Source: Planctomycetota bacterium
GTDB taxonomy: Bacteria; Planctomycetota; Phycisphaerae; WQYP01
Direction of reading: 5' to 3'
Length of the DNA: 64,000 bases
NCBI GenBank assembly: GCA_021810145.1
Contig: JAJZJL010000003.1
Coordinates: 7,218 to 71,217 of the forward strand
Within the stretch, counting starts at the first letter, position 1. Each line of letters begins with the position of its first letter. Positions 1-64,000 of this stretch are shown piece by piece. The position numbers were made by a program, and so were the translations under genes. The notes beneath the pieces are model-generated. The model saw only the letters and a list, made by a program, of their open reading frames with translations, was not told the origin of the DNA and searched no databases.

Positions 1-325
1 TGCATTGTGCGGCAAATTACCTTGATTTTTGCGGGCTTCGTGATCAGTGTGCGAATTGTCGCAATTTCCTGCCGGAGCCTGCCGGGCCGGATTCTGGGCC
101 GGTTGTTTTGGGTGTCGCGGCTACGGTGGGCTTGTTGCCGGGCGGTGGTCTGGGGGGTACCTGGAATAATTACCGGCGATGGCCGATACTCTGCGGTTCC
201 CCCGAGATTGTGTGTGACACCCGGCGCGGGGGTTGAGAAGGCTGCGGCCCGCCGAAATACGTCAAGTGCTTACTGACAGGCGAAAAATGGTTTTGCAATA
301 GCCAAGCTGGGAACAGCGGGGTAGA

Positions 326-1375
326 ATGACCGCCATGAACATTACACATGAAATATTCGGACACACCAAGGAAGCGCAACCGGTGGATATTTTTACGCTC
401 AGCAGCCCCGCCGGGCTGACGCTTAAGGTCTGCTCTTACGGGGCGACGATTACAGAATTGCATACGCCGGACCGCAAGGGTGACACGGCCGATGTAACAC
501 TGGGATTTGCGGCGCTCGGGCCATATCTGGGAGAGCATCCGTCGCTGGGCTGCGTGGTGGGCCGGGTGGCCAACCGCATTGCCAATGCCCGTTTTCGGCT
601 GAATAAAAAAGATTATCAGTTGTACGCCAATAATGGCGGACACAGCCTGCATGGCGGCAAGGTGGGTCTGGCTCGGAGAGTCTGGAAATCGCAGCAGATC
701 AAAGTTAACGGCGTTCCGGCCGTGGAATTTACCTACCACAGTCCGGATATGGAAGAGGGTTATCCCGGCACGGTGGATTTCAAGGCCATTTATCTGATGC
801 CGGATCATCACACCATTCGGCTGATTATGGAAGCCCGCACGGATTATCCGACACCAATTAACCTTACCAACCATGCCTATTTTAATTTTCATGGTGCCGG
901 CAATGGTAATATTCTGGATCATGAACTGACGATTCACGCGGATCATTACACGCCGGTGGATGCATCGCTGATTCCAACCGGGGAAATCCGATCGGTACAT
1001 GGAACGCCGCTGGATTTTACCCATCCGGCGGTCATTGGCTCTCGGATTGCGGACGTGCCGGGAGGGTATGATCATAATTTCGTTCTGCGGACCGGAGATG
1101 ATCCGTTGCACCCCGCGGCACGGTTGATTGAACCGACATCCGGCCGAGTCATGGAAGTATGGACAACACAGCCGGGCGTACAGCTTTATACGGGCAACTT
1201 TCTCAATGGCAAGGTAACGGGCATCGGCGGCGCGTATGAGAAGCATGGCGGGCTGTGCCTGGAGACGCAGCATTTTCCCAATGCGGTGCATCACGGACAT
1301 TTTCCATCGATTATTCTGCATCCTGGACAGCATTATCATCATATTGCCGAGTATCGATTTCCCAAGCCGGTGTGA
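326..1375 (+). CDS. galM: aldose 1-epimerase (galactose mutarotase)
   Basis: 349-aa ORF with ATG at 326. It has mutarotase-type blocks 'NNGGHSLHGG' and 'GLCLETQHFPNAVHH'. The longer antisense ORF 170..1585 has no recognisable content. Confidence 0.85.
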   Translation: MTAMNITHEIFGHTKEAQPVDIFTLSSPAGLTLKVCSYGATITELHTPDRKGDTADVTLGFAALGPYLGEHPSLGCVVGRVANRIANARFRLNKKDYQLYANNGGHSLHGGKVGLARRVWKSQQIKVNGVPAVEFTYHSPDMEEGYPGTVDFKAIYLMPDHHTIRLIMEARTDYPTPINLTNHAYFNFHGAGNGNILDHELTIHADHYTPVDASLIPTGEIRSVHGTPLDFTHPAVIGSRIADVPGGYDHNFVLRTGDDPLHPAARLIEPTSGRVMEVWTTQPGVQLYTGNFLNGKVTGIGGAYEKHGGLCLETQHFPNAVHHGHFPSIILHPGQHYHHIAEYRFPKPV

Positions 1376-1445
1376 TAACCGCAGAATCTCGTAAAGAGAG
1401 TATCGAAGATGGAATTGAATTTGACGCTTTGATGGGAGCAACGGA

Positions 1446-2051
1446 ATGAAAAAATGTGCAGTAAAGCCAGCGGCCATCGCATTGACGGCGTTGATTCTGG
1501 CGGCGGCGGGTATGGCGGGGTGGCAGGCACGCACGCAGGCGGAAGCGGTGAAAGCTGCCGCAGCTCCGGTGCTTTCTTTTACCATGCCGTCGCTGGCGGG
1601 AAGAAACGTGCATTTAAGCCGCTATCAGGGCAAGGTTATTCTGATGGTCAACACGGCCAGCAAATGCGGTTTTACGCCCCAATATGCGGGACTTGAAGCA
1701 CTCTATAAACGGTTCAAATCAAAGGGATTTGTGATTCTGGGTTTTCCATCCAATGATTTCGGCCACCAGGAACCGGGAACGGATAAACAAATCAGCATCT
1801 TTTGCACGTCGCATTATGGCGTGACGTTTCCAATGTTTTCCAAGGTGGATGTGAAGGGGCCGCACCAGTGCGCGTTGTATCATTATCTTACCGGTCGCAA
1901 GACCGATCCACGGTTTGCCGGGGTGGTGAAATGGAATTTTGAAAAATTTCTGATTTCACGCAAGGGCAAGATTGTGGCGCGGTTCCGATCGCCGATTACC
2001 CCGGAATCGGCCATTCTGGTTCACGCGGTTGAAACGCAATTAGCGCAATAA
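1446..2051 (+). CDS. glutathione peroxidase family protein with N-terminal signal/anchor (Cys-type, not Sec)
   Basis: GPx signatures 'NTASKCGFTPQY', 'LGFPSNDFGHQEPG' and 'KWNFEKFL'. The N-terminus 'AAIALTALILAAAG' is hydrophobic. Confidence 0.85.
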   Translation: MKKCAVKPAAIALTALILAAAGMAGWQARTQAEAVKAAAAPVLSFTMPSLAGRNVHLSRYQGKVILMVNTASKCGFTPQYAGLEALYKRFKSKGFVILGFPSNDFGHQEPGTDKQISIFCTSHYGVTFPMFSKVDVKGPHQCALYHYLTGRKTDPRFAGVVKWNFEKFLISRKGKIVARFRSPITPESAILVHAVETQLAQ

Positions 2052-2071
2052 TCGGGTATGATGCCCCCGCG

Positions 2072-3301
2072 ATGATCCAATTGTTTTTTGCACATTGGTA
2101 TACGGTTTTCTTTGCACTGCTCTGGGGCACCGCATTGCTGATTGCCGCATGGGCGGCGCGGGTGGCGCAATTTTTCCATTTGCGGATGCCGCGCGTGGTG
2201 GCGCAGCCGCTGGCCGCGAAATTTCCCATGGTAGCGGTAATAGCGCCGATCAAAGGCGTGGACGCCAATACGCAAGAGAATATCGCGGCGCTGTTAAATC
2301 AGGATTATCCCCATTATCGGGTTATTTTTGCCGTGGAATCAGCGGATGACCCGGTATGCGCGGTTATTGCCGCGGTGCAGGCGAACCAACCCGCGAATCG
2401 TATTGAACTGGTTGTGGCCGGAGCCGCCACTTCGCGTGGTCAGAAGGTACATAATCAACTGGCTGGCGTGGAGAGAACAACATCGGACGATATTTTTCTG
2501 GCGTTCATGGATGCCGATGCCCACCCCGCTTCAAACTGGCTGCATGCCCTGGTTTCCATGCTCAATTCGCACCATATTGGCGCCACCACCGGATACCGCT
2601 TTTATGTGCCAAGCAACAATCATCCAGCCAATGCCATTATCTGCGTGCTCAATGCCATGGTTGGAACGCTGTTAGGCCCCTACCGGCGCACGGTGGCATG
2701 GGGCGGATCGATGGCGATTCGGCGGCGGGATTTCTTTGAATTTGGCGTACAGGATGCCTGGCAGGGGGCATTAAGTGACGATTATGTATTAACCTGGTGC
2801 GTAAAAAAAAATGCGCGTACAAAAATTCATTTTGTGCCGCAGTGTATTGTGGCTTCGCAGGCGGCATTTGACTGGCCGAAAGCATGGGAGTTTGCGGTTC
2901 GGCAGTATCGGATCACACGGGTGTGCGCGGGGCGACTCTGGTTAACCGGACTGGCCGGAGCCGCACTTTATATTTCCGCGCTGATATCGGCACCTGTTGC
3001 GGCGGTTGTGTTGGGGGTCATGGGATCGGGATGGTTCTTCGTTCCGCTGGTGGTATTTCTGGGTTTGTATGGCCTGTCGATTTTTCGAGGATGGAAGGTA
3101 CTGCAAGCGGCTCGACGATTATTGCCCGATCATACCGCGGCGATTAATCAGGCAACATTCTGGTTCACTTGGGGAATGCCGGCCGTACATGCGGTAAATG
3201 CGGTGTTTTTAATAGCGGCCGCCTTTGGCAGAATGATTACCTGGCGCGGCATACGCTATGAGATGAAGTCCCGCACGGAGACGGTGGTACTTCCGAAGTG
3301 A
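2072..3301 (+). CDS. family 2 glycosyltransferase, ceramide-glucosyltransferase/HpnI-like (GT21-type), membrane-bound
   Basis: N-terminal TM segment, 'VIAPIKGVD...NQDYPHYRVIFAVES', a 'FMDADA' DxD-like motif, 'RQYRITR' resembling the (Q/R)xxRW motif, and C-terminal TM helices. Confidence 0.6.
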   Translation: MIQLFFAHWYTVFFALLWGTALLIAAWAARVAQFFHLRMPRVVAQPLAAKFPMVAVIAPIKGVDANTQENIAALLNQDYPHYRVIFAVESADDPVCAVIAAVQANQPANRIELVVAGAATSRGQKVHNQLAGVERTTSDDIFLAFMDADAHPASNWLHALVSMLNSHHIGATTGYRFYVPSNNHPANAIICVLNAMVGTLLGPYRRTVAWGGSMAIRRRDFFEFGVQDAWQGALSDDYVLTWCVKKNARTKIHFVPQCIVASQAAFDWPKAWEFAVRQYRITRVCAGRLWLTGLAGAALYISALISAPVAAVVLGVMGSGWFFVPLVVFLGLYGLSIFRGWKVLQAARRLLPDHTAAINQATFWFTWGMPAVHAVNAVFLIAAAFGRMITWRGIRYEMKSRTETVVLPK

Positions 3302-3443
3302 AAATTCGATAACACACGGGGGAAGAGTGCTTTGAAATTTGGAATTCGCCATGCGGACGGGCTGCCGTTGGAATGGTATGCGGTCATATCGGGGTGAGGA
3401 ATTTGACGCATTGCGGCCGAGAAGAGACATTTGCCAACGGGAA

Positions 3444-3650
3444 GATTGAATTTGAGATTTGAGATTTGAGATTTGAGATTTGAGATTTGAGATTTCAAAT
3501 CTGAGGTTGGAGATTGGAAATCTGAAATCTGAAATCTGAGATTTGAGATTTCAAATTGGAGCTTTGGGATTTGGGATTTCAAATTTCAAATTTTAGATTT
3601 TAGATTTTAGATTTTGGATTTTGGATTTGGATTTCAGATCGGGATTTGAT
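3444..3650. repeat. degenerate 7-bp tandem repeat (microsatellite) with an internally inverted block
   Basis: Six perfect GAGATTT units at 3454-3495. These are followed by opposite-orientation AAATCTG units around 3496-3540, then forward variants (GGGATTT, TAGATTT x3, TGGATTT). It lies between convergent genes ending at 3301 (+) and 3849 (-). Confidence 0.9.
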
Positions 3651-3848
3651 GTCTTGTATTTGAGGCGGCGGAGTGGTTCGCGAGCGTTCTGCCGCGGGCA
3701 ATATATATATCAATGCATGCGGTAAATTATCTGCCATTATTTATGAGAACGGAGGTGGAGATCCGATTTCGAATCGGAACCATTCCATCTGAAATCTGGA
3801 TTGTGACACTTCAGACCGGTTCCCGCTCTATTTCGTTTTCGCCGGGAT

Positions 3849-5576
3849 TTATTCTTTCGGCAGCGGCAGACTCAAGGATGAATTTGACTTCAGTGCGGTC
3901 TCCGCGCTGGCGGCAGCAGCCTTGATTGCGGCGGCACGGACGGACGGATCGGTTGAAATACCGGCGACCGAAAGATCCACGTTATACATCATGGCAGGCA
4001 CAATCCACGGCAAAGGTGACGCCTGCATGGGCATACTGCCCTGAGCCTGTTTCAAAGCGCCGGCGGCATGAACGTTAAATTCCACCATCGCCTGCTTGCG
4101 GAAATTTTCCACCGCACCGGCGGGAGGCTCCTGCAACGGTGAATTCTCGCTTACCAGAGAAAAAATCTGTTTGCCGGCTTTTGCAGCCCCCTGCTGAAGC
4201 TGTGCGGCGTACATTCGCATGGCGGCAATTTGTCCGGCTTTCAAGGCGGCCGCCGCACGATACACTTCCAGGATACATTGCGGCGCGCGACTCTGATTGG
4301 CGACCACCAGCGGATCGCCGGGCTTTAATCCGGAGGTGATCAGGCTTTGAGCATAAGTAGTGCTGCGGCGCTGTTCATTCAGGGCCGCCATGAGATCACT
4401 GGAAGCCGCATCGGTATATTTTGCGGCAAGAGCGGCCTGCTTATCAATTGTTTTAAGCAATGCATTAATCGAGGCGGCCCGTCCGGCGGCGGAGGTTGAA
4501 GATTTTCCGTTGGCACCGTCAATGAGCACGGTAACACCGGCCTTGAGCGCGGCAATTTGAGCGCTGTCGCTTTGGGCAAATTCGGCCGCCGATTTCTGAG
4601 CCTGCCGCAGGGCTGCAACCTGATTGGCCCATCTAACTTGTTCAAGTTTGGCTGAATCCAGCGCCATGGTCGCCATCTGATAATGTGCTTCCAGGACGGT
4701 GGCACGCTGATGGGCGGCGGCGGCACGATTAAGATAGCCCGCTCCGCGCTTGAAATCCACCAGCGTTGCGGGCGTTACGGTTACTTCACCGCGGGACTGC
4801 AGCCCCATGCCTTTAATATCCAATGCTTTGGCGATTCCCCGGTAGTGTGCCAATACGCGGCCCACTGCGGTAGCTTTCTTCCGGGCCGTTGCCACAGCAT
4901 GTTCCGCGGAACTTTCCATGCGTTGGGCATGTTGCAGTTCCTGATCATACAAATGCAGATACAGATCGTGCTGTTTTTTCAGAAACGCTATTTTTGCGGC
5001 AAATTGGCCCACCTGTGTGGATGCGGCATCTACCGATAAAACTTGATTCTGCAGGGCCATCAGGGCATTGGATAATTGATCGGTGTGGACTTGCGCGGCG
5101 GCCAAATTGACCAGCCCGCGCTGCATCTCAAGCAGACCCTTGACCTGAAAATTCAAATCTGAATTTCCCAGCGCACTGGAGAGCGTGGCGTACGCATGGC
5201 GTAAATCACGGGTAACGGACGGCGGCTGAATATAAGCACCAGGATTACCGTTGGCGGCGTCCTTGGCGGCAATTAATTGCTCGGAGTTCAGTGGCGCACT
5301 GATTGCAACCGGAAAATGAGACTTGGCGTGATAACGTCCCGCTTCCGCAAGAAGCATGGAGGCTTTGGATGATGCCGCCTGAGCCTCCACATCCGCGTGA
5401 TGCGATGGCGACGCACCGCAACCGGTTAATGCAGCGCTGGCCGCGAATGCAGCGGCCAGACCAATCGCCCGCACGGCATTGCTCCACCGGCCAATGCCAG
5501 TCAATGCATTTGCTTGAGCCTTGGAAACCTTAAGAACGGGGCGTTGTGTTATAGAAATCACGTCAACTCCTGCCAT
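3849..5576 (-). CDS. hypothetical Ala/Gln-rich coiled-coil lipoprotein
   Basis: 575-aa ORF with a single ATG. The lipobox-like 'AALTGC' follows a hydrophobic segment, and the composition is long helical and Ala/Gln-rich. No family was recognised. Confidence 0.5.
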   Translation of the reverse strand: MAGVDVISITQRPVLKVSKAQANALTGIGRWSNAVRAIGLAAAFAASAALTGCGASPSHHADVEAQAASSKASMLLAEAGRYHAKSHFPVAISAPLNSEQLIAAKDAANGNPGAYIQPPSVTRDLRHAYATLSSALGNSDLNFQVKGLLEMQRGLVNLAAAQVHTDQLSNALMALQNQVLSVDAASTQVGQFAAKIAFLKKQHDLYLHLYDQELQHAQRMESSAEHAVATARKKATAVGRVLAHYRGIAKALDIKGMGLQSRGEVTVTPATLVDFKRGAGYLNRAAAAHQRATVLEAHYQMATMALDSAKLEQVRWANQVAALRQAQKSAAEFAQSDSAQIAALKAGVTVLIDGANGKSSTSAAGRAASINALLKTIDKQAALAAKYTDAASSDLMAALNEQRRSTTYAQSLITSGLKPGDPLVVANQSRAPQCILEVYRAAAALKAGQIAAMRMYAAQLQQGAAKAGKQIFSLVSENSPLQEPPAGAVENFRKQAMVEFNVHAAGALKQAQGSMPMQASPLPWIVPAMMYNVDLSVAGISTDPSVRAAAIKAAAASAETALKSNSSLSLPLPKE

Positions 5577-5966
5577 AGCTCAACTGCCACCCTGTCGAAA
5601 ATCAACCGTTTTTGTACCACCACAACGCCGTGGCGTCAACTTAAAACGGAAAATTAATGCCGCTTGGGTACAGGCCATTTCACGCGCTGGGCAAACGACC
5701 GCGGGTTTTCATCCCGATGGCCATCGGGGCTGACCGGAAAACAACATGATCCGCGCAGCGGCGACGGCAACCGGGATGGAAAGGCCTGGAGCTTGCGTTT
5801 TAGCGGAACCGATAGGTTCGGGGAATTTCCATAAACTCGCATTTTTTCAGGTTTGTGGGTTTTTGGGCAGACAAACGGGCGGATGGATGAACATCAGTAA
5901 GTGCAAAAGCCGCTTGTGTGCTTTATCGCCGGTCATTTCCATGGGAGATTCAAGGTTATGTCCGTT

Positions 5967-6677
5967 TCAGTCCGGCGGCGTGTAAAAGCGATAACCGACA
6001 CCGGTTTCAGTATGAATGTATTTGGGCTGGGACTGGTCAGGCTCAATTTTTTTGCGAAGTTGATTCATGTACACGCGCACATAATGCGTTTCAAAGCCGT
6101 AGCCGGCCCCCCATGTTTCCTTGAGGAGTTGCTTGTGGGTCATAACCTTACCGGCGTTCCGCAGCAGTACCAGCAGCAGACGATACTCGTGCGGCGTTAG
6201 ATGCACCACATTGCCGGCCACGGTAACTTCGCGCGAATCCAGATTCATGCTGATATCGCCCACAGTCAATACGCCACGATCCGGCTGGTGGGTACTTGCC
6301 GCCCGGCGCAAAGCAACACGCAGACGCGCCAGCAGCTCACCCACGCCGAAGGGTTTGGTGAGATAATCGTCCGCCCCCGCATCCAGTGCATCAATTTTCC
6401 CGCGTTCCTGTCCACGCGCGGAAACAATTATGATCGGCAGGTGCGAAAGTTGCCGAATATCTTTGATTAATGTCAAACCATCGCGGTCCGGCAGGCCCAG
6501 ATCGAGAATAATCGCATCAGGCGAATTCTGGCCGAACAGCCGCATACCCTCCGCCGCCGTGGCGGCTTCGAGTATACGGTAATTCTGGCCTTCCAATGCG
6601 ATATGCAAAAACCGCCGAATCGGCGGATCATCTTCAATAACCAGAATCAACGCACCTGCTGCCACCATAAACGCCAT
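5967..6677 (-). CDS. kdpE: KDP operon response regulator KdpE (OmpR family)
   Basis: Receiver domain 'LILVIEDD...DLGLPDRDG' and winged-helix C-terminus '...TETGVGYRF'. It lies directly downstream of kdpD. The track ORF starts at a TTG (6704); the ATGs at 6677 and 6668 are more likely starts. Confidence 0.85.
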   Translation of the reverse strand: MAFMVAAGALILVIEDDPPIRRFLHIALEGQNYRILEAATAAEGMRLFGQNSPDAIILDLGLPDRDGLTLIKDIRQLSHLPIIIVSARGQERGKIDALDAGADDYLTKPFGVGELLARLRVALRRAASTHQPDRGVLTVGDISMNLDSREVTVAGNVVHLTPHEYRLLLVLLRNAGKVMTHKQLLKETWGAGYGFETHYVRVYMNQLRKKIEPDQSQPKYIHTETGVGYRFYTPPD

Positions 6678-6700
6678 CACACCGTCCCAACGCGGATTCG

Positions 6701-9370
6701 TCAACCTTCAGATGCGGGCAGTGTTACCTGAAATTCGGCACCGCCGCCGTCGCGGTTGCGCGCGGTGATCGTTCCGTGGTGAAGTTGGACAATAGCGCGG
6801 CAAATGGCCAGACCAAGCCCGAGACCGGGTCGCAGCGGGGAGGCCGATCCGCGAAAAAACTTCTCAAATATTCTTTGCGTGTCATGCACGGGAAGGCCCG
6901 GACCGCGGTCCATCACGCGAATAAGCACGGAATCGGCGCGGGCGACGGCGTTGATTTCAATGGGCGTTGGAGCGTCAGCGTGTTCGAGCGCGTTTTCAAT
7001 AAGATTCGAGAGAACTTGTTCAATAAGAACCGGGTCACCGGGAACAGACGGAAGCCCATCGGGGATAAGAACCTGAAATTCACGGTGCTGGGGATTATTT
7101 CGCCAACGCCCGACAGCCGAGATAATAACTTCGCGAACGTCCACGAGAACTTTTTGAACAACCGGATTTTCGGATTCCAAACGGGTCATTTCCAGGAGTT
7201 TGCCAATGAGTCCCTCCATGCGTTGTGATTCATGAGAAATGGTTGCCAGCAGTTCCTCCCGGGTATCGGCGGGCATGGACGCCCCGGCTTGAAGGATGCT
7301 GGTAGCCGAGCCGGTAATAGCAGCCAGCGGCGTGCGGAGATCATGGGAAACGGCGGATAAAAGAGTGTTACGCAGCATTTCAAGTTCGGTGCGTTCCCAG
7401 GCCCGGTGGGATTCCTCGGAAAGCATCATGCGCTCAAGCGCCACGGCAATTTGAGCGGTGAAGGCTTCAAGCGTGCGCCATTCATCCGGCTGGCTGAACT
7501 GGGCATTTTCAGTGGGCACGAGACACAAGGCACCGAGCGTGGATTTCACACCTTTCAAAGGCAGATAAACAGCTTTGGCGGAGGGCAAAGTGGAGGTGCC
7601 GGAACCGGCTTTTTCACCATGGCGGATAACCCAGTCCGCCACGCCGAGTTCCTTGTCATCCAGCGTCAATTCAGGTGAACCATGCACCAACGCGGGGTGG
7701 CCCGAAGCATCCGGCAGAATCACGCCGGCCGAGGAAGCGAAGAATTCCGCGATATGCCCGATGGAAACATGCAGCAGCGCGTTATGATCCGGGCAGAGAA
7801 TTAAATCCCGGCTTAAGCGCAACAACGATTCGGTGCGCTGCTCGCGCGAGCGGGACAGCCGCTCCAAGGCCCGCAGCCGGGCTGTCAGCGTGCTGATATA
7901 GACGCCGGTACCGAGCATTGCGGCAAAGGTGAGAAGATACTGGGTGTCGGAAATGGCAAAGGAGTAATAGGGCTTTACCACGGTAAAATCGAATGCGGCG
8001 ACACTGAGTACGGCGGTTAAAATGCCGGAGAAGCGGCTGTGGCGGGCGGATATCCAGATCACGCCGAGCAGATAAAACATGATGACGTTGATATCGGATA
8101 ATCCGAGATAGTGATAAAGAAAAACGCCCAACGCCGTATTGAAGGCCACAACCGCCAGCGCCCAGGCGACTCCAAGGTGATCGGAGAATCTGGATTTGGG
8201 CGGAATTGAGACGGTTTGTTCCTCGGCGTCTTCCCGGATTAATTCGAGATGAATATCACCGCTGCGCAGAATCAGGCGGTCCACAAAAGATCTTCGCAAC
8301 CAGCGCCGCCAGCCTTTTTCCGCCGGCTTTCCAACAATGATCCGAGCCACATGCCGTGATTTGGCATAAGCGATGATTTCCTGATCGGGGTGCAATCCTG
8401 AAAGCGTGACGGCTTCACCGCCGAGTTGCTCGGCCAAATTAAGTGTACGCGCCACACGCTGGCGATCAGCATCTGATATGCCCGGTGATTTTGCGGTTTC
8501 AACGTAGACGGCAATCCAGGGCGCTTTCCAGGCGGCGGCCATGCGCGCCGCCGTGCGTACCAAATTGGCGGAAAAAGGCCCGGGGCCAACGCAAACGAGA
8601 ATGCGTTCCGACACCGCGGCGGCCTGGGGAACGGTCGAACCCTGCCGGAGGGTATCAATTTCCCGATTGATGCGATCGGCGGTGCGGCGCAGGGCCAGTT
8701 CGCGCAGGGCAAGCAAATTGCCGATACTGAAAAAATGCCGCAATGCGGTGACAGCACGATCAGGCGCGTAAATTTTTCCCTCCTGCAGCCGTTCGATGAG
8801 CTTTTCCGGCGGCAAGTCCACGAGCTGCACTTCATCAGCGCTTTGAAACACGGAATCGGGCAGTGTCTCCTGAACTTTTACGCCCGTAGCGCGTTGCACA
8901 ATATCATTGACGGATTCAAGATGCTGCACATTCAGCGTTGTGTATACATCAATTCCGGCCGCGAGGAGTTCGGCAACATCCTGCCAGCGTTTGGCGTGCC
9001 GCATACCCGGAGCGTTGGTATGGGCGAGTTCATCAACCAAAATAAGTTCCGGAACCCTGCTCAAGGCGGCATCAAGGTCGAATTCCTTAAGTGTTGCTCC
9101 ACGATATTCCACCATTTTGTAGGGAAGAATATCCAGTCCCAGAAGCAGTGATTCGGTCTCCGGCCGGATATGCGGCTCAGCGTATCCGACCAGTACGCGC
9201 ACACCGTCTATGGCCCGCCGCTGGGCTTCCTCCAGCATGGCATAGGTTTTTCCCACACCCGCACAGGCCCCGAAAAAAATTTTCAGCTTACCGCGGCGCA
9301 GCGATTCTTCGTGTTTTGTAACTTGTCGCAGCAGTTCATCAGGATTGGGTCTCTGCGGTTGTTCCATCAT
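6701..9370 (-). CDS. kdpD: sensor histidine kinase KdpD
   Basis: N-terminal KdpD P-loop 'GACAGVGKTY', a Usp-like region, four hydrophobic helices, H-box 'SAVSHDLRTPL' and an ATPase domain 'DRGPGLP...GLGLGLAICR'. The track start 9376 is GTG; tandem ATGs lie at 9370 and 9367. Confidence 0.9.
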   Translation of the reverse strand: MMEQPQRPNPDELLRQVTKHEESLRRGKLKIFFGACAGVGKTYAMLEEAQRRAIDGVRVLVGYAEPHIRPETESLLLGLDILPYKMVEYRGATLKEFDLDAALSRVPELILVDELAHTNAPGMRHAKRWQDVAELLAAGIDVYTTLNVQHLESVNDIVQRATGVKVQETLPDSVFQSADEVQLVDLPPEKLIERLQEGKIYAPDRAVTALRHFFSIGNLLALRELALRRTADRINREIDTLRQGSTVPQAAAVSERILVCVGPGPFSANLVRTAARMAAAWKAPWIAVYVETAKSPGISDADRQRVARTLNLAEQLGGEAVTLSGLHPDQEIIAYAKSRHVARIIVGKPAEKGWRRWLRRSFVDRLILRSGDIHLELIREDAEEQTVSIPPKSRFSDHLGVAWALAVVAFNTALGVFLYHYLGLSDINVIMFYLLGVIWISARHSRFSGILTAVLSVAAFDFTVVKPYYSFAISDTQYLLTFAAMLGTGVYISTLTARLRALERLSRSREQRTESLLRLSRDLILCPDHNALLHVSIGHIAEFFASSAGVILPDASGHPALVHGSPELTLDDKELGVADWVIRHGEKAGSGTSTLPSAKAVYLPLKGVKSTLGALCLVPTENAQFSQPDEWRTLEAFTAQIAVALERMMLSEESHRAWERTELEMLRNTLLSAVSHDLRTPLAAITGSATSILQAGASMPADTREELLATISHESQRMEGLIGKLLEMTRLESENPVVQKVLVDVREVIISAVGRWRNNPQHREFQVLIPDGLPSVPGDPVLIEQVLSNLIENALEHADAPTPIEINAVARADSVLIRVMDRGPGLPVHDTQRIFEKFFRGSASPLRPGLGLGLAICRAIVQLHHGTITARNRDGGGAEFQVTLPASEG

Positions 9371-9481
9371 ATCCACCGATTCTGGCTCTTGCGATCAACA
9401 TTTCCGGGAATTATAACCGGCACGCACGGCCAATGGCCGCCGATTTCCTCCCGCGATTCGGCGCGCGTGCCGGCAGGAATC

Positions 9482-10108
9482 TTACCGAGGCTTAGAGCCG
9501 GTCGCGGCCTGAGCCGATGATAATCGATCTAGCGCCAGATTAAGCGAAAGCACATTAACGCGCGGCGCACCGAGAATACCGAGGTCGCGCCCCTGACAGT
9601 ACTGTTTTACCAGGTTTTTGACTTCCGCAACGGGCAAACCGCGAGCCTTGGCCACACGATTGACTTGATAGAATGCGGCCGCGGGGCTGATGTCCGGATC
9701 CAGTCCGCTGGCACTGGAGGTTACCAGGTCCACCGGAACCGGCCCTTTTTCAGCAGGATCAGCCGCCCGAAGCAGTTCAACGCGACGTTTGACATGCGCG
9801 AACAAGGCGGGGTTGGAAGGTCCTGAATTGGAGGCTGTTGCACAATCAGCCAGCGGGCCATTGTAGGAGCAATAGGGCACTGGCGCGGTGGCCGATGGCC
9901 GGGGCCAGAAATACCCGGGTTCGGAAAAATATTGCCCGATCAAGCGCGAACCGATGGCTTGCCCGGCGCTGTTTTTTATAATGCTGCCATTGGCCTGCCA
10001 GGGAAAAGCCACGGCGGCAATTCCGGTAACAAGCAGGGGATAGGCCAACCCGGTAATCGCGGACAGAACGACAAAGACAACAACTGCGGGACGGCATTGT
10101 GACCACAT
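9482..10108 (-). CDS. kdpC: K+-transporting ATPase subunit KdpC
   Basis: 208 aa with an N-terminal TM segment and the 'SGLDPDISPAAA' KdpC block. It sits between kdpB and kdpD. Confidence 0.9.
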   Translation of the reverse strand: MWSQCRPAVVVFVVLSAITGLAYPLLVTGIAAVAFPWQANGSIIKNSAGQAIGSRLIGQYFSEPGYFWPRPSATAPVPYCSYNGPLADCATASNSGPSNPALFAHVKRRVELLRAADPAEKGPVPVDLVTSSASGLDPDISPAAAFYQVNRVAKARGLPVAEVKNLVKQYCQGRDLGILGAPRVNVLSLNLALDRLSSAQAATGSKPR

Positions 10109-10135
10109 ACAATTTGTTCCTTTCCAAACAAAGGG

Positions 10136-12202
10136 TTATGCCAGGTGCATGGCGACCAGCGCCATATCAATAAGCTTGATCCCGATGAAGGGCACAATCA
10201 GGCCTCCGACACCATAAAGCAGAACATTCTGTAAAAGCAGCTTGCCGGCGGGCATCGGGCGATATTTCACACCGCGCAACGCCAGAGGAATCAGCACGAT
10301 AATAATCAGGGCATTGAAAATAACCGCCGACATAATGGCACTCTTGGGGGTGGCCAGGTGCATGATATTCAGCCGTCCCATGGCAGGATAGATGCCGACG
10401 AATATTGCCGGGATAATGGCAAAATATTTACTGACATCATTGGCGATGGAAAACGTGGTCAGGGAGCCACGGGTCATCAGAAGCTGCTTTCCGGTTTCAA
10501 TAACTTCGATGAGCTTGGTGGGGTTGGAATCCAGATCAACCATATTTCCGGCTTCTTTGGCGGCTTGCGTGCCGGAATTCATGGCCACGGCCACGTCGGC
10601 CTGGGCCAGTGCGGGGGCATCATTGGTGCCGTCACCGGTCATGGCAACCAGCCGCCCGCCCTGCTGATATTCACGAATGAGCTTGAGTTTGGTTTCGGGT
10701 GTGGCCTGTGCAAGAAAATCATCAACGCCCGCTTCAGCGGCGATGGCGGCGGCGGTCAACGGGTTGTCACCGGTGATCATCACGGTTTTTATGCCCATGC
10801 GGCGTAATTCCGCAAAGCGCTCTTTGATGCCGCCTTTTACAATATCTTTGAGTTCAATCACGCCCAATACGCTGGGGCCATCCGCCACCGCCAGAGGCGT
10901 ACCGCCGCGGCGCGAGATTTCATCCACCGCGGCCTTGACCGAATCAGGATAAACGCCGCCAAGCTCGGCGACATAAGCGGCAATGGCATCGGCGGCCCCC
11001 TTGCGGATTTTCCGCCCGTCACAATCCACACCGCTCATGCGGGTTTGGGCGGTAAATGGGATAAATTGCGCGTGCATGGAGCTTAATTCACGGCCCCGCA
11101 ACTTGTAGCGATCTTTGGCCAGCACAACAATGCTGCGGCCCTCGGGGGTTTCGTCCGCAAAGGATGATAACTGTGCCGCATCGGCGAGTTGTTCGACCGT
11201 TACGCCTTTGGCGGGGATAAAATTAACCGCCTGCCGGTTGCCTAAGGTGATCGTTCCGGTTTTATCCAACAACAACACATCCACATTACCGGCCGCTTCC
11301 ACGGCCCGGCCGGAGGTTGCAATAACATTTTTTTGAATCATGCGATCCATACCGGCAATGCCAATAGCCGACAACAGACCGCCGATGGTGGTGGGTATCA
11401 GGCACACCAGCAAAGCCACCAGCACTGTGACTGGAACGGGTACACCGCGACCGGCGGCATTGACGGCATAGATGGAAAATGGCAGCAGCGTGACGGTGGC
11501 CAGCAGAAAGATAATGGTCAGTTTGGCCAGCAGAATATTGAGGGCAATTTCATTGGGCGTTTTCTGACGTTTGGCCCCTTCCACCATGGCGATCATGCGA
11601 TCCAGAAACGTTTCTCCCGGATTGCATGCCACGCGGATCATCAGCCAGTCGGAAAGCACGCGCGTGCCGCCGGTAACGCTGGAACGATCACCCCCGGATT
11701 CTCGGATCACCGGGGCCGATTCACCGGTAATGGCGGATTCATCAACCGAGGCAATACCCTCAATAACCTCTCCGTCGGCGGCAATCAGATCGCCGGCTTG
11801 AGCCAGGATGATGTCCCCTTTGCGCAAGGTGGTGGCCGAGACACTTTGAACCCTGGCATCGCGATGTGCCTCGGCGAGCTTTCTGGCCGGTGTATCGCGC
11901 CGGGCTTTGCGCAGGGTATCGGCCTGAGCCTTGCCGCGGCCTTCGGCCATCGCTTCGGCAAAATTGGCGAACAATACGGTAAACCAGAGCCAGAGGCTGA
12001 TGGCAAGAATAAATCCGGGCGCGGCTTCGCCATGTGCGAAGAGAGCCTGAATAAATAAGCCGCTGGTGAGAATGCTGCCGATATAGACGACAAACATCAC
12101 GGGATTACGAAACTGAATTCGTGGATCAAGCTTTTTAAACGATTCAACGACAGCGCGCCGGGTAATAGCGCCGTTGAACAGAGATGTTGATTTTGCCGCC
12201 AT
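10136..12202 (-). CDS. kdpB: K+-transporting P-type ATPase subunit KdpB
   Basis: P-type motifs 'DKTGTIT', '[10 protein letters not shown]' and '[15 protein letters not shown]'. Length 688 aa. Confidence 0.95.
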
Positions 12203-12251
12203 GATGATTGCAACTCCGAAACAAGATCAAATAAGTTCAAAACCCGTCGGG

Positions 12252-14030
12252 TCAGTGCCACAAATGCAGATATTCCACAACGGGTCCCAACGCCAAAGCG
12301 GGCAGGAACGTCAAAGCGCCAATCAGCACCACCGTGGCGACAAGCCACCCGGTAAACAGCGCGTCATGCGTGGGAAGCGTTCCGCTGGAAACGGGAACCT
12401 GCTTTTTCCTGGCGAATGCACCCGCCAGGGCCAGGGTCGGCACAATGAGAAAATAGCGCGATACCCACATGAGAATACCACCGGCGATATTATAAAAAGG
12501 CGTATTGGTACTTAAGCCGGCAAAAGCGCTGCCGTTGTTGTTGCCGGTCGAGCTGGCCCAGTAGAGAATTTCTGAAAAGCCATGCGCTCCGGGATTAGCG
12601 ATGGCACTGGTGCCCATGACGGTGACGCAGGCAATGGCGGTTGTCACCAGCACCAGAGCCGGTGGCACCAGCACGCAAATGGTGGCCATTTTCATCTCGA
12701 ACGCTTCAATTTTTTTACCCAGATATTCCGGCGTGCGGCCAACCATCAGACCGGCGATAAACACGGCGACGATGACAAACATCAACATGCCGTAAAGGCC
12801 GGAACCAACTCCGCCGAAAATCACTTCGCCCAATTCCATTAACCACATGGGCACCAGACCACCCAGGGGGGTAAAGGAATCATGCATGGAATTGACAGAT
12901 CCATTGGATGCGGCAGTGGTAACGGCAGCCCAGATGGCGGAGTCCGTAACGCCGAAACGCGTTTCCTTCCCTTCCATATTGCCGCCGGACATCAAGGCTG
13001 ACGATTGCTGGTTTACGCCCAATGCCGCTATTTTTGGATTGCCGGAATGTTCAGCCCACACACAACCGATCATCAGCGGGACAAATATGATCAGCATGGC
13101 GGCTAAAATAGCCCAGCCCTGCCGCGTATCACCGACCATGCGGCCAAAGGTATAGCACAATGCGGCGGGAATCAGCAGAATTGCCAGAACTTCCAGAAAA
13201 TTACTCAACGGGTTGGGATTCTCAAATGGATGGGCGGAATTAACGCCAAAAAATCCACCGCCGTTCGTGCCTAATTGCTTGATGGCAATCTGTGAAGCCG
13301 CCGGGCCTAACGGCAGCACCTGATGTTTCACCCAAACGGTCTGATGCATCGTTTTGCCGGCCGCATTGGTGGTGGACTGGACGTAACTTACCGGTTGGAT
13401 AAGGGAAACTTGTTTATACGGCGAAAGCGTCTGAACCACACCCTGCGAGACGAGAATTAGCGCCAGCACAAATGACAGAGGCAGCAGGATATACAGCGTG
13501 CTGCGCACGAGATCCACCCAGAAATTTCCAATATGATCCGTCTGCCGGCCACGGATTCCACGAATCAGAGCCACGAGCACCGCCATGCCCGTGGCCGCCG
13601 ATACAAAGTTCTGCACGGTCAGACCCAGCATCTGCGTGAGGTAACTCAGGGTGGTTTCGCCGCTGTAGCTTTGCCAGTTGGTATTGCTGATAAAGCTGAT
13701 GGCGGTGTTCCATGCCAAGTCCGGCGAAACGGCGCCAAGGTGCTCGGGATTCAGCGGCAGAAATCCCTGCAGGCGTTGCAGAGCATATACAACCAGGCCG
13801 CCCAAGAGGTTAAACATGAGCACGGCAATGGCATAGGTTTTCCAATTCATCGGCTGATCCGGCTGAATGCCCGCCACCCGATAAGTCAGGCGCTCCAGGA
13901 AACCCAGTGGCTTATCCAGGCCGCATGGCTGGCCCTCGTAAACCCGGGCCATAAACGCCCCCAGCGGCTTGACCAGCGCCACAAGCACAACCAGAAAAGC
14001 AAGTATCTGAATCCACGCGTTGGGAGTCAT
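12252..14030 (-). CDS. kdpA: K+-transporting ATPase channel subunit KdpA
   Basis: 592-aa polytopic protein immediately upstream of kdpB. It has KdpA-type blocks 'NTNWQSYSGE' and 'LGTNGGGFFGVNSAHPFENP'. Confidence 0.95.
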   Translation of the reverse strand: MTPNAWIQILAFLVVLVALVKPLGAFMARVYEGQPCGLDKPLGFLERLTYRVAGIQPDQPMNWKTYAIAVLMFNLLGGLVVYALQRLQGFLPLNPEHLGAVSPDLAWNTAISFISNTNWQSYSGETTLSYLTQMLGLTVQNFVSAATGMAVLVALIRGIRGRQTDHIGNFWVDLVRSTLYILLPLSFVLALILVSQGVVQTLSPYKQVSLIQPVSYVQSTTNAAGKTMHQTVWVKHQVLPLGPAASQIAIKQLGTNGGGFFGVNSAHPFENPNPLSNFLEVLAILLIPAALCYTFGRMVGDTRQGWAILAAMLIIFVPLMIGCVWAEHSGNPKIAALGVNQQSSALMSGGNMEGKETRFGVTDSAIWAAVTTAASNGSVNSMHDSFTPLGGLVPMWLMELGEVIFGGVGSGLYGMLMFVIVAVFIAGLMVGRTPEYLGKKIEAFEMKMATICVLVPPALVLVTTAIACVTVMGTSAIANPGAHGFSEILYWASSTGNNNGSAFAGLSTNTPFYNIAGGILMWVSRYFLIVPTLALAGAFARKKQVPVSSGTLPTHDALFTGWLVATVVLIGALTFLPALALGPVVEYLHLWH

Positions 14031-14122
14031 TAAAATTTCTCCGGAAAGAGCATTGCAATAACCAGGTAAATCAAAATGGCACTCGCGAGCACCAGACCGA
14101 TCCAGTCCATGACACTCATCAT
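14030..14122 (-). CDS. kdpF: K+-transporting ATPase small subunit KdpF
   Basis: 30-aa single-TM peptide 'MMSVMDWIGLVLASAILIYLVIAMLFPEKF'. GGAG lies a few nt upstream of the ATG. Its stop overlaps the kdpA start as TAATG. The 74-aa track ORF is an upstream extension. Confidence 0.6.
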   Translation of the reverse strand: MMSVMDWIGLVLASAILIYLVIAMLFPEKF

Positions 14123-14273
14123 CGATCTCCTAAATATTCGCAGAGCTTTAAGAGAACCCAGGTTATTGCAGCCAGAACAACCATGGATCCGAGATATAAA
14201 GCATCCATCGTACCACTCCTTAATCCGCACGCACACGATGCGTGGTACATTCAAACAGTTTTATCCAAGGGCA

Positions 14274-14322
14274 TATCAGAATGCTGTAAAAATCAGAGCC
14301 GAAGATATAAATATTCTGTAAA
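14274..14322 (-). promoter_or_regulatory. candidate KdpE binding sites (two hexamer-N5-hexamer direct-repeat boxes) upstream of kdpF
   Basis: On the minus strand the boxes read TTTACA-gaata-TTTATA (14322..14306) and TTTACA-gcatt-CTGATA (14290..14274). They lie about 150-200 nt upstream of kdpF. The half-sites and 5-nt spacer match those of the E. coli KdpE operator (TTTATA-N5-TTTACA). Confidence 0.35.
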
Positions 14323-14619
14323 GATGGGTTGTGGCACCGGTTGGGGGCGAAGCGGCGGATACTTTCAGCCAATACATTCAATGTGCCGCTTTGCCCGGCC
14401 CGCATGCGGCTGTTAACGCCAGCGGAAGGCCGTTCTCCCGGCAGAGGCCGGCCGCGGTGCCCCAAAATGCGACTTGCAGGTGCTGCGAGCCGGCCAATTC
14501 CGGCGTAAGCGCCGCCGGTTCAGGGTTGCAGGCAGGATATTGATGTCCCGGACGTTCGTACCGCGGTTAGAATCCGGATCGGCCATTCAAGGGAGCTTAT
14601 CGGAATGAACACACGGCAT

Positions 14620-14856
14620 TCATCGCAGTGTGCGGACAATCTGAATCACGACAATGATAAGCATGACGACCACATAGATACGCAAGGCCCAGAGCAATAC
14701 TTTCAAGCCCGGCGAGAATTTACGCCGTCCAAAGCGGGTTCGCTGTTTGAATGCAACGAGTTGATCCTCTTCCAGCAGCGAGCGCACCACGTCCTGGTGC
14801 CGGGAAAGTTCCGTGCTTTTCACCTCCGGGTTATCCGGTTTGTTTTCAGCAGTCAT
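14620..14856 (-). CDS. hypothetical small membrane protein (C-terminal TM helix)
   Basis: 78 aa, starting 12 nt after the NRAMP gene stop, with AAGGA upstream of the ATG. It has a charged N-terminal half followed by 'VLLWALRIYVVVMLIIVVIQIV'. Confidence 0.4.
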   Translation of the reverse strand: MTAENKPDNPEVKSTELSRHQDVVRSLLEEDQLVAFKQRTRFGRRKFSPGLKVLLWALRIYVVVMLIIVVIQIVRTLR

Positions 14857-14868
14857 CGTCTTAAATCC

Positions 14869-16299
14869 TTATCCGATCAATTTCGGGAATACGGTTGTCA
14901 CACCGTAGCCCAGGCCGGCGATAATAAGCAGTACGGTTACGGTGATGCCGGCGATATTAAGCCATAAACCATTGACGCTGTCCCCCATTACCTCCCGGTC
15001 ATTAACCAGCAACAGAAGAAACAGCAGCGCGGGCGGCATGGCCAGTACCGCGATCACGTTTACAATCAGAACAATAAACTCCAGCGGCGCGTGCGGGATC
15101 AGAACAATGGCACCGGCAGCAACGGCGGAGCCAAGCAGCGTAAGATAGAAGGGCCAGGCCTCCTTGATGCCGCGATTCAGGCTGTGAGCCTGGTGCATGA
15201 CTTCACCAAAGGCATATCCGGACGATGTTGAAATACTGATGGCCGCCACCAGTCCCGCTTCAACGAGCCCCAATGCGAAGAGGCTCGAACCGAGTCTGCC
15301 GACATACGGCTCCAGCGCCTGCGCAAATTGCGCCCCCTTATAATTCTCGGTGCTTATTCCGTGGGAATACAAAGGCACAGTGGCCAGAACGACGGCAATC
15401 CCAAACATTGCCGCCAGCATCGTACCAATGGAGGTGTCCCAGCGGCCGAAGCTGACATCCCGCGGCTGCATACCTTTATCAGTAGTGGCCCCCTGCTGAA
15501 AAAACAACATCCAGGGTGTGACGGTGGCACCGATGTCGGCCATCATCAGCAGAATATTCTGTGAACCAAGCCCACCGGGCAAGGGCCCCCAGGTGATAAA
15601 CGCGTGTCCAACGGCTCGCCAGTCCGGGTGTGTCATAAGCGCCACAGGGATAAACAGGCCGTTAAACAAGGCCAAGCCCAGTAAGATGCGTTCCCAAGTC
15701 CAGTAGCGACGGGTCATGGTAACAGCCAGAATAAGCGCTATCGCCCCCCCTACCGCCACGAGTCCCGGTACTCCAAAGTAGCTCAGGCCGGCCCGGATGC
15801 CGATAAACTCGGTCACGAGGGTAAGGAAATTTCCAAGCATCAGATCGGCCATGGAAAAAAATCCCCAGAAAGGCCCGAAGCGATCAAATATCAATTCCGC
15901 ATGCCCCCGATGGGTTACCGAGCCGAGGCGGACGGTCATTTCCTGAACAATCCATGCCGCAAGAAATGTGACAAGAATAAAGGGAAGAAAAAACCCGATA
16001 CCGAATTGGGATCCGGTAGCGGCATAGGATAACATGCTCGGAGCGTCGTTTTCCCCGAGAAACACCAGCACCCCCGGTCCGGCAAGCAGCCACAGGAGGC
16101 GCATCCATCGCCAGGACTTAAGGGCCTGAACATTGCCTCGGGCCCTGGCCACAGCCAGGCGATCCCGGGCACGGGAAATATCTTCGCCGGTCAGCGGATC
16201 GGTTTCAGCAGAGCGCATGTCGAAACCAGTATCGCCGGCGTTGCGGGACACAGCGATATTGGAGGGCGTTGAAGGGGTGGTTCGATCACGTGTGTCCAT
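14869..16299 (-). CDS. NRAMP (SLC11) family cation transporter with non-canonical metal-site residues
   Basis: Polytopic and alignable to MntH. TM1 reads 'GPGVLVFLGENDAPSM' where MntH has '..DPGN..'. TM6 reads 'IGATVTPWMLFFQQ' where MntH has 'GATVMPH'. The track start 16374 is TTG; ATGs lie at 16299 and 16218, so the start is uncertain. Confidence 0.8.
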   Translation of the reverse strand: MDTRDRTTPSTPSNIAVSRNAGDTGFDMRSAETDPLTGEDISRARDRLAVARARGNVQALKSWRWMRLLWLLAGPGVLVFLGENDAPSMLSYAATGSQFGIGFFLPFILVTFLAAWIVQEMTVRLGSVTHRGHAELIFDRFGPFWGFFSMADLMLGNFLTLVTEFIGIRAGLSYFGVPGLVAVGGAIALILAVTMTRRYWTWERILLGLALFNGLFIPVALMTHPDWRAVGHAFITWGPLPGGLGSQNILLMMADIGATVTPWMLFFQQGATTDKGMQPRDVSFGRWDTSIGTMLAAMFGIAVVLATVPLYSHGISTENYKGAQFAQALEPYVGRLGSSLFALGLVEAGLVAAISISTSSGYAFGEVMHQAHSLNRGIKEAWPFYLTLLGSAVAAGAIVLIPHAPLEFIVLIVNVIAVLAMPPALLFLLLLVNDREVMGDSVNGLWLNIAGITVTVLLIIAGLGYGVTTVFPKLIG

Positions 16300-16418
16300 A
16301 AACTGAAAGTTCTTTCCAGCGTTTGGTGCGCTGCGAAAACCATGAATCTCCCGCGGCCGGCGGCGGCAATCCAATTCCGGAGCATTCTACGAAACCGCGA
16401 TGAGCATGTCAAGCAACG

Positions 16419-16455
16419 TTTTGAGTATTCATGTTATTTATTTTGATTACTCAAA
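16419..16455. promoter_or_regulatory. inverted repeat in the NRAMP / DtxR-regulator divergent intergenic region (candidate operator)
   Basis: TTTGAGTA (16420-16427) and TACTCAAA (16448-16455) are perfect reverse complements separated by a 20-nt AT-rich spacer. Confidence 0.25.
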
Positions 16456-16563
16456 GTACATGGTTTGGCTTATCGGTTTGCTTTTCACGGAGCTATCGGA
16501 GAATATATGGATCGTGCCTGAACCGGCAGGATGTGATAAACTGATAAACACGGAACCCAGAGC

Positions 16564-17280
16564 ATGGCCAGCAGAACCATTGAAAATTATCTCAAGCAGT
16601 TGTGGCTTGAACAGCAGGATACCCGGGGGAAATATGTCCCCATGGGAAAACTCGCCGCGCTGGTGGGTGTAACCGCCGGAACCGCCACAACCATGGTAAA
16701 AGCCATCGCCGATTCAGGCCTGGCCAAATATGCGCCACGGGCGGGCGTGCGGCTCACGAAAGCCGGAGAGCAACTGGCGCTGCACGTGCTGCGACGCCAC
16801 CGCCTACTGGAATTGTTTCTGGTCGAGGTTCTCGGCATTGACTGGTCGGATGCCCATGGCGAGGCCGAAGAACTCGAACATGTTATTTCCGAAACGGTTC
16901 TGGCACGCATCGATTCGTTATTGGGTCATCCGTCGGTGGATCCGCATGGAGATCCGATTCCTTCGTCCGCCGGAAAATTTGAAACTCTGGAATTATGCAG
17001 TCTGGCGGAATTGAATACCGGCAATGCGACGGTCATTGAGCGGATTGTGGATCAAAGTTCGGAGTTTTTGCGATTCGCCCAATCCAGCGGACTGGTGCCC
17101 CGGGCGCAGGTTGTCATTGAGCATACCAATCCGCAGGCCGGCGCCATTTCAGCAAGGCCGGCAGGAAAAGAGCCGGTGATGCTGTCCATGGTGGCGGCGG
17201 CGAAATTTCTGGTGCGCCCGTGTAATGCAAGGAGAGGAAAACGGCGCAACAGGCGGCCCGTTCCACCTGTGTCGCCCTGA
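16564..17280 (+). CDS. DtxR/IdeR/MntR-family metal-dependent transcriptional repressor with C-terminal SH3-like (FeoA-type) domain
   Basis: Family blocks 'IENYLKQLW', wHTH 'LAALVGVTAGTATTMVKAI', dimerisation/metal-site block 'RRHRLLELFLVEVLGIDWSDAHGEAEELEHVIS' and 'HPSVDPHGDPIP'. It is divergent from the NRAMP gene. Confidence 0.85.
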   Translation: MASRTIENYLKQLWLEQQDTRGKYVPMGKLAALVGVTAGTATTMVKAIADSGLAKYAPRAGVRLTKAGEQLALHVLRRHRLLELFLVEVLGIDWSDAHGEAEELEHVISETVLARIDSLLGHPSVDPHGDPIPSSAGKFETLELCSLAELNTGNATVIERIVDQSSEFLRFAQSSGLVPRAQVVIEHTNPQAGAISARPAGKEPVMLSMVAAAKFLVRPCNARRGKRRNRRPVPPVSP

Positions 17281-17338
17281 CTGATTCCAGCGTGGCGTAG
17301 TCCGCGAGACTCTGCCATTGCCATGAGGCATTCGGACA

Positions 17339-18313
17339 TTATTTCTGTGTAATGGACGGCCGATACAAGCTGGTACTGAACGCTTTTTTATATTCCGTCC
17401 ACGTGGAATCTTCGGTTGGGGCCGCGACGGCATCAAGTGCCATTTGTGTTTTGGCATCCAGATTGTCAATGAGATTAACGAGAATAGCTTCGGGCGTTTT
17501 CGGCAGAACCGCGGCGCCAAATTCCGGCAGGCCATGGTGCGAAAGAATAATATGCTGCAGAACCATCACCAGGTCCTGCCGCAACGGGCGGCCCTGTTTT
17601 TCTGAAATAACCGCCGCCCGCTGATGAATCCAAAGGGTTCCCAGCGCAACATGCCCGACAAGTTTCCCCATATCGGTGTAATCAAAGGTAAATTCATACG
17701 ACAGTTCGGCTGTTTTACCGATATCATGGAGAAACAATCCGGCAAAGACCAGATCCCGGTCGATGTCCGGATAACGCGGGCAGATCACCACGGCAAGTTC
17801 CAGCAGGCTCAGGGTATGTTCCAGCAGACCGCCAAGCCACGCGTGGTGCATGCTCTGCGCGGCCGGAGCAAGGCTGAATCGCGTCATGAATTCTTTATCA
17901 TCAAGGAATGACTGCACCAGCGCGATAAGATCCTGATCCTGAATGCCGGATAATATCTCCCGAAGTCTGGCCACCATGGCGGGGATATTTTTCTGGGTTT
18001 TTTTTATGAAGTGACCAAGGTCCAGCTTATTGGCATCAAAGACGGGCGCGATATTCTCCGCCACGAGTTGCAGATGTCCCTGATAATTTTCCACCCGCCC
18101 GCGGACATGAACGAAACCTTTCGCCGGCAGTTTTTCATACACATCTTTGGAGATATTCCACATGCGGCAATGCACCTCGCCCGTGGCATCGGCGCAAGTA
18201 GCTTTCAGGTACAACTTGTTGCTGACGGTATTACCCATTTGCTTGCCGGAGATCAGAAAGGGCTGATCAATGACATCTCCCTCACGCATTTGTGCTACAC
18301 CAATTCTGGCCAT
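17339..18313 (-). CDS. OB-fold + HD-domain phosphohydrolase, YhaM-like 3'-5' exoribonuclease family
   Basis: N-terminal OB-like region ('LYLKATCADATGEVHCRMWNI') followed by HD-domain motifs 'HHAWLGGLLEHTLS' and 'GLFLHDIGK'. Confidence 0.6.
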   Translation of the reverse strand: MARIGVAQMREGDVIDQPFLISGKQMGNTVSNKLYLKATCADATGEVHCRMWNISKDVYEKLPAKGFVHVRGRVENYQGHLQLVAENIAPVFDANKLDLGHFIKKTQKNIPAMVARLREILSGIQDQDLIALVQSFLDDKEFMTRFSLAPAAQSMHHAWLGGLLEHTLSLLELAVVICPRYPDIDRDLVFAGLFLHDIGKTAELSYEFTFDYTDMGKLVGHVALGTLWIHQRAAVISEKQGRPLRQDLVMVLQHIILSHHGLPEFGAAVLPKTPEAILVNLIDNLDAKTQMALDAVAAPTEDSTWTEYKKAFSTSLYRPSITQK

Positions 18314-18518
18314 ATTATTTTCAACTCCTGCGGAACAAATCCATCAACACAAGCAAGAAGGTAAGCGATTTAGGGTTCATAGACAACTCGGATGGATCGC
18401 AAAAATTAAAATACCACTTGCCTTTCGCGAAAATCCGCGCTACAAAATCTATGGGTTGAAGGAAAGACGTTCTGCGGCCTGGCGTTACAGGCCGCGTGTT
18501 TAATCCGGAGACGTCATC

Positions 18519-19172
18519 ATGATTGTTCGCAAGATGGGTATTTCTGCCACAATGGCATTGTTACTGGTGCTGCCGGTTCTCAACGGATGTTCTCATCTGC
18601 CGTATCAGAGCGCTGCAAAGATCAGCGGGCACTCGATAAATGTGCAGAAAAACACGTTAAAAGTCGCGGGGCGTGTTGATAAGACCATGGCGGAATTAGA
18701 CACCTTAATTAACAAACCATCGGGTTCACTGGGAGCCGATTACAAAACCTTCAGCCACAGATTAGGCTCGCTGAAAAGCGGTTTTTCCGATCTGAAAGAC
18801 GCCATAAGCACGGTCAGCAGCAATCAGGGAAAATATATGGCCGAATGGGAAAAGCAGATACAGAGCATCAGCAACTCGGATATTCAGGCTGCCGCAAAAG
18901 CCAATTACTCCGATGCTCAGAAGGACTTCTCGCACTTTACCCGCCGGGCGAAAACCACCGAAGCGTCCGGCTCACGCTTCATCGACTATCTTGTTAACAT
19001 GAAAAGGTATCTTTCCAACGATTTAAGCACCCGAGGTATTCAGGGCGCATCGGGGCTGCTTGGCAAGGCAAAATCGCGGGCGGCCACATTTAAGCATGAC
19101 TTGGGCAAGCTCGGCGAGGATGCCGGCAGACTTTCCAATGATCTCAAGCCGGCGGCAGGATCCGCCAAATAA
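18519..19172 (+). CDS. hypothetical lipoprotein (helical/coiled-coil)
   Basis: Signal peptide with lipobox 'VLNGC' and GGAG upstream of the ATG. No family was assigned by eye. Confidence 0.5.
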   Translation: MIVRKMGISATMALLLVLPVLNGCSHLPYQSAAKISGHSINVQKNTLKVAGRVDKTMAELDTLINKPSGSLGADYKTFSHRLGSLKSGFSDLKDAISTVSSNQGKYMAEWEKQIQSISNSDIQAAAKANYSDAQKDFSHFTRRAKTTEASGSRFIDYLVNMKRYLSNDLSTRGIQGASGLLGKAKSRAATFKHDLGKLGEDAGRLSNDLKPAAGSAK

Positions 19173-19314
19173 GGTGGATATTCATGGGGGCTGTGTTGCA
19201 ACAAAGCGGCGGCTGAAACGGCGACTGCGCAGCGGACCTACTGGCCTTGATTTGCTGCGCGGTCGGATCGAGTTATTCGCGGTTTTGCCGCCTGTTTGCG
19301 GCATTATGGAGCGG

Positions 19315-20751
19315 TTACGGTAACGCGGTTTCGGGCAATACCGGCTCTTTATGCCGCCCGGCGCGGTAGCCAAATAGACCGTAGAATGCGATGTACGCAT
19401 AGGATATAATCGGCACGACAAACGAAAACTGTATACCAGAATGGTCCGCGACCAGGCCTTGCAGCGGCGGCAGAAGCGCTCCACCTAAAACCGCCATCAT
19501 CAAAAGCGATGCCGCCTGACTTTTCAGAGGGCCGAGACCTTCAATAGCCAGCGAAAAAATATTGGACCACATAACCGAATCAAACAGACCGATACCCAGG
19601 ATGGCCCACATTGCCTCAGATCCGGCCGAGAGCATTCCAGTAAGCAGCAGAACGATGATGATGCCGCTGAACAGCGCCAGCATCCGCGGCGCGCTGCCGG
19701 CGCCAAAAATAAAGGCGACGAGCATCACCGCCAGCATCAAGCCATCATGCAGGGCATCGGTTTTTCCGGCAAGGATCCAGACAGCTCCAAATGCCAAGAC
19801 CGGCAGTAACACAATCGCACCGAAGCGAATAGTTTTTCGCATATCACCAAGCGCAAAGGCCCCCATCAAGCGACCGATCATCAAGCCGCCCCAGAAGAAG
19901 GCGAGATATCTTGACGCCGCCACGTGGCTGAGGCCGCCAAGTTTGGGAAGTTTCAGAAAATTAATGATCGAACTTCCCACGCACACTTCGCCTCCGACAT
20001 ACATAAACACTGCAATCATTCCCAGAACCGTATGGGGATACCCAAGCGCTCCGGCACCGCGGGCAATATGTCTGGTTTCAGTGAAGTTTGGCAAATGTGT
20101 GAACACAAAAAATACCGCCAGGGCCAGAAACACGGCACCGAAGCAGAGATATGGAATCTTCACCGATTGAGCACCATGGCTGCCCGGGGCGTTAAACACT
20201 TTAAAAATCAGCCAGCCCGCAATAATCGGCCCAACGGTTGTGCCGAAGGAATTAAAGGCCTGCGCCAAATTCAGCCGGCTCGATGCTGTTCGCTCCGGCC
20301 CCAGAATGGTAATGTAGGGATTGGCGGCAATCTGCAACAACGCAAATCCGATACCGACAACAAACAATGCTGTCAGGAAAAAGGGATACGAAATTAAAAT
20401 AGCCGCCGGAAAAAAGAGAAAACTGCCAACCGCGGCTATCAGCAATCCGATAACAACACCATTCTTGTATCCGATGCGGTTAATCGGATCCCCCCAGATC
20501 GACGAGATGAGATAATACGTGAGCGAACCGGCAAAATAGGCACCGCAAAAAGCCGATTGAACGAGCATTGCGTGGAAATAATCAAGCCGGAATGCGTCTT
20601 TAAAGCGCGGAATGAGAATATCATTCCATACCGACATGAACCCCCAGACAAAAAAGAGGATGGTCATAATCGTAAATGGTCCGCGATACGTGCGAACACC
20701 GGTTTGTTCAATGGTGGGACCGCCCGCGACAAGAGTACCGCCACTTGCCAT
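19315..20751 (-). CDS. MFS sugar:H+ symporter, L-fucose/glucose-galactose permease (FucP/GluP) family
   Basis: 'FFVWGFMSVWNDILIPRFKDAF' is the typical FucP/GluP N-terminal block, and there are about 12 hydrophobic segments. The 728-aa track ORF is an artefactual N-terminal extension overlapping queG. The in-frame ATG at 20751 (MASGG...) is used. Confidence 0.8.
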   Translation of the reverse strand: MASGGTLVAGGPTIEQTGVRTYRGPFTIMTILFFVWGFMSVWNDILIPRFKDAFRLDYFHAMLVQSAFCGAYFAGSLTYYLISSIWGDPINRIGYKNGVVIGLLIAAVGSFLFFPAAILISYPFFLTALFVVGIGFALLQIAANPYITILGPERTASSRLNLAQAFNSFGTTVGPIIAGWLIFKVFNAPGSHGAQSVKIPYLCFGAVFLALAVFFVFTHLPNFTETRHIARGAGALGYPHTVLGMIAVFMYVGGEVCVGSSIINFLKLPKLGGLSHVAASRYLAFFWGGLMIGRLMGAFALGDMRKTIRFGAIVLLPVLAFGAVWILAGKTDALHDGLMLAVMLVAFIFGAGSAPRMLALFSGIIIVLLLTGMLSAGSEAMWAILGIGLFDSVMWSNIFSLAIEGLGPLKSQAASLLMMAVLGGALLPPLQGLVADHSGIQFSFVVPIISYAYIAFYGLFGYRAGRHKEPVLPETALP

Positions 20752-20818
20752 AGTCACTGGCCTTTCATGATAGATTTCAATTGGGTTTTCTCCCGGGTGG
20801 CGTCCGGGATGAAGGGTA

Positions 20819-21973
20819 TTATAACAGAATTGCGGCGTTGCGCTGCCACATATGAAGTTTGGCACGGCGAAAGGCGCGGCCGCGCGTGGCCTGATCCCAG
20901 TCGTGCGGGGTCCACTGAAGCACCGTGCGCGGCGAAATGGTTCCGGAAATGCTCCGTGGCTGAAAATCCGGATGGCTGGCGGGCAGGGGCCGACGATTAA
21001 ACGGACAAACGCTCTGGCATATGTCACAGCCGATAATATAGCCTGCGTTGCGTATCGGGGCGTGAAATTCTGATGCAATATCGGCGCGATTTTCCAGTGT
21101 GAGGTAACTGATGCACTTGCTGGCATCCATGCGGTAAGGAACCAGCGCCTCTGTGGGGCAGGCGTCGATGCATCGCGTGCAGGTGCCACAACGATCTGGA
21201 ACCGGCGCATCCGCGGGCAGCGGGACGGACAAAAACAACTCGCCCAGAAGAAACCATGAACCGTGCCGGGGATGAATGAGCATGGTATTTTTTCCGATCC
21301 ATCCCAAGCCCGCGCGCATGGCCAACTCACGCTCCAGGCACGGCCCGGTGTCAACATAAGCGCGGGCGGTAATATCTCCCGGCACCAAGGCCCTGACCAC
21401 AGTTTCCAGCTTGTGCAGCAGGCCGCTGAAAATGCGATGATAATCGCGTCCGGAGGCATACGAAGCAATTTTTGCTTCAGCAGGGCCGCGCCCGGCTTCA
21501 CCGCTGCCGCGGTCGTTTAAGTTTGTCGCCGGCCGGTTCTGCGGCTGGTGAATGGCGTTGTCGGTTGGATGACTTTCGCCAACCGGTTCGGGCATTCTCA
21601 TTGGATTATGATGATAACTCATGGCCACGCACACGGAACTGACCGCCCATGGCAAATGCGAGCGGATGTCCATTTTCGCGGCCTGCATGCGAGCCAGATA
21701 ATCCATTGTGCCGTGTCTGCCTTGCGCGAAAAACTCGGCAATGTAATCACCATGCGCTGAGGCCTGAACATCCGCAATGCCGACAAGATCAAATCCGATC
21801 CCCCGAGCGGCGTTTTTTATCGCGAGAGTCAGATCATGTGCGGATAATTTCCCGGCGCGTGCCGGACCGAGAGCCGCTGGAACAACGGGCAGAATCTCGC
21901 TGCGGCTATTTTGCGGAGAATCGCGGGTGGATTTGGGCAATACAGTCATGGTCACAAAATCAGGGCGCGTCAA
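20819..21973 (-). CDS. queG: tRNA epoxyqueuosine(34) reductase QueG
   Basis: Ferredoxin motifs 'CGTCTRCIDACPT' and 'CDICQSVCPFN', plus 'SYASGRDYH' and 'CISYLTLE' blocks. The track start is TTG (21973); the first ATG is at 21949. Confidence 0.85.
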   Translation of the reverse strand: MTRPDFVTMTVLPKSTRDSPQNSRSEILPVVPAALGPARAGKLSAHDLTLAIKNAARGIGFDLVGIADVQASAHGDYIAEFFAQGRHGTMDYLARMQAAKMDIRSHLPWAVSSVCVAMSYHHNPMRMPEPVGESHPTDNAIHQPQNRPATNLNDRGSGEAGRGPAEAKIASYASGRDYHRIFSGLLHKLETVVRALVPGDITARAYVDTGPCLERELAMRAGLGWIGKNTMLIHPRHGSWFLLGELFLSVPLPADAPVPDRCGTCTRCIDACPTEALVPYRMDASKCISYLTLENRADIASEFHAPIRNAGYIIGCDICQSVCPFNRRPLPASHPDFQPRSISGTISPRTVLQWTPHDWDQATRGRAFRRAKLHMWQRNAAILL

Positions 21974-22284
21974 CTTTTTTTCGGGGCTTTATCCTCGGAT
22001 CCGGTGGCACTGTCCTCCTTGGGTACAAACGCAAGCAGGTCATCAGGGGCCGGTTCACTGTCCGCCAATGCCGCCCGCACTTCCGGATCTTCATCCATAT
22101 GTTCCAGCGCCTGCTGATTCAGGCGGTCGATTGTGGGCGTGGGGATGTCCTTAATATTGGGATCATGTGTCGTGGTAATCCAATAACGCAAAGCGAACCA
22201 GACCAGCACCAGAACAGCCACGCCGCCGCCGACCAGTCCGGCTGTGAATGTCTGTGACCACACCGCAATTGCATAACCAGCCAT
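21970..22284 (-). CDS. hypothetical membrane protein with acidic C-terminal tail
   Basis: Two hydrophobic segments followed by an Asp/Glu/Pro-rich tail. Its stop overlaps the queG TTG start. ATG at 22284 (the track start 22290 is GTG). Confidence 0.35.
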   Translation of the reverse strand: MAGYAIAVWSQTFTAGLVGGGVAVLVLVWFALRYWITTTHDPNIKDIPTPTIDRLNQQALEHMDEDPEVRAALADSEPAPDDLLAFVPKEDSATGSEDKAPKKS

Positions 22285-22365
22285 TACCACATCTCCCGAT
22301 CAAACCACGAATTGGCACCCGCGGCGCGCGCCGCCGGTGCATTAATCGATGAGATTATAACATAA

Positions 22366-24369
22366 TCAGAGAACCTTTTCCCATTCAATGCGTTCCAGGG
22401 CGGGATCGCGGTGCCGTTCAAATTGCTGGGTGAACATCATGTGGTACATGCCATGGCCCTCCAGCAGTTGCTCATGCGTACCGAGTTCAACAATTTTGCC
22501 TTCCACGAGCACCGCAATGCAATCCGCGTGCATGATGGTACTGAGGCGATGGGCAATGACAATGGTTGTGCGGTTACGCATGAGTTCATCAAGCGACTGC
22601 TGAATCAGCTTTTCCGCCTGCGTATCAAGTGAACTCGTGGCCTCATCAAGAATCAGAATCCGTGGATCGGCCAGAATAGCCCGGGCAATACTGATGCGCT
22701 GTTTCTGTCCACCGGAAAGCTTATTGCCGCGCTCCCCCACCGGCGTTTGATAACCTTTTTCCATGGCCATGATAAAGTCATGGGCGTTGGCTTTTCTGGC
22801 GGCATCGATAATTTCCGGCTCAGTGGCATTACGCCGTCCGAATGCGATATTTTCCATAATGGTTCCGTCGAAGAGATAAACATCCTGGAGCACCATCGCG
22901 AATTGCCGCCGGTAATCCGCGAGGCGGATATCGCGGATATCAATGCCGTCAAGCATAATGGCACCGGAGCGGACATCGTAAAAGCGGGCAATGAGATTCA
23001 CCAGCGTGGTTTTACCACTGCCGGATGGACCAACAACCGCCAGCGTGGATCCCGCCGGAATATCCAGATTCATACAGTCAATGACCGTTTGATCCGGTTT
23101 ATAGCCAAAGGATATATCCCGCAATTGCAGGTGCCGCAGCGGACTGATCGCAGGAATGGCATTTTCCCGATCCGGCATATCCGGGGTTTGATTGAGCACA
23201 TCACAGACTCGATCCAGTGAACCGAGATTCTGCTGAAGATTCTGCAGCGAGTCAATCATCTGCGTAATGGGCCCCAGCAGCATGAGGCTGTACATTTCAA
23301 ACATCACCAGATCACCGACTTTCAGCTTTCCCTCCAGCACCTGTTCGCCGCCATACCAGATAATGACAATGCCGATCGCGGGGACAAATATCGACCAGCC
23401 CGTGGCCAGCAACCGTCCCAGAATGGACGTAAAATATTGCTTTCGCACCAGGAGATATTGCCGGGCACCAAATTCCTTATGCTCGCTGCGTTCCCGCCGG
23501 AAGCTGCGCACCACCCGAATGCCCGCGAACAGATCACTGACCCGCGACGATAAAACACCGCGATCATCCTGTATGTTCCGCCACAAGGGCCGCAGCCGAC
23601 GGAAAATAAAAATGTGAATCAATACCACCGGTGGAATCAGGGCCGCGGCCACCACAAAAAGTTTCCAGTTTGTCGCGATAAGAATCAGAAGAATGCAGAC
23701 CATGCGAAATATGGCGCCCACCGGATTGACAATTGCATTCTGCACGCCCCCCACCACCTGATCGGTATCGCTCATCACCCGGCTTATAATTCCGCCGGTG
23801 CGATATTCGGCCAACTGGGATAAAGGCAATTGCGCAAGGTGCTCATGGAGGCGCTGCCGCAGGGATGCCGCGAGGCGATAATTTAATTTCTGCGACGCAA
23901 GCACGCGGATCCAGGAAATACTCACGCCGATAATTTCCGCGGCAATCAGCGCCAGTACCAGCGTCAGCAATCCGTGGTAAGGTGAATCCGAAAGCCAGTG
24001 CCGCAAAGCCCCAAGTGGCAGATATTGCACAACCGGCAGCGGTTTACGTGCAAAGACACAGTCAATAGCCAGCTTGGTGACATAGGGTGGAGTCAGGGCC
24101 ACAAATGAACTGACGATCGCAACGGCCATCAATGCCAATACCGAACCATAGTACCCGCGTAACATGATCCGATACTGTCCCAGCAGATGACGCCTGGAAT
24201 ATTTGAATGCGTGTTTTTCACCCGATCCGCCGCCCATGGAATGCCGCCCGCCCTGCGCCGGCGGTGGCTCAGCGCGCGGGGCATCGGGGTCTACAAGCCG
24301 ATCCCCTTTCAGCAACCCCCGTCGGAGTTTATCACGGAATTCCTTAAATCGCGTGCGGCTGGACTTCAT
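22366..24369 (-). CDS. ABC exporter, fused permease/ATP-binding protein (MsbA/type I exporter-like)
   Basis: Six-TM N-terminal half, Walker A 'GPSGSGKTT', signature 'LSGGQKQR' and Walker B 'ILILDEATS'. Confidence 0.85.
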   Translation of the reverse strand: MKSSRTRFKEFRDKLRRGLLKGDRLVDPDAPRAEPPPAQGGRHSMGGGSGEKHAFKYSRRHLLGQYRIMLRGYYGSVLALMAVAIVSSFVALTPPYVTKLAIDCVFARKPLPVVQYLPLGALRHWLSDSPYHGLLTLVLALIAAEIIGVSISWIRVLASQKLNYRLAASLRQRLHEHLAQLPLSQLAEYRTGGIISRVMSDTDQVVGGVQNAIVNPVGAIFRMVCILLILIATNWKLFVVAAALIPPVVLIHIFIFRRLRPLWRNIQDDRGVLSSRVSDLFAGIRVVRSFRRERSEHKEFGARQYLLVRKQYFTSILGRLLATGWSIFVPAIGIVIIWYGGEQVLEGKLKVGDLVMFEMYSLMLLGPITQMIDSLQNLQQNLGSLDRVCDVLNQTPDMPDRENAIPAISPLRHLQLRDISFGYKPDQTVIDCMNLDIPAGSTLAVVGPSGSGKTTLVNLIARFYDVRSGAIMLDGIDIRDIRLADYRRQFAMVLQDVYLFDGTIMENIAFGRRNATEPEIIDAARKANAHDFIMAMEKGYQTPVGERGNKLSGGQKQRISIARAILADPRILILDEATSSLDTQAEKLIQQSLDELMRNRTTIVIAHRLSTIMHADCIAVLVEGKIVELGTHEQLLEGHGMYHMMFTQQFERHRDPALERIEWEKVL

Positions 24370-24501
24370 CTATATTTTCGCCTGACCTAAACCTTCCACT
24401 TGGCATTATAGCCGCCTGTTTACCAAAACAATCAAAGTGAAAAAGCGGACCGGATTCCTGCGGCAAGGCGGCAGGAATCGCTGAGAACCTTTGCTTTGCC
24501 T

Positions 24502-25551
24502 TCACGATTCAAAGAGTGTGTTATCTTCCGGCCCCCGGCGCACCGGCGGGCTGAGTTTCAGATGACCGTAACCGGCGGCCGTCAACTGCCGGCCTTTCGG
24601 CGTGCGACGAATAAATCCAATTTGCAGCAGAAACGGTTCAATCACATCTTCCAGCGTATCGGACTCCTCGCCCATGGTGGCGGCAAGCGCTTCAATTCCC
24701 GCGGGACCGCCCTCATAATCTCTCGCCAGCACCTGCATAAACCGCCGATCCAGCGCATCAAGGCCCTGTTCATCAATGGCTTCAAGTTGCAGAGCCTCGG
24801 TGGCAATTTGTGGCGTAAGCTTGCCCTCGCCGCGGACCAGGGCAAAATCCCGCACGCGCCGCAACAGCCGATTGGCCACACGCGGGGTACCGCGCGCCCG
24901 GCGGGCCACAAGTTCCAGAGCTTCCTTCTGAGCCGGCAAATCCAATACCCCGGCGGAACGTGTGGCGATCTGCAGAAGATCGGGCAGATCGTAATAATTC
25001 AAATGATGCACAATACCAAATCGTGAACGCATAGGCCCGGAAAGCAAACCCGCCCGGGTGGTGGCACCGATAAGCGTAAAGGGCTGAATTTCCATATGCA
25101 GAGAATTCGCGTGTGTGCCGGACCCCATGACCACATCGATACAGAAATCTTCCATGGCGGGATACAGATATTCTTCCACCGCGGCGGGAATACGGTGAAT
25201 TTCATCAATAAACAGCACATCCCCGCGCTGCATATTGGTTAACATGCTCACGAGTTCGGTAGGTCGCGCCAGCGCCGGACCGCTGGTTAACTTGGGAATC
25301 GTACCATTAAGCTCGGACGCAATAATATGCGCCAGGGTGGTTTTGCCCAATCCCGGCGGCCCGTGCAGCAGTACATGTTCCATCGCTTCGCCGCGTTTTC
25401 GGGCCGCGGCAATGCTGATTCTGAGCTTTTCAATTAATTCGCGCTGCCCGATGTAATCATCAAGTTTCTTCGGACGCAGCGTCGGCTGACCCGCCGCGGG
25501 CGGCTGATCTTCCGGAAGGGCCTGGGCCGTAATAATCCGTTCACGCGCCAT
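24502..25551 (-). CDS. ruvB: Holliday junction branch migration helicase RuvB
   Basis: 'LRPKKLDDYIGQ', Walker A 'GPPGLGKTT', 'LFIDEIHR' and the C-terminal winged helix 'PFLLQIGFIRRTPKGR'. Confidence 0.95.
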   Translation of the reverse strand: MARERIITAQALPEDQPPAAGQPTLRPKKLDDYIGQRELIEKLRISIAAARKRGEAMEHVLLHGPPGLGKTTLAHIIASELNGTIPKLTSGPALARPTELVSMLTNMQRGDVLFIDEIHRIPAAVEEYLYPAMEDFCIDVVMGSGTHANSLHMEIQPFTLIGATTRAGLLSGPMRSRFGIVHHLNYYDLPDLLQIATRSAGVLDLPAQKEALELVARRARGTPRVANRLLRRVRDFALVRGEGKLTPQIATEALQLEAIDEQGLDALDRRFMQVLARDYEGGPAGIEALAATMGEESDTLEDVIEPFLLQIGFIRRTPKGRQLTAAGYGHLKLSPPVRRGPEDNTLFES

Positions 25552-26171
25552 TATCCACCTGCCTTAAGCCGATAGGCGGCCTTCATAATACCGGCCGATG
25601 TCGCCAGGGTTGGGTCCGCCCGGCAGGCTCGATCCACCCAATTCTCGGCCTCGGCGGGACGCTCGCCGAGGGAAATCATGGCTTCAATGGCCGCAGTCTG
25701 CTGATCGGTTCGCTTGGCGGGCGCAACGGTTCCACCGCCAGCAAGAGCAAACCGGTCCACTTTGCCCGAAAGCTCGGCGATAATCTGCTCGGCGGTGCGC
25801 TTGCCGATTTCCGGAAGACTTGTAAGAAATCGGGCATCTTTCTGATTAATCGCCGTGGCAATGCGTTCCACGCTTTGCGTCAAAGCGCGCAGCGCCCGGC
25901 GCGGACCGATTCCCTTGACGGTAATGAATTGCTCGAAAAAATCCTTGTCCTGCTGGCGGATAAATCCAATCAGCCGCGGCGCAAGTTGTCCGAAAGAGGC
26001 ATTACCTTCGAGATAATGCAAGGTAACAAAGGTCATTCGCTGACCGATATGCCGCTGCAGATCAACAATATCCACCGCCGGCACCAGAACCTCATAACTG
26101 ATATCGCCTACCGAAACTATCGCCGCAGTCTCACTGACCGAATCGACGCGACCTTGAATTCTGGCAATCAT
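25551..26171 (-). CDS. ruvA: Holliday junction DNA-binding protein RuvA
   Basis: 'MIARIQGRV...' OB domain and HhH block 'FITVKGIGPRRALRAL...LTSLPEIGKRTAEQI'. Its stop overlaps the ruvB ATG (TAATG). ATG at 26171 is preferred over the track start 26231. Confidence 0.9.
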   Translation of the reverse strand: MIARIQGRVDSVSETAAIVSVGDISYEVLVPAVDIVDLQRHIGQRMTFVTLHYLEGNASFGQLAPRLIGFIRQQDKDFFEQFITVKGIGPRRALRALTQSVERIATAINQKDARFLTSLPEIGKRTAEQIIAELSGKVDRFALAGGGTVAPAKRTDQQTAAIEAMISLGERPAEAENWVDRACRADPTLATSAGIMKAAYRLKAGG

Positions 26172-26294
26172 GCGTGGACCAATCCGTTGAAATTTCCATC
26201 TGTGCCAATCCCGGCCGCCGGGATATGACATCGGCAGCAGTATACCCGCAGCAGGAGCGGACCGTAAGCATGGCCGCCGACATGACGGGCGTAA

Positions 26295-28823
26295 TCAGAT
26301 ACGTGCGGCATGGAGAATCGCCTCGCCACGACTTATTCCCCCGGCCGATGCGGCAATGTGTATCTTTCCCGGCTTACGGCCAGCGCGCACCAGGACCATG
26401 CACAGACCGTTAAACGAACTGCGATAATCCGCCTGGTTGGGTTCGTGGCAGGATGGATCACCATTGGCAACACCGGCGAGCGTTGCTGCGCCGGTAACGG
26501 TGAAGTGAATTTTATTGCCGGCGGTCGGCACCAGTCGTCCGGCGGAATCGACCACCGCCACGGCCACCGGCACCACATCCCGGCCGTCGGCGAGCAATCG
26601 CGTGCGATCGGGTGTAAGAACGATGCCTGCCGGCGCTCCGGTTGTGTGAATAATGTGCGACGCGACGACAACATGGCTTTTATAACCCACAGCTTCGATT
26701 ACGCCGGGGTGATAGGGGACGGCCCATTGCAGATGTGAAAACCGCGGCATTCTTCGGCGGCCAAGACTTTTTGAATTCACACGTAATTCAATTTCATCAC
26801 AGTTGCTGTAACACCAGACGGAAATTGGTTTGTTTTCGTGCCCCGGCCAGTTCCAGTGCGGGAAAATATGCACCAGCGGCGCCTGCTTCCAGCACGCTTT
26901 ATAATACATTCCGTTATCTTTCGGAAAGCCGCACATATCCAGAATACCGAAGTGAGAACTGATGCAGGGCCATTTATACGGCACCGGCTCACCACGGAAA
27001 TCAAATCCGGTCCATACAAAACCACCGGCGATGAAGTCCCGCAGTGCCACCGGCCGCCAGCTCGCTTCCGGGTTGCCATGATAAGCGTCAATATATCCTG
27101 CCTGTGGAACACTGGCATATATTCCGCGATCGCTGGTGTTACTGCCCGTTTCACCGGCGAGCATGGGCTGATTGGGGAAGGCCCGATGGAATGCGTCATA
27201 GTTAAACGGATCAAAATCCACCCCTTGGATATCCGCGTATTGCGCAAAGCCCTCCAGATGTGTAAATTCGGCATCCCAACCATCACCGCGCGCGCCACCG
27301 GCACTCATGGAGCATGAAACGGGACGGGTACGGTCGTGCCGCAGTATGGCCGCTTTGATGGTTCGAAAAACTCCGGCTCCGTACGCGGTATCTTGAACGA
27401 TATGTTCATCGTTGCATATGGACCAGATTATCACGCTGGGATGATTGCGGTCCCGCAGGACCATGGTCTCTACATGATGCGTGCTGGTGTACGGATCACC
27501 AACACGGGTTGTTGGATTATACGTATCACCGAGCCGGCGGTTCTCATCCATGACCAGCATACCAAGCTGGTCGCACGCGTCATAAAGGGCATCAGCCATC
27601 ATATTTTTGGTGCAGTGTATGGCGTTACATCCCATTTCTTTAAGCTTGCGCACGCGCCAGAACCAGAGGCTGTCAGCCGCTCCAATGCCCACGCCCGGAA
27701 AATCCTGATGATTGCAGGTCCCCTTGATTTTGACTGGACGGTCATTGAGAAAAAATCCATGATCTGCATCAAACCGCAGCGTGCGAATGCCGAATTTCTG
27801 CAGATGGGAATCGATTGTTTTTCCACGTCGCTGAATGTCCGTTTTCAGGATATACAGCGCCGTATCTTCCAGAGACCACAGCTTTACCTGCTGCAGCGCG
27901 ACGACCTGCGTTATTTTAATATCCTTTCCGGCAGGAACACGCACCGGGTTGGATATCCCTGCAACCGCCTGGCCGTGAGCATCTATCACCGTGGATTTGA
28001 CTATGCAGTCCTGGTCATTGTCGGATGCATTGGTCACGCGGGTTTCAATGGTCAAATCAGCCGACGGGGTGGTTAGAATATCATGCACGTCGCTGATAAT
28101 GTAGACGCCCCATGGCGCGACATGGAGTTGATCTGCCACGTTGAGCCACACATGGCGATAAATGCCGCCGCCCTCATACCACCATCCTTCAAACGCTCTC
28201 GGATCCACATGGATCGCCAGAATGTTATCTCCGCCGTAATTGGCAACACGGGAGATATCCAGACGAAACGGCGTGTAGCCTCCCTGATGCCGGCCAATAA
28301 AGCGGCCATTGAGATAGACATGGGCATCGCGATATATTCCGTCGAAGTCAATCCATATGGACTTGCCCCGATCACCGGCGTTTAAATGAATGCGCCGGCG
28401 ATACCAGGCGGGATACACCGGCAAAAAGCCATGATTGCAATCGGCGCGACGATCGTACTTCCCTTCCACGATGTAGTCATGTGGAAGTTCGACGATACGC
28501 CAGGCCCGATCATCACAGTTAACCGAGGCGGGGCCGGATAATATTGTTTCGCCGGAGTTCGCATGTGCCTGCAACGCAATATCCGCCGGAATAAAGCGCC
28601 AGTTGGAATCAAGCAATTCACGTCGGCGGCCCGTATCCAATCCGGCCGTGACTGCCCCTGCGCGGGCATTGTGTTCAGCGGCTGGCACCAGCATGGCCGC
28701 AGTGGCAGCCATCGTGGTTTTGAGCATGTCGCGCCGCCGGGGAAGACCGGCCGTTATGCCGTCTTGCCGGATTGTGGACATGCGATGTCCCGCGCGCTTT
28801 CGTGTTGGATATCGCAAACGCAT
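26295..28823 (-). CDS. glycoside hydrolase family 2 protein (beta-galactosidase/beta-glucuronidase-like), TAT-exported
   Basis: Twin-arginine leader 'RRRDMLKTTMAATAAMLVPA', a GH2 sugar-binding region and catalytic region 'RNHPSVIIWSICNDE'. An alternative ATG lies at 28781. Confidence 0.8.
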   Translation of the reverse strand: MRLRYPTRKRAGHRMSTIRQDGITAGLPRRRDMLKTTMAATAAMLVPAAEHNARAGAVTAGLDTGRRRELLDSNWRFIPADIALQAHANSGETILSGPASVNCDDRAWRIVELPHDYIVEGKYDRRADCNHGFLPVYPAWYRRRIHLNAGDRGKSIWIDFDGIYRDAHVYLNGRFIGRHQGGYTPFRLDISRVANYGGDNILAIHVDPRAFEGWWYEGGGIYRHVWLNVADQLHVAPWGVYIISDVHDILTTPSADLTIETRVTNASDNDQDCIVKSTVIDAHGQAVAGISNPVRVPAGKDIKITQVVALQQVKLWSLEDTALYILKTDIQRRGKTIDSHLQKFGIRTLRFDADHGFFLNDRPVKIKGTCNHQDFPGVGIGAADSLWFWRVRKLKEMGCNAIHCTKNMMADALYDACDQLGMLVMDENRRLGDTYNPTTRVGDPYTSTHHVETMVLRDRNHPSVIIWSICNDEHIVQDTAYGAGVFRTIKAAILRHDRTRPVSCSMSAGGARGDGWDAEFTHLEGFAQYADIQGVDFDPFNYDAFHRAFPNQPMLAGETGSNTSDRGIYASVPQAGYIDAYHGNPEASWRPVALRDFIAGGFVWTGFDFRGEPVPYKWPCISSHFGILDMCGFPKDNGMYYKACWKQAPLVHIFPHWNWPGHENKPISVWCYSNCDEIELRVNSKSLGRRRMPRFSHLQWAVPYHPGVIEAVGYKSHVVVASHIIHTTGAPAGIVLTPDRTRLLADGRDVVPVAVAVVDSAGRLVPTAGNKIHFTVTGAATLAGVANGDPSCHEPNQADYRSSFNGLCMVLVRAGRKPGKIHIAASAGGISRGEAILHAARI

Positions 28824-28967
28824 TTCATCCGTGCCGATTCAATTCTCCGCCGGGCAAACGAGCAATTCCGTTTCGTCGCCGTCCGGCCCATTTGCGGTAC
28901 AGGCATCCGACACTGCGCGTCATATCACTTAAGATAAGCGCGGCACCGCAACTGAATCGCTCAGGCC

Positions 28968-30353
28968 TTAACCGGCAACGGGCACCAGTTCATAATGGTG
29001 CGGCACGGGCTTATTGGCCTTGAATTCGCGCTTTACAATGACGTTGCCAAGCTTATTCATAGCTTTAACCACACCGGCAACCGCTCGCTTTGCGGCGGGG
29101 TCATTTTCCGTGGTGACAGGCATGTTCGGCTTGATCCATCCCCAGTTTTCCAACATGGTTTGCACACCATGCCAGGCTACAAAATGGTTCTGGATTTCTT
29201 CCCAGACAATATTATTTACATGGTATGCCTGCCACAGCATCGGCGTGAAATAGCGGGAAAGGTTGATCCCCGCCGAGAGCTGTTGCGGCGTAAATTCACC
29301 GACTGATTTGCCATCAATCAGCAGATTGTAATGCGCTGCCGACAGGCCTTTGACCGTCAGCATTTCCCGATCCAATTGATGAGTAAAGCCGCAGAGTTTA
29401 TCAATCAGCGCCCCCACCGGATTGGTATATTTGGGATTCGGCTGCGGCGGCAGGAAGTAGCTCCATGACGGAAACTGCGGCCATTTTTCGTGCAGATCAA
29501 TAATGGGCATCGGCAGCGAGCCATCAAGTTGCGTCCAGGTCAGTGTGCCATTGGCTGATTTCAAACCGCTGATTTTGGTGTTCGCGGCGCGGGTCACGCT
29601 GCCGGAAGCGGCGTTGATGTTCACATTGGTAACGGTCGCCGGAGCACCCCAGGCTTTGAGCAGGGCCTGGGCCATCATCATTTCCGCCGCCGCACTGGGA
29701 TGAACGCGACCCGGAAAAATCTCTTTGGCGACGGCCGGATTGATCTTTTCGGCTTTTTTCAGCACGTCAACCATCGGCGTATTAAAATCGACATACAAGA
29801 GATGATTTTTCGCGGCCAGATGCTTCACAAAGGCATTGTAACGAAGCAGCACAGCGTTGTATCCGCCGGGAAATCCCATTTTTTGCGTTACATCGTCATA
29901 CGGACTTGTGCCCAGCAGCACAATGCGCACGCCCGGAAGATGGCGCTTCAGCGCCCGGATAATGTGCTCATAACCTGAGGTAAACGTGTCGTACACTTTC
30001 TTGTTGAATGGTCGATATTCGGCATCATTCATGGCCAACATGATGGTGACCACATTGGGCTTAAATGGATAAACATCACGTTTCAAACGGACATTAATCG
30101 GACCAGCCCAGCCGCCGCCCACGCGATCACCGCCTACGCCGGCATCGACAAACCGCACATGCAGCTTGGGGAACCGCGTTAAGACATAGGTTTGCACATC
30201 AGCGGGATAAAACCGCTGTTCGGTGATGCTGTCACCATAGAAACAGACGCGATCGCCGTTCTTAAGAAAGAACTTCTGTTTGGCGGCCATTGCCGGTGAG
30301 GCCAGCGCCAACAGCAGAAGCGACAGCGACACAAGAAAATACAGTGGTTTCAT
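28968..30353 (-). CDS. exported SGNH/GDSL-family hydrolase (esterase), paralog 1
   Basis: Signal peptide 'LLLLALASPAMA', block I 'FYGDSITEQ', 'GVGGDRV' and 'TIMLAMNDA'. A C-terminal extension of about 230 aa is of unknown type. Confidence 0.75.
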   Translation of the reverse strand: MKPLYFLVSLSLLLLALASPAMAAKQKFFLKNGDRVCFYGDSITEQRFYPADVQTYVLTRFPKLHVRFVDAGVGGDRVGGGWAGPINVRLKRDVYPFKPNVVTIMLAMNDAEYRPFNKKVYDTFTSGYEHIIRALKRHLPGVRIVLLGTSPYDDVTQKMGFPGGYNAVLLRYNAFVKHLAAKNHLLYVDFNTPMVDVLKKAEKINPAVAKEIFPGRVHPSAAAEMMMAQALLKAWGAPATVTNVNINAASGSVTRAANTKISGLKSANGTLTWTQLDGSLPMPIIDLHEKWPQFPSWSYFLPPQPNPKYTNPVGALIDKLCGFTHQLDREMLTVKGLSAAHYNLLIDGKSVGEFTPQQLSAGINLSRYFTPMLWQAYHVNNIVWEEIQNHFVAWHGVQTMLENWGWIKPNMPVTTENDPAAKRAVAGVVKAMNKLGNVIVKREFKANKPVPHHYELVPVAG

Positions 30354-30460
30354 AAGGGGCTCCAGATGGTCCGACGAAAATCAATGACTGCGGTTTGCCC
30401 GCCGACGGTACCGCAGGGTTAGAATCTTTTATACGGTCCAATCCGCCTTGTCAACCGGGG
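30211..30460. repeat. near-identical 5' segment (promoter/leader/signal peptide/GDS block) shared with 32265..32508
   Basis: Direct comparison by eye shows only scattered substitutions and one 6-nt indel across about 250 nt. The remainder of the two genes is much more diverged. Confidence 0.7.
30426..30454 (-). promoter_or_regulatory. candidate sigma70-type promoter of SGNH paralog 1
   Basis: On the minus strand, TTGACA (30454..30449) is followed 15-17 nt later by the TATAAAAG region (30433..30426). The TTGACA is conserved in the paralog's copy. Confidence 0.3.
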
Positions 30461-30961
30461 TTAGTGGCCGGGGACCGCGAGCCACTTGACCGGCACGTTA
30501 CTTTCTCTTTATTGCCGGCCACCGTTTCACAATCGCTTTCCGGCAGCCCATGGCGGACCTGCATCCACGAAACAGCATCGCATCGGTGAGTGCATCGACA
30601 TGCGCGAGAGACTGAAACACGCACTTAATGAGCGCGTCGGATCACGTTGTCCCCGGTTTCCAGGGGAGATTGTTCGCCCCGGTACGACAGGCACGCGATG
30701 ATTACCGGCCAAAACGGCAAGTGCCTTCGCCGATCCGCTGGCCACGCGTAACCCGCATAAAAAGTCCCTTTACGCATGGCGGTGGCACAAAGGCACGGCC
30801 CTATGAGCGAGAGACAGTTCTTGTACTCCGGGCATATTTGTGCAACGTGTCGGATGGCTGCACCAGCCGAGCGTCATTGCCAAAAGAGCCGGGCCGCGGC
30901 GTGAGCGGTCAACGATGGCCAGCGGCCCGAACGCAGGGGAAACCATCGCTGCGCGGCAAAC

Positions 30962-32401
30962 TCAATGCCCCGCGGGGACAAGCTCATAGTGGCAGGGCAG
31001 CGGCCGCGATGCCTTGCGGGCATGATCCAGAAAGGCGTTACCTGCGGCATACGACGCTTGCTGTATCAGCGAATTGTCCAGCGCGATTGCGGCGGCGGGC
31101 ATCTGATGCTCTTCCAGCAACCAATGAGCGTGGTTCCTCGGATAGTTGCTCATGGGCAAAATACATTGCCGCCAGAAAGCAAACTCAAGCTGCACCTGCT
31201 GCCATATCAGCGCAAAGACACCATTGGCCTGTTGGAGCATTGGTGTGTTGTATCTGGCGAGATTCAGGCCCGCAGCCAAAGCAGTTGCGTTGAATGTGCC
31301 GATCGCCTGACCATCGATTTTCAACGTGTAATTGCCCGGCGTTAAACCCGTGATGGCCAGAGACTGGTCATCAAGTGATGCATAAAAATGCGAGCAGTGC
31401 AGCGCCAGAGCCACGGCCGGATTGGTGTAATCAGGGTTGTACAAAGGCAGATTGCCAATGCCCGTTGGAGGAAACTGCCAGAAGGCAGCGCAGTGGAGCG
31501 GCCACAACGGCATGGGCAGCGAGCGGTCCATTTGCGTCCAGGAGACGATGCCGTGCAATTTTTTGAGATTGCTTACACGGGTATGGACCGCGCGATTAAC
31601 GCGGCTGTCGCCCGCATCGATGCTGACTGTTGACACAACCGGTCCAGCTCCGAATCCCCGAAGCAACTGCTGCGCCATGATAAGCTGCCCGGCGGCGGCA
31701 GGGTGCACGCGACCGGGAATAATCTGACTTGCCAGGCTCGGATTAATCTCTTTTGCGGCTTTAATCGCGTTAACCAGCGGCGTATTAAAATCCACGCAAC
31801 GCAGCTTGTACTTCGCGGCCAACTTACGCACAAAGACAGCGTAGCGGCGCAACACATCGTTATAGCCGCCATGGCTGTCATCGAGTTTGTCAGTATGCGG
31901 GTGCAGCCAGGGCAGGTGCAGCGGAAAGCCGGGCTTCTGGGTTACATCATCGAATGCGGACGGCTCAATAAGCACAATTTTTACACCGGGTAAATGCGCC
32001 TCAAGCGAGTTGATAATATGAATGTATCCCTTGGCGTAGACGTTAAAAATTTTCCTGCTCCACGGGTGATAGCTCGCATCGTTCATGCCGAGCATAATGG
32101 TGACAACCGTAGGCTTAAACGGAAAGACATCGCGCTTGAGCCGCAGGTCGATCGGCCCGGCCCAACCACCGCCAACCCTGTCGCCGCCCACGCCGGCGTT
32201 TACAAATTTCAATTTGAGGTTGGGGTAGCGAGTTGTTATGCAGCTTTCAGTAAATGTTGTATACAACCGCTGTTCGGTGATGCTGTCACCATAGAAACAG
32301 ACGCGATCGCCATTCTTAAGAAAAAATGGATGTTTGGCGGCCATTGCCGGCGAGGCCAGCGCCAAGAGCAGAAGCGAAAGCAGAAAATACACTGGTTTCA
32401 T
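30962..32401 (-). CDS. exported SGNH/GDSL-family hydrolase (esterase), paralog 2
   Basis: Signal peptide 'LLLLALASPAMA', 'FYGDSITEQ', 'GVGGDRV' and 'TIMLGMNDA'. Collinear with paralog 1 and carries an extra insert ('LHLPWLHPHTDKLDDSHGG'). Confidence 0.75.
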   Translation of the reverse strand: MKPVYFLLSLLLLALASPAMAAKHPFFLKNGDRVCFYGDSITEQRLYTTFTESCITTRYPNLKLKFVNAGVGGDRVGGGWAGPIDLRLKRDVFPFKPTVVTIMLGMNDASYHPWSRKIFNVYAKGYIHIINSLEAHLPGVKIVLIEPSAFDDVTQKPGFPLHLPWLHPHTDKLDDSHGGYNDVLRRYAVFVRKLAAKYKLRCVDFNTPLVNAIKAAKEINPSLASQIIPGRVHPAAAGQLIMAQQLLRGFGAGPVVSTVSIDAGDSRVNRAVHTRVSNLKKLHGIVSWTQMDRSLPMPLWPLHCAAFWQFPPTGIGNLPLYNPDYTNPAVALALHCSHFYASLDDQSLAITGLTPGNYTLKIDGQAIGTFNATALAAGLNLARYNTPMLQQANGVFALIWQQVQLEFAFWRQCILPMSNYPRNHAHWLLEEHQMPAAAIALDNSLIQQASYAAGNAFLDHARKASRPLPCHYELVPAGH

Positions 32402-32508
32402 AAGGTCCTCCAGATGGTCCGACGAAAATCAATGACTGCGGTTTGCCCACCGACGGTACTGCGGGCGTAAAAGCTTTTAAACCGTCGAATCCGCCCTGTC
32501 AACCGGGG
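32265..32508. repeat. second copy of the conserved SGNH 5' segment
   Basis: See 30211..30460. Confidence 0.7.
32475..32502 (-). promoter_or_regulatory. candidate sigma70-type promoter of SGNH paralog 2
   Basis: On the minus strand, TTGACA (32502..32497), a 16-nt spacer, then TTAAAA (32480..32475). Confidence 0.3.
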
Positions 32509-32597
32509 CATCGATGCCAGGGTGACATCGGTGACATTTCTACTTCTTGACAACATGGCTTAAGTGGCCGAACGGCACATGCGGATTGACCGGACAA

Positions 32598-34151
32598 ATG
32601 GCCATTGATACCCTTATTGCCATGACCGCACTCCCGCCACCCTCATTGCATGTCCCCCGATGGCGACTATTGACAGCGTGGCTTTTTCTGTTCCTGATGG
32701 CACTTGCGATAGACCAGATATGGGTTCATCTCTGGCGGATTGTACCGATCGGTTACGCGACGACAAGGTTGACGGAACCCATTTCAAGCAATGGCGGAGT
32801 TAATTATGTGCGGGCGCTGAACCAATTGGCTTGCAAGGGGGTCACGGGTGGTAATAATGCGGCGGTGTTATTAATCAGGGCGGTGGGGCCCGGTCAGTTC
32901 CCGGAGCGGACTTGGTATGGCAAGAATATTTTACGACAACTGGATATGCCGCCATTCGCGCCTGGCGCGAGCCGGCTTATCTCGCTTTCCGACTGGATTG
33001 AGAAACACCCTCTACCGGCGAACTCGAGCCGCGACGCTCGGCGGCGCATGGAGTTGAGACTCGGCAGCGAACCGTGGACGGCGACAAACTATCCCGTGAT
33101 CGCACAATGGATACGAGCCAATAACCGGCCGCTTTTACTGTTGGCCCAAGCAACCAGGCGGCCACGCTACTATGTTCCCCTGGAGAGTCCGGACCACGGC
33201 TTGGTACACGCCCGAGTGCCCCTGCTCCGCCCTCTTACGCGCCTGACTTCGGTCGCGGCAATGCGCGGGATGTTGCGGCTTGGCCAGGGTAACATTGCCG
33301 GCGCAACGCGCTGGGCCAATCGAATCCATCGATTGGCGGTACTGGTCATGCAGGCTCCTGACGTTGTTTCATATCTTGTGGGACTGCGTTTTGAGAATAT
33401 TGCGATGAGGATGTTTCAGGCGGTGGCAAATTCGGGCAGGCTTTCCGTCAAGCAACTCGACGCCCTGTCTCATTCGGTCGAGAGCCTTGCTGAACTTCCA
33501 CCTCTTACGGAAGCCCTGAATGATCAACGTTACACCGGATTAAGCATGCTCATGATGCTCGACCAGAATGGTTTGATGATCCTTCGTATCCATCACGTTT
33601 CGCGCACGGAAAAGGAATTTGTGAACGCAATTTTTCCAATAGATTATGCGGCGATGATGCGGCGAGAAAACCGGATTTTCGATAAGGAGGTGGCGGCCGC
33701 GAAGCGGACAGACTTTCTGGAAGAATGCCGTGAGATGCAGCGACTCAAGAATGTCATCGATGGTTACGCTTCACCCCTTCGTGTCGCATTGAATCCCGCA
33801 GATATTGCAGTCGTGCTGGCGAATCCGGCTGCGGTTCACATTGCCAGTTACCGCCGGGGCGCGGCTGTGATCCGGTGTCTCACGGAGGTTGCCATCGCGC
33901 TGGCGCAATTCAAATTGGTGCATGGGAGCTACCCCGCCGCGCTGGCCGACCTTGTACCGGGCGAGCTTAAAAGCCCTCCCATCGACGCGTTCAGCGGAGG
34001 GCCGTTTCAATATGCCGTTACCAGCGACCGACGGGGCTTCCGGGTGAAGAGTCATGGGCCGCCGCCGGGCGTGGGGGGATGGAGGCTCAACGCCGATATG
34101 GCTCCATTTATTACCGCCCGAGGCGGGAACTGGCCGGCAGCGCAGAGGTAA
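32598..34151 (+). CDS. hypothetical membrane-anchored helical protein
   Basis: The long ORF starts at TTG 32547 in the track; the first ATG is at 32598. There is one TM segment ('LLTAWLFLFLMALAI'), a helical body and the C-terminal motif 'IDAFSGGPFQYAV...GFRVKSHGP'. No family was assigned. Confidence 0.4.
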   Translation: MAIDTLIAMTALPPPSLHVPRWRLLTAWLFLFLMALAIDQIWVHLWRIVPIGYATTRLTEPISSNGGVNYVRALNQLACKGVTGGNNAAVLLIRAVGPGQFPERTWYGKNILRQLDMPPFAPGASRLISLSDWIEKHPLPANSSRDARRRMELRLGSEPWTATNYPVIAQWIRANNRPLLLLAQATRRPRYYVPLESPDHGLVHARVPLLRPLTRLTSVAAMRGMLRLGQGNIAGATRWANRIHRLAVLVMQAPDVVSYLVGLRFENIAMRMFQAVANSGRLSVKQLDALSHSVESLAELPPLTEALNDQRYTGLSMLMMLDQNGLMILRIHHVSRTEKEFVNAIFPIDYAAMMRRENRIFDKEVAAAKRTDFLEECREMQRLKNVIDGYASPLRVALNPADIAVVLANPAAVHIASYRRGAAVIRCLTEVAIALAQFKLVHGSYPAALADLVPGELKSPPIDAFSGGPFQYAVTSDRRGFRVKSHGPPPGVGGWRLNADMAPFITARGGNWPAAQR

Positions 34152-34320
34152 GGAACGCAGGTCTTGCGTTGCGAGGAACGGCGCAATTAAGCGAAACGCG
34201 AAAAAGAGAATATGCCCAACCCAAGCAGTGTTCACTTGGTGACGCAAACTGCGATCATGTAATTGCCGGATATAGCGAGCCGCTTTGCCGAGGATGGTTC
34301 CGATAGTTAAAATTCGCGTC

Positions 34321-35448
34321 ATGTTGACGCGCATGTATGTGGATAATTATAAGTGCTTCGTAAATTTCGAGTGTAACTTTGCATCCAAGCAGTTAATTCT
34401 TGGCGCAAACGGGACTGGAAAGACAACGATTCTCGATGTACTTGCCACGCTGCGCGATTTCTGCATCCGTGGCGAGGCAATTGCGGACCGTTTTGGCGGG
34501 AGGTCGCGTACAAGATGGCAGAACCCAGCCGTGCCCGAACAGACATTTGAACTGGACGTCACCGGGAATAACGGAATCTATACGCTTCGCCTGGTGGTCG
34601 ATTCATGGGGCGTCCCGGAGCGGCCGCGCGTCATAACGGAATCCGTGAGTTATTCCGGAAAGCCAATTTTTCGGTTTGAGAGGGGTGAAGTTTTTCTATA
34701 CAACGATCAGCATGAAGAAAAGGTGAAATACCCCTTTGACTGGCATCGCTCGGCACTGGCAACGATCGCGGAACGCCGAGACAACCGAAAGCTTTGCTGG
34801 TTCAAGAACTGGCTGGGCGAACTGCTATACGTCAGCCCCGACCCCAGAAAGATCAGCGGGGTTGCGTCGCGGGAGTTGAAATACCCGGACCAATATCTGG
34901 AAAATTTTGCGGACTGGTTTCGACATCTCCGCCAAGAAACCGACGACCACGCATATATCAAGGATCTTACGGAGGTCATTGAGGGATTTTCCGCTATGCG
35001 TCTGGAGGATGCGGGCGAACACCGCCGAGAGATCAAAATTCGATTGGCCCCTTTCGGTGGCGACCGAAATGGAAAACCGATAACCGAATATCTGCTAAGT
35101 GAACTCTCTGACGGCCAGCGGGTGCTCATTGCGCTCTACGCCATTCTGCACTTTTCCGTCAAACCCGGCGCAACGCTGTGTTTTGACGAGCCGGACAATT
35201 TTATCGCGCTTGGAGAGATCCAAGCGTGGCTTACCAAAATCCTTGAACGTGCTGAGGATGTTGAGCCAGAATGTCAGGTTCTAATTGTCTCCCACCATCC
35301 GGAGCTTCTCAACCGCATGGCGTTCCAGAATGGGCTGCTACTCGATCGTCCGGACGGACGCCACGCCCGTTGTCGGCGCTTTGGCGATACGTTGCAAACA
35401 GGATTGACCGCCGCGGAACTAATGGCCCGGGGATGGGACAATGGGTAA
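34321..35448 (+). CDS. ABC/SMC-like ATPase of the AAA_21/AAA_15 (OLD / AriA / RloA-like) type
   Basis: 'MLTRMYVDNYKCF' N-terminus, then Walker A 'GANGTGKTT', signature-like 'LSDGQRVLIAL', Walker B 'LCFDEPDNF' and H-loop 'VSHHPELL'. The track start 34285 is TTG; the ATG at 34321 fits the family N-terminus. Confidence 0.7.
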   Translation: MLTRMYVDNYKCFVNFECNFASKQLILGANGTGKTTILDVLATLRDFCIRGEAIADRFGGRSRTRWQNPAVPEQTFELDVTGNNGIYTLRLVVDSWGVPERPRVITESVSYSGKPIFRFERGEVFLYNDQHEEKVKYPFDWHRSALATIAERRDNRKLCWFKNWLGELLYVSPDPRKISGVASRELKYPDQYLENFADWFRHLRQETDDHAYIKDLTEVIEGFSAMRLEDAGEHRREIKIRLAPFGGDRNGKPITEYLLSELSDGQRVLIALYAILHFSVKPGATLCFDEPDNFIALGEIQAWLTKILERAEDVEPECQVLIVSHHPELLNRMAFQNGLLLDRPDGRHARCRRFGDTLQTGLTAAELMARGWDNG

Positions 35449-35452
35449 GTGA

Positions 35453-35986
35453 ATGTCGCAAGTGATCCTGCTTTGCGAGGACGATCCGCAGGAACGGTTG
35501 GTTCGCTGTTATCTGGAGCAGTGCGGTTTCAATACGGCGGCACCGTATCTGCGACCGATTAACGCCAGCCGGATGGTCCACGGCGGAAACGTGCAGTGGG
35601 TGCTGCGCGAGTTTCCCAACCAGCTTCAGGCCTGTCGCAAACGCCACGCTGCGTTCGCGAATACACTGCTGATTGTCGTAGCGGATGCGGATGACTTTGC
35701 CGTTAAGGATCGCGAAAGGCAGTTTTGGGAGGTGCCACTGGAAAGCAATGCCGACGATCCGCTTGTGATACTGATTCCACGCCGCCATGTCGAAACGTGG
35801 ATACGCTCCGCTCTCGGTGATGCGGTTAATGAAACCGACGGCTACAAAACACCCAAGCCAGGGAAAAGTGACATCCGACTCGCCGCTCAGCGCATTCATG
35901 CATGGTGTCACAGCCAAGAGGAACCCGTCCCAGGGTGTGTACAGTCGCTGCGTGCGGCTTTACCGCTGTGGCGGAGAATCGGATAG
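35453..35986 (+). CDS. small Toprim-like / RloB-like (DUF4276-like) protein, partner of the upstream ATPase
   Basis: The ATG lies 4 nt after the ATPase stop. 'VILLCEDDPQERLVRCYL' resembles the 'CEGxxTE' strand of RloB/Toprim proteins, 'LLIVVADADDF' supplies a DxD, and 'LIPRRHVETWI' resembles the RloB 'NPCFELW' block. Assignment is by motif pattern only. Confidence 0.45.
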   Translation: MSQVILLCEDDPQERLVRCYLEQCGFNTAAPYLRPINASRMVHGGNVQWVLREFPNQLQACRKRHAAFANTLLIVVADADDFAVKDRERQFWEVPLESNADDPLVILIPRRHVETWIRSALGDAVNETDGYKTPKPGKSDIRLAAQRIHAWCHSQEEPVPGCVQSLRAALPLWRRIG

Positions 35987-35990
35987 CGTG

Positions 35991-36773
35991 TCATGGCTTT
36001 TCAGCTTCGATTTTTCCCAGCAAACGCAGCAGGCCATCAAGAATGGTCATCGGGTGCGGCGGGCAGCCGGGGATGAAGAGGTCAATGGGTACCACGCTGG
36101 CGGCACCGTTATGGACTTCGGGGTGGTTGATAAAGGGGCCGCCGGACAGCGCACAGGCACCGACGGCGATGACAATTTTGGGATCCGGCACGGCATCATA
36201 GGCCGTTTTCAGGGCTTGCTTCATATTTTCCGTTACCGGCCCGGTAATCAGCAGGCCATCGGCATGACGCGGAGAGGCGACAAAAGATATTCCGAAGCGG
36301 GACAAATCCCAGCCAATGGTGTTCAGCACGTTAACATCAGATTCACAGCCGTTGCAGCCGCCGGCACAGACCTGCCGCAGTTGCAGGCTGCGGCCAAAGA
36401 GCTTCCGCAATTTACCGTCCAGTGCGGCAGCCAATTTGAGTTCCTGCCCCGCATCAACAACAAGATCCGATGCCTGCCGCACGGTCAGGCGATAATCGCG
36501 CGAATAGGTTATCGCTTTTTCCGGACATGAATCGGCACAATCCGTACAGAACAGGCAGCGGCCCATATCCAGCTTTATGGCGCCATCAGCAATGGCAATC
36601 GCCTGCGTGGGACAGGCATCGGCGCATTGTCGGCAGGTATCCGGACATCGGGCGGCATCAAATATCGGCCGGCCACGAAATCGCGCCGGCATTTCCGGCG
36701 CCGGCGCGCCGGCATCGGGATAACGCATGGTGCGGTGACCCTGTTGAATACGGGTAATGAGCGTTTTTATCAT
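35991..36773 (-). CDS. fused 2x[4Fe-4S] ferredoxin (HycF/HyfH-like) + NuoB/HycG-like small subunit of a group-4-hydrogenase-related complex
   Basis: N-terminal half has 'CRQCADACP' and 'CLFCTDCADSCP'. C-terminal half has 'GGCNGCESD', 'GACALSGGPF' and 'IPGCPPHP' (NuoB/HycG cluster ligands). Confidence 0.8.
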   Translation of the reverse strand: MIKTLITRIQQGHRTMRYPDAGAPAPEMPARFRGRPIFDAARCPDTCRQCADACPTQAIAIADGAIKLDMGRCLFCTDCADSCPEKAITYSRDYRLTVRQASDLVVDAGQELKLAAALDGKLRKLFGRSLQLRQVCAGGCNGCESDVNVLNTIGWDLSRFGISFVASPRHADGLLITGPVTENMKQALKTAYDAVPDPKIVIAVGACALSGGPFINHPEVHNGAASVVPIDLFIPGCPPHPMTILDGLLRLLGKIEAEKP

Positions 36774-36801
36774 CGCATGTTCTCCGATGGATCAGCGGGA
36801 A

Positions 36802-38352
36802 TCATAAATCATGGCCGCAATACGAAAGACTGAAACTCTTGTTACACAGCGGAAAATCAGAAATCTGCTTTCCCCGCACCGCCATTGCGACGGCCGGCCA
36901 GTTATGAAACGATGGATCCACAATTTTATAACGTTCAAAACGGCCCTGAGCATCGGTCAGAGCCACATGACAAACCTGCCCGCGCCAGGCTTCCTGCAAA
37001 GTCACAACCAGGGACTCGGGTTGCGGGGCGGAGACTTCGGCCTGCAGTGCTCCGACCGGCAGGGCTTTCAGTTGATCCCGGAGAAACTGTATGGACCGTT
37101 GAATCTCCAGCCAACGGACATACGCCCGGGCAAATACGTCACCGCCGCGCCAGGTGGACACGGGAATATGGCTGAACTGATAAATCCCCGAAGGGTGATC
37201 ACGCCGCGAATCCATATCCACGCCGCAGGCCCGGGCCGCCGGACCCACCATGCCGAGTTCCGTTGCGGTTTCTTTGGAAACCGCACCAATGCCTTCAAAT
37301 CGGGCCATCACCGATGAGGTCTCCCACAACAGATTAATGGCCGCACGGGATTCGCGTTCGGCAACGTCCAGCCGCTTGAGCAAATCCGCGGCAAGCGACG
37401 CATCGATATCAAAGCCAACCCCGCCGATGCGCAGCAATCCACGACCAAATCGATTGCCGCAAAGCGCCGCGGTCATATTCAGAAAATCGCCGCGGATGCG
37501 CCCACAGAATGAAGCGGATGGCAGAAAACCGGCATCACCGGATAAGGCGCCCAGATCACCAACGTGGTTGGCCAGACGTTCAAGTTCCAGGGCAATTCCG
37601 CGGATGGCGGCGGCGCGCGGACTGATCTGGCAACTCCCCAGCGATTCGATCATTTGCGCGTAAGCGCAGCCATGGCCGATGGTGGTATCTCCGGCAAGTG
37701 TTTCGGCGTAATGCAACGATCGCTTATCCGGTCCGCCCCGCATTGCTCTTTCAACCCCACGATGCTGGTAGCCCAGAGCTATTTCCAGATGCAGTATGGT
37801 TTCGCCGTCGCACTGAAAACGGAAGTGTCCTGGCTCAATAACACCGGCATGAATCGGCCCGACGGCCACCTCGTGCACCTGCCCGCCGGTGATCTGATAA
37901 AAATCCATGACTCCCGCCTGCACGACATCCGCAGGGCCGCGATTCCAGGCATCGGCCCCGGCGCGATAACTGCGGTGAAAGCGCACCGGCTTGAGCCAGG
38001 GATGCCCCAGTGGCTTAACGCCAAATTGTTCGGCAATTTCACGCTCAAACAAATGTACCTGCGGGCATTGGGGTGTTAATGACGGGAACCCGTCGGCGGA
38101 TACGCCGGTCCGGGCGATATGCAGCCGGCCATGCTGATCATCGGCCAGCACCACATACAAGGAGATCTTAAAACTGTTCTCAGAATCCGTTGCGCCAAAA
38201 AGGGCGCAAACTCTGCGGCGGTCCCGCAGAGCATCAAGAATCGCCCCTTGAAACTGCGGCAAGGGCAGTTCGGGTATTGCGGATCGGGCGACAGGCTGCC
38301 CGCTGGATATTTCCGCCAATGACAGGTTGTGCGATGAAGCGGACAGACTCAT
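36802..38352 (-). CDS. NuoC-NuoD / HycE-like large subunit lacking [NiFe] cysteine ligands (Ehr-type)
   Basis: 'GPIHAGVIEPGHFRF', 'LGYQHRGVE' and 'GPAARACGVDMDSR' blocks. There is no CxxC pair anywhere in the protein. The L1 position reads 'LAGDTTIGHGCAYAQ' and the C-terminus reads 'FPLCNKSFSLSYCGHDL'. Confidence 0.8.
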   Translation of the reverse strand: MSLSASSHNLSLAEISSGQPVARSAIPELPLPQFQGAILDALRDRRRVCALFGATDSENSFKISLYVVLADDQHGRLHIARTGVSADGFPSLTPQCPQVHLFEREIAEQFGVKPLGHPWLKPVRFHRSYRAGADAWNRGPADVVQAGVMDFYQITGGQVHEVAVGPIHAGVIEPGHFRFQCDGETILHLEIALGYQHRGVERAMRGGPDKRSLHYAETLAGDTTIGHGCAYAQMIESLGSCQISPRAAAIRGIALELERLANHVGDLGALSGDAGFLPSASFCGRIRGDFLNMTAALCGNRFGRGLLRIGGVGFDIDASLAADLLKRLDVAERESRAAINLLWETSSVMARFEGIGAVSKETATELGMVGPAARACGVDMDSRRDHPSGIYQFSHIPVSTWRGGDVFARAYVRWLEIQRSIQFLRDQLKALPVGALQAEVSAPQPESLVVTLQEAWRGQVCHVALTDAQGRFERYKIVDPSFHNWPAVAMAVRGKQISDFPLCNKSFSLSYCGHDL

Positions 38353-39788
38353 GGCCGCACCTCCATAAATGTCTGCGCCTGATGCAGCAGGTGAGACAGG
38401 AACGGCGGAATATGCACTCCCAGCATCAATACAAGAAGACAGGACAGTATCAGCGGCAAGCCGGTCAGCAGCCCATCGCGGTATATGTTCCCGGATTGTT
38501 TTCGCGGCAGAGGCCGTCCGAGCACCACGGTCAGTACGGTTCGGCCCATACCGATAAACACCAGCAGCAGCAGCAGGAGAAACAACCCGCCAATGAGAAA
38601 CAAATGGGCGGAAAAGGCGGCGTTCAAAATGGTAAACAGGCTCACAAACGGTCCAAACGGCGGCGAGCCGGTAATCGCCAGAAAGCCGAGCATAAAAACG
38701 GTGCCCGACAAAGGCAGCCGCCGCATTGCACCGTGAACATCATCGGTGCTTTTACTGCCGTAAGAGCGGTGAATATTGCCGGCGGCGAGAAACAGCATGC
38801 CTTTGGTCAGAGCATTATTGATCATTTGCAGAATCGCGCCAAAAAGTGCCGGGCCTCCAATGCCCGCACCCAGCGCCAGAATTCCCATTTGCTCCACACT
38901 TGAATACGCCAACATGCGTTTGATATCTTTCTGGCCCAGCACAAATACCGCCGCCACGGCCATGGATAGCAGTCCCATGCCTATAAGCAGATGACTCGTG
39001 TAGGTCTGCAGGCCGCCGGCAATGCAGACGCGATCGACGCGTAAAATTGCCAGAAATGCCAGACTCGTCAAGCCTCCCGCCAATAAAGCGCCTACCACAC
39101 CCGGCGCTTCGCCATACGCATCGGGCTTCCAGGTGTGCATCGGCGCCAGCCCCATTTTGGTGCCGTATCCGACCAGTAAAAATACAAATGCGATTTTAAG
39201 CCAGACCGCATTATCCGCTCCCGCATGCCGCACCAGATGTGAAAACAGCAACGTCGGATGCGGGTTATTGGCCAGTGAAGCGTAGACCAGAAAAAATGAA
39301 CCCAACAGCGCCAGCGCAATGCCGACTGAACTTAACAGCAAGTACTTCCAGGTGGCTTCTATGGAAAGCGGCGTGCGATTGAAATAAATCATCGGGGCGG
39401 TGCTCAGAGCGGTGGATTCTATGGCAATCCACATCAATCCCAGTTGCTGCGAGCACGTTACCAGCGTGGCACCGGCGAGAAATATCAGAAGGCACGGTAT
39501 TAACACCCGATTGGACCGCTCGGTTCGATAGCGCAAATAACCGACGATATACATTGAACAGATCAGAAACAATGTGCTGATTAGCAGCAGCGTCAGTTTT
39601 CCCGGCGGGTCCAGTGCAACCCAGCCACCCCATATCGGTGCGGCAGGCACAATCAGAACCGTCAGCACTGCCGCAAAATGCAGGCTCGCCGCCAGCGGCA
39701 TAATCCATGGGCGCACCGTGTTGGAAGTAATGGCTCCGGCTGCAAGAGCCGCAAGAAGCGGAATGAAAATAAGTATCGGCAAGAACAT
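38349..39788 (-). CDS. NuoN/HyfF/MnhD-like antiporter-type membrane subunit
   Basis: 479-aa polytopic protein with 'KMGLAPMHTWKPDAYGEAP' and 'KRMLAYSSVEQMG' proton-pumping-subunit blocks. It overlaps the next gene by 4 nt (ATGA). Confidence 0.8.
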   Translation of the reverse strand: MFLPILIFIPLLAALAAGAITSNTVRPWIMPLAASLHFAAVLTVLIVPAAPIWGGWVALDPPGKLTLLLISTLFLICSMYIVGYLRYRTERSNRVLIPCLLIFLAGATLVTCSQQLGLMWIAIESTALSTAPMIYFNRTPLSIEATWKYLLLSSVGIALALLGSFFLVYASLANNPHPTLLFSHLVRHAGADNAVWLKIAFVFLLVGYGTKMGLAPMHTWKPDAYGEAPGVVGALLAGGLTSLAFLAILRVDRVCIAGGLQTYTSHLLIGMGLLSMAVAAVFVLGQKDIKRMLAYSSVEQMGILALGAGIGGPALFGAILQMINNALTKGMLFLAAGNIHRSYGSKSTDDVHGAMRRLPLSGTVFMLGFLAITGSPPFGPFVSLFTILNAAFSAHLFLIGGLFLLLLLLVFIGMGRTVLTVVLGRPLPRKQSGNIYRDGLLTGLPLILSCLLVLMLGVHIPPFLSHLLHQAQTFMEVRP

Positions 39789-39794
39789 GCTGGT

Positions 39795-40436
39795 TTATTC
39801 CTTCAAGGCTGTAAGCTGTCGGGTATCCAGGGATGAAAAGGCTTCATTGATGTGATTGAGGATAATACTGACCACAAAAATGCCCACAAATAAATCCAGC
39901 AGAATGCCTAATTCCACCAGAAATGGCACGGCCGCCAGCAGCAACATGCCGAAAATATAAATTCCATTTTCAAGAATCAGATAACCGATGACCTGCGTAA
40001 TGGCTTTGTACCGTGTGGTTAACAGCAAAAATCCCGTGAGCACCGTGGAAAATGACGCGGGAATAATCAGCGCGGCGATGCGCGTCTGAATCATGGGCAG
40101 ATATGCGGCAAAAGTAATGGACAAAGCTGTTCCCATCGCGCCCAGCAGCATGGTGGGCAAAAAGCCGATCAGCGGTTCAACCTCGCGCTTGATCTGCGCA
40201 TCGCGCAGAGCTTTGTGCAGCATCTGCGGAATCAACAGGCCCTTAATCGCGGCCGTTACCGCCGCCACAAAGATAATCATCACGTCAATGCGCTTTTCCA
40301 GAAGCAACGGCAAGGCGCTTAAAATAACACCCTGTGCGGCTGCAGAGTAAATAAGGGACCTCATGCGGCTGACGCCGAGCATGAACAGGTTCAGCAGCAG
40401 CACAATAACCAGTGGTGTATTAATCGACCAGTGCAT
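39795..40436 (-). CDS. HyfE-like small membrane subunit
   Basis: 213 aa with about 7 hydrophobic segments. Position and size match HyfE in hyf-type operons. Confidence 0.65.
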   Translation of the reverse strand: MHWSINTPLVIVLLLNLFMLGVSRMRSLIYSAAAQGVILSALPLLLEKRIDVMIIFVAAVTAAIKGLLIPQMLHKALRDAQIKREVEPLIGFLPTMLLGAMGTALSITFAAYLPMIQTRIAALIIPASFSTVLTGFLLLTTRYKAITQVIGYLILENGIYIFGMLLLAAVPFLVELGILLDLFVGIFVVSIILNHINEAFSSLDTRQLTALKE

Positions 40437-40439
40437 GAT

Positions 40440-41351
40440 CTACCTCACCATCAGAACAAAACCGAAACCGCATAACAGGCTTGCCGCCGCCAGCAGCGTG
40501 GGCACATGCCGCATCTGCAGGCGAGCCATAAATGATTCCACCGTCCCTATTACGCCGGCCATGGCAATTAACTCGACGGGAAACAGCACCCAGTCCACCC
40601 CGGGCACGCCGGCATGAAACGGCACCAGCAGATGTAAAACCAGAGCGCTTAGCACAAGCAGCTTCATCGCCGAGCCATATTGAATCAGCCCCAGCAACGG
40701 GCCGCTGTTATCCAGCACCATAACCTCATGAATCATGGTTAATTCCAGATGCGTATTCGGATCATCCACGGGAATCCGGGAATTTTCCGCCAGCAGCACA
40801 ATGAATAATCCGGCGGCAGCCAGCAATACGGGTGCCTCCGGCCGATGCGCCAGCGGTGCCAACAGCATCGGCGTGAGACTGACACTGCCGGACAGGCGAA
40901 CCAGAACCAGTAGTCCCAGGAGAACGGCGGCCTCGGAAAGGCAGGCAAAAGTCATCTCCCGCGCCGCCCCCATTGCTTCAAAGGATGATCCGGTATCCAA
41001 CGCGGCGGATGTAGTGAAAAAACGCGCCAATCCGAACAGATATACAAACAGAATTAAATCACCGGTAAAGTGAATCGGAGCGGCGAACGGCCCAAATGGC
41101 ACCAGCAACCCCGCCAGCAGCGTGGCCGCCAGCGTTACCACCGGTGCCGCCTGAAATACCCATGTGGTGGTGGTGCTGATAACCATGCCCTTGCGCAGCA
41201 ATTTGTAAATGTCATAATAGGGCTGCAGCAGCGGCGGTCCTTTGCGCCCCGCGAAAACCGCCTTGGTTCTGTTTATCACACCGGGCAGCAGCGGCGGCAT
41301 TGCAACCAGCAAGCCGATGTGAATCAGTGGATTTATGATATTCTCAAACAT
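40440..41351 (-). CDS. NuoH/HycD/HyfC-like membrane subunit
   Basis: 303-aa polytopic protein with 'VFAGRKGPPLLQPYYDIYKL' (the NuoH/HycD N-terminal loop block) and 'ENSRIPVDDPNTHLELTM'. Confidence 0.8.
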   Translation of the reverse strand: MFENIINPLIHIGLLVAMPPLLPGVINRTKAVFAGRKGPPLLQPYYDIYKLLRKGMVISTTTTWVFQAAPVVTLAATLLAGLLVPFGPFAAPIHFTGDLILFVYLFGLARFFTTSAALDTGSSFEAMGAAREMTFACLSEAAVLLGLLVLVRLSGSVSLTPMLLAPLAHRPEAPVLLAAAGLFIVLLAENSRIPVDDPNTHLELTMIHEVMVLDNSGPLLGLIQYGSAMKLLVLSALVLHLLVPFHAGVPGVDWVLFPVELIAMAGVIGTVESFMARLQMRHVPTLLAAASLLCGFGFVLMVR

Positions 41352-41393
41352 GGGTCACCTTACAGCGCGTATCCGCCGGATTTTCGCACAACC

Positions 41394-43400
41394 TCAAAAG
41401 CCAAGCGCCAGCAACAGCAGCAGCAGTATTGCCAGCATATAAGCCAGATACATATTGACCGGCTTGTTCTGCAGTGGTCTTAATCGCGCCAGCAATCGCC
41501 GCGTTAAGGCAAAGCAGGGAATTAATCCGCGATCCAGCACCACATCGGGAACATCGCGAACAATTTCCATCGGCTGCGGACAATAGCGCGGCACGGGTAA
41601 TTCAGCATGCGTATTGGGAATCATCCACGAGAACATCTGCGCCAGCATTCGGGAAAAGGACGCCCCGGTGTACTGCATCCGCGATGAGGTTCGGGCGCAG
41701 GCACAACTCCAGGTGGGACGCCTGACGGCGGCCCGGGTTTTTCGCACGGCCCAGAGTACCGAAACAATTGCCGCTGCCGCCAGCAACAGCACCGCATTTA
41801 CGATTGCCATTTCAAGTAAAGGTGCCAAGGCTCCAATTGAACCGCCGGCAGTCGTCGCCCGCGGCGCCCAGTCGTGTATTGCGCGGGCAAGAAATGGCAT
41901 TGTAACGTCGGGAAATAAGGCCATCGCGCAGCATCCGGATGCCAGAATTCCCATGGGCAGAAGCATTGCGGCGCCCGGATCATGCGCGTGACTTATTTGG
42001 TCTGAACGCTTATTACCCAGAAACACCGAACCGGTTAATTTCACGAAGCCTGCCACCGCCAATGCCCCGGTTGCGGCCAGAGCGCCAGCCGCCAGTGAAA
42101 TCCAGACCAATGTACCGCCCTGTGGCACCGTCGCGGTGCGCAGCAAACCCAGATAGATCAGCCATTCGCTTAGAAAGCCGTTCAACCCCGGCAACCCGCA
42201 GATCGCCAGAGCACCCGTAAAAAACAGGATGGCGGTAATCGGCATTTTCGCCGCCAGTCCCCCCAGAGAATCTATTTTCCGCGTATGCGTGGCGTGCAGC
42301 AGGTTGCCCGCTCCCATAAACAGCAGAGGCTTAAATAAGCTGTGATTAAGAACATGGAACAACGCTCCGCCCAATCCCAACACAATAAGATCCGGACGAT
42401 TGACAGATCTGCCGATCAGGGCCAGGCCCAGGCCCATGCAGACAATTCCCATGTTCTCAACACTGCTGTACGCCAGCAGTCGCTTGTAATCGTTCTGGCA
42501 AACCGCAAAAATCACTCCCACCACCGCCGATCCGGCTCCGAGAATCAACAACGTCAAACCCCACCATAGCGGCGGCGCGGTCATTGTTTCACCGATACGC
42601 AGGAGGCCATAAATTCCAATGTTCAGCATTACCCCGGAAAACAATGCCGAAACATGGCTTGGCGCATTGGCGTGAGCACCGGGGAGCCAAACATGCAGCG
42701 GCATAATTCCGGCCTTTAATCCAAAGCCCACCAGAGCCAATATAAACATTGCCGCCGCCATTGCCGAAGGCACCGAGCCATGAAGCGTTATCCACAAATC
42801 AAACGATCCCGTCGTAAGGCGCATCAGTACAACCATCGCCACCAGCGCAATTATTCCAATGTGCGCGGCAATAAGATAAATCCAACCGGCCGCATGAACG
42901 CCTGGGTCATGATCTTCCGTGGTAATGAGAAAAAATGCCGCCAGAGCCATGACTTCCCATGCCATCAGAAACAGCACGCCATCACGCGCCAGCACCACCA
43001 TCATCATTGCGGCGTTCATGATTCCCCAGCACAATCGCAGCTTGCGTCCATTGCCGGGATGCCGGTTCTGTTTCCAATACTCCATGGCGTAAATGGAACC
43101 TGCTATGGAAATGCCCAAAACAGGCATAAGAAACAGAGCGGTTATGCAATCCAGCCCGACGCCAAACCTGCCCCATGGCAACGACCAGGGCCAGGTCAGG
43201 GTTTGAATCCGGGATCCACTTGAGACAAACATCAGCAATGCCGCGCCACCGAGAAGTGTGGCCAGCAGGTTCAAGAGCATCGCAATGCGTTGTCCCGTCA
43301 TGCCGCGGCGGCTGAAAAACAAGCCCGGCACACCCGAAAGGGTCATGCAGAAAACGGATGCCAGAGTTATATATAATGACATGTACATATCAAAGTTCAT
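41394..43400 (-). CDS. NuoL/HyfB-like antiporter-type membrane subunit (copy 2)
   Basis: 668 aa with 'KAGIMPLHVWLPGAHANAPSHVSAL', 'KRLLAYSSVENMG' and 'HSLFKPLLFMGAG'. Confidence 0.8.
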   Translation of the reverse strand: MNFDMYMSLYITLASVFCMTLSGVPGLFFSRRGMTGQRIAMLLNLLATLLGGAALLMFVSSGSRIQTLTWPWSLPWGRFGVGLDCITALFLMPVLGISIAGSIYAMEYWKQNRHPGNGRKLRLCWGIMNAAMMMVVLARDGVLFLMAWEVMALAAFFLITTEDHDPGVHAAGWIYLIAAHIGIIALVAMVVLMRLTTGSFDLWITLHGSVPSAMAAAMFILALVGFGLKAGIMPLHVWLPGAHANAPSHVSALFSGVMLNIGIYGLLRIGETMTAPPLWWGLTLLILGAGSAVVGVIFAVCQNDYKRLLAYSSVENMGIVCMGLGLALIGRSVNRPDLIVLGLGGALFHVLNHSLFKPLLFMGAGNLLHATHTRKIDSLGGLAAKMPITAILFFTGALAICGLPGLNGFLSEWLIYLGLLRTATVPQGGTLVWISLAAGALAATGALAVAGFVKLTGSVFLGNKRSDQISHAHDPGAAMLLPMGILASGCCAMALFPDVTMPFLARAIHDWAPRATTAGGSIGALAPLLEMAIVNAVLLLAAAAIVSVLWAVRKTRAAVRRPTWSCACARTSSRMQYTGASFSRMLAQMFSWMIPNTHAELPVPRYCPQPMEIVRDVPDVVLDRGLIPCFALTRRLLARLRPLQNKPVNMYLAYMLAILLLLLLALGF

Positions 43401-43415
43401 TCCACATTACAATCA

Positions 43416-45434
43416 TTAACGCCCCATGATGCGCGTCACAATACTGGCAACCGGAATCAGCGATGCCAGCAGCACAAACAGCACCAGAACGATATACAGC
43501 AGATATTCCTGTACGCTGCCCTGTTGCACCCGTCGCACCGGAACCAGCATTCGCTTCAAGCGGTCCCATCCGGTAAACGCCGCACGGTCGGTAATCAGGT
43601 CCGGAATATGCGTTTGCCGGTCGATCGGTTCCGCAAAAAGTTTCTCCGGGACCGAGCCATGCGTTACGGGGCGAGCAATCCACCGCAACAATCCCAGAAG
43701 CATTTCGGCAAAGGAAGCGGCGGTGTATTGCATACGGCTGCTTGGGCGGGCATAAGCGCACGCCCATGTCGCAGCGCGCGGTGAGACGGCATGACGCCGT
43801 GTTGCCGGCAGTGCCATAATCAATAACACGATCACGATAACCGCGGCAAAGCCGGTGGAAACCACGCTCAGTGTTTGCCAGGGCAGCGCCGATGCCAGAC
43901 GATGGGCCATCGTCACATCGCCGGCCCACGCCGCCACCGCATGTCCCAGCGGCAGCACCACGATAACCGGCGCAAGACCAATCAGGGCACACACGCCCGC
44001 GAGAACCACCATCGGCCCGATCATGCTGATCGGCGATTCGTGTGCTTTCGTCGGAAGATCGGTGCGAGCACTACCCAGAAATACGCTTCCAAATACTTTT
44101 ACAAAACACGCCACCGCCAAAGCTCCAACCGCTGCCAGCGCTCCCGCTCCGAAAGCCACTGCCGCCCAGCCGCCCGCAGTGGCGTTTGCCGCCGGGGTCA
44201 GCAATCCGACGTACACCAGTAATTCACTGATGAAACCGTTCAATGGCGGCAATCCGCAGATGGCAATGGCACCAACCAGGAACAGCCCCGCACTCCATGG
44301 CATGCGCTTGGCCAGAGACCCAAGCGAATCGAGTTCCCGCGTACCGGTGGCGTGAACCACCGATCCCGCGGAAAGAAACAGCAGCGATTTGAACAAGCCG
44401 TGGTTCCACACATGCAGTAAACAGCCGGCCATTCCCAGCACAACAAACACCGGGGCGTGCAGCGATTTGCCGATCATGGCCAACCCCAATGCCATGAGAA
44501 TAATGCCGATATTTTCAATGCTGTGATAGGCCAACAGGCGCTTGATGTCATGTTGCCCCAGCGCCAAGATCACCCCCAGCAGAGCGTTAACGGTACCAAG
44601 TGACAGAATCACAACGCCCCATACCGCCGGCGGGTTGGGTAGCAGTGTCAATATGCGAAGCAAACCATATATTCCTATTTTCAGCAGCACACCTGAGAGT
44701 TGCGCTGAAATATGACTTGGCGCATTGGCGTGCGCCCCGGGCAACCAGAAATGCAGGGGCATAATCCCGGCCTTAAGACCAAACCCAAATAGCGCTAAAA
44801 GAAATATTGCCGTCTCCAGACCAATGCCGGTTGCGGCTGGAACCGGCGTAAGCTGAAAAGTCCCCGACGCCGCATGCAGCAATGCAAACATCGCAAATAA
44901 TGCCAGCGTGCCAATATGGGTGGCGACAAAATACACCCAGGCCGCCTGCCGGCATTCGGGTTTGTGGTCTTCGGTGGCAATGAGAAAAAAACTCGTCAGA
45001 GCCATGATTTCCCAGGCCAGCAGAAAAGCCAGCGCGCCGTACGCCAGTGTTACCATCACCATCGAGGCAATCAGCAGGCCATAAAGGAATCGCAATTTTC
45101 GCCCGGTTGCCGGGTGTTCCGCCTGCCGCCAATACCCCTGGCCATAAACAGAGCCGGCTGCTGCCAACACAAATATCAGCAGCGTAAAGAATGCCGATAG
45201 AGCATCCATACGCAAATGCAAAGCAACACCAGGCCATATCCCCGGAAGTGAAGTCATGCGTACATGTCCACTGATCAGGGCCAGCAATCCACCGATGAGG
45301 CCGGATACAGAACCCAAAAGCGTCAGCATTGTGGCGACAGTTTGTCCCCAGCCAGCGCGTCGCGGCACCGCCAACCCCGGCAGCCCGCTGATGGCCATGA
45401 GCGTGCAAGCCAAAAGTGTCAGAGACATTTCCAT
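43416..45434 (-). CDS. NuoL/HyfB-like antiporter-type membrane subunit (copy 1)
   Basis: 'KAGIMPLHFWLPGAHANAPSHISAQ', 'KRLLAYHSIENIG' and 'HGLFKSLLFLSAG'. The ATG at 45434 (MEMSLT...) is preceded by GGAG; the track start 45500 extends upstream. Confidence 0.8.
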   Translation of the reverse strand: MEMSLTLLACTLMAISGLPGLAVPRRAGWGQTVATMLTLLGSVSGLIGGLLALISGHVRMTSLPGIWPGVALHLRMDALSAFFTLLIFVLAAAGSVYGQGYWRQAEHPATGRKLRFLYGLLIASMVMVTLAYGALAFLLAWEIMALTSFFLIATEDHKPECRQAAWVYFVATHIGTLALFAMFALLHAASGTFQLTPVPAATGIGLETAIFLLALFGFGLKAGIMPLHFWLPGAHANAPSHISAQLSGVLLKIGIYGLLRILTLLPNPPAVWGVVILSLGTVNALLGVILALGQHDIKRLLAYHSIENIGIILMALGLAMIGKSLHAPVFVVLGMAGCLLHVWNHGLFKSLLFLSAGSVVHATGTRELDSLGSLAKRMPWSAGLFLVGAIAICGLPPLNGFISELLVYVGLLTPAANATAGGWAAVAFGAGALAAVGALAVACFVKVFGSVFLGSARTDLPTKAHESPISMIGPMVVLAGVCALIGLAPVIVVLPLGHAVAAWAGDVTMAHRLASALPWQTLSVVSTGFAAVIVIVLLIMALPATRRHAVSPRAATWACAYARPSSRMQYTAASFAEMLLGLLRWIARPVTHGSVPEKLFAEPIDRQTHIPDLITDRAAFTGWDRLKRMLVPVRRVQQGSVQEYLLYIVLVLFVLLASLIPVASIVTRIMGR

Positions 45435-45534
45435 AGCGACTCCAATTTTCGGCGGGACCTCAGGGCCACGCGACCAGGCGGCCCTCCCGCTCGAAAGCAT
45501 GCATCCGGGTTATGCACAACCCGCGGGCGGAAAA

Positions 45535-46275
45535 CTAATCGGGGGCGCCGATCGCCTGCGGATTCGCCACTGTTTTCCCGGATCCAGCCGCTGGCGTAAT
45601 TTCCGCCTCTGCCTTGGCCAGAGCACTGGTGATATCTTCACGCGATGCCTGCCGCATAATGGCACTGCGAAAATCGCCATTTCGTAACACAAAGCCCAAG
45701 CGCGAAAGCAAATGCAGATGCGCTCGCACCGTGGGACTCACCAGGGTGAATAATGTTGTGACGGGCTGATGATCAATCGCGCCGAATTCCACCGGGTTTT
45801 CCAGAAAGCACAGCGCTACCAGTGGCCGCGATAAGTGCAGAACGATTGGATTGCGCACATGCGGAATGGCGATGCCGTCGCCAATTCCGGTGGACCCCAA
45901 TGCCTCGCGTGCCAGAAGCACCTGATACAAAAATTCGCGATCCACTTCTTCCGGCAACTTCATGACATCCACCACCGAATGCAGTACGCCCGCCTTATCC
46001 TGCCCGCCAATGCGATAATGCACCCCACCGGCACGTAATGCTTCGGTTAATGACGGAGGCGGGGTATCGCCTCCTTCCGGTTCTTTGAATATCTCGGGTG
46101 AAACGTTCAATCGTCTGGATGTGGCCCATTCCAACAGCTCGGCCCGATTAAAGCGATATTGGTCATTGACTTGGTATGCGGGGATGGCACCATCCTTTAT
46201 CCATCGATAAATGCTTTTCTCTGAAACACTTAGCAATCTAGCGGCGTCTTTGACTGTCAATTTCACGAACTGCAT
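45535..46275 (-). CDS. helix-turn-helix (excisionase/MerR-like HTH) fused to PTS EIIA(Ntr)/PtsN-like domain
   Basis: N-terminus 'LTVKDAARLLSVSEKSIYRWIKDGAIPAYQV', C-terminal EIIA-2 block 'REALGSTGIGDGIAIPHVRNP', and 'LFTLVSP...HLHLLSRL'. AAGGAG lies directly upstream of the ATG at 46275. Confidence 0.7.
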   Translation of the reverse strand: MQFVKLTVKDAARLLSVSEKSIYRWIKDGAIPAYQVNDQYRFNRAELLEWATSRRLNVSPEIFKEPEGGDTPPPSLTEALRAGGVHYRIGGQDKAGVLHSVVDVMKLPEEVDREFLYQVLLAREALGSTGIGDGIAIPHVRNPIVLHLSRPLVALCFLENPVEFGAIDHQPVTTLFTLVSPTVRAHLHLLSRLGFVLRNGDFRSAIMRQASREDITSALAKAEAEITPAAGSGKTVANPQAIGAPD

Positions 46276-46548
46276 CTCCTTAGGACAACATCGTACATTA
46301 TCGACATTTTGTCCACAAAAGTCCAATAGAGAGAAATATTGCATATAGCAAGATATAAAATACATATTACAGACAATAATTTCCTATAACGATTATTCGC
46401 TTGCATGAATACATGATGCGATTTTTAATGACTCAGACATGTTGCCAACCGAGACAACGCAGTGTCAAAGTCGTCACTACGCGATATTTTCAGTGTCAAT
46501 TATGACATTGAATTATAATTTCAAATTGAAAAATAAAGCCAAAAATCA

Positions 46549-47706
46549 ATGTTTTTTACACAAAAGGCCGATAATATCCTGGCATCGGCACGTGTATTGC
46601 TCAGTCGGGAGAGAGCCAAAGTCCCAAGCGCGACGGGATTTTGGGCTCACAACGATGCGGCGGAAGTAAATGGAGCAGGTTTAATGATTCATGCAAGATC
46701 AAGGCCTCAATATCCTGTGCCGGACCAGCATGATCCATCGTTTGAGGAAAATCACCCACTTGGAGGAGAATTACCCCCATGGTTGGATCGAACCTCGCCC
46801 TGGATTGCATCAGCGCTTCTGCATCTGGGACTATTTGTCCTGATTTTCTTCGCCTTTGAAGCTCTACACGCGGTCATAACCCGCACGCGCCATCCAATTA
46901 TTGTTCCGCAAGCCTGGGATCAGCATTTTTCAACGCACGCGGGTGGCAATCCGAATTCAGGGTCAAACAACAATCCGCTGCAAAAGGCGCGGCAAAATAT
47001 CCGACATATCCTTTCCCATTATGCCAATACCAGTAAGACTTCCGTTTCGGCAGTATTAAATTCTTCCGCCACCAAGGCGCTTAATTTTATTGCCGTTGGA
47101 CCGCAGGGAGGCGCATCAGGCGGTCCGCTGGCGTCATTCGGCATTCCCGGCGGAGGCATGGGGTCCGGACCGCCGTCGCGATTTCTGGGGCGCGGCGGCA
47201 ACGCGACACGCATTGTCTATATCGTTGATCATTCCGGATTAATGTTTTACAATTTTGAATTCGTTGGGCATGAACTGCGAAAGTCCATTAATCAACTCGT
47301 ACCGATTCAACGGTTCGCTGTAATCCTGGTAAGCCAGCAAGCCAGAGCTTTGGGCATGGCGGGCCTTACACACGCAACAATTTTGGCCAAAAAGGCGTTT
47401 TCAAGCCAATTTTCGAGTGTGCAGCCCCACGGTGCGGGACGCGGCCTTCTGGTGGGATATGTCAACGCCTTCCGCATCGCCTTCCGACTGCATCCGCAAA
47501 TTATCTATTTTGTCACCAACGGCGGATTCAACCCCAGTCTTGCCGAGAGCGTAAAAAAAATGGATACCCATGGCACGCATGTGTTTACCTATACGTTTTT
47601 GAACGGTCATTCAAGCCAGTTTCAGGCGCAGTTGCGGCTCTATTCCGGCGCGTTGAAGAAAATTGCAAAAGAGACCGGAGGGCAATACCGCCTTATTAGA
47701 GAATAA
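46549..47706 (+). CDS. membrane-anchored protein with C-terminal von Willebrand factor A-like domain (degenerate MIDAS)
   Basis: TM 'WIASALLHLGLFVLIFFAF'. The vWA pattern is 'RIVYIVDHSGLM', 'QRFAVILVSQQA', 'IIYFVTNGG', 'THVFTYTF' and 'IAKETGGQYRLI'. DxSxS reads DHSGL and the usual TDG reads TNGG. The start codon is uncertain. Confidence 0.45.
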   Translation: MFFTQKADNILASARVLLSRERAKVPSATGFWAHNDAAEVNGAGLMIHARSRPQYPVPDQHDPSFEENHPLGGELPPWLDRTSPWIASALLHLGLFVLIFFAFEALHAVITRTRHPIIVPQAWDQHFSTHAGGNPNSGSNNNPLQKARQNIRHILSHYANTSKTSVSAVLNSSATKALNFIAVGPQGGASGGPLASFGIPGGGMGSGPPSRFLGRGGNATRIVYIVDHSGLMFYNFEFVGHELRKSINQLVPIQRFAVILVSQQARALGMAGLTHATILAKKAFSSQFSSVQPHGAGRGLLVGYVNAFRIAFRLHPQIIYFVTNGGFNPSLAESVKKMDTHGTHVFTYTFLNGHSSQFQAQLRLYSGALKKIAKETGGQYRLIRE

Positions 47707-47792
47707 TCTGTAACATCCGGCGATCGATGTTCCGCCGGAATAAAATGAAATCACCCGGCAAAAGCCGATAATCATCACAAAGGAGTTTCTTC

Positions 47793-48650
47793 ATGTTCAG
47801 CAGTTATGCACGTTCCCGCTTCCGTATCATTCTTCTTGGCGTGTTGTTTCTTGGCACGCTTGTGGCGCTGAGCCACACCGCCATGGCACAAAGTGCCGGC
47901 GGCGGTGGCAGCGGAGGTGCCAGCGCTTACCATCCGAATCCCATTTTGTGGGGTTTGGATATTACCGTTATCGTCGTACTGGTAGGCTGCTCACTGGCCA
48001 GTATTGCCCTGATCTTTGATGCCATACTGCATTTGCGCGAAAGCAAAATCGCCCCCATTGAAACCACGGAGCATATCCGTTCACTCATTGATTCCAGGCA
48101 GCTTAAGGAACTTATTGATTTTACGGCGGCCGACCAATCATTTGTCAGCAGAGCCATGCAGGCGGGCATTCGGCGCGCTCATCTGGGCTACGGTGCCATG
48201 CGGGAAGGACTGGAAAGCGCGGTATCGGAAAACAGTTCCAATCTTTTCCGGCGCATTGAGATGCTCAACGTCATCGGCAACATCGGACCGCTGATTGGTC
48301 TGTTGGGAACCGTACTGGGTATGATTGAAGCATTCGATGCCCTGCATCATGCGGGCGGGCAGGCCAAGGTTTCAGATTTGTCAGTCGGTATCGCCACGGC
48401 GTTGTGGCACACCTTCGGCGGTCTGGCGGTGGCCATTCCATCTTTGATCGCGTTCGGATTTTTCCGCATGAGATTGGATAAAATTGTCAGCCGGGCATCG
48501 GTGCTTTCTGAAGAACTGCTGGAAAGCCTGCGACCCGCGGAGAAGGCCGCAACGTCCACCGCTGCCGCGCCCGAAGGCAGCAAACCCATGGCCCGCCCCG
48601 TACCGCGGCGAACGAGCACCGGCTCCGGCGATACCGGTGCGGGTGTGTGA
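47793..48650 (+). CDS. MotA/TolQ/ExbB proton-channel family protein
   Basis: AGGAG RBS, signal-like N-terminus and the conserved 'IGPLIGLLGTVLGMIEAF...LSVGIATAL' region. Confidence 0.85.
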   Translation: MFSSYARSRFRIILLGVLFLGTLVALSHTAMAQSAGGGGSGGASAYHPNPILWGLDITVIVVLVGCSLASIALIFDAILHLRESKIAPIETTEHIRSLIDSRQLKELIDFTAADQSFVSRAMQAGIRRAHLGYGAMREGLESAVSENSSNLFRRIEMLNVIGNIGPLIGLLGTVLGMIEAFDALHHAGGQAKVSDLSVGIATALWHTFGGLAVAIPSLIAFGFFRMRLDKIVSRASVLSEELLESLRPAEKAATSTAAAPEGSKPMARPVPRRTSTGSGDTGAGV

Positions 48651-48728
48651 GGAAGCAATCAGAACCTCTTTGCGCCGAGCCGGTTTGACGGCAAACAGGG
48701 CGAAAGAAGTTGAACAGGAGTTTGCACA

Positions 48729-49169
48729 GTGAAAATTCGCGGCATAAAACCGATGCAGGACACACATGTGAATGTCACGCCGCTGATTGACATTATCATG
48801 TGTCTGATCATTTTCTTTTTACTCGTGGGCCACATCGCCAAGGCGGCTTCGGTGAAAGGAATTAAAATTCCATCAGCCAAAAATGGCAGAGACATGCGCG
48901 ACAAAAGCGATCAGTTGATTATCAATCTCGTGCCACCGGTTGGCGGATATGGCGATAATGCGGTTCCATCGATTCTAATATGGAGCAATCAAATTCCCGA
49001 GAGCGAATTGGCCGGCTACCTGCGTAAGCAGAAAAGTGAAAACCCGAAAATGAAGGTTGTTCTGCGGGCGGACCGTTCGATCCCCTATAAATTTGTCGCC
49101 CCGGTATTGATCAGTTGTGCGCAGGCGCGTATTGCCAGCATCCATTTTATGACCCGAAGGCCCGGTTGA
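48729..49169 (+). CDS. ExbD/TolR family biopolymer transport protein (1)
   Basis: 'VNVTPLIDIIMCLIIFFLL' TM block and a periplasmic domain 'KVVLRADRSIPYKFVAPVL'. GTG start at 48729 (an alternative ATG lies at 48753). Confidence 0.85.
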   Translation: MKIRGIKPMQDTHVNVTPLIDIIMCLIIFFLLVGHIAKAASVKGIKIPSAKNGRDMRDKSDQLIINLVPPVGGYGDNAVPSILIWSNQIPESELAGYLRKQKSENPKMKVVLRADRSIPYKFVAPVLISCAQARIASIHFMTRRPG

Positions 49170-49202
49170 TACGCGGTTTATTGAATCCAGAGAGGTTCGT
49201 TG

Positions 49203-49670
49203 ATGTCCCTGTCCAAAAAACACGCTCGCCGCTCCATGCACGCCGCCCATCATGTCGGCCCGAACATGACGCCCATGGTGGATGTGGTGATGGTTATTCT
49301 CATATTTTTCATGCTCGGAAGCTCATTTGTCAGTCCGGACTGGTATTTAACCAACAATACGCCCGCCATCAAGGGCGGTTTATCCAATGTTAAAACCAAT
49401 GCCATGCCTCCGACGCGCATTAACATCAAATTGCGCGTGCGCGGCACGCATACAATCGCCATTTTGCCGGGCCTGCAAACCGGTGATCTTTCCGGTGAAC
49501 TGGCCACGTTTCTGACCAACAAGCACAAAGCGCTGGTTAAAGGAGTGCCGGTTCAGATATTTATCTCGCCTTCCAATGGCGTACCGTATAAGGATATCAT
49601 CACCACGTATAGTGATTGCATTCAGGCCCGGTTCAAACAAGTGGCGTTTCGGCCACCGCCGGCCCAATGA
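49203..49670 (+). CDS. ExbD/TolR family biopolymer transport protein (2)
   Basis: 'PNMTPMVDVVMVILIFFML' and 'IFISPSNGVPYKDIITTYS'. The ATG at 49203 comes one codon after the track's TTG. Confidence 0.85.
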   Translation: MSLSKKHARRSMHAAHHVGPNMTPMVDVVMVILIFFMLGSSFVSPDWYLTNNTPAIKGGLSNVKTNAMPPTRINIKLRVRGTHTIAILPGLQTGDLSGELATFLTNKHKALVKGVPVQIFISPSNGVPYKDIITTYSDCIQARFKQVAFRPPPAQ

Positions 49671-49776
49671 GCAACTGCGGAGAAAGCAGGAGTTGAAACA
49701 GCCTTGCGGCGCGGCAAAGCATCAGACGTCCGCTGTTGCGGGCAACCGCCTCTAACCCGGGCGATATTGTTAATCA

Positions 49777-52404
49777 ATGAAGGAATTCGTCACCATGCCG
49801 GGAATTCAAAAGCACATCATCACGCTGACCTCGATATTCTCCCTTGCGGTTGCAGCAGTTGTTCAGGCGGCACCGACTCCCGCCGCGACGCAGGCACCTT
49901 CGACTCCTGATCGTGCTTCACAGCGCGTGGCGCACCTGGAACAGACTCATGCGGCGGCCAGGATTTCGACCGCGCTGAAGCATGCCACCACGCCCGAAGA
50001 AAAATCGCTGTACGGGGCAGCCGACATTTTCTGCACCTGGGAAAAATTCAAAAACGATCCCGCCCGACAACAACAATCAGGGGTCGAATTTATCCATGAC
50101 GTGGGGAGTTATCTCAAAGCCACCGGCGGTCACGTTGACCCCGCATGGGCATCAATCCAAGCGCAATTCATACTGGCTAATTTAACCACCAATGCGGTTA
50201 ATCAAATTGAATTCTGGTCCGGCACGCCGGCGCTGCGGCGGCAGTTATTACCCGCTGCCATGCTGGGGCGGAAATTGTTAAAAATAGCTCTGACGCACTA
50301 TTCCGATGTGGTCACCAAGCTGAACAACGCGACCACGTTTTCACACGCCGACGAGATTCTCTACACCAAGGCGCTCAATGGTCAGCGCGACGCCGGTTAT
50401 TATCTGGCCTATGCTGATTATTTCGCCGGTCTGGCCATGCCGCCAGGTGGAAAGGCCCGCGAAGCGCTGCTGGCGTCGGCCATTAAACGCATCTCACCCT
50501 ACACCGGATCGCAAAACAACGGGGTTTATTACCGCGCGGTGCTGTTGCGCGGCAAAGCGTTTCTCCACAATGGTCAGTACAACAAAGCCATCCGCGACTT
50601 GACCACCGCGCAAAGCGCCCATGCCCCGGTGTGGCTGCAATACGACGCGCGCTATCAGCAGGTCACAGCCTTGCTGCGCAGTGGAAAATACCATCAGGCA
50701 ACCGCCAAATTGAAAACATTCATGACCTGGACCACCCGGCAGGCCGGGGCCAATTCCGTAAGCGCAAAAATGGGCGAAAAGCTGCTGGCTTTTCGCATCG
50801 CCATGGCAACCGCAAAAACTCTGACCAATCCGGCCCAGCAGGCCAACGCGCAGGCCGCAGCGGAAAAAATTGTCAGCGATGTCATCAGTAAAGCGCCGCA
50901 ATATCAAGGCCTTATTTTCTCGCATCTGGCACAAGGTATTGCGGGCAAGGGCGATACGGCCAAGCTTCCGCCGCTGCAGGTTCTGGCCCGGGCATGGCTG
51001 GAGGCGCAGAATCCGGCAACCGGAAGCCAGCGGCAGGCCATGGCCACCGCCCAAGGCCTTTTGCAGCAGAAAAAGCTGCCGGCACCGATCCGCGCCGAGG
51101 CCACACTGATCACAGCCATTACGGCATCGCAACTCGGCGAAATAGACCTCGCCGCCCGTATGAATGTCGCCTTTGTACGCATGGCCCCGAGCGATCCGCG
51201 AGCCAAACACGCCATTGCCCTGGCCCTCTCGGAACTGGCGCAACTTAATGAATCGCGCCAGGTGCCCGCGGGCATTAAAGCTCTGACCACCGAAGCAATC
51301 AGCCTAGACTGGCGGCACTTTCATGATCCGCAGATTCGCTTTCCGTACGCCCTGCAACTGGAAAATTCCGGCCAATATGCCCAAGCCATCAGATTATTCA
51401 ATGGAATTCCGTCAACCGATGCACTGTATCTTGATGCGCAATATCAACTGGTACGGATCCGTGCGGAAGAACTCAGTGCCATGGGAACCCAAAAGGTTTC
51501 AGAACTCAAGCAACGCCACGCCGCCCGGCAATTGCTGAAAGTCGCATCCCATTACCTGCAACTGCTGGATCATCCGCCCGCATCCGCCAGCAAAAGCGTA
51601 TTGGCCAGGGCAAAAACGTACCGGGTTAATATTCTCATGCTGGAAGCGGGAACCGCCATTGATCCGCTGCGCAATCCCTTTCGGGCCGGGCAGTTTCTGG
51701 ATCAATTGACGGCCATGGATGGGCAGCTTTCACCCAAGTTGCGCGGCATTCTGCTGCGTTACCGCATCCGGCAATATCAGCTTGCCGGGGAAAACAACAA
51801 AATTCTTCCGCTGGTACAGAAATTTGCCAGTCAGTCCACGCAGAATTCAACGGATGTTATCAAGGGTCTTATTGGCCAGTATGATCAGGAAAGCAGACGC
51901 ATTCGGAACACAGACCCGGGTAAGTCGCAACGGCTTGCCGCCAGCGCGGCGGCTCTTTTGAACCAGTTGATTGTGTCGCTGCAAAGCCAGCCGGGCCAAA
52001 AAAATAAAGCCGATATATATGCCTACCGCCAGATCATGGCCTCTGAACTCAGCCGCGCCGGCGAGGGGCAACAGGCCTGGGAATTATTTAAGACACTGGA
52101 AAAGCAGCGCCCCGGCGATATGACCAATTTTATCGGTGCAGCCCGGGCTTTATATGCGGCCGGACATTTTAACCACGCCCACAGCATTTATGTGCGGCTG
52201 ATTCCACAACTGGAGCCAGGCTCGGAAATATACTGGCAAGCCTACTATTATCTGATTCGCTGTAACGTAAAAGCCAGCGCCTATGAAGATCAAACCCGGT
52301 CCGCGCTTAAGCAGCTTGTCGCCCTGTATGGAAAGCAGATTGGCGGCAAGGAATATCACCATCAATTTGAATTGTTATTGCACGAGTTCAATCTGACGGA
52401 TTAA
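49777..52404 (+). CDS. secreted 875-aa all-helical repeat (TPR-like) protein
   Basis: Signal peptide 'LTSIFSLAVAAVVQA' and repetitive helical composition with TPR-like 'Y..A...........G.Y..A' spacing. It is the last gene of the ExbBD cluster. No family was assigned. Confidence 0.5.
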   Translation: MKEFVTMPGIQKHIITLTSIFSLAVAAVVQAAPTPAATQAPSTPDRASQRVAHLEQTHAAARISTALKHATTPEEKSLYGAADIFCTWEKFKNDPARQQQSGVEFIHDVGSYLKATGGHVDPAWASIQAQFILANLTTNAVNQIEFWSGTPALRRQLLPAAMLGRKLLKIALTHYSDVVTKLNNATTFSHADEILYTKALNGQRDAGYYLAYADYFAGLAMPPGGKAREALLASAIKRISPYTGSQNNGVYYRAVLLRGKAFLHNGQYNKAIRDLTTAQSAHAPVWLQYDARYQQVTALLRSGKYHQATAKLKTFMTWTTRQAGANSVSAKMGEKLLAFRIAMATAKTLTNPAQQANAQAAAEKIVSDVISKAPQYQGLIFSHLAQGIAGKGDTAKLPPLQVLARAWLEAQNPATGSQRQAMATAQGLLQQKKLPAPIRAEATLITAITASQLGEIDLAARMNVAFVRMAPSDPRAKHAIALALSELAQLNESRQVPAGIKALTTEAISLDWRHFHDPQIRFPYALQLENSGQYAQAIRLFNGIPSTDALYLDAQYQLVRIRAEELSAMGTQKVSELKQRHAARQLLKVASHYLQLLDHPPASASKSVLARAKTYRVNILMLEAGTAIDPLRNPFRAGQFLDQLTAMDGQLSPKLRGILLRYRIRQYQLAGENNKILPLVQKFASQSTQNSTDVIKGLIGQYDQESRRIRNTDPGKSQRLAASAAALLNQLIVSLQSQPGQKNKADIYAYRQIMASELSRAGEGQQAWELFKTLEKQRPGDMTNFIGAARALYAAGHFNHAHSIYVRLIPQLEPGSEIYWQAYYYLIRCNVKASAYEDQTRSALKQLVALYGKQIGGKEYHHQFELLLHEFNLTD

Positions 52405-52459
52405 CGGCTGATCCTTGACCGGCGATGCGGATTCGGATACTTTAATATATACGCGAATC

Positions 52460-52532
52460 GGGGGCATAGCTCAGTTGGGAGAGCGTCTCGATGGCATCGA
52501 GAAGGTCAGGGGTTCGAGCCCCCTTGCCTCCA
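52460..52532 (+). tRNA. tRNA-Ala (anticodon GGC)
   Basis: Cloverleaf read by hand. Acceptor GGGGGCA/TGCCTCC has the G3:U70 alanine identity pair. D-arm is TAGCTCAGTTGGGAGAGC, anticodon stem-loop is TCTCG-ATGGCAT-CGAGA, T-arm is AGGGG-TTCGAGC-CCCCT and the discriminator is A. CCA is not encoded. Confidence 0.9.
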
Positions 52533-52542
52533 ATTTCGTAAA

Positions 52543-52573
52543 GGCCGCGATGTTTACCCATCGTGGCCTTTTT
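52543..52573 (+). terminator. Rho-independent terminator after tRNA-Ala
   Basis: GGCCGCGATG-tttacc-CATCGTGGCC forms a 10-bp stem with one G.U pair, followed by TTTTT. Confidence 0.6.
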
Positions 52574-52596
52574 AACTTCAAAACTGGAACCACGGA

Positions 52597-53460
52597 ATGA
52601 AAGAATACCTTGATCTGGTCCAACTGGTCATGGACAAAGGCACCCGCAAAGCCAGCCGTACCGGTGTGGATACCATCAGCTACTTCGGCGCATTTTACAA
52701 AGTGAATCTCGCCAATGGCTTTCCGCTGCTGACCACCAAAAAAGTCAATTATCCCGCTGTGCTTAAGGAACTGCTTTGGTATCTATCCGGGGAGGAACAC
52801 ATCCGAAACCTCCGCAAGCAGACCAAAATCTGGGACGCCTGGGCCGACGAAAATGGCGAACTGGAAACCGCATATGGCCGGTATTGGCGGCGCTTTCCCC
52901 ATCCCGTGCAAAAAAGCCACGCCCCGGTTGCGCAGACGGGCCAGACCTCCGCGCCGGTGGAGGAAATTGATCAAATCGGCTATGTCATCAAGGAAATTAA
53001 ACGCAACCCCAACAGCCGGCGGCTGGTTGTCAGCGCCTGGGAACCGGGCAACGCCGAAACCAGCAAGCTGCCTCCATGCCATTACAGCTTTGTATTTCAG
53101 GTGCTTGATGGCAAACTCAATTGCCACCTTTCGCAGAGATCAGGCGACATCGCCCTGGGCATACCCTTCAACCTGGCCTGCTATGCCACGCTTACACAAA
53201 TGATCGCACAGGAGTGTGGGTTGGGGGTTGGCGAGTTCGCCCACACCATCGTCGATGCCCATATCTATGTTGCAAGCCCGGACGGAAATATGGCGGAATA
53301 CGATCATCTCGCCGGCCTGCAGGAGCAACTCAAGCGTTCACCGCGGCCGTTACCGCAACTGGAAATCGCCCGCAAACCGTTCGCAGAATTAACGTACGAT
53401 GACTTTAAACTAACAGGCTACGACCCCCATCCCGCAATCCAATTCAAAGTGGCGGTGTGA
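52597..53460 (+). CDS. thyA: thymidylate synthase (ThyA type)
   Basis: 'GTRKASRTGVDT', 'LLWYLSG', active-site 'LPPCHYSFVFQV' and 'QRSGDIALGIPFNLA'. Confidence 0.9.
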   Translation: MKEYLDLVQLVMDKGTRKASRTGVDTISYFGAFYKVNLANGFPLLTTKKVNYPAVLKELLWYLSGEEHIRNLRKQTKIWDAWADENGELETAYGRYWRRFPHPVQKSHAPVAQTGQTSAPVEEIDQIGYVIKEIKRNPNSRRLVVSAWEPGNAETSKLPPCHYSFVFQVLDGKLNCHLSQRSGDIALGIPFNLACYATLTQMIAQECGLGVGEFAHTIVDAHIYVASPDGNMAEYDHLAGLQEQLKRSPRPLPQLEIARKPFAELTYDDFKLTGYDPHPAIQFKVAV

Positions 53461-53491
53461 GCGCGCGGCGGGTTGCGGGGCATCTGAAGAT

Positions 53492-54745
53492 TCAGAACCT
53501 GTAACCGATTTCCACGCCAACTTCATCCTCGGTCATCGATGTGCTGATGGGAATACTTTGTCCGCCGATATTCATCGTCCCGCTCATGCCTTGTTGAAAC
53601 GCGTGCATATAGGCTTCGGTAAGCGTCCAGCCCATTCCCAGCCGCTCGGTGGCACCAACGGTGATGTGGTTGGTCATCATGGCCGGCAGAATGAGATTGG
53701 CCACCAGATCCTGCGAGCCGATGGGATTGCTTCCGTAGCAATAGCCGCCACGAACCGTAAGCCATCGGTTAATGCGGTACTGCGTTCCGAAATTGGCAAC
53801 CCATTGATCATGCCAGTGCAGCGGCAGACTGACATAGCTGGTTCCACTCCACGGGCCGTGGATATTGAGATTGTTCATTGTCTCGTGCCAATTGATGTAT
53901 TGACCTTCCAGACTGATGGTCCAGCGTGAAGTTGGGTGAAACGCCACGCCAAAGGCAAGCTGTTGCGGATAATTCAAATGGGTACTGTATTGCCCCGGTC
54001 CGCCGGTGGGACCACCCTGCGATGACAGATTTTGATAACTGGCCTGATAGGTAAGGGGCGTAAAAATAATGGGGCTGCGGTAGCACAAGCCCAAGGTAAT
54101 ATATTTGTTCAGTTTATATAGTCCGCCAATGGTCGCCCCGATGCCAAAGGCGCTGGTGGAGTTATCCAGATTCAACCCGGAAACGGTATCTCCGGTATCC
54201 ACCGTCTGCTGAAACGAGGCGGTCTCATACGCCAGATTCAGCGCGAACCCCACACTCCAGTTTTTGGCCGGCTTCCAGGCAATGGCCGGAGCAATATTGG
54301 CAAACGACAGGTCGCTGTACGCTTCCAGACTTCCGCCGAAGTAATTGGACTGCTGATAATTAACGCCCATGCCGGAAGTTCCATAGAATCCGCCGCCGAA
54401 ATACAGATGCGGCCCAAACGCCGGGGCCAGCCACCCCAGGGCCGGCACGCCGTATACATTGGAGTGGCTGCCGATGGGACCGGCACCGAAATTGGCCTTG
54501 CGGTCGGGGAAAAAGCCCTCCATGGAAAAAGCCGCCTGCGGTTTCAGCCATGCCAAGCCCGCCGGATTGGTTATTGCGGTCATCGGATCACCGGGCGCTG
54601 CAACCACCGCCCCGGCCATACCCATTTGATATTGACCGATCCCGATAAGTTGATATCCATTGGTGGCTGCCACCTGATGGCAAACCGTTGCGGTCAGTAA
54701 GGCCGCAACCGCGGCACACAGGAATTGCTTATACGACATGATCAT
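53492..54745 (-). CDS. outer-membrane transport protein, OMPP1/FadL/TodX family
   Basis: Signal peptide, Gly/aromatic-rich alternating beta-strand pattern, N-terminal 'GYQLIGIGQYQMGMAGA' hatch-like block and a terminal '...EIGYRF'. Confidence 0.7.
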   Translation of the reverse strand: MIMSYKQFLCAAVAALLTATVCHQVAATNGYQLIGIGQYQMGMAGAVVAAPGDPMTAITNPAGLAWLKPQAAFSMEGFFPDRKANFGAGPIGSHSNVYGVPALGWLAPAFGPHLYFGGGFYGTSGMGVNYQQSNYFGGSLEAYSDLSFANIAPAIAWKPAKNWSVGFALNLAYETASFQQTVDTGDTVSGLNLDNSTSAFGIGATIGGLYKLNKYITLGLCYRSPIIFTPLTYQASYQNLSSQGGPTGGPGQYSTHLNYPQQLAFGVAFHPTSRWTISLEGQYINWHETMNNLNIHGPWSGTSYVSLPLHWHDQWVANFGTQYRINRWLTVRGGYCYGSNPIGSQDLVANLILPAMMTNHITVGATERLGMGWTLTEAYMHAFQQGMSGTMNIGGQSIPISTSMTEDEVGVEIGYRF

Positions 54746-55087
54746 TGTCCTTTCCCATCATGTTCCTGTTCCTGCCCCACTGAACAGTGTAGCCATCCGC
54801 GACATCGACGTTCCTAGGAAGTGTGCCGCTTTCACTCATAAGAAACTATCCGGCTCCGGATATAGGAAATTGTCTTAACAGGCTGTGAGTAACTTTCTTA
54901 GGCGTTCCGGTAAGCCCGGAAACTCGACGCACATTCGCCTTGCGGCACAAGGGTTTTATTGGCATGCCGCGGAATTTCCCGCAGCCCCCTCGGTACCGCC
55001 CCGGGGCTACAAATCATTTCCACGACGGCCGGAAGACCGCGACAAATGTATTGACCGCGAGATTCTAATTTCTATGATGAATTCAGT

Positions 55088-55107
55088 GATTGCATGTATT
55101 TGCAATC
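55088..55107. promoter_or_regulatory. 20-bp palindrome upstream of the ArsR-family gene (candidate operator)
   Basis: GATTGCA-tgtatt-TGCAATC has perfect 7-bp arms and ends 30 nt before the ATG at 55138. Confidence 0.3.
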
Positions 55108-55137
55108 GTCGATGTGTTGCGGATACGGAAGTGCAGG

Positions 55138-55518
55138 ATGACACGATCAGACCATAAGCAACTGTGCGAACGGCTCGGAACATTCTTCGGCCTGTTCGCC
55201 AATCCGGTGCGGATGAAAATATTCTGCTGCCTGCAGGACGGACCGCAAAGTGTGTCGCACATTGCCCGCGAGACCGGTATCACCCTGGCCAACACCTCGC
55301 AGCACCTGAGACTGATGCGGCAACTGGGGGCGGTGCATTCCATGCGGTCCGGGCGCAGTGTTTATTACCATGTCGCCGATCCGAGGTTTATTCAAGCCTC
55401 CAATCTGGTGGCCGACGCATTGACCCAGTTGAATCGTCCGGCGGCGGCAGGCCTGTTGCGGCCGTCGCGGGGGTCCCGAATGACTTTATTCCGGCCACAA
55501 GAAGTTTCTAAGTGTTAG
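55138..55518 (+). CDS. ArsR/SmtB-family transcriptional regulator
   Basis: 'FGLFANPVRMKIFCCLQDGPQSVSHIARETGITLANTSQHLRLMRQLG' winged-HTH with a CC pair in helix 3. ATG at 55138 (the track ORF begins upstream at 55090). Confidence 0.8.
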   Translation: MTRSDHKQLCERLGTFFGLFANPVRMKIFCCLQDGPQSVSHIARETGITLANTSQHLRLMRQLGAVHSMRSGRSVYYHVADPRFIQASNLVADALTQLNRPAAAGLLRPSRGSRMTLFRPQEVSKC

Positions 55519-55564
55519 CGCTGTGTGGTCCGGCAGGTGTTTACGTTTTTTGAGGAATTGGATT

Positions 55565-55819
55565 ATGGAAACGGCACATTTGGAGCAAGTCGTCCCGGAT
55601 AAAATTATTGACGCCCGCGGCACCGCCTGCCCCGGCCCCCTTCTGGAGGCCAAGAAAGGAATCGGCACCGTTAAAGTCGGACAGGTTATCGAGGTAAAGT
55701 CCAACGATGTCGGATCGCGAAAGGATATCGCCGCCTGGGCGGGGAAAATCGGCCATGAGTTTCTGGGAATTCTCCAGGCCGATGGCCACGATCGTCTTTT
55801 TGTGCGCCGGAAAAAATAA
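55565..55819 (+). CDS. TusA/SirA-family sulfur carrier protein
   Basis: 'IDARGTACPGPLLEAKK' carries the CPxP active-site motif, and the protein is about 84 aa. ATG at 55565. Confidence 0.8.
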   Translation: METAHLEQVVPDKIIDARGTACPGPLLEAKKGIGTVKVGQVIEVKSNDVGSRKDIAAWAGKIGHEFLGILQADGHDRLFVRRKK

Positions 55820-55856
55820 CATCGGTGTTGGCGGTCGTAAGGCATGGAGCTGAAAC

Positions 55857-56336
55857 ATGTTATCGGAAAACAGCTTTAATCCGAAGATTCTGGTGCTGGC
55901 CACCGAGGCGTGTGCTTATCCCGGTGCCGATGCCGTAGGCAAAGCGCATCTGGAATACGGCGCCAACGTATATGTTCTGCGTGTGCCGTCACCGGTATTG
56001 TTTCCCGAGGATTTCTATCTGCGGTGTTATGCCAGGGGAATTGATGGAATACTCATCGCGGCGTGCGGGTCGGACTGTCCGTACCGCGGGGCGTATGATC
56101 GTCTTGCGGCGCGAATTGATCGGCTGACAACGCGCATGAAAACCGGCGGACTGGAAATTCAGCGTATCCGTCTGACCGCCATCTGCACGGTGTGCATCAA
56201 GGCGTACCTGAAGGAAGTCGGACAGATGGATGAACAGCTCCGTGCGCTGGGGCCGGTGAACCGGCCACTGGCGGAGCAATTGCGGATTGCGGCGCGGGCC
56301 CAAATGCGTGAAGCCGCGCACGTGCATGCCGCATAG
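55857..56336 (+). CDS. stand-alone MvhD/FlpD-like (methyl-viologen-reducing hydrogenase delta subunit) domain protein
   Basis: 'ILVLATEACAYPGADAVG...VYVLRVPSPV...GIDGILIAACGSDCPYRG' is collinear with the MvhD pattern 'CCNWC.Y.GAD...R.MC.GR...G.DGV...GC...DCHY', but several Cys positions are replaced. Confidence 0.65.
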   Translation: MLSENSFNPKILVLATEACAYPGADAVGKAHLEYGANVYVLRVPSPVLFPEDFYLRCYARGIDGILIAACGSDCPYRGAYDRLAARIDRLTTRMKTGGLEIQRIRLTAICTVCIKAYLKEVGQMDEQLRALGPVNRPLAEQLRIAARAQMREAAHVHAA

Positions 56337-56373
56337 AACCATGCGGCCCGTGGTGTTGAAAGGTGTATCAATC

Positions 56374-57714
56374 ATGATTGCCAGTGCCAACAACGAGCGG
56401 CGTAAAAATACCGTGGTGATCGGCGGCGGGATAGCCGGATTACAGGCGGCTCTGGACCTTGCGGATCAGGGCTACAAGGTGGCGGTGGTGGAGCGGCAGG
56501 CGAGCATCGGCGGGCGCATGATCAGCCTCAGCAAGGTCTATCCCACCCTGGACTGTGCCAGTTGTATTACCACGCCCAAAATGTCCGCCGCCGCGCATCA
56601 CGAAAACATCGAACTGCTGACCTATACCGAAGTGGATTCCATAAGCCCCGGCCCGCACGGACACACCGTGGTCGTTACCCGCAAGCCCACGTATGTGAAC
56701 GCGGAAAAGTGCATTGGCTGCCGGTTATGCGAATATGCCTGCGATACCGAACATCCCGATGATTTTGAACAGGATTTGGGATCGGTTCGCGCTATTTCCG
56801 TGGCTTTTACCAATGCCATTCCACAGAAGGCGGTATTGGATGCCGATTATTGCCTGGCGTGCGGATTATGCCTGCGCGCCTGTCCGACGGACGCCATTGA
56901 ATTTGATCAGCAGCCGCGGCAGGAAACCATTCATGCCGATACGGTTATTGTGGCCTCCGGATTTCAACTCAACGCGTTGACCATCAAGCCGCAATACGGG
57001 GCGGATAAGAATCAGAATGTTATTTCCCCGCTGACCCTGGAACGGCTTCTGGCCCCGCATGGTCCCTACGGCCGCGTGCTGCGGCCATCGGACGGCAAAA
57101 TTCCGGACTCCATCGCGTTTGTGCAATGCGCCGGCTCACGCGATGAGACCATTGGCGTGCCTTATTGCTCAAGAGTCTGCTGCATGTACGCCATTAAACA
57201 GGCCATGCTGCTGTCCGGATCATTGCCGACCGCGGATATTACGATTTACTACATGGATATTCGCGCATTCGGAAAAGGGTATGAACAGTTTTACCAGAAT
57301 GCCAAAGCCATGGGCATTAATTTTGTCCGCGGAAAAGTATCTAAAATTGATTCCGCCGACAAAGATGATCTGCTGGTGCACGTGGAATTAACCGAAGAAG
57401 CGCAGGACTGTGTCCGTAAACAGCGGCATGACCTGGTGGTGTTGGCCCAGGGAATGATTCCACAGTGGAATCCAACCGCCAGTTCGCCGGTGCACATTGG
57501 CCGCGACGGCTTTGTGGCCACACCGGACGCGGGATCTCCCTGTTCGACCAATGTGCCGGGGATATTCGTGGCCGGTACGGCGGGTGGCCCCAAGGATATT
57601 GTCGACAGCATAGCGGAAGCCGGCGCAGCGGCCATGGAAGCCGGGCGGTATTTGAGCATGCGTGGAGCTTCCAGCGATTCCCCGCGGACCGTGGCACTGG
57701 AACTCATGGCATAA
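56374..57714 (+). CDS. HdrA-like FAD/FeS oxidoreductase (QmoA-like)
   Basis: 'VVIGGGIAGLQAALDLA', 'TLDCASC', ferredoxin motifs 'CIGCRLCEYAC' and 'CLACGLCLRACP', and the HdrA-type 'CSRVCC'. ATG at 56374. Confidence 0.8.
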   Translation: MIASANNERRKNTVVIGGGIAGLQAALDLADQGYKVAVVERQASIGGRMISLSKVYPTLDCASCITTPKMSAAAHHENIELLTYTEVDSISPGPHGHTVVVTRKPTYVNAEKCIGCRLCEYACDTEHPDDFEQDLGSVRAISVAFTNAIPQKAVLDADYCLACGLCLRACPTDAIEFDQQPRQETIHADTVIVASGFQLNALTIKPQYGADKNQNVISPLTLERLLAPHGPYGRVLRPSDGKIPDSIAFVQCAGSRDETIGVPYCSRVCCMYAIKQAMLLSGSLPTADITIYYMDIRAFGKGYEQFYQNAKAMGINFVRGKVSKIDSADKDDLLVHVELTEEAQDCVRKQRHDLVVLAQGMIPQWNPTASSPVHIGRDGFVATPDAGSPCSTNVPGIFVAGTAGGPKDIVDSIAEAGAAAMEAGRYLSMRGASSDSPRTVALELMA

Positions 57715-57726
57715 CAGAGGTTGATC

Positions 57727-59577
57727 ATGGACAGCGTCAATGACACAGCAGTACAGGATCCGGCACATTCGGCATCACCGCGCGTGGGTGTGTACATCTG
57801 CCGCTGCGGCGGCAATATTTCCGATGTTGTTGATACGGATCACGTTGCCGAGGTTTGCCGGCTTATTCCGGGTGTTGCGGTCGCCAAAGTTCACACGTTC
57901 ATGTGCTCTGATCCGGGGCAGCAGACCATCAGCGATGATATCAGACAGGAAAAACTGGATCGGGTGGTGGTGGCGTCGTGTTCCCCGTTTCTGCACGAAT
58001 TGACGTTTCGCGGTGCGGTGATGCGCAGCAGGATGAATCCCTATCTGTACGAACACGTCAATATCCGGGAGCAGTGTTCATGGGCACACAAACATGATCC
58101 GCAAGGAGCCACCGCCAAGGCCATTCAACTTATCAGCGCGGCCGTGGGAAAGGTCCGCTGCGCCACAGCGCTGGAAAAAATTCGCCTGCCCAATCACCGC
58201 CGGGCGCTGGTGGTCGGCGGCGGCCCGGCCGGCATGAAGGTGGCGGCGGACCTGGCGGCATGCGGAATTCCCGTGGTGGTTGTGGAGCGGTCGGATCGTC
58301 TGGGGGGAAAATTGCCGACGCTCAACCGCCTTTTTCCGGACGGGCAGAACGCAACAGCGCTGACGGATAAGCTGGAATCGCAGGTGCAGGTCAATCCCAA
58401 AATCGAGATTCTCTTAAAAAGTGAAGTGACCCAGGTCAGTGGTTTCATCGGCAACTTTGAAGTTACCATTCATGGCGACTTTGGTCCGTCCGGGCAGAGT
58501 ACCGACATTCATACCACGGTTGGCGTTATTGTCATGGCCACCGGATTTAAACCGTATGTTCCCAACGATGGTGAATTCAGCTACCGGAAGCATCCGGCGG
58601 TGGTTACAACGCTGGATTTCAACGCTTTGCTGGCCCGGCAGCACGGCAATCGCCGAACGCTTGAATTTGATGGAAGATCCATACGCAGCATCGCTTTTAT
58701 CCACTGCGTCGGCAGCCGGCAGCTTGACGGCGTACATGCGCCGGGACCGGATGGCCGCTTAAATACCTACTGTTCGCGTGTCTGCTGCACCACGGTTCTG
58801 AATCAGGCGGTGCAGGTGCGGCAAAACTTTCCGGACACCCGCGTTTATGACCTGCATCAGGATATCCGCACTTATGGCCGGGGTCATGAGGAATATTACA
58901 CCGATGCTTCACGCGCCGGAGTGGTGTTTTTCCGATATCACGGCGATGAACCGCCAAAGGTAGTTCATACCGACGGACCAGGCTCGCCCCTGCGGATTAC
59001 CGTTAAAGATTATCTGTCATGGGGAGAGGAACTGGAACTGGAAGCGGATATGGTGGTCCTGGCGGTCGGCATGACTCCGGGGTCTTGCGAAACACTGGTG
59101 GATCAACTCAAGCTTCCGCGCGGCGAGGACGGCTTCCTGCAGGAAATTCACCCCAAACTTCGCCCGGTTGAAATTTCCGTCAATGGCGTATTGCTGGCGG
59201 GTACGGCGCAAGCCCCGATGAATATTCACGAAACTCTGGCCGCCGCCGGCGCAGCGGCCGTTAAGGCCCGAGCCATGTTCACCACCGATGAAGTTGAACT
59301 CAATCCGTATGTCGCCGAGGTTAATACGCAATTATGCGAAGGATCCGGCGCGTGTCTTACGCAATGTGAATATGACGGAGCCTTGACCCTGACGGAAATA
59401 CAGCAGGATGGCCGAACCGTGCGTAAAGCGCGGGTAAATCCCGGCCTGTGCGTGGGTTGCGGCGCGTGCGTGGCGGTCTGCCCGACGCAAGCCATCAATG
59501 TCAGCGGCTGGCGCATTGATCAATACGATGCGATGGTCGATGGCCTGGTGCGGGATATGGCCCCGGCCACGGTTTAA
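57727..59577 (+). CDS. HdrA-like FAD/FeS oxidoreductase, long form (QmoB-like but without C-terminal MvhD domain)
   Basis: N-terminal 'VGVYICRCGGNISDVVD', 'LVVGGGPAGMKVAADLA', 'CSRVCC', and C-terminal 'CEGSGACLTQC' and 'CVGCGACVAVCP'. Confidence 0.8.
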   Translation: MDSVNDTAVQDPAHSASPRVGVYICRCGGNISDVVDTDHVAEVCRLIPGVAVAKVHTFMCSDPGQQTISDDIRQEKLDRVVVASCSPFLHELTFRGAVMRSRMNPYLYEHVNIREQCSWAHKHDPQGATAKAIQLISAAVGKVRCATALEKIRLPNHRRALVVGGGPAGMKVAADLAACGIPVVVVERSDRLGGKLPTLNRLFPDGQNATALTDKLESQVQVNPKIEILLKSEVTQVSGFIGNFEVTIHGDFGPSGQSTDIHTTVGVIVMATGFKPYVPNDGEFSYRKHPAVVTTLDFNALLARQHGNRRTLEFDGRSIRSIAFIHCVGSRQLDGVHAPGPDGRLNTYCSRVCCTTVLNQAVQVRQNFPDTRVYDLHQDIRTYGRGHEEYYTDASRAGVVFFRYHGDEPPKVVHTDGPGSPLRITVKDYLSWGEELELEADMVVLAVGMTPGSCETLVDQLKLPRGEDGFLQEIHPKLRPVEISVNGVLLAGTAQAPMNIHETLAAAGAAAVKARAMFTTDEVELNPYVAEVNTQLCEGSGACLTQCEYDGALTLTEIQQDGRTVRKARVNPGLCVGCGACVAVCPTQAINVSGWRIDQYDAMVDGLVRDMAPATV

Positions 59578-59592
59578 GAAGGATGGTGCCCC

Positions 59593-59910
59593 ATGGCAAA
59601 AAAAGCGATTACGGCGGAACAGAAAAAAGCTCTCGCCGATTTCAGAGCCCGAACGGGCGGTAGCGACGAGCTTAAACTCAAGCGGCATAAGGACTTTCTC
59701 ACGGCCCGAAAGGCCATACGAAAATCCCTGCAAAATCAGCCCGATACGGTGCCAGCACTGGCGCAAAGCCTGAATCTGCCGGCACCGGACGTATTGCGGC
59801 ACATCGCCGGAATGCGGAAATACGGCGAGGTGCGGGAACTCGGCGAAACCGACGGATATGTCCGCTACGGCCTGACGGAACCGGAGCCTGCAAGCCCGAA
59901 AAAGCTTTGA
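59593..59910 (+). CDS. hypothetical small protein, possible winged-helix
   Basis: 105 aa, Lys/Arg-rich N-terminal half followed by 'VPALAQSLNLPAPDVLRHIAGMRKYGEVRELGETDGYVRYGL'. It is tightly packed between the HdrA-like and QmoC-like genes. Confidence 0.4.
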   Translation: MAKKAITAEQKKALADFRARTGGSDELKLKRHKDFLTARKAIRKSLQNQPDTVPALAQSLNLPAPDVLRHIAGMRKYGEVRELGETDGYVRYGLTEPEPASPKKL

Positions 59911-59957
59911 CGCCGTCGTACATTGGCAATGCGGCAAGAGAATGAAGAGGTTGTATC

Positions 59958-61115
59958 ATGGCTGGGACATTTAATTCGGATCTGCATCTGGATATCAAGG
60001 CGTTTGGCGGGAAAGATGTGGATATGTGCATGAACTGCGGGACATGCACAACCATCTGTCCCATGTCGGAAGACTCCGGCGGCGGCTTTCCGCGCCGGGT
60101 GATCCGGCTGATTCAGACCGGGCAGCAGGCCAAACTGGAAGCCAGCCTGGATCCGTGGATGTGCTATTATTGCGGTGACTGCACCAGCAGTTGTCCACGC
60201 CAGGCGAATCCGGCGGAAACCATGATGGCGTCACGCCGCTTTCTCACCGCCCGTTATGATTTTACATCCCTCGCCCGATTGTTCTATCGATCGGCCGCGG
60301 CCGAAATTTCGGCCATTATTCTGGTTGGACTGTTTGTCACCGGATTATTTGTAGCCTTTCACGGGCCGATGGTGTTAAACAAAGTCGAACTCAATACGTT
60401 CGCCCCGGTTCATGCGGTTGAACTGGGCGACTGGATTATGGCGGCGGTGCTCTCGTTTTTCCTGCTGGCCGGAGCCGCCCGCATGACCTGGTGGACGCTG
60501 GGGCGGCGAAACATGTTCCGTATTTCACCGATGATTTTTCTCCGGCAAATTCCGGTGTTTTTTGTGCATCTGTTCACGCAGAAACGCTGGCATAAATGCG
60601 GATCGCATCCCAGTGCCGTCCGCTGGTTCAAGCACCTGCTGCTGGTTTCCGGATATTTAAGCATGCTCACGCTGGTGCTGATACTTTTACGCTGGTTTCA
60701 AACCGACACGGTGTACCCGTTTTATTATCCGCAGCGGCTCTGGGGATATTATGCCACCATTGCGCTGCTGTATCCGACGGCGGATTTCCTCATTTCCCGC
60801 TGGCGGCGCAAGGAACCGATTCACCTCTTCAGCGAAGCCAGCGACTGGATATTCCTGATCATGCTGTTTCTGACCGCATTAACCGGCATTATGGTTAATA
60901 TTTTCCGCGTGGGCTCATTGCCCATGGCCACGTATGTTATTTACGTTATTCATCTTTCCATTGCGGTTCCCATGCTGGTGGTGGAAGTTCCGTTCAGTAA
61001 ATGGTCGCATATCATGTATCGGCCATTGTCGATATATCTGGCGGGGGTCAAGCAGGCGGCGGCGAATGCCGCGCGAAAGCTTGAAGAACCGGAAGCAACG
61101 AAAGCGGCCGCGTGA
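59958..61115 (+). CDS. QmoC-like protein: HdrC-like 2x[4Fe-4S] domain fused to an HdrE/NarI-like membrane domain
   Basis: 'CMNCGTCTTICP' and 'CYYCGDCTSSCP', followed by about 6 hydrophobic segments containing conserved His residues. Confidence 0.7.
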   Translation: MAGTFNSDLHLDIKAFGGKDVDMCMNCGTCTTICPMSEDSGGGFPRRVIRLIQTGQQAKLEASLDPWMCYYCGDCTSSCPRQANPAETMMASRRFLTARYDFTSLARLFYRSAAAEISAIILVGLFVTGLFVAFHGPMVLNKVELNTFAPVHAVELGDWIMAAVLSFFLLAGAARMTWWTLGRRNMFRISPMIFLRQIPVFFVHLFTQKRWHKCGSHPSAVRWFKHLLLVSGYLSMLTLVLILLRWFQTDTVYPFYYPQRLWGYYATIALLYPTADFLISRWRRKEPIHLFSEASDWIFLIMLFLTALTGIMVNIFRVGSLPMATYVIYVIHLSIAVPMLVVEVPFSKWSHIMYRPLSIYLAGVKQAAANAARKLEEPEATKAAA

Positions 61116-61169
61116 TGTCGGAGTCAACCGCCGCCGCGCAGCGGATCACATTGCATAAAGGAGTTTGTT

Positions 61170-61727
61170 ATGGCTGTTATGGAAAAACCGGATATGGATC
61201 AGAAAATTGCGGAATTAACGGCCCGCGTGGAGTCGCTGGAAAAATCCGCCGGCAATGACCGGCTTGCCATCGGTGTCATGCAGGGGGATCTGGATTCCAC
61301 GATTGCCGCTTTTATCATTGCGCTGGGAGCGGTGGCGTATGACATTCAGGTGGACATGTTTTTCACCTTCTGGGCTATCGCGGCACTGCGTGATCCGAAA
61401 AAGCATGCGAAAAAAGGCGTGCTGGACCGCATGTTTGGAATCATGCTGCCGAGAGGTTCGCGCGGCCTGCCGCTTTCCAAAATGCAGATGGCCGGCATCG
61501 GACCGAAAATGATTCGCGCGGTTATGAAACAGCGCGGCGTTAAATCGCTTGAGGAGCTTATGCAGCAAGCCGGCGAACTTGGCGTGCGTATTCACATCTG
61601 CGAGATGTCCATGAATGTTATGGGCTTCAAGGAACAGGAGATGATGGATTATCCGCATCTGGATTATGTCGGCGTGGGCACGTTTATTAACTTAATCAGT
61701 GAATCCAAGCAGGTTGTGTTCCTGTAA
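61170..61727 (+). CDS. DsrE/DsrF-like (DrsE_2-type) family protein
   Basis: AAAGGAG RBS. 'AAFIIALGA', 'FFTFWAI' and 'RIHICEMSMNVMGF' form the Cys-containing family block. Confidence 0.65.
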   Translation: MAVMEKPDMDQKIAELTARVESLEKSAGNDRLAIGVMQGDLDSTIAAFIIALGAVAYDIQVDMFFTFWAIAALRDPKKHAKKGVLDRMFGIMLPRGSRGLPLSKMQMAGIGPKMIRAVMKQRGVKSLEELMQQAGELGVRIHICEMSMNVMGFKEQEMMDYPHLDYVGVGTFINLISESKQVVFL

Positions 61728-61790
61728 AGCCGATTCAGCGGCCGCCGCGTTGCGTGCCGCGTATCCCGCGGGGTACAAAGGAGAATCATC

Positions 61791-62780
61791 ATGAACATGC
61801 AAACCCAATACATGGGATTTACGCTTGAAACACCCTTAATCATCGGGGCATCGCCTCTGGCGGACGATTCCCAGCGGGTTGGCGCGCTGGTGGAGGCGGG
61901 AGCGGCGGCGGTGGTGCTGCACTCGCTGTTTCAGGAACAAATTGATGGCGAGCATTTTTCAACCGTGTATCTCCGGGAAATGTACGCCGACGCACAACCC
62001 CGGCGCGATGATTTTATTGATCCGACCGCCTTTCATTCGAATCCTGAACAATATTTATCGCACATCGAGAACCTCAAGAAAATGGTGAATGTGCCGGTCA
62101 TCGGATCGCTCAACGGCTCGCGCCCCGGCGGATGGATTCGCTACGCCGAACATATCCAGCAGGCCGGCGCCGACGCACTGGAATTAAACCTCTACGCATT
62201 TCCCAGCGATCCCAGCATCAGCGGCCAGGATGTTGAAAATCAGATGCTGGATATTATCCGCATGGTGACCGGCTCGGTACGCATACCGGTGGCGGTGAAG
62301 GTTTCACCGTTTCTATCATCGCTGCCGCATTTTGCATCAGCCGTTCAGCACGCCGGTGCCGCGGCACTGGTATTGTTTAACCGGGTCTATCAGATTCCGG
62401 AAGAAACGATCATGCGCGACAGCGAACCGGCCGGCCATCAGCAGGATAGTGCACATTTACAGATACGCCTTTACTGGCTGGCGGTTATGGCGCAGCATCT
62501 GAATGTTTCCCTGGCCATATCCGGCGCAGTGAATACCGGGACGGATGTGTTCAAAGCGGTCAAGGCCGGTGCCCACGCCGCGCAGGTGGTTTCAGCGGTA
62601 TTGCGCAGCGGCCCCAATGCGCTGCGAAACATATTACGCGAATTCCAGCAATGTATGCTGCAGCAGCACTGCCAGTCCATCGACGATCTGCGCCGGGTTA
62701 CGCGCTTTGACCAGGTACCCGATCCGGAAACCTGCGAGCGCCTTCGCTATATGCGGGCCTTGCAGCACTGGCAACAGTGA
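61791..62780 (+). CDS. dihydroorotate dehydrogenase-like (class 1 DHOD/DPD-type TIM-barrel flavoprotein) protein
   Basis: AAAGGAG RBS. 'LETPLIIGASPL', 'GAAAVVLHSLF', 'GADALELNLY', 'IPVAVKVSPF' and 'LAISGAVNTGTDVFKAVKAGA'. Confidence 0.7.
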   Translation: MNMQTQYMGFTLETPLIIGASPLADDSQRVGALVEAGAAAVVLHSLFQEQIDGEHFSTVYLREMYADAQPRRDDFIDPTAFHSNPEQYLSHIENLKKMVNVPVIGSLNGSRPGGWIRYAEHIQQAGADALELNLYAFPSDPSISGQDVENQMLDIIRMVTGSVRIPVAVKVSPFLSSLPHFASAVQHAGAAALVLFNRVYQIPEETIMRDSEPAGHQQDSAHLQIRLYWLAVMAQHLNVSLAISGAVNTGTDVFKAVKAGAHAAQVVSAVLRSGPNALRNILREFQQCMLQQHCQSIDDLRRVTRFDQVPDPETCERLRYMRALQHWQQ

Positions 62781-62946
62781 CCTTATAGCCGGTATGGAAA
62801 ATCCGCCAGCAGCGCCTTGGGGCGGCAAACTGCCGCCTGCGGCGTAATCGATCCTCAATATATTCCGGAATAGGCTTGGGATCTGCGTTCTTGCGTCCAA
62901 TCATCCGCCAAACAATGAACCCACAGCGGACTTTTCAAACAGTCTC

Positions 62947-63711
62947 TTACGCCCGCCGGGCCGCCAGCGCCCGGCAGGTATCGGCGAATACTTCCTCCGG
63001 TGAAGCGTCGGCTGAAATGGGAACCAGCACGCCACGCTGCTGGTAATAGGCGGTAAGAGGTTCGGTTACGGCGGTGTATTGGCGCATGCGGATACAGGCC
63101 ACTTCCGGACGATCATCATCACGTTGTTTGAGTTTGCCTCCGCACTGATCACACATGCCAACGCTTTTTTGCGGCGGCTTGCTTACCGTGTGATAGACCG
63201 CATGACAATTCGGACATGTGAGCCTGCCGGCGGCGCGGGCGATTGTGGCGTCAAGCGACAATTCGTAATCGATTACCGCGTCCAAAACAATGTTTTCGCT
63301 CGCCAGGAGTTTATCAAAATCAATGGCCTGCTGCAGCGTGCGGGGGAAGCCATCCAAAATAAAACCGCCGGCACAGTGCAGACAACCGGACCGTTCCGCC
63401 ACCATCGCCATGACCAGTTCATCGGAAACCAGTTTTCCCGCCCGCATCAACGCCAGAGCCTCGCTCATGGCGGCGGTGGCTTGGCAGGATTCCATCCGCT
63501 TGGCCGTGCGAAACACATCACCGGTGGAAAGATGGCACGCTCCAAATTGCGCCGCCAGCAATTGAGCCTGTGTCCCCTTGCCCACACCCGGGGGGCCGAG
63601 CAGAACCAGCCGCCATGGCCGCTGCTGCGCTGGAGGTTTGACGGAACACTCAAACGCCGGCCCCTTGAGCCAGGCGGCACGATCCGATGGCGGTGTAACA
63701 GCAGGGCGCAT
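62947..63711 (-). CDS. adk: adenylate kinase (Zn-lid type) with an N-terminal extension of about 30 aa
   Basis: 'LVLLGPPGVGKGTQA', 'LSTGDVFR', 'GFILDGFPRT' and lid 'CPNCHAVYH...CDQCGGKLKQRDDD'. There is only one in-frame ATG. Confidence 0.9.
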   Translation of the reverse strand: MRPAVTPPSDRAAWLKGPAFECSVKPPAQQRPWRLVLLGPPGVGKGTQAQLLAAQFGACHLSTGDVFRTAKRMESCQATAAMSEALALMRAGKLVSDELVMAMVAERSGCLHCAGGFILDGFPRTLQQAIDFDKLLASENIVLDAVIDYELSLDATIARAAGRLTCPNCHAVYHTVSKPPQKSVGMCDQCGGKLKQRDDDRPEVACIRMRQYTAVTEPLTAYYQQRGVLVPISADASPEEVFADTCRALAARRA

Positions 63712-64000
63712 AAAAAAGCCTCCTGATCCGCCCCCGTGGCAATAAATAAATTGGCAGCCGACCCACAGCTCTTTGCGTGATTATATGCCGGTGAAACTGG
63801 CCCGGGCAAATGGCGAAAGCTGAATTTTGCACAAGAAAACCATGGAAGTTGGAATAGCGGCGCGGCGGCGAATAAATCGAATTCTGCAATTGGAAGTATT
63901 ACGAGGCTCGGCACGCCTGGACGACACATGCGCGGGCGTTACTCGGCGTTGGAGCCGCCGGGGCGGGGCTGGGGCACACAATCATTCGTAGCGCCATATA

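Follow-up and report, generated by a model that had tools for sequence, protein, structure and literature searches.

A predicted ABC ATPase and a small Toprim-like protein form an accessory gene pair of plausible defence function in a planctomycete

The window examined here is a 64,000-nucleotide stretch of contig JAJZJL010000003.1 from a Planctomycetota genome. Two adjacent genes lie on its forward strand. Gene 1 (34321..35448) codes for an ABC ATPase of 375 aa that belongs to the AAA_21 ('OLD-ABC') type, as judged from Pfam, the PADLOC HEC-01A profiles, an AF2 model and Foldseek. Gene 2 (35453..35986) encodes a protein of 177 aa (~20 kDa) that profiles, an AF2 model and Foldseek point to as a metal-dependent nuclease with a Toprim fold. 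We regard both as real genes rather than chance open reading frames because of the AAA_21 score of gene 1, the homologues of gene 2 and the near-invariance of the motif residues. An initial annotation, made from the letters alone, had read the two as a candidate defence pair, and the strings that it quoted from both genes are all present where it had placed them.

Gene 1, which begins with VDNYKCF, carries every motif expected of an ABC ATPase. These are the Walker A motif or P-loop GANGTGKT (34402..34425; G28, N30, G31, G33 and K34), the Q-loop residue Q74, the ABC signature motif LSDGQ (35104..35118; S263, G265 and Q266), the Walker B motif and D-loop TLCFDEPD (35173..35196; D289, E290, P291 and D292) and the H-loop VSHHP (35287..35301; S324, H325, H326 and P327), and all of the residues named are invariant among 50 homologues. 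With its full catalytic motif set intact, the protein is predicted to be catalytically competent. The proposed AAA_21/AAA_15 layout held up well: Pfam AAA_21 matches residues 26-331 across positions 4-304 of its 304 (73.1 bits against a cut-off of 27 bits, E 5.5e-20), and AAA_15 matches at the N-terminus. Among the PADLOC profiles, HEC-01A model PDLC04180 aligns residues 2-335 to its positions 3-326 of 382 (E 9.9e-20), and five more HEC-01A models also match. In a Foldseek search with the AF2 model (pLDDT 86), Rad50 heads came first (E 7e-13), followed by PtuA, RecN and SMC, with E values ranging from 1e-9 to 7e-13. We interpret the model as a compact head of the Rad50/SMC kind that has a beta-rich insert and lacks a long coiled coil.

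Other profile matches of gene 1 appear less specific. Its strong match to PADLOC 'AriA' has the same length and coordinates as AAA_21 (PF13304) and is therefore unspecific, and the remaining AriA models match only at residues 1-42 or 259-330. Similarly, the PADLOC mad3 model also matches another ORF of the window (E 4.8e-33), so that its match to gene 1 is generic; the likeliest candidate for that ORF is the ABC transporter, which besides gene 1 is the window's sole ABC-type protein.

The start of gene 1 is ambiguous, with candidates at TTG 34285, ATG 34294, ATG 34321 and ATG 34333. ATG 34294 (384 aa) is the choice of gene callers on identical contigs; the alignment of homologues and of the AAA_15 profile to gene 1 begins at 34321. 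In the 170-nt spacer 5' of the gene, on the same strand, lies a promoter-like site (TTGCCG-17-TAAAAT, 34285..34313) that is a weak match to the consensus. The scanned region holds three such sites where 1.2 are expected by chance, a count that gives no evidence of function.

Conservation and the structural model together place three motifs in gene 2. Glu9-Asp10 (35477..35482, within LLCEDDP at 35468-35488) lies where strand 1 ends, the place that the catalytic glutamate takes in Toprim domains; Asp78-Ala-Asp80 (35684..35692, within IVVADADD at 35672-35695) forms a DxD directly after strand 3; and Arg111-x-x-Glu114-Thr115-Trp116 (35783..35800, within LIPRRHVETWI at 35771-35803) follows strand 4. 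A word-indexed search returned 102 full-length homologues, and an exhaustive one extended the family to 1,567 clusters at 50% identity, more than 1,100 of them at E <= 1e-10. Among 123 diverse members, which share ~30% identity, E9 and W116 are invariant and D10, D78, A79, D80, R87, R111, E114 and T115 are at least 90% conserved; D78 and D80 are also invariant in a closer set of homologues. The hallmark motifs of the family are L-C-E-D and I-P-[KR]-R-x-[IV]-E-T-W. Two peculiarities that the initial annotation had seen in this protein are ordinary in its own family. It was called unusually short, but about 180 aa is the length of all listed members, and the HEC-01B and DUF4276 profiles span 192-219 positions; it was said to replace the usual 'EG' by 'ED', but C-E-D is a family-wide trait.

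No Pfam or NCBIfam model matched gene 2. To compare the family with neighbouring ones, its consensus sequences were scanned against the profiles. DUF4276 (PF14103) has no match to gene 2 itself at E <= 1, and the consensus reaches 18.4 bits against a gathering score of 30.2; DUF3226 (PF11536) likewise has none, and the consensus reaches 21.8 bits against 27. Each of these two profiles nonetheless gives weak matches to 29 of the 123 members (best E 2.4e-5 and 2e-6, respectively). RloB (PF13707), again without a match to gene 2, recognises three members (best E 0.0015). The HEC-01B profile of PADLOC matches about 40 of the 123 (best E 2.9e-8) and the consensus at E 9e-6, and it reaches gene 2 itself at E 1.2e-3 and 16.9 bits over residues 45-121 only. 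With so low a score (about 1e-3, 17 bits, over that segment), PADLOC would probably miss gene 2 as HEC-01B. The Mad4 model matches 19 of the 123 members, and RT-Toprim is also among the recurrent matches. The weak matches of DUF4276, DUF3226 and RloB type are co-linear, running from the N-terminal Glu motif through the DxD region. DUF4276 (Mad4) and RloB are Toprim domains (PMC12065111). From these comparisons the family of gene 2 appears to be an unmodelled one, distantly related to DUF4276, DUF3226, RloB and HEC-01B, and the earlier view that the protein falls outside named families is upheld by scores below the DUF4276 and DUF3226 gathering values.

The AF2 model of gene 2 (pLDDT 94.4) predicts strands at residues 3-8, 33-37, 71-76 and 104-107 and helices at 11-23, 46-66, 84-91 and 113-120. 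As modelled, this alternating order is that of a Toprim domain. Its best Foldseek matches are OLD-type Toprim structures, namely 6nk8 (E 8e-3, probability 0.9), 9i2f/9lm3, 6njw and 6p74, with retron Eco2 also listed. These top scores are weak (E 8e-3 to 0.13, probability 0.5-0.9, TM 0.37-0.47), and flavodoxin-like, receiver and low-molecular-weight phosphatase folds stand lower in the list. Sequence-profile searches of the PDB with alignments of 45 and 123 members gave only noise (receiver domain E 1.1, PCNA E 0.03), a Foldseek search of viral structures gave no match and PHROGs gave nothing useful. In Bp OLD, metal B is bound by T506 and E508, which lie on the helix that comes first behind the Toprim core (PMC6755086). 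By analogy, we propose that Glu114 and Thr115 of gene 2 may correspond to these metal-B ligands, so that Glu9(-Asp10), Asp78-x-Asp80 and Glu114(-Thr115) would make up the acidic set of two-metal nucleases of the OLD/RNase M5 type. Each test of the Toprim/RloB/DUF4276-like assignment suggested in the initial annotation is weak, but profile, fold and motif position consistently agree with it.

The two genes are closely joined. The TAA stop of gene 1 is followed by four nucleotides, GTGA, and the ATG of gene 2 (forward strand, 35446..35455); gene 1 thus ends at 35448 and gene 2 begins at 35453, the 4-nt spacing originally reported. The start of gene 2 in near-identical strains lies 12 nt upstream of this one (window position 35441), which gives an overlap of 8 nt with gene 1; in the window a C-to-T change (CGA to TGA) closes it. 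The 8-nt overlap is the commonest arrangement among related loci. Of 80 loci, 78 have gene 1 immediately 5' of gene 2, with the two as separate genes in every one, and the remaining two are cut by a contig end. The identities of the two proteins to those of the window also co-vary (r = 0.86, 71 loci). These patterns agree with the translational coupling proposed earlier and indicate that the gene 2 family is strictly coupled to an ATPase lineage of its own.

Looking outward from the pair, the genes within about 10 kb in the window encode SGNH hydrolases, a glycoside hydrolase, RuvAB (ruvA/ruvB about 9 kb away), a transporter and a hydrogenase-like operon, a housekeeping and metabolic setting. 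Neither among the 124 genes immediately flanking the pair at 31 loci, a small sample with crude ORF calling, nor elsewhere in the window did we find defence genes to be enriched. Each Pfam family is seen at most twice among these neighbours, and about six of them match PADLOC models at E <= 1e-10, with nine families each in one gene. Weak mad1 and mad8 matches elsewhere in the window come from unidentified ORFs and probably reflect generic domains. An upstream 534-aa ORF was considered as a third component and set aside: it is conserved in none of 80 related loci, and its sole family match is a weak one to nSTAND1.

The pair occurs at no fewer than 560 loci in species-representative genomes of Planctomycetota, Acidobacteriota, Proteobacteria, Cyanobacteria, Latescibacterota and Chloroflexi, and acidobacterial copies are closer to that of the window than is a copy from Tepidisphaeraceae. 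Flanks are unrelated in nearly every locus, and no third gene is conserved beside the pair in 80 loci. Three relatives carry the neighbouring hydrogenase-like operon at 84-85% identity but not the pair; in these the whole flank past the operon differs, which leaves no clean insertion boundaries, and one retains a 29-aa remnant of gene 1. Given this patchy distribution, variable context and absence from close relatives, the pair is an accessory module, as had been supposed, and comparison of its sequences indicates horizontal movement between unrelated bacteria. Searches for a vehicle were negative. A tblastn search with the family consensus of gene 2 against 72,556 plasmids and 50,697 phage genomes gave no match, and relatives of gene 1 on plasmids were limited to two distant ones (28%) in cyanobacteria, the annotated one without a Toprim partner. 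There is no Rfam match between 32000 and 37000, the sole tRNA of the window lies 16 kb from the pair, no flanking repeats were found and the G+C content does not shift.

Taken together, we consider it rather probable that the pair is a self-contained, horizontally mobile ABC-ATPase/Toprim module in which the ATPase controls a nuclease that acts on an invader. Its likeliest mode of action can be modelled on PARIS, OLD/Gabija and Mad3-Mad4. The ATPase would bind the small nuclease and hold it silent; an invader cue, be it a protein of a phage or nucleic acid that is foreign or damaged, would be recognised by the ATPase in an ATP-dependent manner; recognition would activate or release the gene 2 nuclease; and the freed enzyme would cut DNA or tRNA, so that the infected cell or the invader is stopped. 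We infer the two-protein complex, the nuclease activity of gene 2, the choice of substrate, the triggering cue and the action against phages. A role in defence or abortive infection, as initially proposed, is kept here as a plausible conjecture: defence genes are enriched neither at the 31 loci nor in the window, and HEC-01, the closest named candidate, did not protect E. coli against the phages tested. We more tentatively suggest, as a possibility that we would not yet bet on, a working stand-alone immunity of the PARIS kind, in which a compact ABC-ATPase sensor licenses a Toprim nuclease of ~20 kDa outside defence islands, mostly invisible to Pfam and defence-finder models.

The pair could instead be a selfish addiction module resembling a toxin-antitoxin system, in which a nuclease toxin is restrained by the ATPase and loss is costly, with no dedicated anti-phage role. 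Its solitary occurrence in unrelated, mostly housekeeping contexts without a defence-island signal, its patchy, horizontal spread and the lack of defence by HEC-01 in E. coli would all fit. So would the MADS defence operon, in which the methylase gene mad5 can be removed only together with mad2 or mad3; an ATPase of the mad3 kind can thus belong to a self-toxic activity. Counter to this, the decayed gene 1 remnant in one relative indicates that loss of the pair is tolerated, and the gene 2 family was not found on the 72,556 plasmids, where addiction modules are common. The two readings also overlap, as many abortive-infection systems are themselves toxin-antitoxin-like. We regard pure addiction as unlikely. 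A housekeeping role in DNA repair or recombination, comparable to that of Rad50-Mre11/SbcCD or RecF-RecR, seems more unlikely still. A precedent for the combination is RecR, a Toprim protein whose partner is the ABC ATPase RecF; the top structural matches of gene 1 are the heads of Rad50, RecN and SMC, and the neighbours are housekeeping genes that include ruvA/ruvB. However, three close relatives keep the adjacent operon without the pair, the pair phylogeny conflicts with taxonomy, the flanks vary from locus to locus, and matches of the Rad50 kind are shared by all defence ABC ATPases, with PtuA ranking alongside.

Finally, gene 2 might be no nuclease at all. It could be a non-catalytic adaptor, or a phosphatase- or receiver-like alpha/beta protein that uses its acidic cluster to bind metal for some other end, which would leave the ATPase as the real effector. 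The weak Foldseek scores with other folds lower in the list, the receiver domain met at E 1.1 with the family profile and the failure of gene 2 to pass any curated family threshold are what such a reading would lead one to expect. Yet the top-ranked fold matches are specifically OLD-type Toprim domains, the conserved acidic residues sit exactly where OLD and RNase M5 have theirs, behind strands 1, 3 and 4, and the recurrent profile matches (DUF4276, DUF3226, RloB, HEC-01B, Mad4 and RT-Toprim) all belong to the Toprim-like group. We therefore give this possibility little weight, about as little as a repair function, and continue to favour an ATPase-controlled nuclease.

The partnership of an ABC ATPase with a Toprim protein is a recurring design in bacterial immunity, seen in OLD, Gabija, PARIS, retron effectors and Mad3-Mad4. 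To our knowledge, no stand-alone activity has been demonstrated for its smallest versions, those in which the Toprim protein is DUF4276-like and has about 180-200 aa. The locus reveals a sizeable sister family of mini-Toprim proteins that escapes Pfam and NCBIfam and whose main hosts are uncultured Planctomycetota and Acidobacteriota of soil and fresh water. With a profile of its own, more than 1,000 clusters of 'hypothetical protein' would gain an annotation, and the pair is a compact candidate for studying the control of a minimal Toprim nuclease by an ABC ATPase. If stand-alone immunity were true, this would be the first functional pair of the HEC-01/DUF4276 type acting alone. The outcome for annotation is modest: the fitting labels are 'AAA_21-type ABC ATPase' and 'DUF4276-like Toprim-fold protein (predicted nuclease)', and the defence role should be marked as putative.

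Compared with known systems, the pair is an accessory ABC-ATPase/mini-Toprim module of the HEC-01 or Mad3-Mad4 type, itself functionally unproven. The pair fails the defining features of PARIS, OLD and Gabija. In OLD proteins of classes 1-3 (P2 Old, Gabija GajA and retron RT-Toprim), too, a Toprim nuclease works with an ABC ATPase; the OLD Toprim domain is the best structural match of gene 2, and the order of acidic motifs is identical. They are, however, single polypeptides with an extra helical domain bearing K562, whereas the pair consists of two, and gene 2 has no match to the Toprim_OLD profile. OLD and Gabija were accordingly rejected: the genes are separate in the window and 78 loci, and no UvrD/GajB helicase or reverse transcriptase is a conserved neighbour. 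PARIS, with its ATPase and Toprim protein split between two genes, is the best mechanistic template: AriA senses the trigger and releases the AriB Toprim nuclease (PMC11464382). Its proteins differ from those of the pair, AriB being ~35 kDa with DUF4435 where gene 2 is ~20 kDa without such a match, and AriA ~55 kDa with helical and coiled-coil inserts where gene 1 has 375 aa and a beta-rich insert. PARIS was rejected on the lack of a DUF4435/AriB match for gene 2 or among the listed matches of its family.

Closer in size are the DUF4276, DUF3226 and RloB proteins, whose profiles span 192-208 positions and whose partners are AAA_21/AAA_15 ATPases; RloA/RloB itself was rejected, gene 2 having no match to Pfam RloB. 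In MADS, an eight-gene methylation-associated defence operon in which mad3 and mad4 are each required for phage resistance of Pseudomonas aeruginosa, the ABC-type ATPase Mad3 similarly adjoins Mad4, a small Toprim protein of DUF4276 type. Unlike in MADS, no methyltransferase, kinase or Mad6-8 stands beside the pair of the window, and NCBIfam MAD3 matches gene 1 over no more than its initial 60 residues, at 50 bits where the cut-off is 420. MADS was rejected on the absence of the mandatory Mad6, Mad7, Mad8 and methylase from the operon, only the two genes being conserved across 80 loci. Nearest of all is HEC-01, the 'Hma-embedded candidate 01' of PADLOC, which comprises the ABC ATPase HEC-01A and the TOPRIM protein HEC-01B (bioRxiv 10.1101/2024.01.29.577857). 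The pair of the window differs in not being embedded in an Hma system. The architecture is otherwise alike, with separate genes for an ABC ATPase with a beta-rich insert 1 and then a TOPRIM protein of ~200 aa, and in sequence gene 1 matches HEC-01A along almost its entire length, while HEC-01B models match roughly one in three members of the gene 2 family and, weakly, gene 2 itself.

The locus belongs to a known but unproven kind, an ABC ATPase paired with a mini-Toprim protein of the HEC-01/DUF4276 type. An ORF map and direct translation recovered both genes and all the motifs quoted in the initial annotation: gene 1, the ATPase (34321-35448, + strand, 375 aa), and gene 2, the small predicted Toprim-fold protein (35453-35986, + strand, 177 aa), separated by 4 nt. 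Gene 1 has alternative starts at TTG 34285, ATG 34294 and ATG 34333, of which 34294 (384 aa) was picked by gene callers on identical contigs. The same locus is present on contigs from other samples that are ~98-99% identical to the window. In these strains (loci L081-L084 and L089-L091) an upstream ATG is open, giving a gene 2 of 181 aa whose first 8 nt lie within gene 1. At 35441-35455 the window carries one C-to-T substitution that makes the third codon of this longer form TGA instead of CGA. The resulting stop closes the upstream ATG, so translation here must begin at 35453, and gene 2 is 4 residues shorter than in the near-identical strains. As the 8-nt overlap is also the most frequent arrangement in more distant loci, "translationally coupled" is a fair description of the pair.

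Of 80 related loci, 78 have a gene 1 homologue immediately before gene 2, and the remaining two end at a contig edge. Over 71 loci, how close one protein is to its counterpart in the window tracks how close the other is (r = 0.86 between the two identities). When 1,170 flanking ORFs were clustered, the only conserved genes were these two (74 and 61 loci), the next most frequent cluster occurring in 6 loci. The 534-aa ORF upstream of the pair (32547-34151, +), whose sole family match is a weak one to nSTAND1 (E 0.0015), recurs only in near-identical contigs; it is absent from all 80 related loci and from three close relatives.

Gene 1 scores 73 bits against Pfam AAA_21 (cut-off 27) and has an N-terminus of the AAA_15/SMC_N type. 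Across 50 homologues (58-85% identity), the invariant residues are G28, N30, G31, G33 and K34 of Walker A, Q74, S263, G265 and Q266 of the signature, D289, E290, P291 and D292 of Walker B/D-loop, and S324, H325 and H326 of the H-loop. In its AlphaFold model (pLDDT 86) a beta insert of six strands separates the two head halves, and there is no long coiled coil; Foldseek matched the model to Rad50 heads (E 7e-13), Septu/retron PtuA, RecN and SMC heads. The informative PADLOC matches are to several HEC-01A models, over near-full length (E 1e-19). We rejected the top PADLOC match, "AriA", as not specific because the length and coordinates of that model equal those of Pfam AAA_21. The mad3 match (8.6e-17) was discounted because another ORF in the window, probably 22366-24369 (-), matches the same model at E 4.8e-33. 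Apart from gene 1, the window's sole ABC-type protein is a transporter, so the mad3 model seems to respond to ABC domains in general. The weak mad8, mad1 and Csa3 matches from that scan look generic too. A distant gene 1 relative (28% identical) occurs on the conjugative cyanobacterial plasmid CP070234.1 of Dolichospermum (L088, 76681-77790), where it adjoins a VapC toxin-antitoxin pair and has only a 51-aa ORF after it and no Toprim partner.

The window's gene 2 protein matched no family in Pfam, NCBIfam or PHROG, its sole match being HEC-01B (E about 1e-3), and none of its 102 full-length homologues is named. The family nevertheless spans 1,567 clusters (50% identity) at E <= 1e-3, or 1,132 at E <= 1e-10, with nearly all members about 180 aa, and at least 560 loci in species-representative genomes. 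Two positions, E9 and W116, never vary in a diversity set of 123 members (about 30% shared identity), and L7, D10, D78, A79, D80, R87, P109, R111, E114 and T115 are conserved in at least 90%. Scanned singly, these members gave sub-threshold matches that all agree in direction: to DUF3226 (29/123), DUF4276 (29/123), RloB (3/123), HEC-01B (about 40/123, best E 2.9e-8), PDC-M31B (36/123) and mad4 (19/123). From the N-terminus on, the family consensus is co-linear with DUF3226 (21.8 bits, gathering score 27) and DUF4276 (18.4 bits, gathering score 30.2), but both scores fall short of threshold. Gene 2 belongs to no curated family.

The confident AlphaFold model of gene 2 (pLDDT 94.4, pTM 0.91) runs strand 1 (3-8), helix, strand 2, helix, strand 3 (71-76), helix, strand 4 (104-107), helix (113-120) and two C-terminal helices. 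This order places the conserved Glu after strand 1, the DxD after strand 3, and E114-T115 at the start of the helix after strand 4. The acidic residues follow the same order as in Burkholderia OLD, in which E400 and D455/D457 bind metal A and E404, T506 and E508 serve metal B (PMC6755086). The best Foldseek PDB matches were OLD C-terminal regions (6nk8, 6njw, 6njx), the retron Eco2 RT-Toprim and Thermus OLD, with weak scores (E 8e-3 to 0.16, TM 0.37-0.47). We read gene 2 as a probable Toprim-fold protein and a distant sister of DUF4276, DUF3226 and HEC-01B. The structural interpretation in the initial annotation holds, and its description was accurate. Gene 2 represents an effector family without a curated model.

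Hosts of the pair include Planctomycetota, Acidobacteriota, Proteobacteria, Cyanobacteria, Latescibacterota and Chloroflexi. At 68% and 58% identity to the window's two proteins, acidobacterial copies are nearer than a Tepidisphaeraceae copy (53% and 56%), a pattern of identities that indicates spread by horizontal transfer. To its right, gene 2 is convergent with a hydrogenase-like/Mrp-like membrane complex operon (35991-45500, -), their stop codons 4 nt apart. This operon, conserved in Phycisphaerae relatives, encodes a NuoB-like/4Fe-4S dicluster fusion, a NuoC/D fusion, NuoH and several antiporter-like subunits, with a PTS-EIIA/HTH_17 regulator (45535-46365, -) at its upstream end. Three relatives (operon's last gene 84-85% identical) keep the operon and carry different genes beyond it; gene 2 was found in none of them. 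One, L086, retains a 29-aa gene 1 fragment (13261-13347, - in locus orientation; residues 71-99, 65% identity, E 9e-9) on the expected strand 2.5 kb beyond the operon, with an AlbA_2/HATPase_c_4 gene and a ParA/CbiA-like gene in between. On this evidence the pair is gained and lost, and the site beyond the operon may be a variable hotspot. These relatives differ from the window throughout the left flank, which precludes drawing sharp insertion boundaries. The pair in the window is flanked by neither repeats nor a tRNA, Rfam element or G+C shift, and the gene 2 family consensus had no match in plasmid and phage collections.

Around the pair, the window encodes housekeeping or metabolic functions. 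They comprise an ABC transporter, RuvA and RuvB, a GH2 glycosidase, two SGNH hydrolases, the hydrogenase-like operon, the PTS-EIIA/HTH regulator, a KdpD kinase, a fucose-permease-like protein and adenylate kinase. The SGNH/GDSL hydrolases are tandem secreted paralogues (28968-30353 and 30962-32401, -; 461 and 479 aa), each extended at length beyond the hydrolase domain at the C-terminus. KdpD (6704-9376), which matched solved KdpD structures, lies in a probable Kdp potassium-uptake cluster (5967-14030, -) beside putative KdpE, KdpC, KdpB and KdpA, assigned by size alone. Residues 269-551 of a 728-aa ORF (19315-21501, -) match L-fucose:proton symporter; its N-terminal extension of ~270 aa may be an artefact of calling the ORF too long.

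No Pfam family was seen more than twice in the 124 genes immediately flanking the pair in 31 related loci, and strong PADLOC matches were a handful, each occurring once; there is thus no defence-island signal. Enrichment near defence genes, whose absence the initial annotation had named as telling against its proposal, was not seen in this set, and we regard the proposed defence role as hypothetical. The finding is in line with what has been reported for most Hma-embedded candidates, in a study in which HEC-01 likewise conferred no protection on E. coli (bioRxiv 10.1101/2024.01.29.577857).

In the best-supported reading, the pair would be a module in which the ATPase controls a Toprim nuclease. 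A rival explanation is a selfish toxin-antitoxin-like module. Repair, by analogy with RecF-RecR or Rad50-Mre11, is less likely, as is a non-catalytic gene 2; how the pair is distributed and the conservation of the acidic residues lower the likelihood of both. What is established for the pair is its anatomy, conservation, coupling and distribution only; complex formation, catalysis, substrate, trigger and biological role we infer. For an ATPase-controlled nuclease, PARIS offers one template, in which the ATPase senses a trigger and releases a nuclease that cuts tRNA (PMC11464382). OLD and Gabija, which both cut DNA, offer another, and a third is Mad3-Mad4, both of which are needed within the methylation-associated defence operon MADS.

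Follow-up and report, generated by a model that had tools for sequence, protein, structure and literature searches.

The locus considered here raises the question of what a membrane complex of the hydrogenase-4 type does when its large subunit has none of the ligands of the nickel-iron centre. The host, a planctomycete that has not been cultured, occurs in mine drainage, in wastewater and in soil; the window, that is, the whole stretch of DNA that was analysed, spans 64,000 nucleotides. [quoted passage not shown]

Operon layout, regulator and transcription

Seven ORFs on the minus strand, separated by gaps of -4 to 42 nt, occupy positions 35991-45434 of the window (Table 1); these coordinates, together with the Pfam and NCBIfam matches, bear out the tightly packed, hyf-like gene order originally described. 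The gene calls at NCBI give EhrA-2 a length of 664 aa. As had also been claimed, the window contains no genes for Hyp proteins, a maturation protease, formate dehydrogenase or NuoEFG. The operon itself encodes neither NuoEFG nor HycB nor any partner enzyme; in the genome, a gene for pyruvate:ferredoxin oxidoreductase (PFOR) was found and formate dehydrogenase was not.

Table 1. Features of the Ehr locus in window coordinates
Feature	Position	Strand	Remarks
EhrS, 2x[4Fe-4S]-NuoB/HycG fusion	35991-36773	-	260 aa; Pfam and NCBIfam matches
EhrL, NuoC-NuoD/HycE-like large subunit	36802-38352	-	516 aa; without Ni-Fe ligands
EhrD, HyfF/NuoN-like antiporter-type subunit	38349-39788	-	479 aa
EhrC, HyfE-like membrane subunit	39795-40436	-	213 aa
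EhrB, NuoH/HyfC/HycD-like membrane subunit	40440-41351	-	303 aa
EhrA-2, second HyfB/NuoL-like antiporter-type subunit	41394-43400	-	668 aa
EhrA-1, HyfB/NuoL-like antiporter-type subunit	43416-45434	-	672 aa
EhrR, HTH_17 and PTS EIIA-2 (PtsN-like) regulator	45535-46275	-	eighth gene; Pfam
Putative promoter and operator of the EhrR gene	46276-46330	-	TGGACT-17-GATAAT, overlapped by GGACA / TGTCC-type half-sites

The predicted regulator combines an HTH_17 domain (excisionase/MerR-like; Pfam, 1.6e-16) with a PTS_EIIA_2 domain (2.8e-24), and its translation more likely starts at GTG 46266 than at ATG 46275. The motif G-x-G-[IL]-A-[IV]-P-H-x-R, which includes the phospho-acceptor histidine, is invariant in 19 homologues. 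The EhrR gene adjoins the operon in 47 of the 74 related loci with enough upstream sequence, in several phyla. Upstream of it, there is a promoter-like match at 46325-46297, but the scan as a whole yielded 10 such matches against 8.5 in shuffled sequences, which is no excess. Repeats of the form TGTCY-N5-TGTCY lie ahead of the EhrR gene at 17 of the 62 related loci, whereas only 0.5% of windows drawn at random from these loci contain them; the copy in the present window is degenerate. A promoter and operator role of this segment is thus putative, and the lone promoter match means little.

Contigs from a mine-drainage metatranscriptome cover parts of the genes for EhrR, EhrA-1, EhrA-2, EhrB and EhrL; none were found on the flank at 34000-36700. 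The regulator gene shows the highest contig depth in metatranscriptome X25, with the proviso that contigs from RNA runs may include DNA and that contig depth reflects expression poorly.

The membrane arm and the peripheral subunits

All NCBIfam equivalog scores of the operon proteins lie below the curated cut-offs; EhrA-1, for example, matches HyfB at 5.2e-170 with 567 bits against a cut-off of 667 bits; EhrA-2 matches the same family at 5.1e-165. EhrA-1 has every one of the charged proton-path residues (E142, K221, K252, H341, H345, K349 and E404). The corresponding residues of EhrA-2 are E149, K229, N260, H349, H353, K357 and E412, where the position of N260 is occupied by Lys in NuoM, NuoN and HyfB, Thr in NuoL and Asn in HyfF. 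The tandem arrangement of two EhrA genes is present in 25 of 74 related loci, including that of Geomonas limicola. EhrB belongs to the NADHdh (NuoH) family of Pfam (2e-31) and shows 48-70% identity across the related loci, whereas EhrC has no Pfam match and is recognised, below the cut-off, by the NCBIfam model of the hydrogenase-4 membrane subunit (HyfE; 1.4e-20). EhrD, a Proton_antipo_M protein, is closest to HyfF (1.6e-93, again below the cut-off); it retains E124, K211 and K329, but S242, Q321, N325 and L384 replace the lysine of TM8, the two histidines of TM11 and the Glu/Lys of TM12. The canonical Glu, Lys and His residues of EhrA-1 and EhrA-2 would argue for ion pumping and the losses in EhrD would argue against it.

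The large subunit is the most unusual component. EhrL matches Complex1_49kDa (6.6e-38) and Complex1_30kDa (2.3e-07) of Pfam, and its NuoD equivalog score is 179 bits against a cut-off of 360. The best sequence match in PDB is HycE (7Z0S_E; E 5e-50), followed by weaker matches to MbhL (9e-35) and MbsL (6u8y_L; 6.7e-17). An AlphaFold2 model (pLDDT 94.2) also has HycE as its top fold match (7z0s_E; TM 0.88/0.85) and resembles E. coli NuoCD with TM scores of 0.82-0.84. In the HMMER alignment with HycE of PDB 7Z0S, 'RVCGICGFAH' pairs with 'TLAGDTTIGH' and the C-terminal 'DPCYSCTDR' pairs with 'SLSYCGHDL'; by alignment to E. coli HycE/HyfG, the positions of the four Ni-Fe cysteines are Ala220, Thr223, Ser510 and Gly513. 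All four ligands are gone, as are any C..C motifs throughout the protein, in agreement with the initial reading; the cysteines that are present are at positions 49, 96, 181, 229, 241, 283, 298, 376, 461, 503 and 512. EhrL ends at the position of the HycE 'DR' and lacks the C-terminal extension. An identical EhrL is encoded on 17 independent contigs from NCBI, JGI and ENA assemblies and is therefore not the product of a sequencing error; when words sampled from the stretch were looked up in DNA runs of several studies, 79-100% of them were present.

The residues around the lost site are highly conserved. Across the family, G221-D222, N504-K505-S506, Y511 and D515 vary little or not at all, with D222, N504, K505, S506, Y511, G513 and D515 being invariant, and 50 columns are invariant among 23 diverse members. 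E173 is kept throughout the family; its counterpart in MbhL and HycE is the Glu that stands before a Pro in the beta1-beta2 loop. C181, C503 and C512 are conserved in the crown group; among the representatives of the Cys-less clade described below, C503 is present in 78 of 105 and C512 in 63 of 105, and some basal members have no cysteine in the C-terminal motif. Where Thermus Nqo4 has its quinone-binding Tyr87, the EhrL family has an invariant glycine, as in hydrogenases, and the beta1-beta2 loop is of the hydrogenase type (GPIHAGVIEPGHFR); EhrL therefore lacks a quinone site of the complex I type.

EhrS consists of Fer4 domains and a NuoB-like domain (Oxidored_q6; Pfam, 2.8e-29). Its N-terminal part of approximately 112 aa is similar to HycF/HyfH/NuoI and carries the motifs Cx3Cx2Cx3CP and Cx2Cx2Cx3CP in the alignment. 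GGCNGCE, GACALSGG and GCPPHP pair with the cluster ligands (CxxC, C, CP) of NuoB/HycG/HyfI, so that the retention of the cluster cysteines noticed at the outset holds. The fused 2x[4Fe-4S] module, also noticed previously, is real and was detected in 76 of the 81 related loci with a scorable small subunit. In one related small subunit (L053) the first cluster no longer has its cysteines, in another (L005) the final proximal-cluster ligand is replaced by Ser, and basal members such as the rhizobial HyqI have no ferredoxin domain; judging from these sequences, electron entry may differ between lineages.

Relationships to known complexes and to the Hyp machinery

In the phylogeny of large subunits, EhrL falls inside a single clade that unites all 105 Cys-less representatives (SH-aLRT 99), among them a HyqG homologue from Rhizobium and members from operons of Geobacteraceae with the same gene order. 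The sisters of this clade are four-Cys hydrogenases (L066, L067, L069, P0219, P0223) that likewise have an A-B-C-D-L-S operon, a fusion of ferredoxin and NuoB domains, and an NKSF motif. Homologues number in the hundreds across phyla at 63-86% identity. The canonical NuoD of the genome, where the canonical Nuo subunits are encoded elsewhere, is separate from EhrL; in families f50 and f45 of the phylum, Ehr is the only NuoD-like protein found. The loss of ligands, the placement in the Cys-less clade and the separation from canonical NuoD together support the assignment to the Ehr type.

The Ehr complex, whose name is also spelled out as Ech-hydrogenase-related, was reportedly named by Coppi, and Ehr complexes are said to have been surveyed by Marreiros et al. 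in 2013. The view that they are known only from comparative genomics is contradicted by deletion and reporter genetics of the Azorhizobium hyqRBCEFGI operon (PMC2650096, PMC3357923) and by proteomics of Geobacter sulfurreducens, where Ehr subunits encoded by GSU0739-45 and named EhrA-1, EhrC, EhrL and EhrS were detected (PMC7894505); both ehr and hyq are subtypes without canonical Ni-Fe ligands (PMC4758237). The G. sulfurreducens complex (GSU0739-0745: EhrA-1, A-2, B, C, D, L, S; PMC6349859, PMC10284858, PMC4758237, PMC7894505) has the same seven-gene order with two NuoL-like EhrA subunits and a HyfE-like EhrC (PMC7894505) and, as here, a large subunit without Ni-Fe ligands (PMC4758237). The link to it rests on other Geobacteraceae, in particular Geomonas limicola (L099) and Pelobacter sp. 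(L101), which share the R-A-A-B-C-D-L-S layout, with 55-57% identity of EhrL in Geomonas limicola and other Geobacteraceae; compared in this way, no difference of substance was found apart from the host. Carriers in culture include Geobacter sulfurreducens, Geomonas limicola, Fontivita pretiosa and Geothrix paludis. The Hyq system of Azorhizobium caulinodans and its rhizobial homologues belong to the same clade: both have the gene order B-C-E-F-G-I, headed by a gene for a regulator, both are apart from a canonical nuo operon, and the Rhizobium HyqG homologue, a basal branch with 33% identity to EhrL, reads SGDS and LCNKSFNCSYSGHDL. The Hyq systems differ in having a single HyqB, a HyqI that resembles NuoB alone and has no 2x[4Fe-4S] domain, an XRE-type HTH regulator upstream (in Rhizobium) instead of the HTH-EIIA protein, and NifA/sigma-54 control of the Azorhizobium operon (PMC2650096); an H2 phenotype is reported for Hyq and none is known for the present operon.

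With E. coli hydrogenase-4 (HyfABCDEFGHI) and Hyc (PDB 7Z0S), the complex shares the HyfB/C/E/F-type membrane subunits, the gene order, the fold of the large subunit and the beta1-beta2 loop GPxHxxxxEPGHFR, whereas RxCGxCxxxH and DPCxxCxxR are replaced and the HycB/FdhF partner, the HycI protease, the C-terminal extension and the dependence on Hyp are missing. Shared with complex I are NuoB, NuoC-D and NuoH as well as three modules of the NuoL/M/N type, whose charged residues correspond; complex I differs in having Tyr87 and the subunits NuoA, NuoJ and NuoK. The complex is a small relative of complex I, derived from a six-subunit group 4 [NiFe] hydrogenase by loss of the Ni-Fe site.

Although hyp genes are missing from the window, the genome has them on another contig: it encodes HypB as well as HypF/D/E, the latter flanking a HoxEFUYH hydrogenase on contig C83. 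Among 301 genomes of the phylum, HypD is present in 14 of the 38 Ehr-positive ones and in 88 of the 263 others (odds ratio 1.16, p = 0.72), and is thus absent from 24 Ehr carriers; the HypF zinc finger was absent from all 15 HypD-less carriers that were rechecked and was found in 3 of 3 positive controls. That Ehr is equally common with and without Hyp is the stronger argument that it is not a hydrogenase, a claim also supported by the loss of the ligands.

Proposed mechanism and alternatives

The eight genes at 35991-46275 encode a complete Ehr/Hyq-type complex with its own regulator; with modest confidence, the complex can be interpreted as a ferredoxin-fed ion pump. The HycF-like domain of EhrS would be the docking site of a soluble electron carrier of low potential, in all likelihood reduced ferredoxin (for instance, from the PFOR of this genome), and its two [4Fe-4S] clusters would relay electrons to the N2-like proximal cluster in the NuoB-like domain. 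From there, the electrons would enter a polar pocket, remodelled from the former Ni-Fe site, where EhrL, EhrS and EhrB meet (E173, H176, G221-D222-T223, N504-K505-S506, S510-Y511-C512-G513 and D515), where the acceptor, most likely membrane menaquinone, would be reduced; the resulting changes of charge would drive ion translocation through EhrB/EhrC and the antiporter-like EhrD, EhrA-2 and EhrA-1. Operation in reverse, with the membrane potential driving electrons from quinol to ferredoxin, is possible as well; donor, acceptor, direction and ion are all inferred. EhrR would set expression, its PtsN-like domain probably being phosphorylated by the EI/HPr pair of the genome. Ferredoxin is a probable donor, in view of the conserved two-cluster domain and proximal-cluster cysteines, the lack of NuoEFG, HycB and formate dehydrogenase, and the PFOR gene; input from ferredoxin without NuoEFG would be a feature shared with the cyanobacterial ferredoxin-dependent NDH-1. 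Quinone is a tentative choice of acceptor, with the chances somewhat against it; the lack of a complex I-type quinone site counts against it, and the families f50 and f45, with Ehr as their only NuoD-like protein, lend it weak support. The named Ehr carriers are mostly from respiratory lineages, which presumably contain menaquinone. The number of pump modules, which is three as it is in complex I, also points to a large driving force. An acceptor has yet to be demonstrated in an Ehr complex of any organism (PMC10284858, PMC6349859, PMC7894505).

In another interpretation, proposed for the Azorhizobium Hyq 'endo-hydrogenase' as a bidirectional H2:quinone oxidoreductase, the pocket makes or consumes H2 without a Hyp-built NiFe(CN)2CO centre. 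Deletion of hyqRBCEFGI slows diazotrophic growth and abolishes about 80% of microaerobic H2 evolution, and H2 evolution persists in a nifK hupSL double mutant (PMC2650096, PMC3357923), but this evidence comes from whole-cell genetics with no enzyme assay. The Rhizobium homologue does share the Cys-less clade with EhrL, and C181, C503 and C512 are conserved in the crown group; so is E173 across the family, and the Glu of this loop acts in proton transfer in hydrogenases. Nevertheless, the replacements at the four ligand positions (A/S, S/T, S, G) cannot hold a NiFe centre, the cysteines are not universal, and many carriers in the phylum lack HypD and, where rechecked, HypF, which makes this reading improbable. 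The pocket cysteines C503 and C512, located inside the motif that replaces DPCxxC, could alternatively pass ferredoxin electrons to polysulfide, persulfide or a disulfide, as in the MBS/Mbx complex, the membrane-bound sulfane reductase of Pyrococcus furiosus (PDB 6U8Y). MBS is a ferredoxin-using descendant of group 4 hydrogenases that lost the hydrogenase function and, to our knowledge, is the only such complex with both a solved structure and an assigned reaction; the organism studied here does occur in mine drainage. However, this archaeal complex has about 13 subunits with Mrp-type additions absent here, the similarity of EhrL to MbsL is far weaker than that to HycE or MbhL, the cysteines are missing in a quarter to 40% of the clade, and no sulfur-metabolism gene is a conserved neighbour among the related loci, so that a sulfur reductase is very improbable.

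The complex might also turn over no substrate at all, with the Fe-S chain sensing the ferredoxin pool and switching Mrp-like ion exchange under control of the PTS-Ntr type. Such a redox-gated translocator would fit the lack of a recognisable catalytic centre in EhrL and of a partner enzyme, the intact membrane arm, the loss of Fe-S ligands in some lineages, and the PtsN-like domain of EhrR, given that PtsN proteins of E. coli control K+ homeostasis. It is nonetheless unlikely, considering that three clusters and a polar pocket are conserved beyond the apparent need of a sensor and that the NuoH-like and NuoB/NuoD-like coupling module is retained, though Mrp antiporters dispense with it. The lost ligands and the degenerate residues of EhrD could, finally, be seen as signs of a dead hydrogenase operon. 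This is hardly credible for seven open, tightly coupled frames with 63-86% identity to many homologues in other phyla, the invariant columns and the 17 identical copies described above, and a detected Geobacter counterpart (PMC7894505); the homologue identity, the high model confidence and the metatranscriptome contigs indicate that the operon is intact, under selection and in use.

The Azorhizobium data count against quinone reduction by the proposed ferredoxin-fed ion pump: if the attribution of about 80% of microaerobic H2 evolution to hyq, independently of nifK (PMC3357923), is correct, the end reaction would be H2 chemistry instead. Altogether, the locus is an ordinary copy of the known and widespread Ehr/Hyq family, to which it adds detail rather than a new kind of complex.

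Gene content of the operon

The operon in the window is a typical, complete member of the Ehr/Hyq family (Hyq being the Azorhizobium and rhizobial homologs) and belongs to the crown subfamily that has an HTH-EIIA regulator. It consists of seven ORFs that lie end to end on the minus strand, with intergenic gaps from -4 to 42 nt, and all seven genes are assignable to group-4-hydrogenase-type subunits of a single operon, so that the gene list and order of the initial annotation are correct (see the table). The NCBIfam equivalog scores of all seven subunits are below the curated cut-offs (e.g., 567 and 551 bits for the two EhrA proteins vs. 667 for HyfB, 314 vs. 610 for HyfF in EhrD, and 74 vs. 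136 for HyfE in EhrC), which indicates that the Ehr subunits are relatives rather than orthologs of the E. coli Hyf and Nuo proteins. A sequencing error or a broken ORF can be ruled out: the identical 516-aa EhrL is encoded on 17 contigs from NCBI, JGI and ENA assemblies, and sequencing runs of several studies, with DNA from mine drainage, tailings, wastewater, soil and sediment, contain 79-100% of the sampled words of the stretch. A gene pair on the opposite strand is convergent with the end of the operon, with 4 nt between the stop codons, and has no RNA contigs in the mine-drainage metatranscriptome X25.

Coordinates and assignments of the Ehr genes and adjacent features in the window
Feature	Coordinates	Strand	Length (aa)	Assignment
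ATPase/Toprim-like gene pair	34285-35986	+		ABC-type ATPase and small Toprim-like protein
EhrS	35991-36773	-	260	HycF/HyfH/NuoI-like 2x[4Fe-4S] domain (residues 1 to ~112) and NuoB/HycG-like domain (Pfam, NCBIfam)
EhrL	36802-38352	-	516	NuoC+NuoD/HycE-like large subunit (Pfam, NCBIfam)
EhrD	38349-39788	-	479	HyfF-like (Pfam, NCBIfam)
EhrC	39795-40436	-	213	HyfE-like (Pfam, NCBIfam)
EhrB	40440-41351	-	303	NuoH/HyfC-like (Pfam, NCBIfam)
EhrA-2	41394-43400	-	668	HyfB-like antiporter-type (Pfam, NCBIfam)
EhrA-1	43416-45434	-	672	HyfB-like antiporter-type (Pfam, NCBIfam)
EhrR/EhrA-1 gap	45435-45534			100 nt, GC-rich, with a GGGTT...AACCC hairpin
EhrR	45535-46266 or 46275	-	243/246	HTH_17 and PTS EIIA-2 (PtsN-like) domains; directly upstream of the operon

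For the membrane arm, the residues of NuoL, NuoM and NuoN were confirmed in the E. coli proteins before their positions were transferred to the Ehr subunits by alignment. The set of charged residues is complete in EhrA-1 (E142, K221, K252, H341, H345, K349, E404), and EhrA-2 has E149, K229, N260, H349, H353, K357 and E412; at the TM8 position, the Asn of EhrA-2 (N260) is shared with HyfF whereas NuoL has Thr. EhrD keeps E124, K211 and K329, with S242, Q321, N325 and L384 at the remaining positions. Judging from these residue sets, two of the three modules, EhrA-1 and EhrA-2, look fully competent for ion translocation. In EhrS, the ferredoxin-like domain retains Cx3Cx2Cx3CP and Cx2Cx2Cx3CP, and the proximal-cluster CxxC, C and CP align with the ligands of NuoB, HycG and HyfI, in agreement with the initial claim that the small subunit keeps its cluster cysteines. 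Across the family, the Fe-S wire is unequally intact: in Fontivita pretiosa EhrS (L005:11561-12370), Ser replaces the last proximal-cluster Cys (PGSPPHP), and in EhrS of locus L053 (genome G051), the first ferredoxin-type cluster no longer has its cysteines ('NSAGHIADAVKACP').

Ligand positions and phylogeny of EhrL

Among PDB sequences, EhrL is most similar to HycE from the formate hydrogenlyase of E. coli (7Z0S_E, 5e-50); further matches are Thermus Nqo4 (7e-35), MbhL (9e-35) and MbsL (6u8y_L, 6.7e-17). At L1, both RVCGICGFAH of HycE and RMCGICSFSH of MbhL are opposite TLAGDTTIGH of EhrL, which thus has ETLAGDTTIGH in place of the motif RxCGxCxxxH. At L2, the MAFFT alignment with E. coli HycE, HyfG and NuoCD places DPCYSCTDR opposite SLSYCGHDL, the very end of EhrL, which does not conform to DPCxxCxx(H/R). 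According to these alignments, the four Ni-Fe ligand positions are occupied by Ala220, Thr223, Ser510 and Gly513, and no CxxC is present among the 516 residues, so that the reading of EhrL as a large subunit devoid of Ni-Fe ligands holds. At the position of Tyr87 of Thermus Nqo4, a quinone head-group ligand, EhrL has Gly221, as do hydrogenases (RMDYLHSFAH of Nqo4 vs. TLAGDTTIGH), and Gly is found there in 101 of the 105 family members. The beta1-beta2 loop (GPIHAGVIEPGHFR) is also hydrogenase-like rather than NuoD-like. The AlphaFold2 model of EhrL, built from a 67-row alignment (pLDDT 94.2, pTM 0.94), has the fold of group-4 hydrogenase large subunits, with HycE as the best structural match (7z0s_E, TM 0.88/0.85) and E. 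coli NuoCD as the next one. Residues E173, H176, G221, D222, N504, K505, S506, S510, Y511, G513 and D515 are invariant or nearly so in the family; cysteines C181, C283, C298, C503 and C512 characterize the crown group without being universal.

A word-indexed search detected more than 8000 EhrL homologs, the best 120 of which, at 63-99% identity, are named Phycisphaerae, Tepidisphaeraceae, Fontivita, Gemmataceae, Latescibacteria and 'Deltaproteobacteria', and a HMMER scan of 1.84 billion cluster representatives yielded 920 matches below 1e-30. Alignment of 114 representatives and homologs with the references defines the family motifs GP[IV]HAG[IV]IEPGHFR, E-x-x-[AS]-G-D-[ST]-x-x-[GA]-H and LCNKSFNLSY-[CSA]-G-x-DL; the HyqG homolog encoded on a Rhizobium plasmid has SGDS and LCNKSFNCSYSGHDL. 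A few representatives at 32-39% identity contain CGxC and C(Y/F)xC...D(R/L), and three planctomycete genomes likewise encode four-Cys proteins ('ERICGVCAASH' and 'LINKSFELCYSCTDL'). These four-Cys relatives share with Ehr the A-B-C-D-L-S operon and the ferredoxin-NuoB fusion.

The maximum-likelihood tree (119 rows, quick search, LG+G4, with Nuo as the outgroup) included the Rhizobium HyqG homolog and no Geobacteraceae loci. All 105 Cys-less rows, among them the EhrL of the window and the Rhizobium protein, form one clade (SH-aLRT 99), with the four-Cys relatives, then HycE/HyfG and then Nuo placed successively outward. Within the clade, the window's EhrL belongs to the crown group and the Rhizobium HyqG homolog to a basal branch. 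This position, apart from Nuo, together with the operon content and the loss of the ligands, supports the original assignment to the Ehr type. The topology is best explained by a single loss of the Ni-Fe ligands on the stem branch of the Ehr/Hyq family, the nearest living relatives of which are true four-Cys hydrogenases with the same operon. Such a sister hydrogenase is encoded in the planctomycete genome G132 (L067, complete; ERICGVCAASH ... CYSCTDL), with comparable loci L066 and L069, and a probable second one is recognizable in G112 by 37% identity and the same 537-aa frame. Searches for HypD and for the HypF zinc finger were negative in both genomes, each 99% complete; either hyp genes were missed twice, or the sister hydrogenases are Hyp-free as well, which could represent a step towards Ehr.

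Distribution, genomic context and regulation

The scan of species representatives with two family peptide patterns produced at least 600 matching stretches, at least 597 of which encode an EhrL relative, placing Ehr/Hyq among the most widespread complex-I relatives without an assigned reaction. The best 80 of these EhrL-encoding stretches come from Planctomycetota, Verrucomicrobiota, Acidobacteriota (Geothrix paludis), Thermodesulfobacteriota (Geomonas limicola, Geobacter sp., Pelobacter sp. and Geobacteraceae among others), Spirochaetota, Lentisphaerota, Kiritimatiellota, Gemmatimonadota, Fibrobacterota, Omnitrophota, Myxococcota, Chlamydiota, Hydrogenedentota, Riflebacteria and Pseudomonadota. 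The R-A-A-B-C-D-L-S layout of the window recurs in the Geobacteraceae loci (EhrL 55-57% identical), including G. limicola (57%). In seven Verrucomicrobiota loci (L120, L124, L134, L135, L145, L146 and L151), a weak regulator-like match (27-32% identity) lies between the EhrA genes (A-R-A-B-C-D-L-S). Apart from the regulator, no recurring partner gene was found beside the operon in the loci with listed flanking genes. Among 17 sampled genomes of the window's own class, Ehr is present only in the window's genome and, as a partial match, in G299, and the nearest relatives of the window's EhrL in the tree belong to other phyla (Latescibacteria, 'Deltaproteobacteria'); from these sequence comparisons, the cassette looks horizontally acquired.

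The assembly (4.47 Mb, 200 contigs, 93.9% complete) encodes exactly two NuoD-like proteins, the EhrL of the window and a canonical NuoD on contig C55 beside NuoE, NuoF and NuoG. Other Nuo subunits (NuoB, NuoL/M/N, NuoH, NuoI and NuoC) are encoded on C55, C145, C198 and C56; thus, canonical complex I is not encoded in one operon, and its genes occupy at least five separate places (NuoD/E/F/G; NuoC; NuoB; NuoL/M/N; NuoH; NuoI). With the canonical subunits encoded elsewhere and EhrL scoring far below the NuoD cut-offs (179 bits vs. 360 for NF004739 and 153 vs. 459 for TIGR01962), Ehr can be ruled out as a part of this organism's complex I, from which it also differs by not being encoded with NuoA, J, K, (E, F, G) and by the Gly at the Tyr87 position. 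The reported absence of hyp genes is valid for the window but not for the genome: HypD is encoded in a row on contig C83 (C83:8365-22424, locus L012) that consists of HypF, HypD, HypE, HoxE, HoxF, HoxU, HoxY and HoxH, with HypB nearby. Given this adjacency, the hyp genes are explained by the bidirectional Hox hydrogenase. A 1203-aa pyruvate:ferredoxin oxidoreductase (PFOR), which can supply reduced ferredoxin, is encoded directly after HoxH, and the entire row forms a compact module for fermentative H2 metabolism. The search for molybdopterin enzymes in the 93.9% complete genome detected a NuoG-like remnant but no other member, and hence no formate dehydrogenase; accordingly, the kind of formate dehydrogenase partner that has been proposed for Riflemargulisbacteria and hinted at in Geobacter is rejected for this organism.

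Crown-type EhrL (44-100% identity) is present in 38 of 301 genomes sampled evenly from the phylum. HypD scores over the family cut-off in 102 of the 301 (103 at E <= 0.001), namely in 14 of the 38 Ehr carriers vs. 88 of the 263 other genomes (odds ratio 1.16, Fisher p = 0.72). All 15 rechecked HypD-negative carriers (89-98% complete) also lacked the HypF zinc finger, which was present in 3 of 3 positive controls. These counts indicate that the Ehr family does not need the NiFe maturation machinery, and with the hyp genes of the window's own genome flanking HoxEFUYH, a hidden dependence on Hyp is rejected. Canonical NuoD is encoded in 29 of the 38 carriers; in the other nine, Ehr is the sole NuoD-like protein found. 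This holds for all four sampled carriers of the taxonomic family f50 (G073, G121, G140 and G159) and both carriers of f45 (G253 and G268), in which Ehr may be the sole complex-I-type enzyme.

EhrR has a PTS_EIIA_2 domain (2.8e-24), and genes of this type also precede the operon in Fontivita, in a Latescibacteria MAG (two copies) and in a 'Deltaproteobacteria' MAG. The regulator adjoins the operon in at least 47 of the 74 loci with sufficient upstream sequence (44 in the same orientation, 3 divergent), a lower bound given that filtering removed the weak copies of Verrucomicrobiota. The Rhizobium operon is instead preceded by a gene for an unrelated XRE-type HTH protein, which makes the HTH-EIIA partner a trait of the crown group. 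All 19 EhrR homologs compared have the motif G-x-G-[IL]-A-[IV]-P-H-x-R, including the phospho-acceptor His, and the genome encodes HPr (C97) and Enzyme I (C50), the pair needed to feed an EIIA. By fold, phosphorylatable His and the presence of this pair, EhrR qualifies as a PtsN-like EIIA that is predicted to undergo phosphotransfer. Upstream of the regulator, TGTCY-N5-TGTCY repeats are found in 17 of 62 loci vs. 0.5% of control windows; the version in the window is degenerate (GGACA ... ATGTCG, ATGTAC, TGTCC) and overlaps a promoter-like TGGACT-17-GATAAT site. A sigma-70 promoter scan of the region showed no excess (10 sites vs. 8.5 in shuffles), so that the promoter call derives exclusively from position and comparison with relatives. 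The Ehr family is thus accompanied by a DNA-binding regulator of the PtsN-like type and by a recognizable putative operator.

Contigs of X25 with 99-100% identity cover the regulator (depth 22.7), EhrA-1, EhrA-2, EhrB and EhrL, and none maps to the neighboring genes at 34000-36700. These contigs are supportive of expression of the operon, with the reservation that contigs from RNA runs can hold DNA and that depth is a poor measure. EhrA-1 reaches a depth of 5-10, compared with 22.7 for the regulator; the hairpin in the intervening gap may act as an attenuator or mark a processing site.

Candidate reactions of the complex

Reduced ferredoxin is the most likely donor for Ehr, considering the ferredoxin-type entry domain, the lack of a NuoEFG, HycB or formate dehydrogenase partner, and the presence of PFOR. 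Electrons would enter at this domain of an intact three-cluster wire, the end of which would face a strongly conserved, Hyp-independent polar pocket unable to hold NiFe. For the acceptor, we infer that membrane menaquinone is the most likely candidate, although the pocket lacks the complex-I quinone ligands; the reaction might run in reverse. Menaquinone is favored because of the three pump modules, the mostly respiratory hosts and the lineages with Ehr as the sole complex-I-like enzyme.

One rival is suggested by genetics. The Azorhizobium hyqRBCEFGI operon is NifA-dependent, its deletion slows diazotrophic growth, and it has been credited with ~80% of microaerobic H2 evolution, independent of nifK (PMC2650096, PMC3357923). 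These data are compatible with a Hyp-independent hydrogenase, as claimed for Hyq; against it stands the replacement of all four Ni-Fe ligands. Ehr and the alphaproteobacterial hyq have been grouped as subtypes without canonical Ni-Fe ligands (PMC4758237), and Ehr itself is described as a group-4 hydrogenase relative that lacks these ligands and has no known function (PMC6349859, PMC10284858). In Geobacter sulfurreducens, GSU0739-45 is annotated as an Ech-hydrogenase-related (Ehr) complex with EhrA-1, EhrC, EhrL and EhrS; all its subunits are more abundant on formate, and its role was called never investigated (PMC7894505). Given these genetic (hyq) and proteomic (G. sulfurreducens) data, the initial statement that Ehr is known from comparative genomics alone has to be corrected.

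A redox-gated cation/proton exchanger would be consistent with the residue sets of the antiporter-type EhrA subunits; against it, the EhrL pocket is conserved more strongly than a mere sensor would seem to require. An MBS-like sulfur or disulfide reductase could be suspected from the detectable similarity to MbsL; however, this match is far weaker than that to HycE, and Ehr, with its seven genes, lacks the extra Mrp-type subunits of MBS/Mbx. That the operon is a dead relic is ruled out by its conservation and expression. We consider it improbable that the rebuilt EhrL pocket is a new kind of catalytic site for Hyp-independent small-substrate chemistry, carried by an eight-gene, PTS-switched cassette that spreads horizontally across more than 10 phyla. 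Such a site may be made of G221-D222, N504-K505-S506, Y511, G513, D515, E173, H176, C181, C503 and C512, and its chemistry may be H2 turnover, in line with the hyq genetics, or may involve an acceptor unused by known complex-I relatives.

The copy in the window leaves the overall picture of Ehr unchanged; cultured carriers exist in Geobacter, Geomonas, Geothrix and Fontivita. If the acceptor is a quinone, as favored here, Ehr would commonly connect the ferredoxin pool with the respiratory chain of anaerobes and microaerobes, a connection that has been overlooked.

Follow-up and report, generated by a model that had tools for sequence, protein, structure and literature searches.

A "type II" QmoABC, which is nearer to HdrA and occurs in organisms with or without Apr/Dsr, has been described with unknown function (PMC10504309). 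A preliminary description of this DNA could name no characterized system with the same gene combination; type II QmoABC had in fact already been noted, but no paper was found that ties it to TusA and DsrE, nor one that describes this gene cluster. The overall subunit logic of the cluster resembles that of QmoA, QmoB, and QmoC (PMC4911364), while it departs from canonical Qmo in that MvhD is encoded by a separate gene, which comes first in order.

Gene content and operon boundaries

The locus comprises nine co-directional genes on the plus strand of the 64-kb window (the whole stretch of DNA analyzed), at 55088–62780, where the preliminary description had placed them, with measured intergenic gaps of 6–63 nt instead of the 15–65 nt given there (Table 1). 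Pfam and NCBIfam profile searches, which provided the family calls, agreed with all of the domain identities proposed earlier (ArsR, TusA, MvhD/FlpD, two HdrA-like, QmoC-like, DrsE_2, and DHOD-like), and the quoted motifs, i.e., CPGP, CSRVCC in both HdrA-like proteins, two CxxCxxCxxxCP, and ICEMSM, were all found in the translations. We propose that the genes from ArsR through DsrE (55135–61727) form the operon proper and a single transcription unit.

Table 1. Features of the locus, with the most likely gene coordinates
Feature	Position	Strand	Basis
Promoter-like site TTGACC-16 nt-TATGAT	55051-55078	+	top sigma-70 consensus match in 54700-63100, 10/12 positions
Putative operator, inverted repeat GATTGCA-N6-TGCAATC	55088-55107	.	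sequence reading
ArsR/SmtB-family regulator, 127 aa	55135-55518	+	PF01022/PF12840 (HTH_5/HTH_20), NF033788 67 bits
TusA sulfur-carrier protein, 84 aa	55565-55819	+	PF01206, 66 bits
Stand-alone MvhD/FlpD-like iron-sulfur protein, 159 aa	55857-56336	+	FlpD PF02662, 67.6 bits
HdrA-like flavoprotein 1 (HdrA1), 446 aa	56374-57714	+	HdrA model, 1e-138
HdrA-like flavoprotein 2 (HdrA2), 618 aa	57721-59577	+	HdrA model, 1e-146
Small basic winged-helix (wHTH) protein, 105 aa	59593-59910	+	AlphaFold + Foldseek
QmoC-like membrane protein, 385 aa	59958-61115	+	NF038018, E 7e-52
DsrE-family (DrsE_2) sulfur-binding protein, 185 aa	61170-61727	+	PF13686, 151 bits
DHOD-like TIM-barrel flavoprotein (PRK07565 family), 329 aa	61791-62780	+	NF005741, 334 bits vs cut-off 303

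The DHOD-like gene starts 63 nt after dsrE on the same strand, with no terminator-like site between them, and its product was earlier proposed as the catalytic partner replacing AprAB, which would use electrons of the Qmo-like module to convert a low-molecular-weight sulfur or organosulfur compound. Such a role is very unlikely. Downstream sequence sufficed for judging adjacency at 44 related loci. Five of these (L004, L006, L008, L027, and L086), all Phycisphaerae or other Planctomycetota, retain it, whereas the other 39 lack the gene; among the latter is the close relative L005, whose QmoC is 79% identical. Cluster-linked copies fall into two separate clades of a neighbor-joining tree, which is not robust; independent recruitment, if that is what the clades reflect, would argue for a functional link. 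However, the family is huge (>7000 homologues), and in four of the five other contexts inspected a PFOR gene lies immediately upstream and the neighborhood is free of sulfur genes, while the DHOD-like gene was also found standing alone elsewhere. Furthermore, the protein lacks an FeS domain through which it could dock and is only weakly similar to PyrD. The DHOD-like gene is a clade-specific accessory or neighbor outside the conserved core.

Conservation and relation to Qmo

Through relatives of QmoC, 83 distinct loci were fetched, 48 of which carry the core TusA-MvhD-HdrA1-HdrA2-wHTH-QmoC, TusA being definitional for this architecture. These loci span at least seven phyla (Planctomycetota, Acidobacteriota, Chloroflexota, Gemmatimonadota, Verrucomicrobiota, Actinomycetota, and Desulfobacterota), and a gene order shared by 48 independent loci of such breadth is beyond chance. 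The core genes are close-packed or overlapping in the related loci. The carriers, nearly all of which are MAGs, are for the most part not known lithotrophs but heterotrophic anaerobes from soil and sediment, and Desulfobacterales MAGs are also among them.

As the preliminary description had claimed, aprBA, sat, and dsr do not accompany the operon: the 30 other large ORFs scanned within the window gave no match to an AprAB, Sat, or Dsr domain, and no apr, sat, or dsr gene is a recurrent neighbor within 7 kb on either side of the 48 related loci, which argues against a displaced APS-reductase Qmo. An ordinary APS-reductase-associated QmoABC that was parted from aprBA-sat by rearrangement or assembly would account for the shared subunit logic, and several homologues are named QmoC by JGI pipelines; however, this explanation is already largely refuted and extremely improbable. 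The qmoC model, whose cut-off is 300 bits, gives 177, methanogen HdrA is by far the closer match to the HdrA-like subunits, and MvhD is a separate, first-placed gene. In addition, several of the contigs lacking such neighbors are 0.2–5 Mb long, and the Desulfobacterales carriers are sulfate reducers that would be expected to have a canonical Qmo elsewhere.

Upstream region and the ArsR-type regulator

Both the -35 and the -10 hexamers of the promoter-like site are kept in the two closest relatives, L004 and L086. The inverted repeat that starts 9 nt past this site had been described as a perfect palindrome, but it consists of 7-bp arms and a non-palindromic 6-nt spacer, GATTGCA-TGTATT-TGCAATC. 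It is the sole match to this pattern in the window; 35 of 100 shuffles yielded at least one such repeat in 64 kb, so the repeat alone is within chance. In the same two relatives, it occupies the equivalent position ahead of arsR, with the arms kept and the spacer varying.

The ArsR gene is the commonest upstream gene of the related loci (32/48). The nearest solved structures to its product are BigR (3pqj, 1e-8), SmtB, and SqrR (9e-8); however, the second cysteine of BigR and SqrR is absent, and the BigR model gives 35 bits against a cut-off of 155. The window protein contains C11, C31/C32, and C127, of which C11 and C31 are conserved within the Planctomycetota subgroup, most other homologues having a different pair, and every ArsR subgroup possesses two conserved cysteines. 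The regulator may be a thiol-based repressor of the BigR/SqrR kind, which would bind the putative operator and be released upon persulfide build-up.

Redox subunits, sulfur carriers, and the proposed reaction

The MvhD-like protein matches the MvhD chains of Mvh-Hdr structures (2e-12), and its C110 and C113 are invariant (49/49), with C74 found in 40/49. HdrA1 aligns with residues 154–568 of methanogen HdrA (2.5e-113), NF040770 covering positions 138–562, and is composed of a TrxR-like FAD core with an inserted 2x[4Fe-4S] ferredoxin domain; because the N- and C-terminal HdrA domains are absent, it is QmoA-like. The C61/C64 residues (a DCxxC pair near the FAD), the eight ferredoxin cysteines, and the CxGxRD...CSxxCC motif are conserved in 48–49 of 49 homologues. 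HdrA1 of 15 of the 48 loci contains an HdrL-type NAD(P)H-binding (GltD-like) insertion, the window protein being the short form. HdrA2 matches 5odc_A (4e-116) in two stretches, 19–250 and 259–612; it begins with an N-terminal [4Fe-4S] domain and ends with a C-terminal ferredoxin domain, and the FAD core has no ferredoxin insertion. The protein is similar to QmoB, except that the MvhD domain is missing; its Cys ligands are kept in 47–49 of 49, and the DCxxC pair is missing.

The 105-aa protein encoded between hdrA2 and qmoC, which has a homologue at this position in 47 of the 48 loci, matched no curated Pfam or NCBIfam family, its own family comprising 212 clusters at 50% identity. Its AlphaFold model (pLDDT 77) displays a winged-helix domain preceded by a long N-terminal helix, and the top PDB matches of the model in Foldseek are ArsR/SmtB/MarR/SqrR/BigR winged helices (E ~2e-3, TM ~0.5). 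The protein is a conserved part of the cluster, either as a subunit or as a factor. Residues 12–359 of the QmoC-like protein align to positions 8–358 of the 360 in NF038018 (qmoC), and the protein also matches TcuB over its full length. An HdrC-like 2x[4Fe-4S] domain is followed by a six-helix membrane domain with invariant His; the eight FeS cysteines, H226, H332, H351, and C214 are invariant (49/49), and H135 is found in 43/49. The AlphaFold model (pLDDT 81) contains six long helices, and Foldseek identified the N-terminus as HdrC and matched the membrane part weakly to NarI (probability 0.63). Profile homology together with the invariant His residues points to haem binding and a NarI/HdrE membrane fold.

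The tie between the Qmo-like module and sulfur carriers, which the preliminary description had put forward, extends to the related loci. TusA, present in all 48 by definition, carries its active-site Cys22 in CPGP, and Cys22-Pro-Gly-Pro is invariant in 49/49 cluster-linked homologues. A DsrE-family gene is found in 46–47 of the 48, mostly immediately 3′ of qmoC, in three forms of 185 aa (ICEMS), 124 aa (LVCTPC), and 120 aa (LCELA), and the active-site Cys of both carriers is retained. The window protein has Cys144 within ICEMSM and reaches just 61 bits with the NF047629 DsrE2 model (cut-off 210). In the flanks, L035 has a type III SQR directly 3′ of qmoC (NF049943, 640 bits), L066 has an SQR/NDH-2-like gene 3′ of qmoC, and a family typified by a CoADR plus rhodanese protein, an architecture of persulfide reductases, occurs at four loci; these neighbors support a sulfane-sulfur role.

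None of the conserved subunits holds a recognized sulfur-chemistry site, i.e., an HdrB/HdrD/DsrK-type CCG domain, molybdopterin, sirohaem, or rhodanese, and the only candidate, which is speculative, would be the conserved DCxxC pair beside the FAD of HdrA1. This would suit a sulfur-independent complex, such as an NAD(P)H/ferredoxin:menaquinone oxidoreductase, in which TusA and DsrE serve regulation, cofactor sulfuration, or protection rather than act as substrates. Relatives of QmoC in Desulfobacterales and Ca. Methanoperedens are indeed accompanied by HdrA/HdrL/MvhD without TusA, indicating that the HdrA-QmoC module functions in other contexts. Nevertheless, we regard this as quite unlikely in view of the near-constant presence of both carriers with their active-site Cys, the sulfane-sulfur genes in the flanks, and a TusA-MvhD gap of typically 10–60 nt in the related loci, which suggests co-translation.

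The explanation that we prefer, to which we assign about an even chance, is a "type II Qmo-like" membrane complex linking the menaquinone pool with TusA/DsrE persulfide in the reductive direction, under a thiol-based ArsR repressor. The membrane-anchored complex would consist of the paired flavoproteins HdrA1 and HdrA2, the MvhD-like protein as a separate FeS adaptor, the small winged-helix subunit, and the QmoC-like subunit, in which an HdrC-type FeS domain is joined to a di-haem-type membrane domain predicted to bind haem and quinone. TusA and/or DsrE would bring in sulfane sulfur in the form of a cysteine persulfide; QmoC would exchange electrons with the menaquinone pool, and these electrons would be connected with the sulfur on the carriers by way of the FeS chain and both HdrA flavins. 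Probably a second partner, of low potential, also takes part, which may be NAD(P)H where HdrA1 has the GltD-like insertion, and ferredoxin or an MvhD-docked donor for the short form in the window. Most likely, menaquinol and the low-potential donor would reduce the persulfide on TusA/DsrE to thiol and H2S. The complex would then serve as an anaerobic sulfane-sulfur reductase, used either for detoxification or in respiration, much as Qmo feeds AprAB. In L035, the SQR adjoining a menaquinol-driven persulfide reductase would lead to futile cycling if the two enzymes were not under distinct regulation.

The same complex could also run oxidatively with electron bifurcation, sulfide being converted to TusA/DsrE persulfide at an HdrA flavin with one electron passing downhill via QmoC to menaquinone and the other uphill to ferredoxin or NAD(P)+. 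The HdrA1/HdrA2/MvhD set is very near to bifurcating methanogen HdrA (1e-113 to 1e-116), three redox partners are at hand (quinone, sulfur carrier, and, in HdrL forms, NAD(P)H), and the SQR neighbor in L035 provides a sulfide-oxidizing context. The textbook potentials are approximately -74 mV for MK, -450 mV for ferredoxin, and -270 mV for S0/HS-, from which we estimate that the MK/ferredoxin midpoint is close to S0/HS-. However, no enzyme is at hand to dispose of the sulfane sulfur, as sHdr, rDsr, PDO, and Sox are absent from the cluster and from the recurrent flanks of the 48 loci; the mostly heterotrophic character of the carriers and the CoADR-rhodanese neighbors, which indicate persulfide reduction, also speak against it. 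We therefore consider oxidation unlikely, albeit a serious prospect; if it were true, sulfide would be a source of low-potential reductant without reverse electron transport.

The operon is conserved over many bacterial phyla and joins a putatively quinone-linked membrane HdrA/QmoC complex to TusA and DsrE. Anaerobes that carry it can probably reduce or oxidize sulfur bound to proteins while using none of the sulfur enzymes known so far.

Gene content of the cluster and its surroundings

The cluster consists of nine ORFs on the same strand separated by gaps of 6–63 nt, and profile searches of the nine proteins against Pfam and NCBIfam upheld each of the domain assignments made in the preliminary description, whose supporting matches are collected in the table. 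The same searches returned no match to the catalytic CCG domains of HdrB/HdrD in any of the nine proteins.

Features of the cluster, of its surroundings in the window and of related loci (L numbers denote loci fetched from other genomes)
Feature	Position	Strand	Match or remark
Promoter-like site	55051-55078		TTGACC-16-TATGAT
Nine-gene cluster	55135-62780	+	
ArsR/SmtB regulator		+	NF033788, 67 bits
TusA		+	PF01206, 66 bits; CPGP motif
MvhD/FlpD protein, stand-alone		+	PF02662, 68 bits
HdrA-like proteins, two		+	NF040770, 1e-138 and 1e-146
QmoC-like protein	59958-61115	+	NF038018, E 7e-52 (6.8e-52), residues 12-359
DrsE_2 protein		+	PF13686, 151 bits
DHOD-like protein		+	NF005741, 334 bits (334.4), cut-off 303
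Thymidylate synthase	52597-53460	+	
FadL/Toluene_X-type outer-membrane protein	53492-54745	-	Divergent, upstream of arsR
Hyf/hydrogenase-4-like membrane complex	35991-45500	-	
Cys-rich protein, about 250 aa	L063:11625-12383		No Pfam match
Second architecture (Desulfospira joergensenii)	L055:10001-20731		
Ca. Methanoperedens locus	L056:10001-17192		QmoC-like gene, then HdrA, HdrA, MvhD, HdrA, MvhD
PFOR–DHOD-like pairs	L084:4363-9023; L087:1287-5993; L088:1320-5993; L089:1387-5993		

The electron-transfer proteins resemble a divided HdrA. HdrA-like 1 (446 aa) aligns to residues 154-568 of methanogen HdrA (2.5e-113), the region of the FAD core with its inserted two-cluster ferredoxin domain. HdrA-like 2 (618 aa) aligns to HdrA in two stretches (4e-116); its FAD core is flanked by the N-terminal cluster domain and the C-terminal ferredoxin domain, and the inserted one is lacking. 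Jointly, the two proteins provide the domain set of an HdrA dimer, as in QmoA and QmoB. Both carry the CxGxRD...CSxxCC cluster motif that marks HdrA proteins, which is conserved in 48-49 of the 49 cluster-linked homologues aligned, while the DCxxC pair beside the flavin is kept only in HdrA-like 1; overall, the cysteines of the cluster motifs and of the DCxxC pair are conserved in 47-49 of the 49 homologues. The MvhD-like protein (159 aa) matches the MvhD chains of Mvh-Hdr structures at 2e-12.

The QmoC-like protein contains two CxxCxxCxxxCP motifs that are invariant in 49/49 homologues. It aligns end to end with the qmoC profile NF038018, at 177 bits (177.1) against a curated cut-off of 300, and over its full length with the TcuB profile (residues 21-374 to positions 13-367 of 372, E 9e-8), and its homology to QmoC is judged to be firm. 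The predicted model displays six long helices (pLDDT 81). Its N-terminus retrieved HdrC in a Foldseek search, whereas NarI was a weak match to the membrane part, with E about 2 and a probability of up to 0.63. Since the NarI/HdrE fold matches are weak, the putative haem binding of the protein is argued from profile homology and from its histidines, three of them invariant (H226, H332 and H351) and a fourth, H135, conserved in 43/49 homologues. A further cysteine outside the FeS motifs, C214 in the context KRWxxC, is invariant in all 49 homologues.

Between hdrA2 and qmoC, a 105-aa protein is encoded whose predicted model (pLDDT 77) consists of a winged-helix domain preceded by a long helix. 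It has no Pfam or NCBIfam family match, it resembles ArsR/SmtB/MarR-type domains only generically, and about 212 clusters of similar small proteins at 50% identity were recovered by an exhaustive profile search. The missing family matches and the generic fold led us to reject it as a DsrD- or DsrC-like protein; a DsrD-like activator role is an unsupported possibility.

The two sulfur carriers belong to their families but score under the equivalog cut-offs. TusA lies well above the PF01206 gathering cut-off of 28.6 and below that of the E. coli TusA equivalog (33.5 vs 78), and its Cys22 in the CPGP motif is invariant in 49/49 homologues. The DrsE_2 protein scores 61 bits against the 210 bits of the DsrE2 equivalog and is, as judged from its profile matches, a DsrE-family protein rather than DsrE2 proper. 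Among related clusters, this partner occurs in three forms, each with a conserved Cys motif, namely 185 aa (ICEMS), 124 aa (LVCTPC) and 120 aa (LCELA), and the short forms are assigned by Pfam to DsrE/DrsE_2.

Among solved structures, the ArsR protein is closest to BigR (1e-8), SmtB and SqrR (9e-8), and its score with the BigR model is 34.8 bits, below the curated cut-off of 155. Most cluster-linked ArsR homologues possess a Cys pair at positions 18 and 89 of the window protein's numbering (23/33 and 22/33, respectively), in place of which C11 and C31 are conserved in the Planctomycetota subgroup that includes the window. In an alignment by eye, C31 falls at the position of BigR Cys42, and a Cys equivalent to BigR C108 is absent. 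Two conserved cysteines in each subgroup together with the lack of classical metal sites would fit a thiol/persulfide sensor, and a functional likeness to BigR/SqrR is possible.

Upstream of arsR, where a perfect palindrome had been described, an inverted repeat with 7-bp arms is present at 55088-55107 (GATTGCA-N6-TGCAATC); it is not a perfect palindrome, and a 7-bp inverted repeat alone is statistically unremarkable. The repeat lies 9 nt 3' of the best promoter-like site of the region, and in the two closest relatives the promoter hexamers and the repeat arms are kept and the spacer differs, a pattern that would be expected of an operator. The arrangement of the neighbouring genes for the FadL-type protein and thymidylate synthase is shared with L086, a Phycisphaerae relative.

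The 30 other large ORFs of the window that were scanned include those for Kdp, Nramp, RuvAB, a glycosidase and lipases, a Hyf-like membrane complex, ThyA, a FadL-like porin and Adk, with no Apr, Sat or Dsr among them. The Hyf-like complex is composed of a HyfH/NuoI and NuoB fusion, a NuoC+D-like "large subunit" of 516 aa, a NuoH-like subunit, two HyfB-like subunits, one HyfF-like subunit and one HyfE-like subunit. No CGxC or DPCxxC NiFe-binding motifs are found in its large subunit, and its NCBIfam scores are all under cut-off, the sole exception being the fusion protein, which has a generic NuoB-subfamily match. The complex may belong with Mbx/MBS-like or complex-I-like enzymes and not with true hydrogenases.

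Distribution and neighbourhood of related clusters

The QmoC-like protein has thousands of homologues, with relatives in at least 598 species genomes, the closest of which is encoded in a Phycisphaerae MAG (87% identity), which assigns the window to a Planctomycetota/Phycisphaerae organism. Locus counts were obtained by tblastn and ORF clustering, with greedy longest-ORF calls excluded, as these yield many spurious antisense ORFs in GC-rich contigs. The order TusA-MvhD-HdrA1-HdrA2-QmoC was recovered in 48 of the 83 distinct loci fetched via QmoC relatives, and its carriers are distributed among Planctomycetota, Acidobacteriota, Chloroflexota, Gemmatimonadota, Verrucomicrobiota, Actinomycetota and Desulfobacterota. 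Within these 48 loci, the small winged-helix gene is present between hdrA2 and qmoC in 47, a DsrE-family gene in 46-47, usually directly after qmoC and occasionally just before tusA, and an ArsR gene upstream in 32. In 15/48 loci, HdrA1 is about 900 aa long and contains an inserted GltD/NfnB-like NAD(P)H-binding module (Fer4_20 + Pyr_redox), which corresponds to the HdrL type of Strittmatter et al. (PMC2702500).

When the ORFs in the flanks (+/-7 kb) of the 48 loci were clustered, no family that reached four loci was Apr-, Sat- or Dsr-like, nor was a CCG-domain catalytic subunit recurrent there. The preliminary claim of a cluster without aprBA, sat or dsr linkage is borne out for the 64-kb window and, as regards recurrent families, for the related flanks. 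Individual flanks contain sulfane-sulfur genes: a type III SQR lies directly 3' of qmoC in L035, an SQR/NDH-2-like gene is found in the flank of L066, and a family represented by a CoADR + rhodanese protein occurs in the flanks of four loci. In seven Desulfobacterales versions of the cluster, the Cys-rich protein of L063 and its homologues in L049, L070, L073, L078, L080 and L081 are conserved directly 3' of the DsrE gene.

The preliminary description had proposed that the DHOD-like protein replaces AprAB as the catalytic partner, a proposal that the comparison of loci speaks against. Outside the window, the gene adjoins the cluster in no more than five relatives, all of them Planctomycetota (L004, L006, L008, L027 and L086), and is missing in 39 of the 44 clusters with enough downstream sequence, including the close relative L005, whose QmoC is 79% identical. 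The protein belongs to a family of more than 7000 homologues; its residues 1-328 align with positions 2-330 of the 335 of NF005741 (PRK07565), above the subfamily cut-off, and true PyrD models lie far under their cut-offs. In four of five unrelated contexts inspected, a family member is encoded directly 3' of a NifJ-type PFOR gene, sometimes overlapping it, and it stands alone in the fifth; PFOR and the PRK07565-family gene thus look like a conserved pair in these genomes. A tie of the protein to FeS redox partners of low potential is thus more probable than one to sulfur chemistry. A neighbour-joining tree, which is not robust, places the cluster-linked copies in two separate clades and could reflect repeated recruitment of the gene. 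From its restricted adjacency and its PFOR contexts elsewhere, we conclude that the DHOD-like gene is neither a core partner nor a substitute for AprAB but a clade-specific accessory or a mere neighbour.

QmoC relatives also occur in other settings. A second architecture, which lacks TusA, is found in L055 as well as in L033, L034, L039, L041, L045 and L048, with Desulfobacterales, Desulfocapsaceae and Electrothrix as hosts. In it, a QmoC fusion (about 770 aa) is accompanied by an HdrL and a further HdrA, each of about 1130 aa, together with MvhD and a 380-aa protein. This TusA-free architecture implies that the HdrA-QmoC module is reused with other partners. The module is also present in methanotrophic archaea, as seen in the Ca. 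Methanoperedens locus.

Relation to known HdrA-containing and sulfur-handling systems

Sulfate reducers and some sulfur oxidisers possess canonical (type I) QmoABC, the quinone-interacting membrane-bound oxidoreductase. The cluster would function much as Qmo does: analogous to QmoABC, it combines two HdrA-related flavoproteins with an MvhD-like module and a QmoC-type protein, in which an HdrC-like 2x[4Fe-4S] domain is joined to a multi-helix membrane domain of the putative haem-b type. Nevertheless, it departs from the canonical form in three of four defining features, i.e., the curated QmoC score, the fused MvhD domain and the apr linkage. Canonical QmoB has a C-terminal MvhD-like domain, whereas HdrA-like 2 of the window ends in a ferredoxin domain and MvhD is a free protein encoded upstream of it; an extra winged-helix subunit is present; and the linkage to aprBA (often with sat) is replaced by linkage to tusA and dsrE. 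An ordinary Qmo that has become split from aprBA would account for the shared architecture, but this reading is rejected in view of the qmoC score under cut-off and the lack of apr, sat or dsr in the window, or recurrently in the related flanks.

By description alone, the cluster matches the published type II QmoABC. According to Neukirchen et al. 2023 (PMC10504309), type II Qmo is reported in Vulcanisaeta moutnovskia and Ammonifex degensii, its QmoA/B-like subunits are nearer to genuine HdrA than to bacterial QmoAB, its hosts occur with or without Apr/Dsr, and its function is called unclear. The best matches of the HdrA-like proteins of the window are methanogen HdrA (1e-113 to 1e-116). However, both named examples are sulfate reducers, and a TusA/DsrE/ArsR linkage is not described in the part of that paper available to us.

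With MvhAGD-HdrABC, the heterodisulfide reductase with flavin-based electron bifurcation (PDB 5odc, 8rvu), the cluster shares the HdrA core with its N-terminal, inserted and C-terminal FeS domains, the conserved Cys ligands, and MvhD. Here, however, two proteins divide the HdrA domains between them, HdrC and a membrane domain form a single protein, and neither a hydrogenase nor HdrB, and hence no non-cubane catalytic clusters, is encoded; in view of the missing HdrB, the cluster is not an Hdr. The sHdr-LbpA sulfur oxidation system, with its TusA/DsrE3 sulfur relay, likewise employs an HdrA-containing complex, always with TusA and DsrE-type sulfurtransferases and in some bacteria with an ArsR-type regulator (PMC11094781, PMC6067878), and the cluster resembles it in this combination of complex, carriers and control. 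Unlike sHdr, it contains a membrane quinone module, and sHdrA (6tjr) is a distant match (5e-36, vs 1e-113 for methanogen HdrA). Since sHdrB1/B2 and LbpA, the lipoate-binding protein, are absent from the cluster and the scanned window ORFs, as are sHdrC1/C2, the cluster is not sHdr.

TusA- and DsrE-like carriers are typical of BigR/SqrR and CoA-persulfide reductase (CoADR-rhodanese) reactive-sulfur regulons. The cluster resembles these systems in having a repressor of the ArsR family, which among solved proteins is nearest to BigR and SqrR, and SQR and CoADR-rhodanese genes lie beside some related clusters. It differs from the BigR/SqrR systems in that the ArsR protein of the window remains under the BigR cut-off, its Cys positions differ, and in place of a soluble flavoenzyme or dioxygenase the effector is a multi-subunit membrane complex. 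In tricarballylate utilisation, the membrane FeS protein TcuB hands electrons of a cytoplasmic flavoenzyme on to the quinone pool. It matches the QmoC-like protein over the full length of the profile, but the similarity is much weaker than that to QmoC and the partner flavoprotein, TcuA, is different.

In the literature searched, with incomplete coverage of key reviews, canonical Qmo, YTD clusters and HdrL were found (including PMC10504309 and PMC2702500), and no description of the TusA/DsrE-linked form was encountered. The cluster is widespread and uncharacterised, with a concrete, testable substrate hypothesis.

Proposed function and its significance

The genes conserved as one unit encode a complete flavin/FeS module of the HdrA type, a membrane anchor of the quinone type and two sulfur carriers, usually under an ArsR-family regulator and with no link to any known sulfur-converting enzyme. 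The near-universal pairing of the operon with TusA and a DsrE-family protein points to protein persulfide as a testable substrate. We propose that the cluster proteins may form one complex, which would exchange electrons between menaquinone and the sulfane sulfur that TusA/DsrE carry in persulfide form. A second partner, of low potential, would also take part: for the HdrL forms this would be NAD(P)H, for the short form either ferredoxin or a donor docked at MvhD. The main weakness of this mechanism is that no recognised sulfur-active site is present in any cluster subunit; the DCxxC-FAD pair of HdrA1 is the sole candidate for such a site.

The direction of electron flow allows two readings. 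A reductive direction, i.e., the anaerobic reduction of persulfide or S0, for detoxification or respiration, is favoured by the analogy with Qmo-AprAB, the type of regulator and the persulfide-reductase-like neighbours of related clusters. An oxidative direction with bifurcation is less probable, although thermodynamics make it attractive. A more far-reaching reading, less likely than not, is that the cluster represents a new respiratory/bifurcating enzyme class, in which an HdrA/QmoC complex without an HdrB/DsrK-type catalytic subunit would act directly on cysteine persulfides of TusA/DsrE as redox substrate, flavin-based electron bifurcation/confurcation coupling them to menaquinone as well as to ferredoxin or NAD(P)H.

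HdrA/Qmo-type complexes are central to anaerobic energy conservation, and the role of Qmo-like complexes outside sulfate reducers is an acknowledged open question (PMC10504309). The operon is carried by lineages that predominate in anoxic sediments, soils and wetlands, settings in which an important cryptic sulfur cycle is poorly assigned to genes. If its function were confirmed, the cluster would provide a marker of sulfane-sulfur turnover for the interpretation of metagenomes, a case of sulfur redox chemistry performed by an HdrA module without HdrB, and a second example beside Qmo-AprAB for testing quinone-linked electron confurcation. Should the tentative enzyme class prove true, it would mean widespread unrecognised sulfane-sulfur respiration, or a sulfide-driven supply of low-potential reductant, in phyla of anoxic sediments such as Planctomycetota, Chloroflexota, Acidobacteriota and Desulfobacterota.
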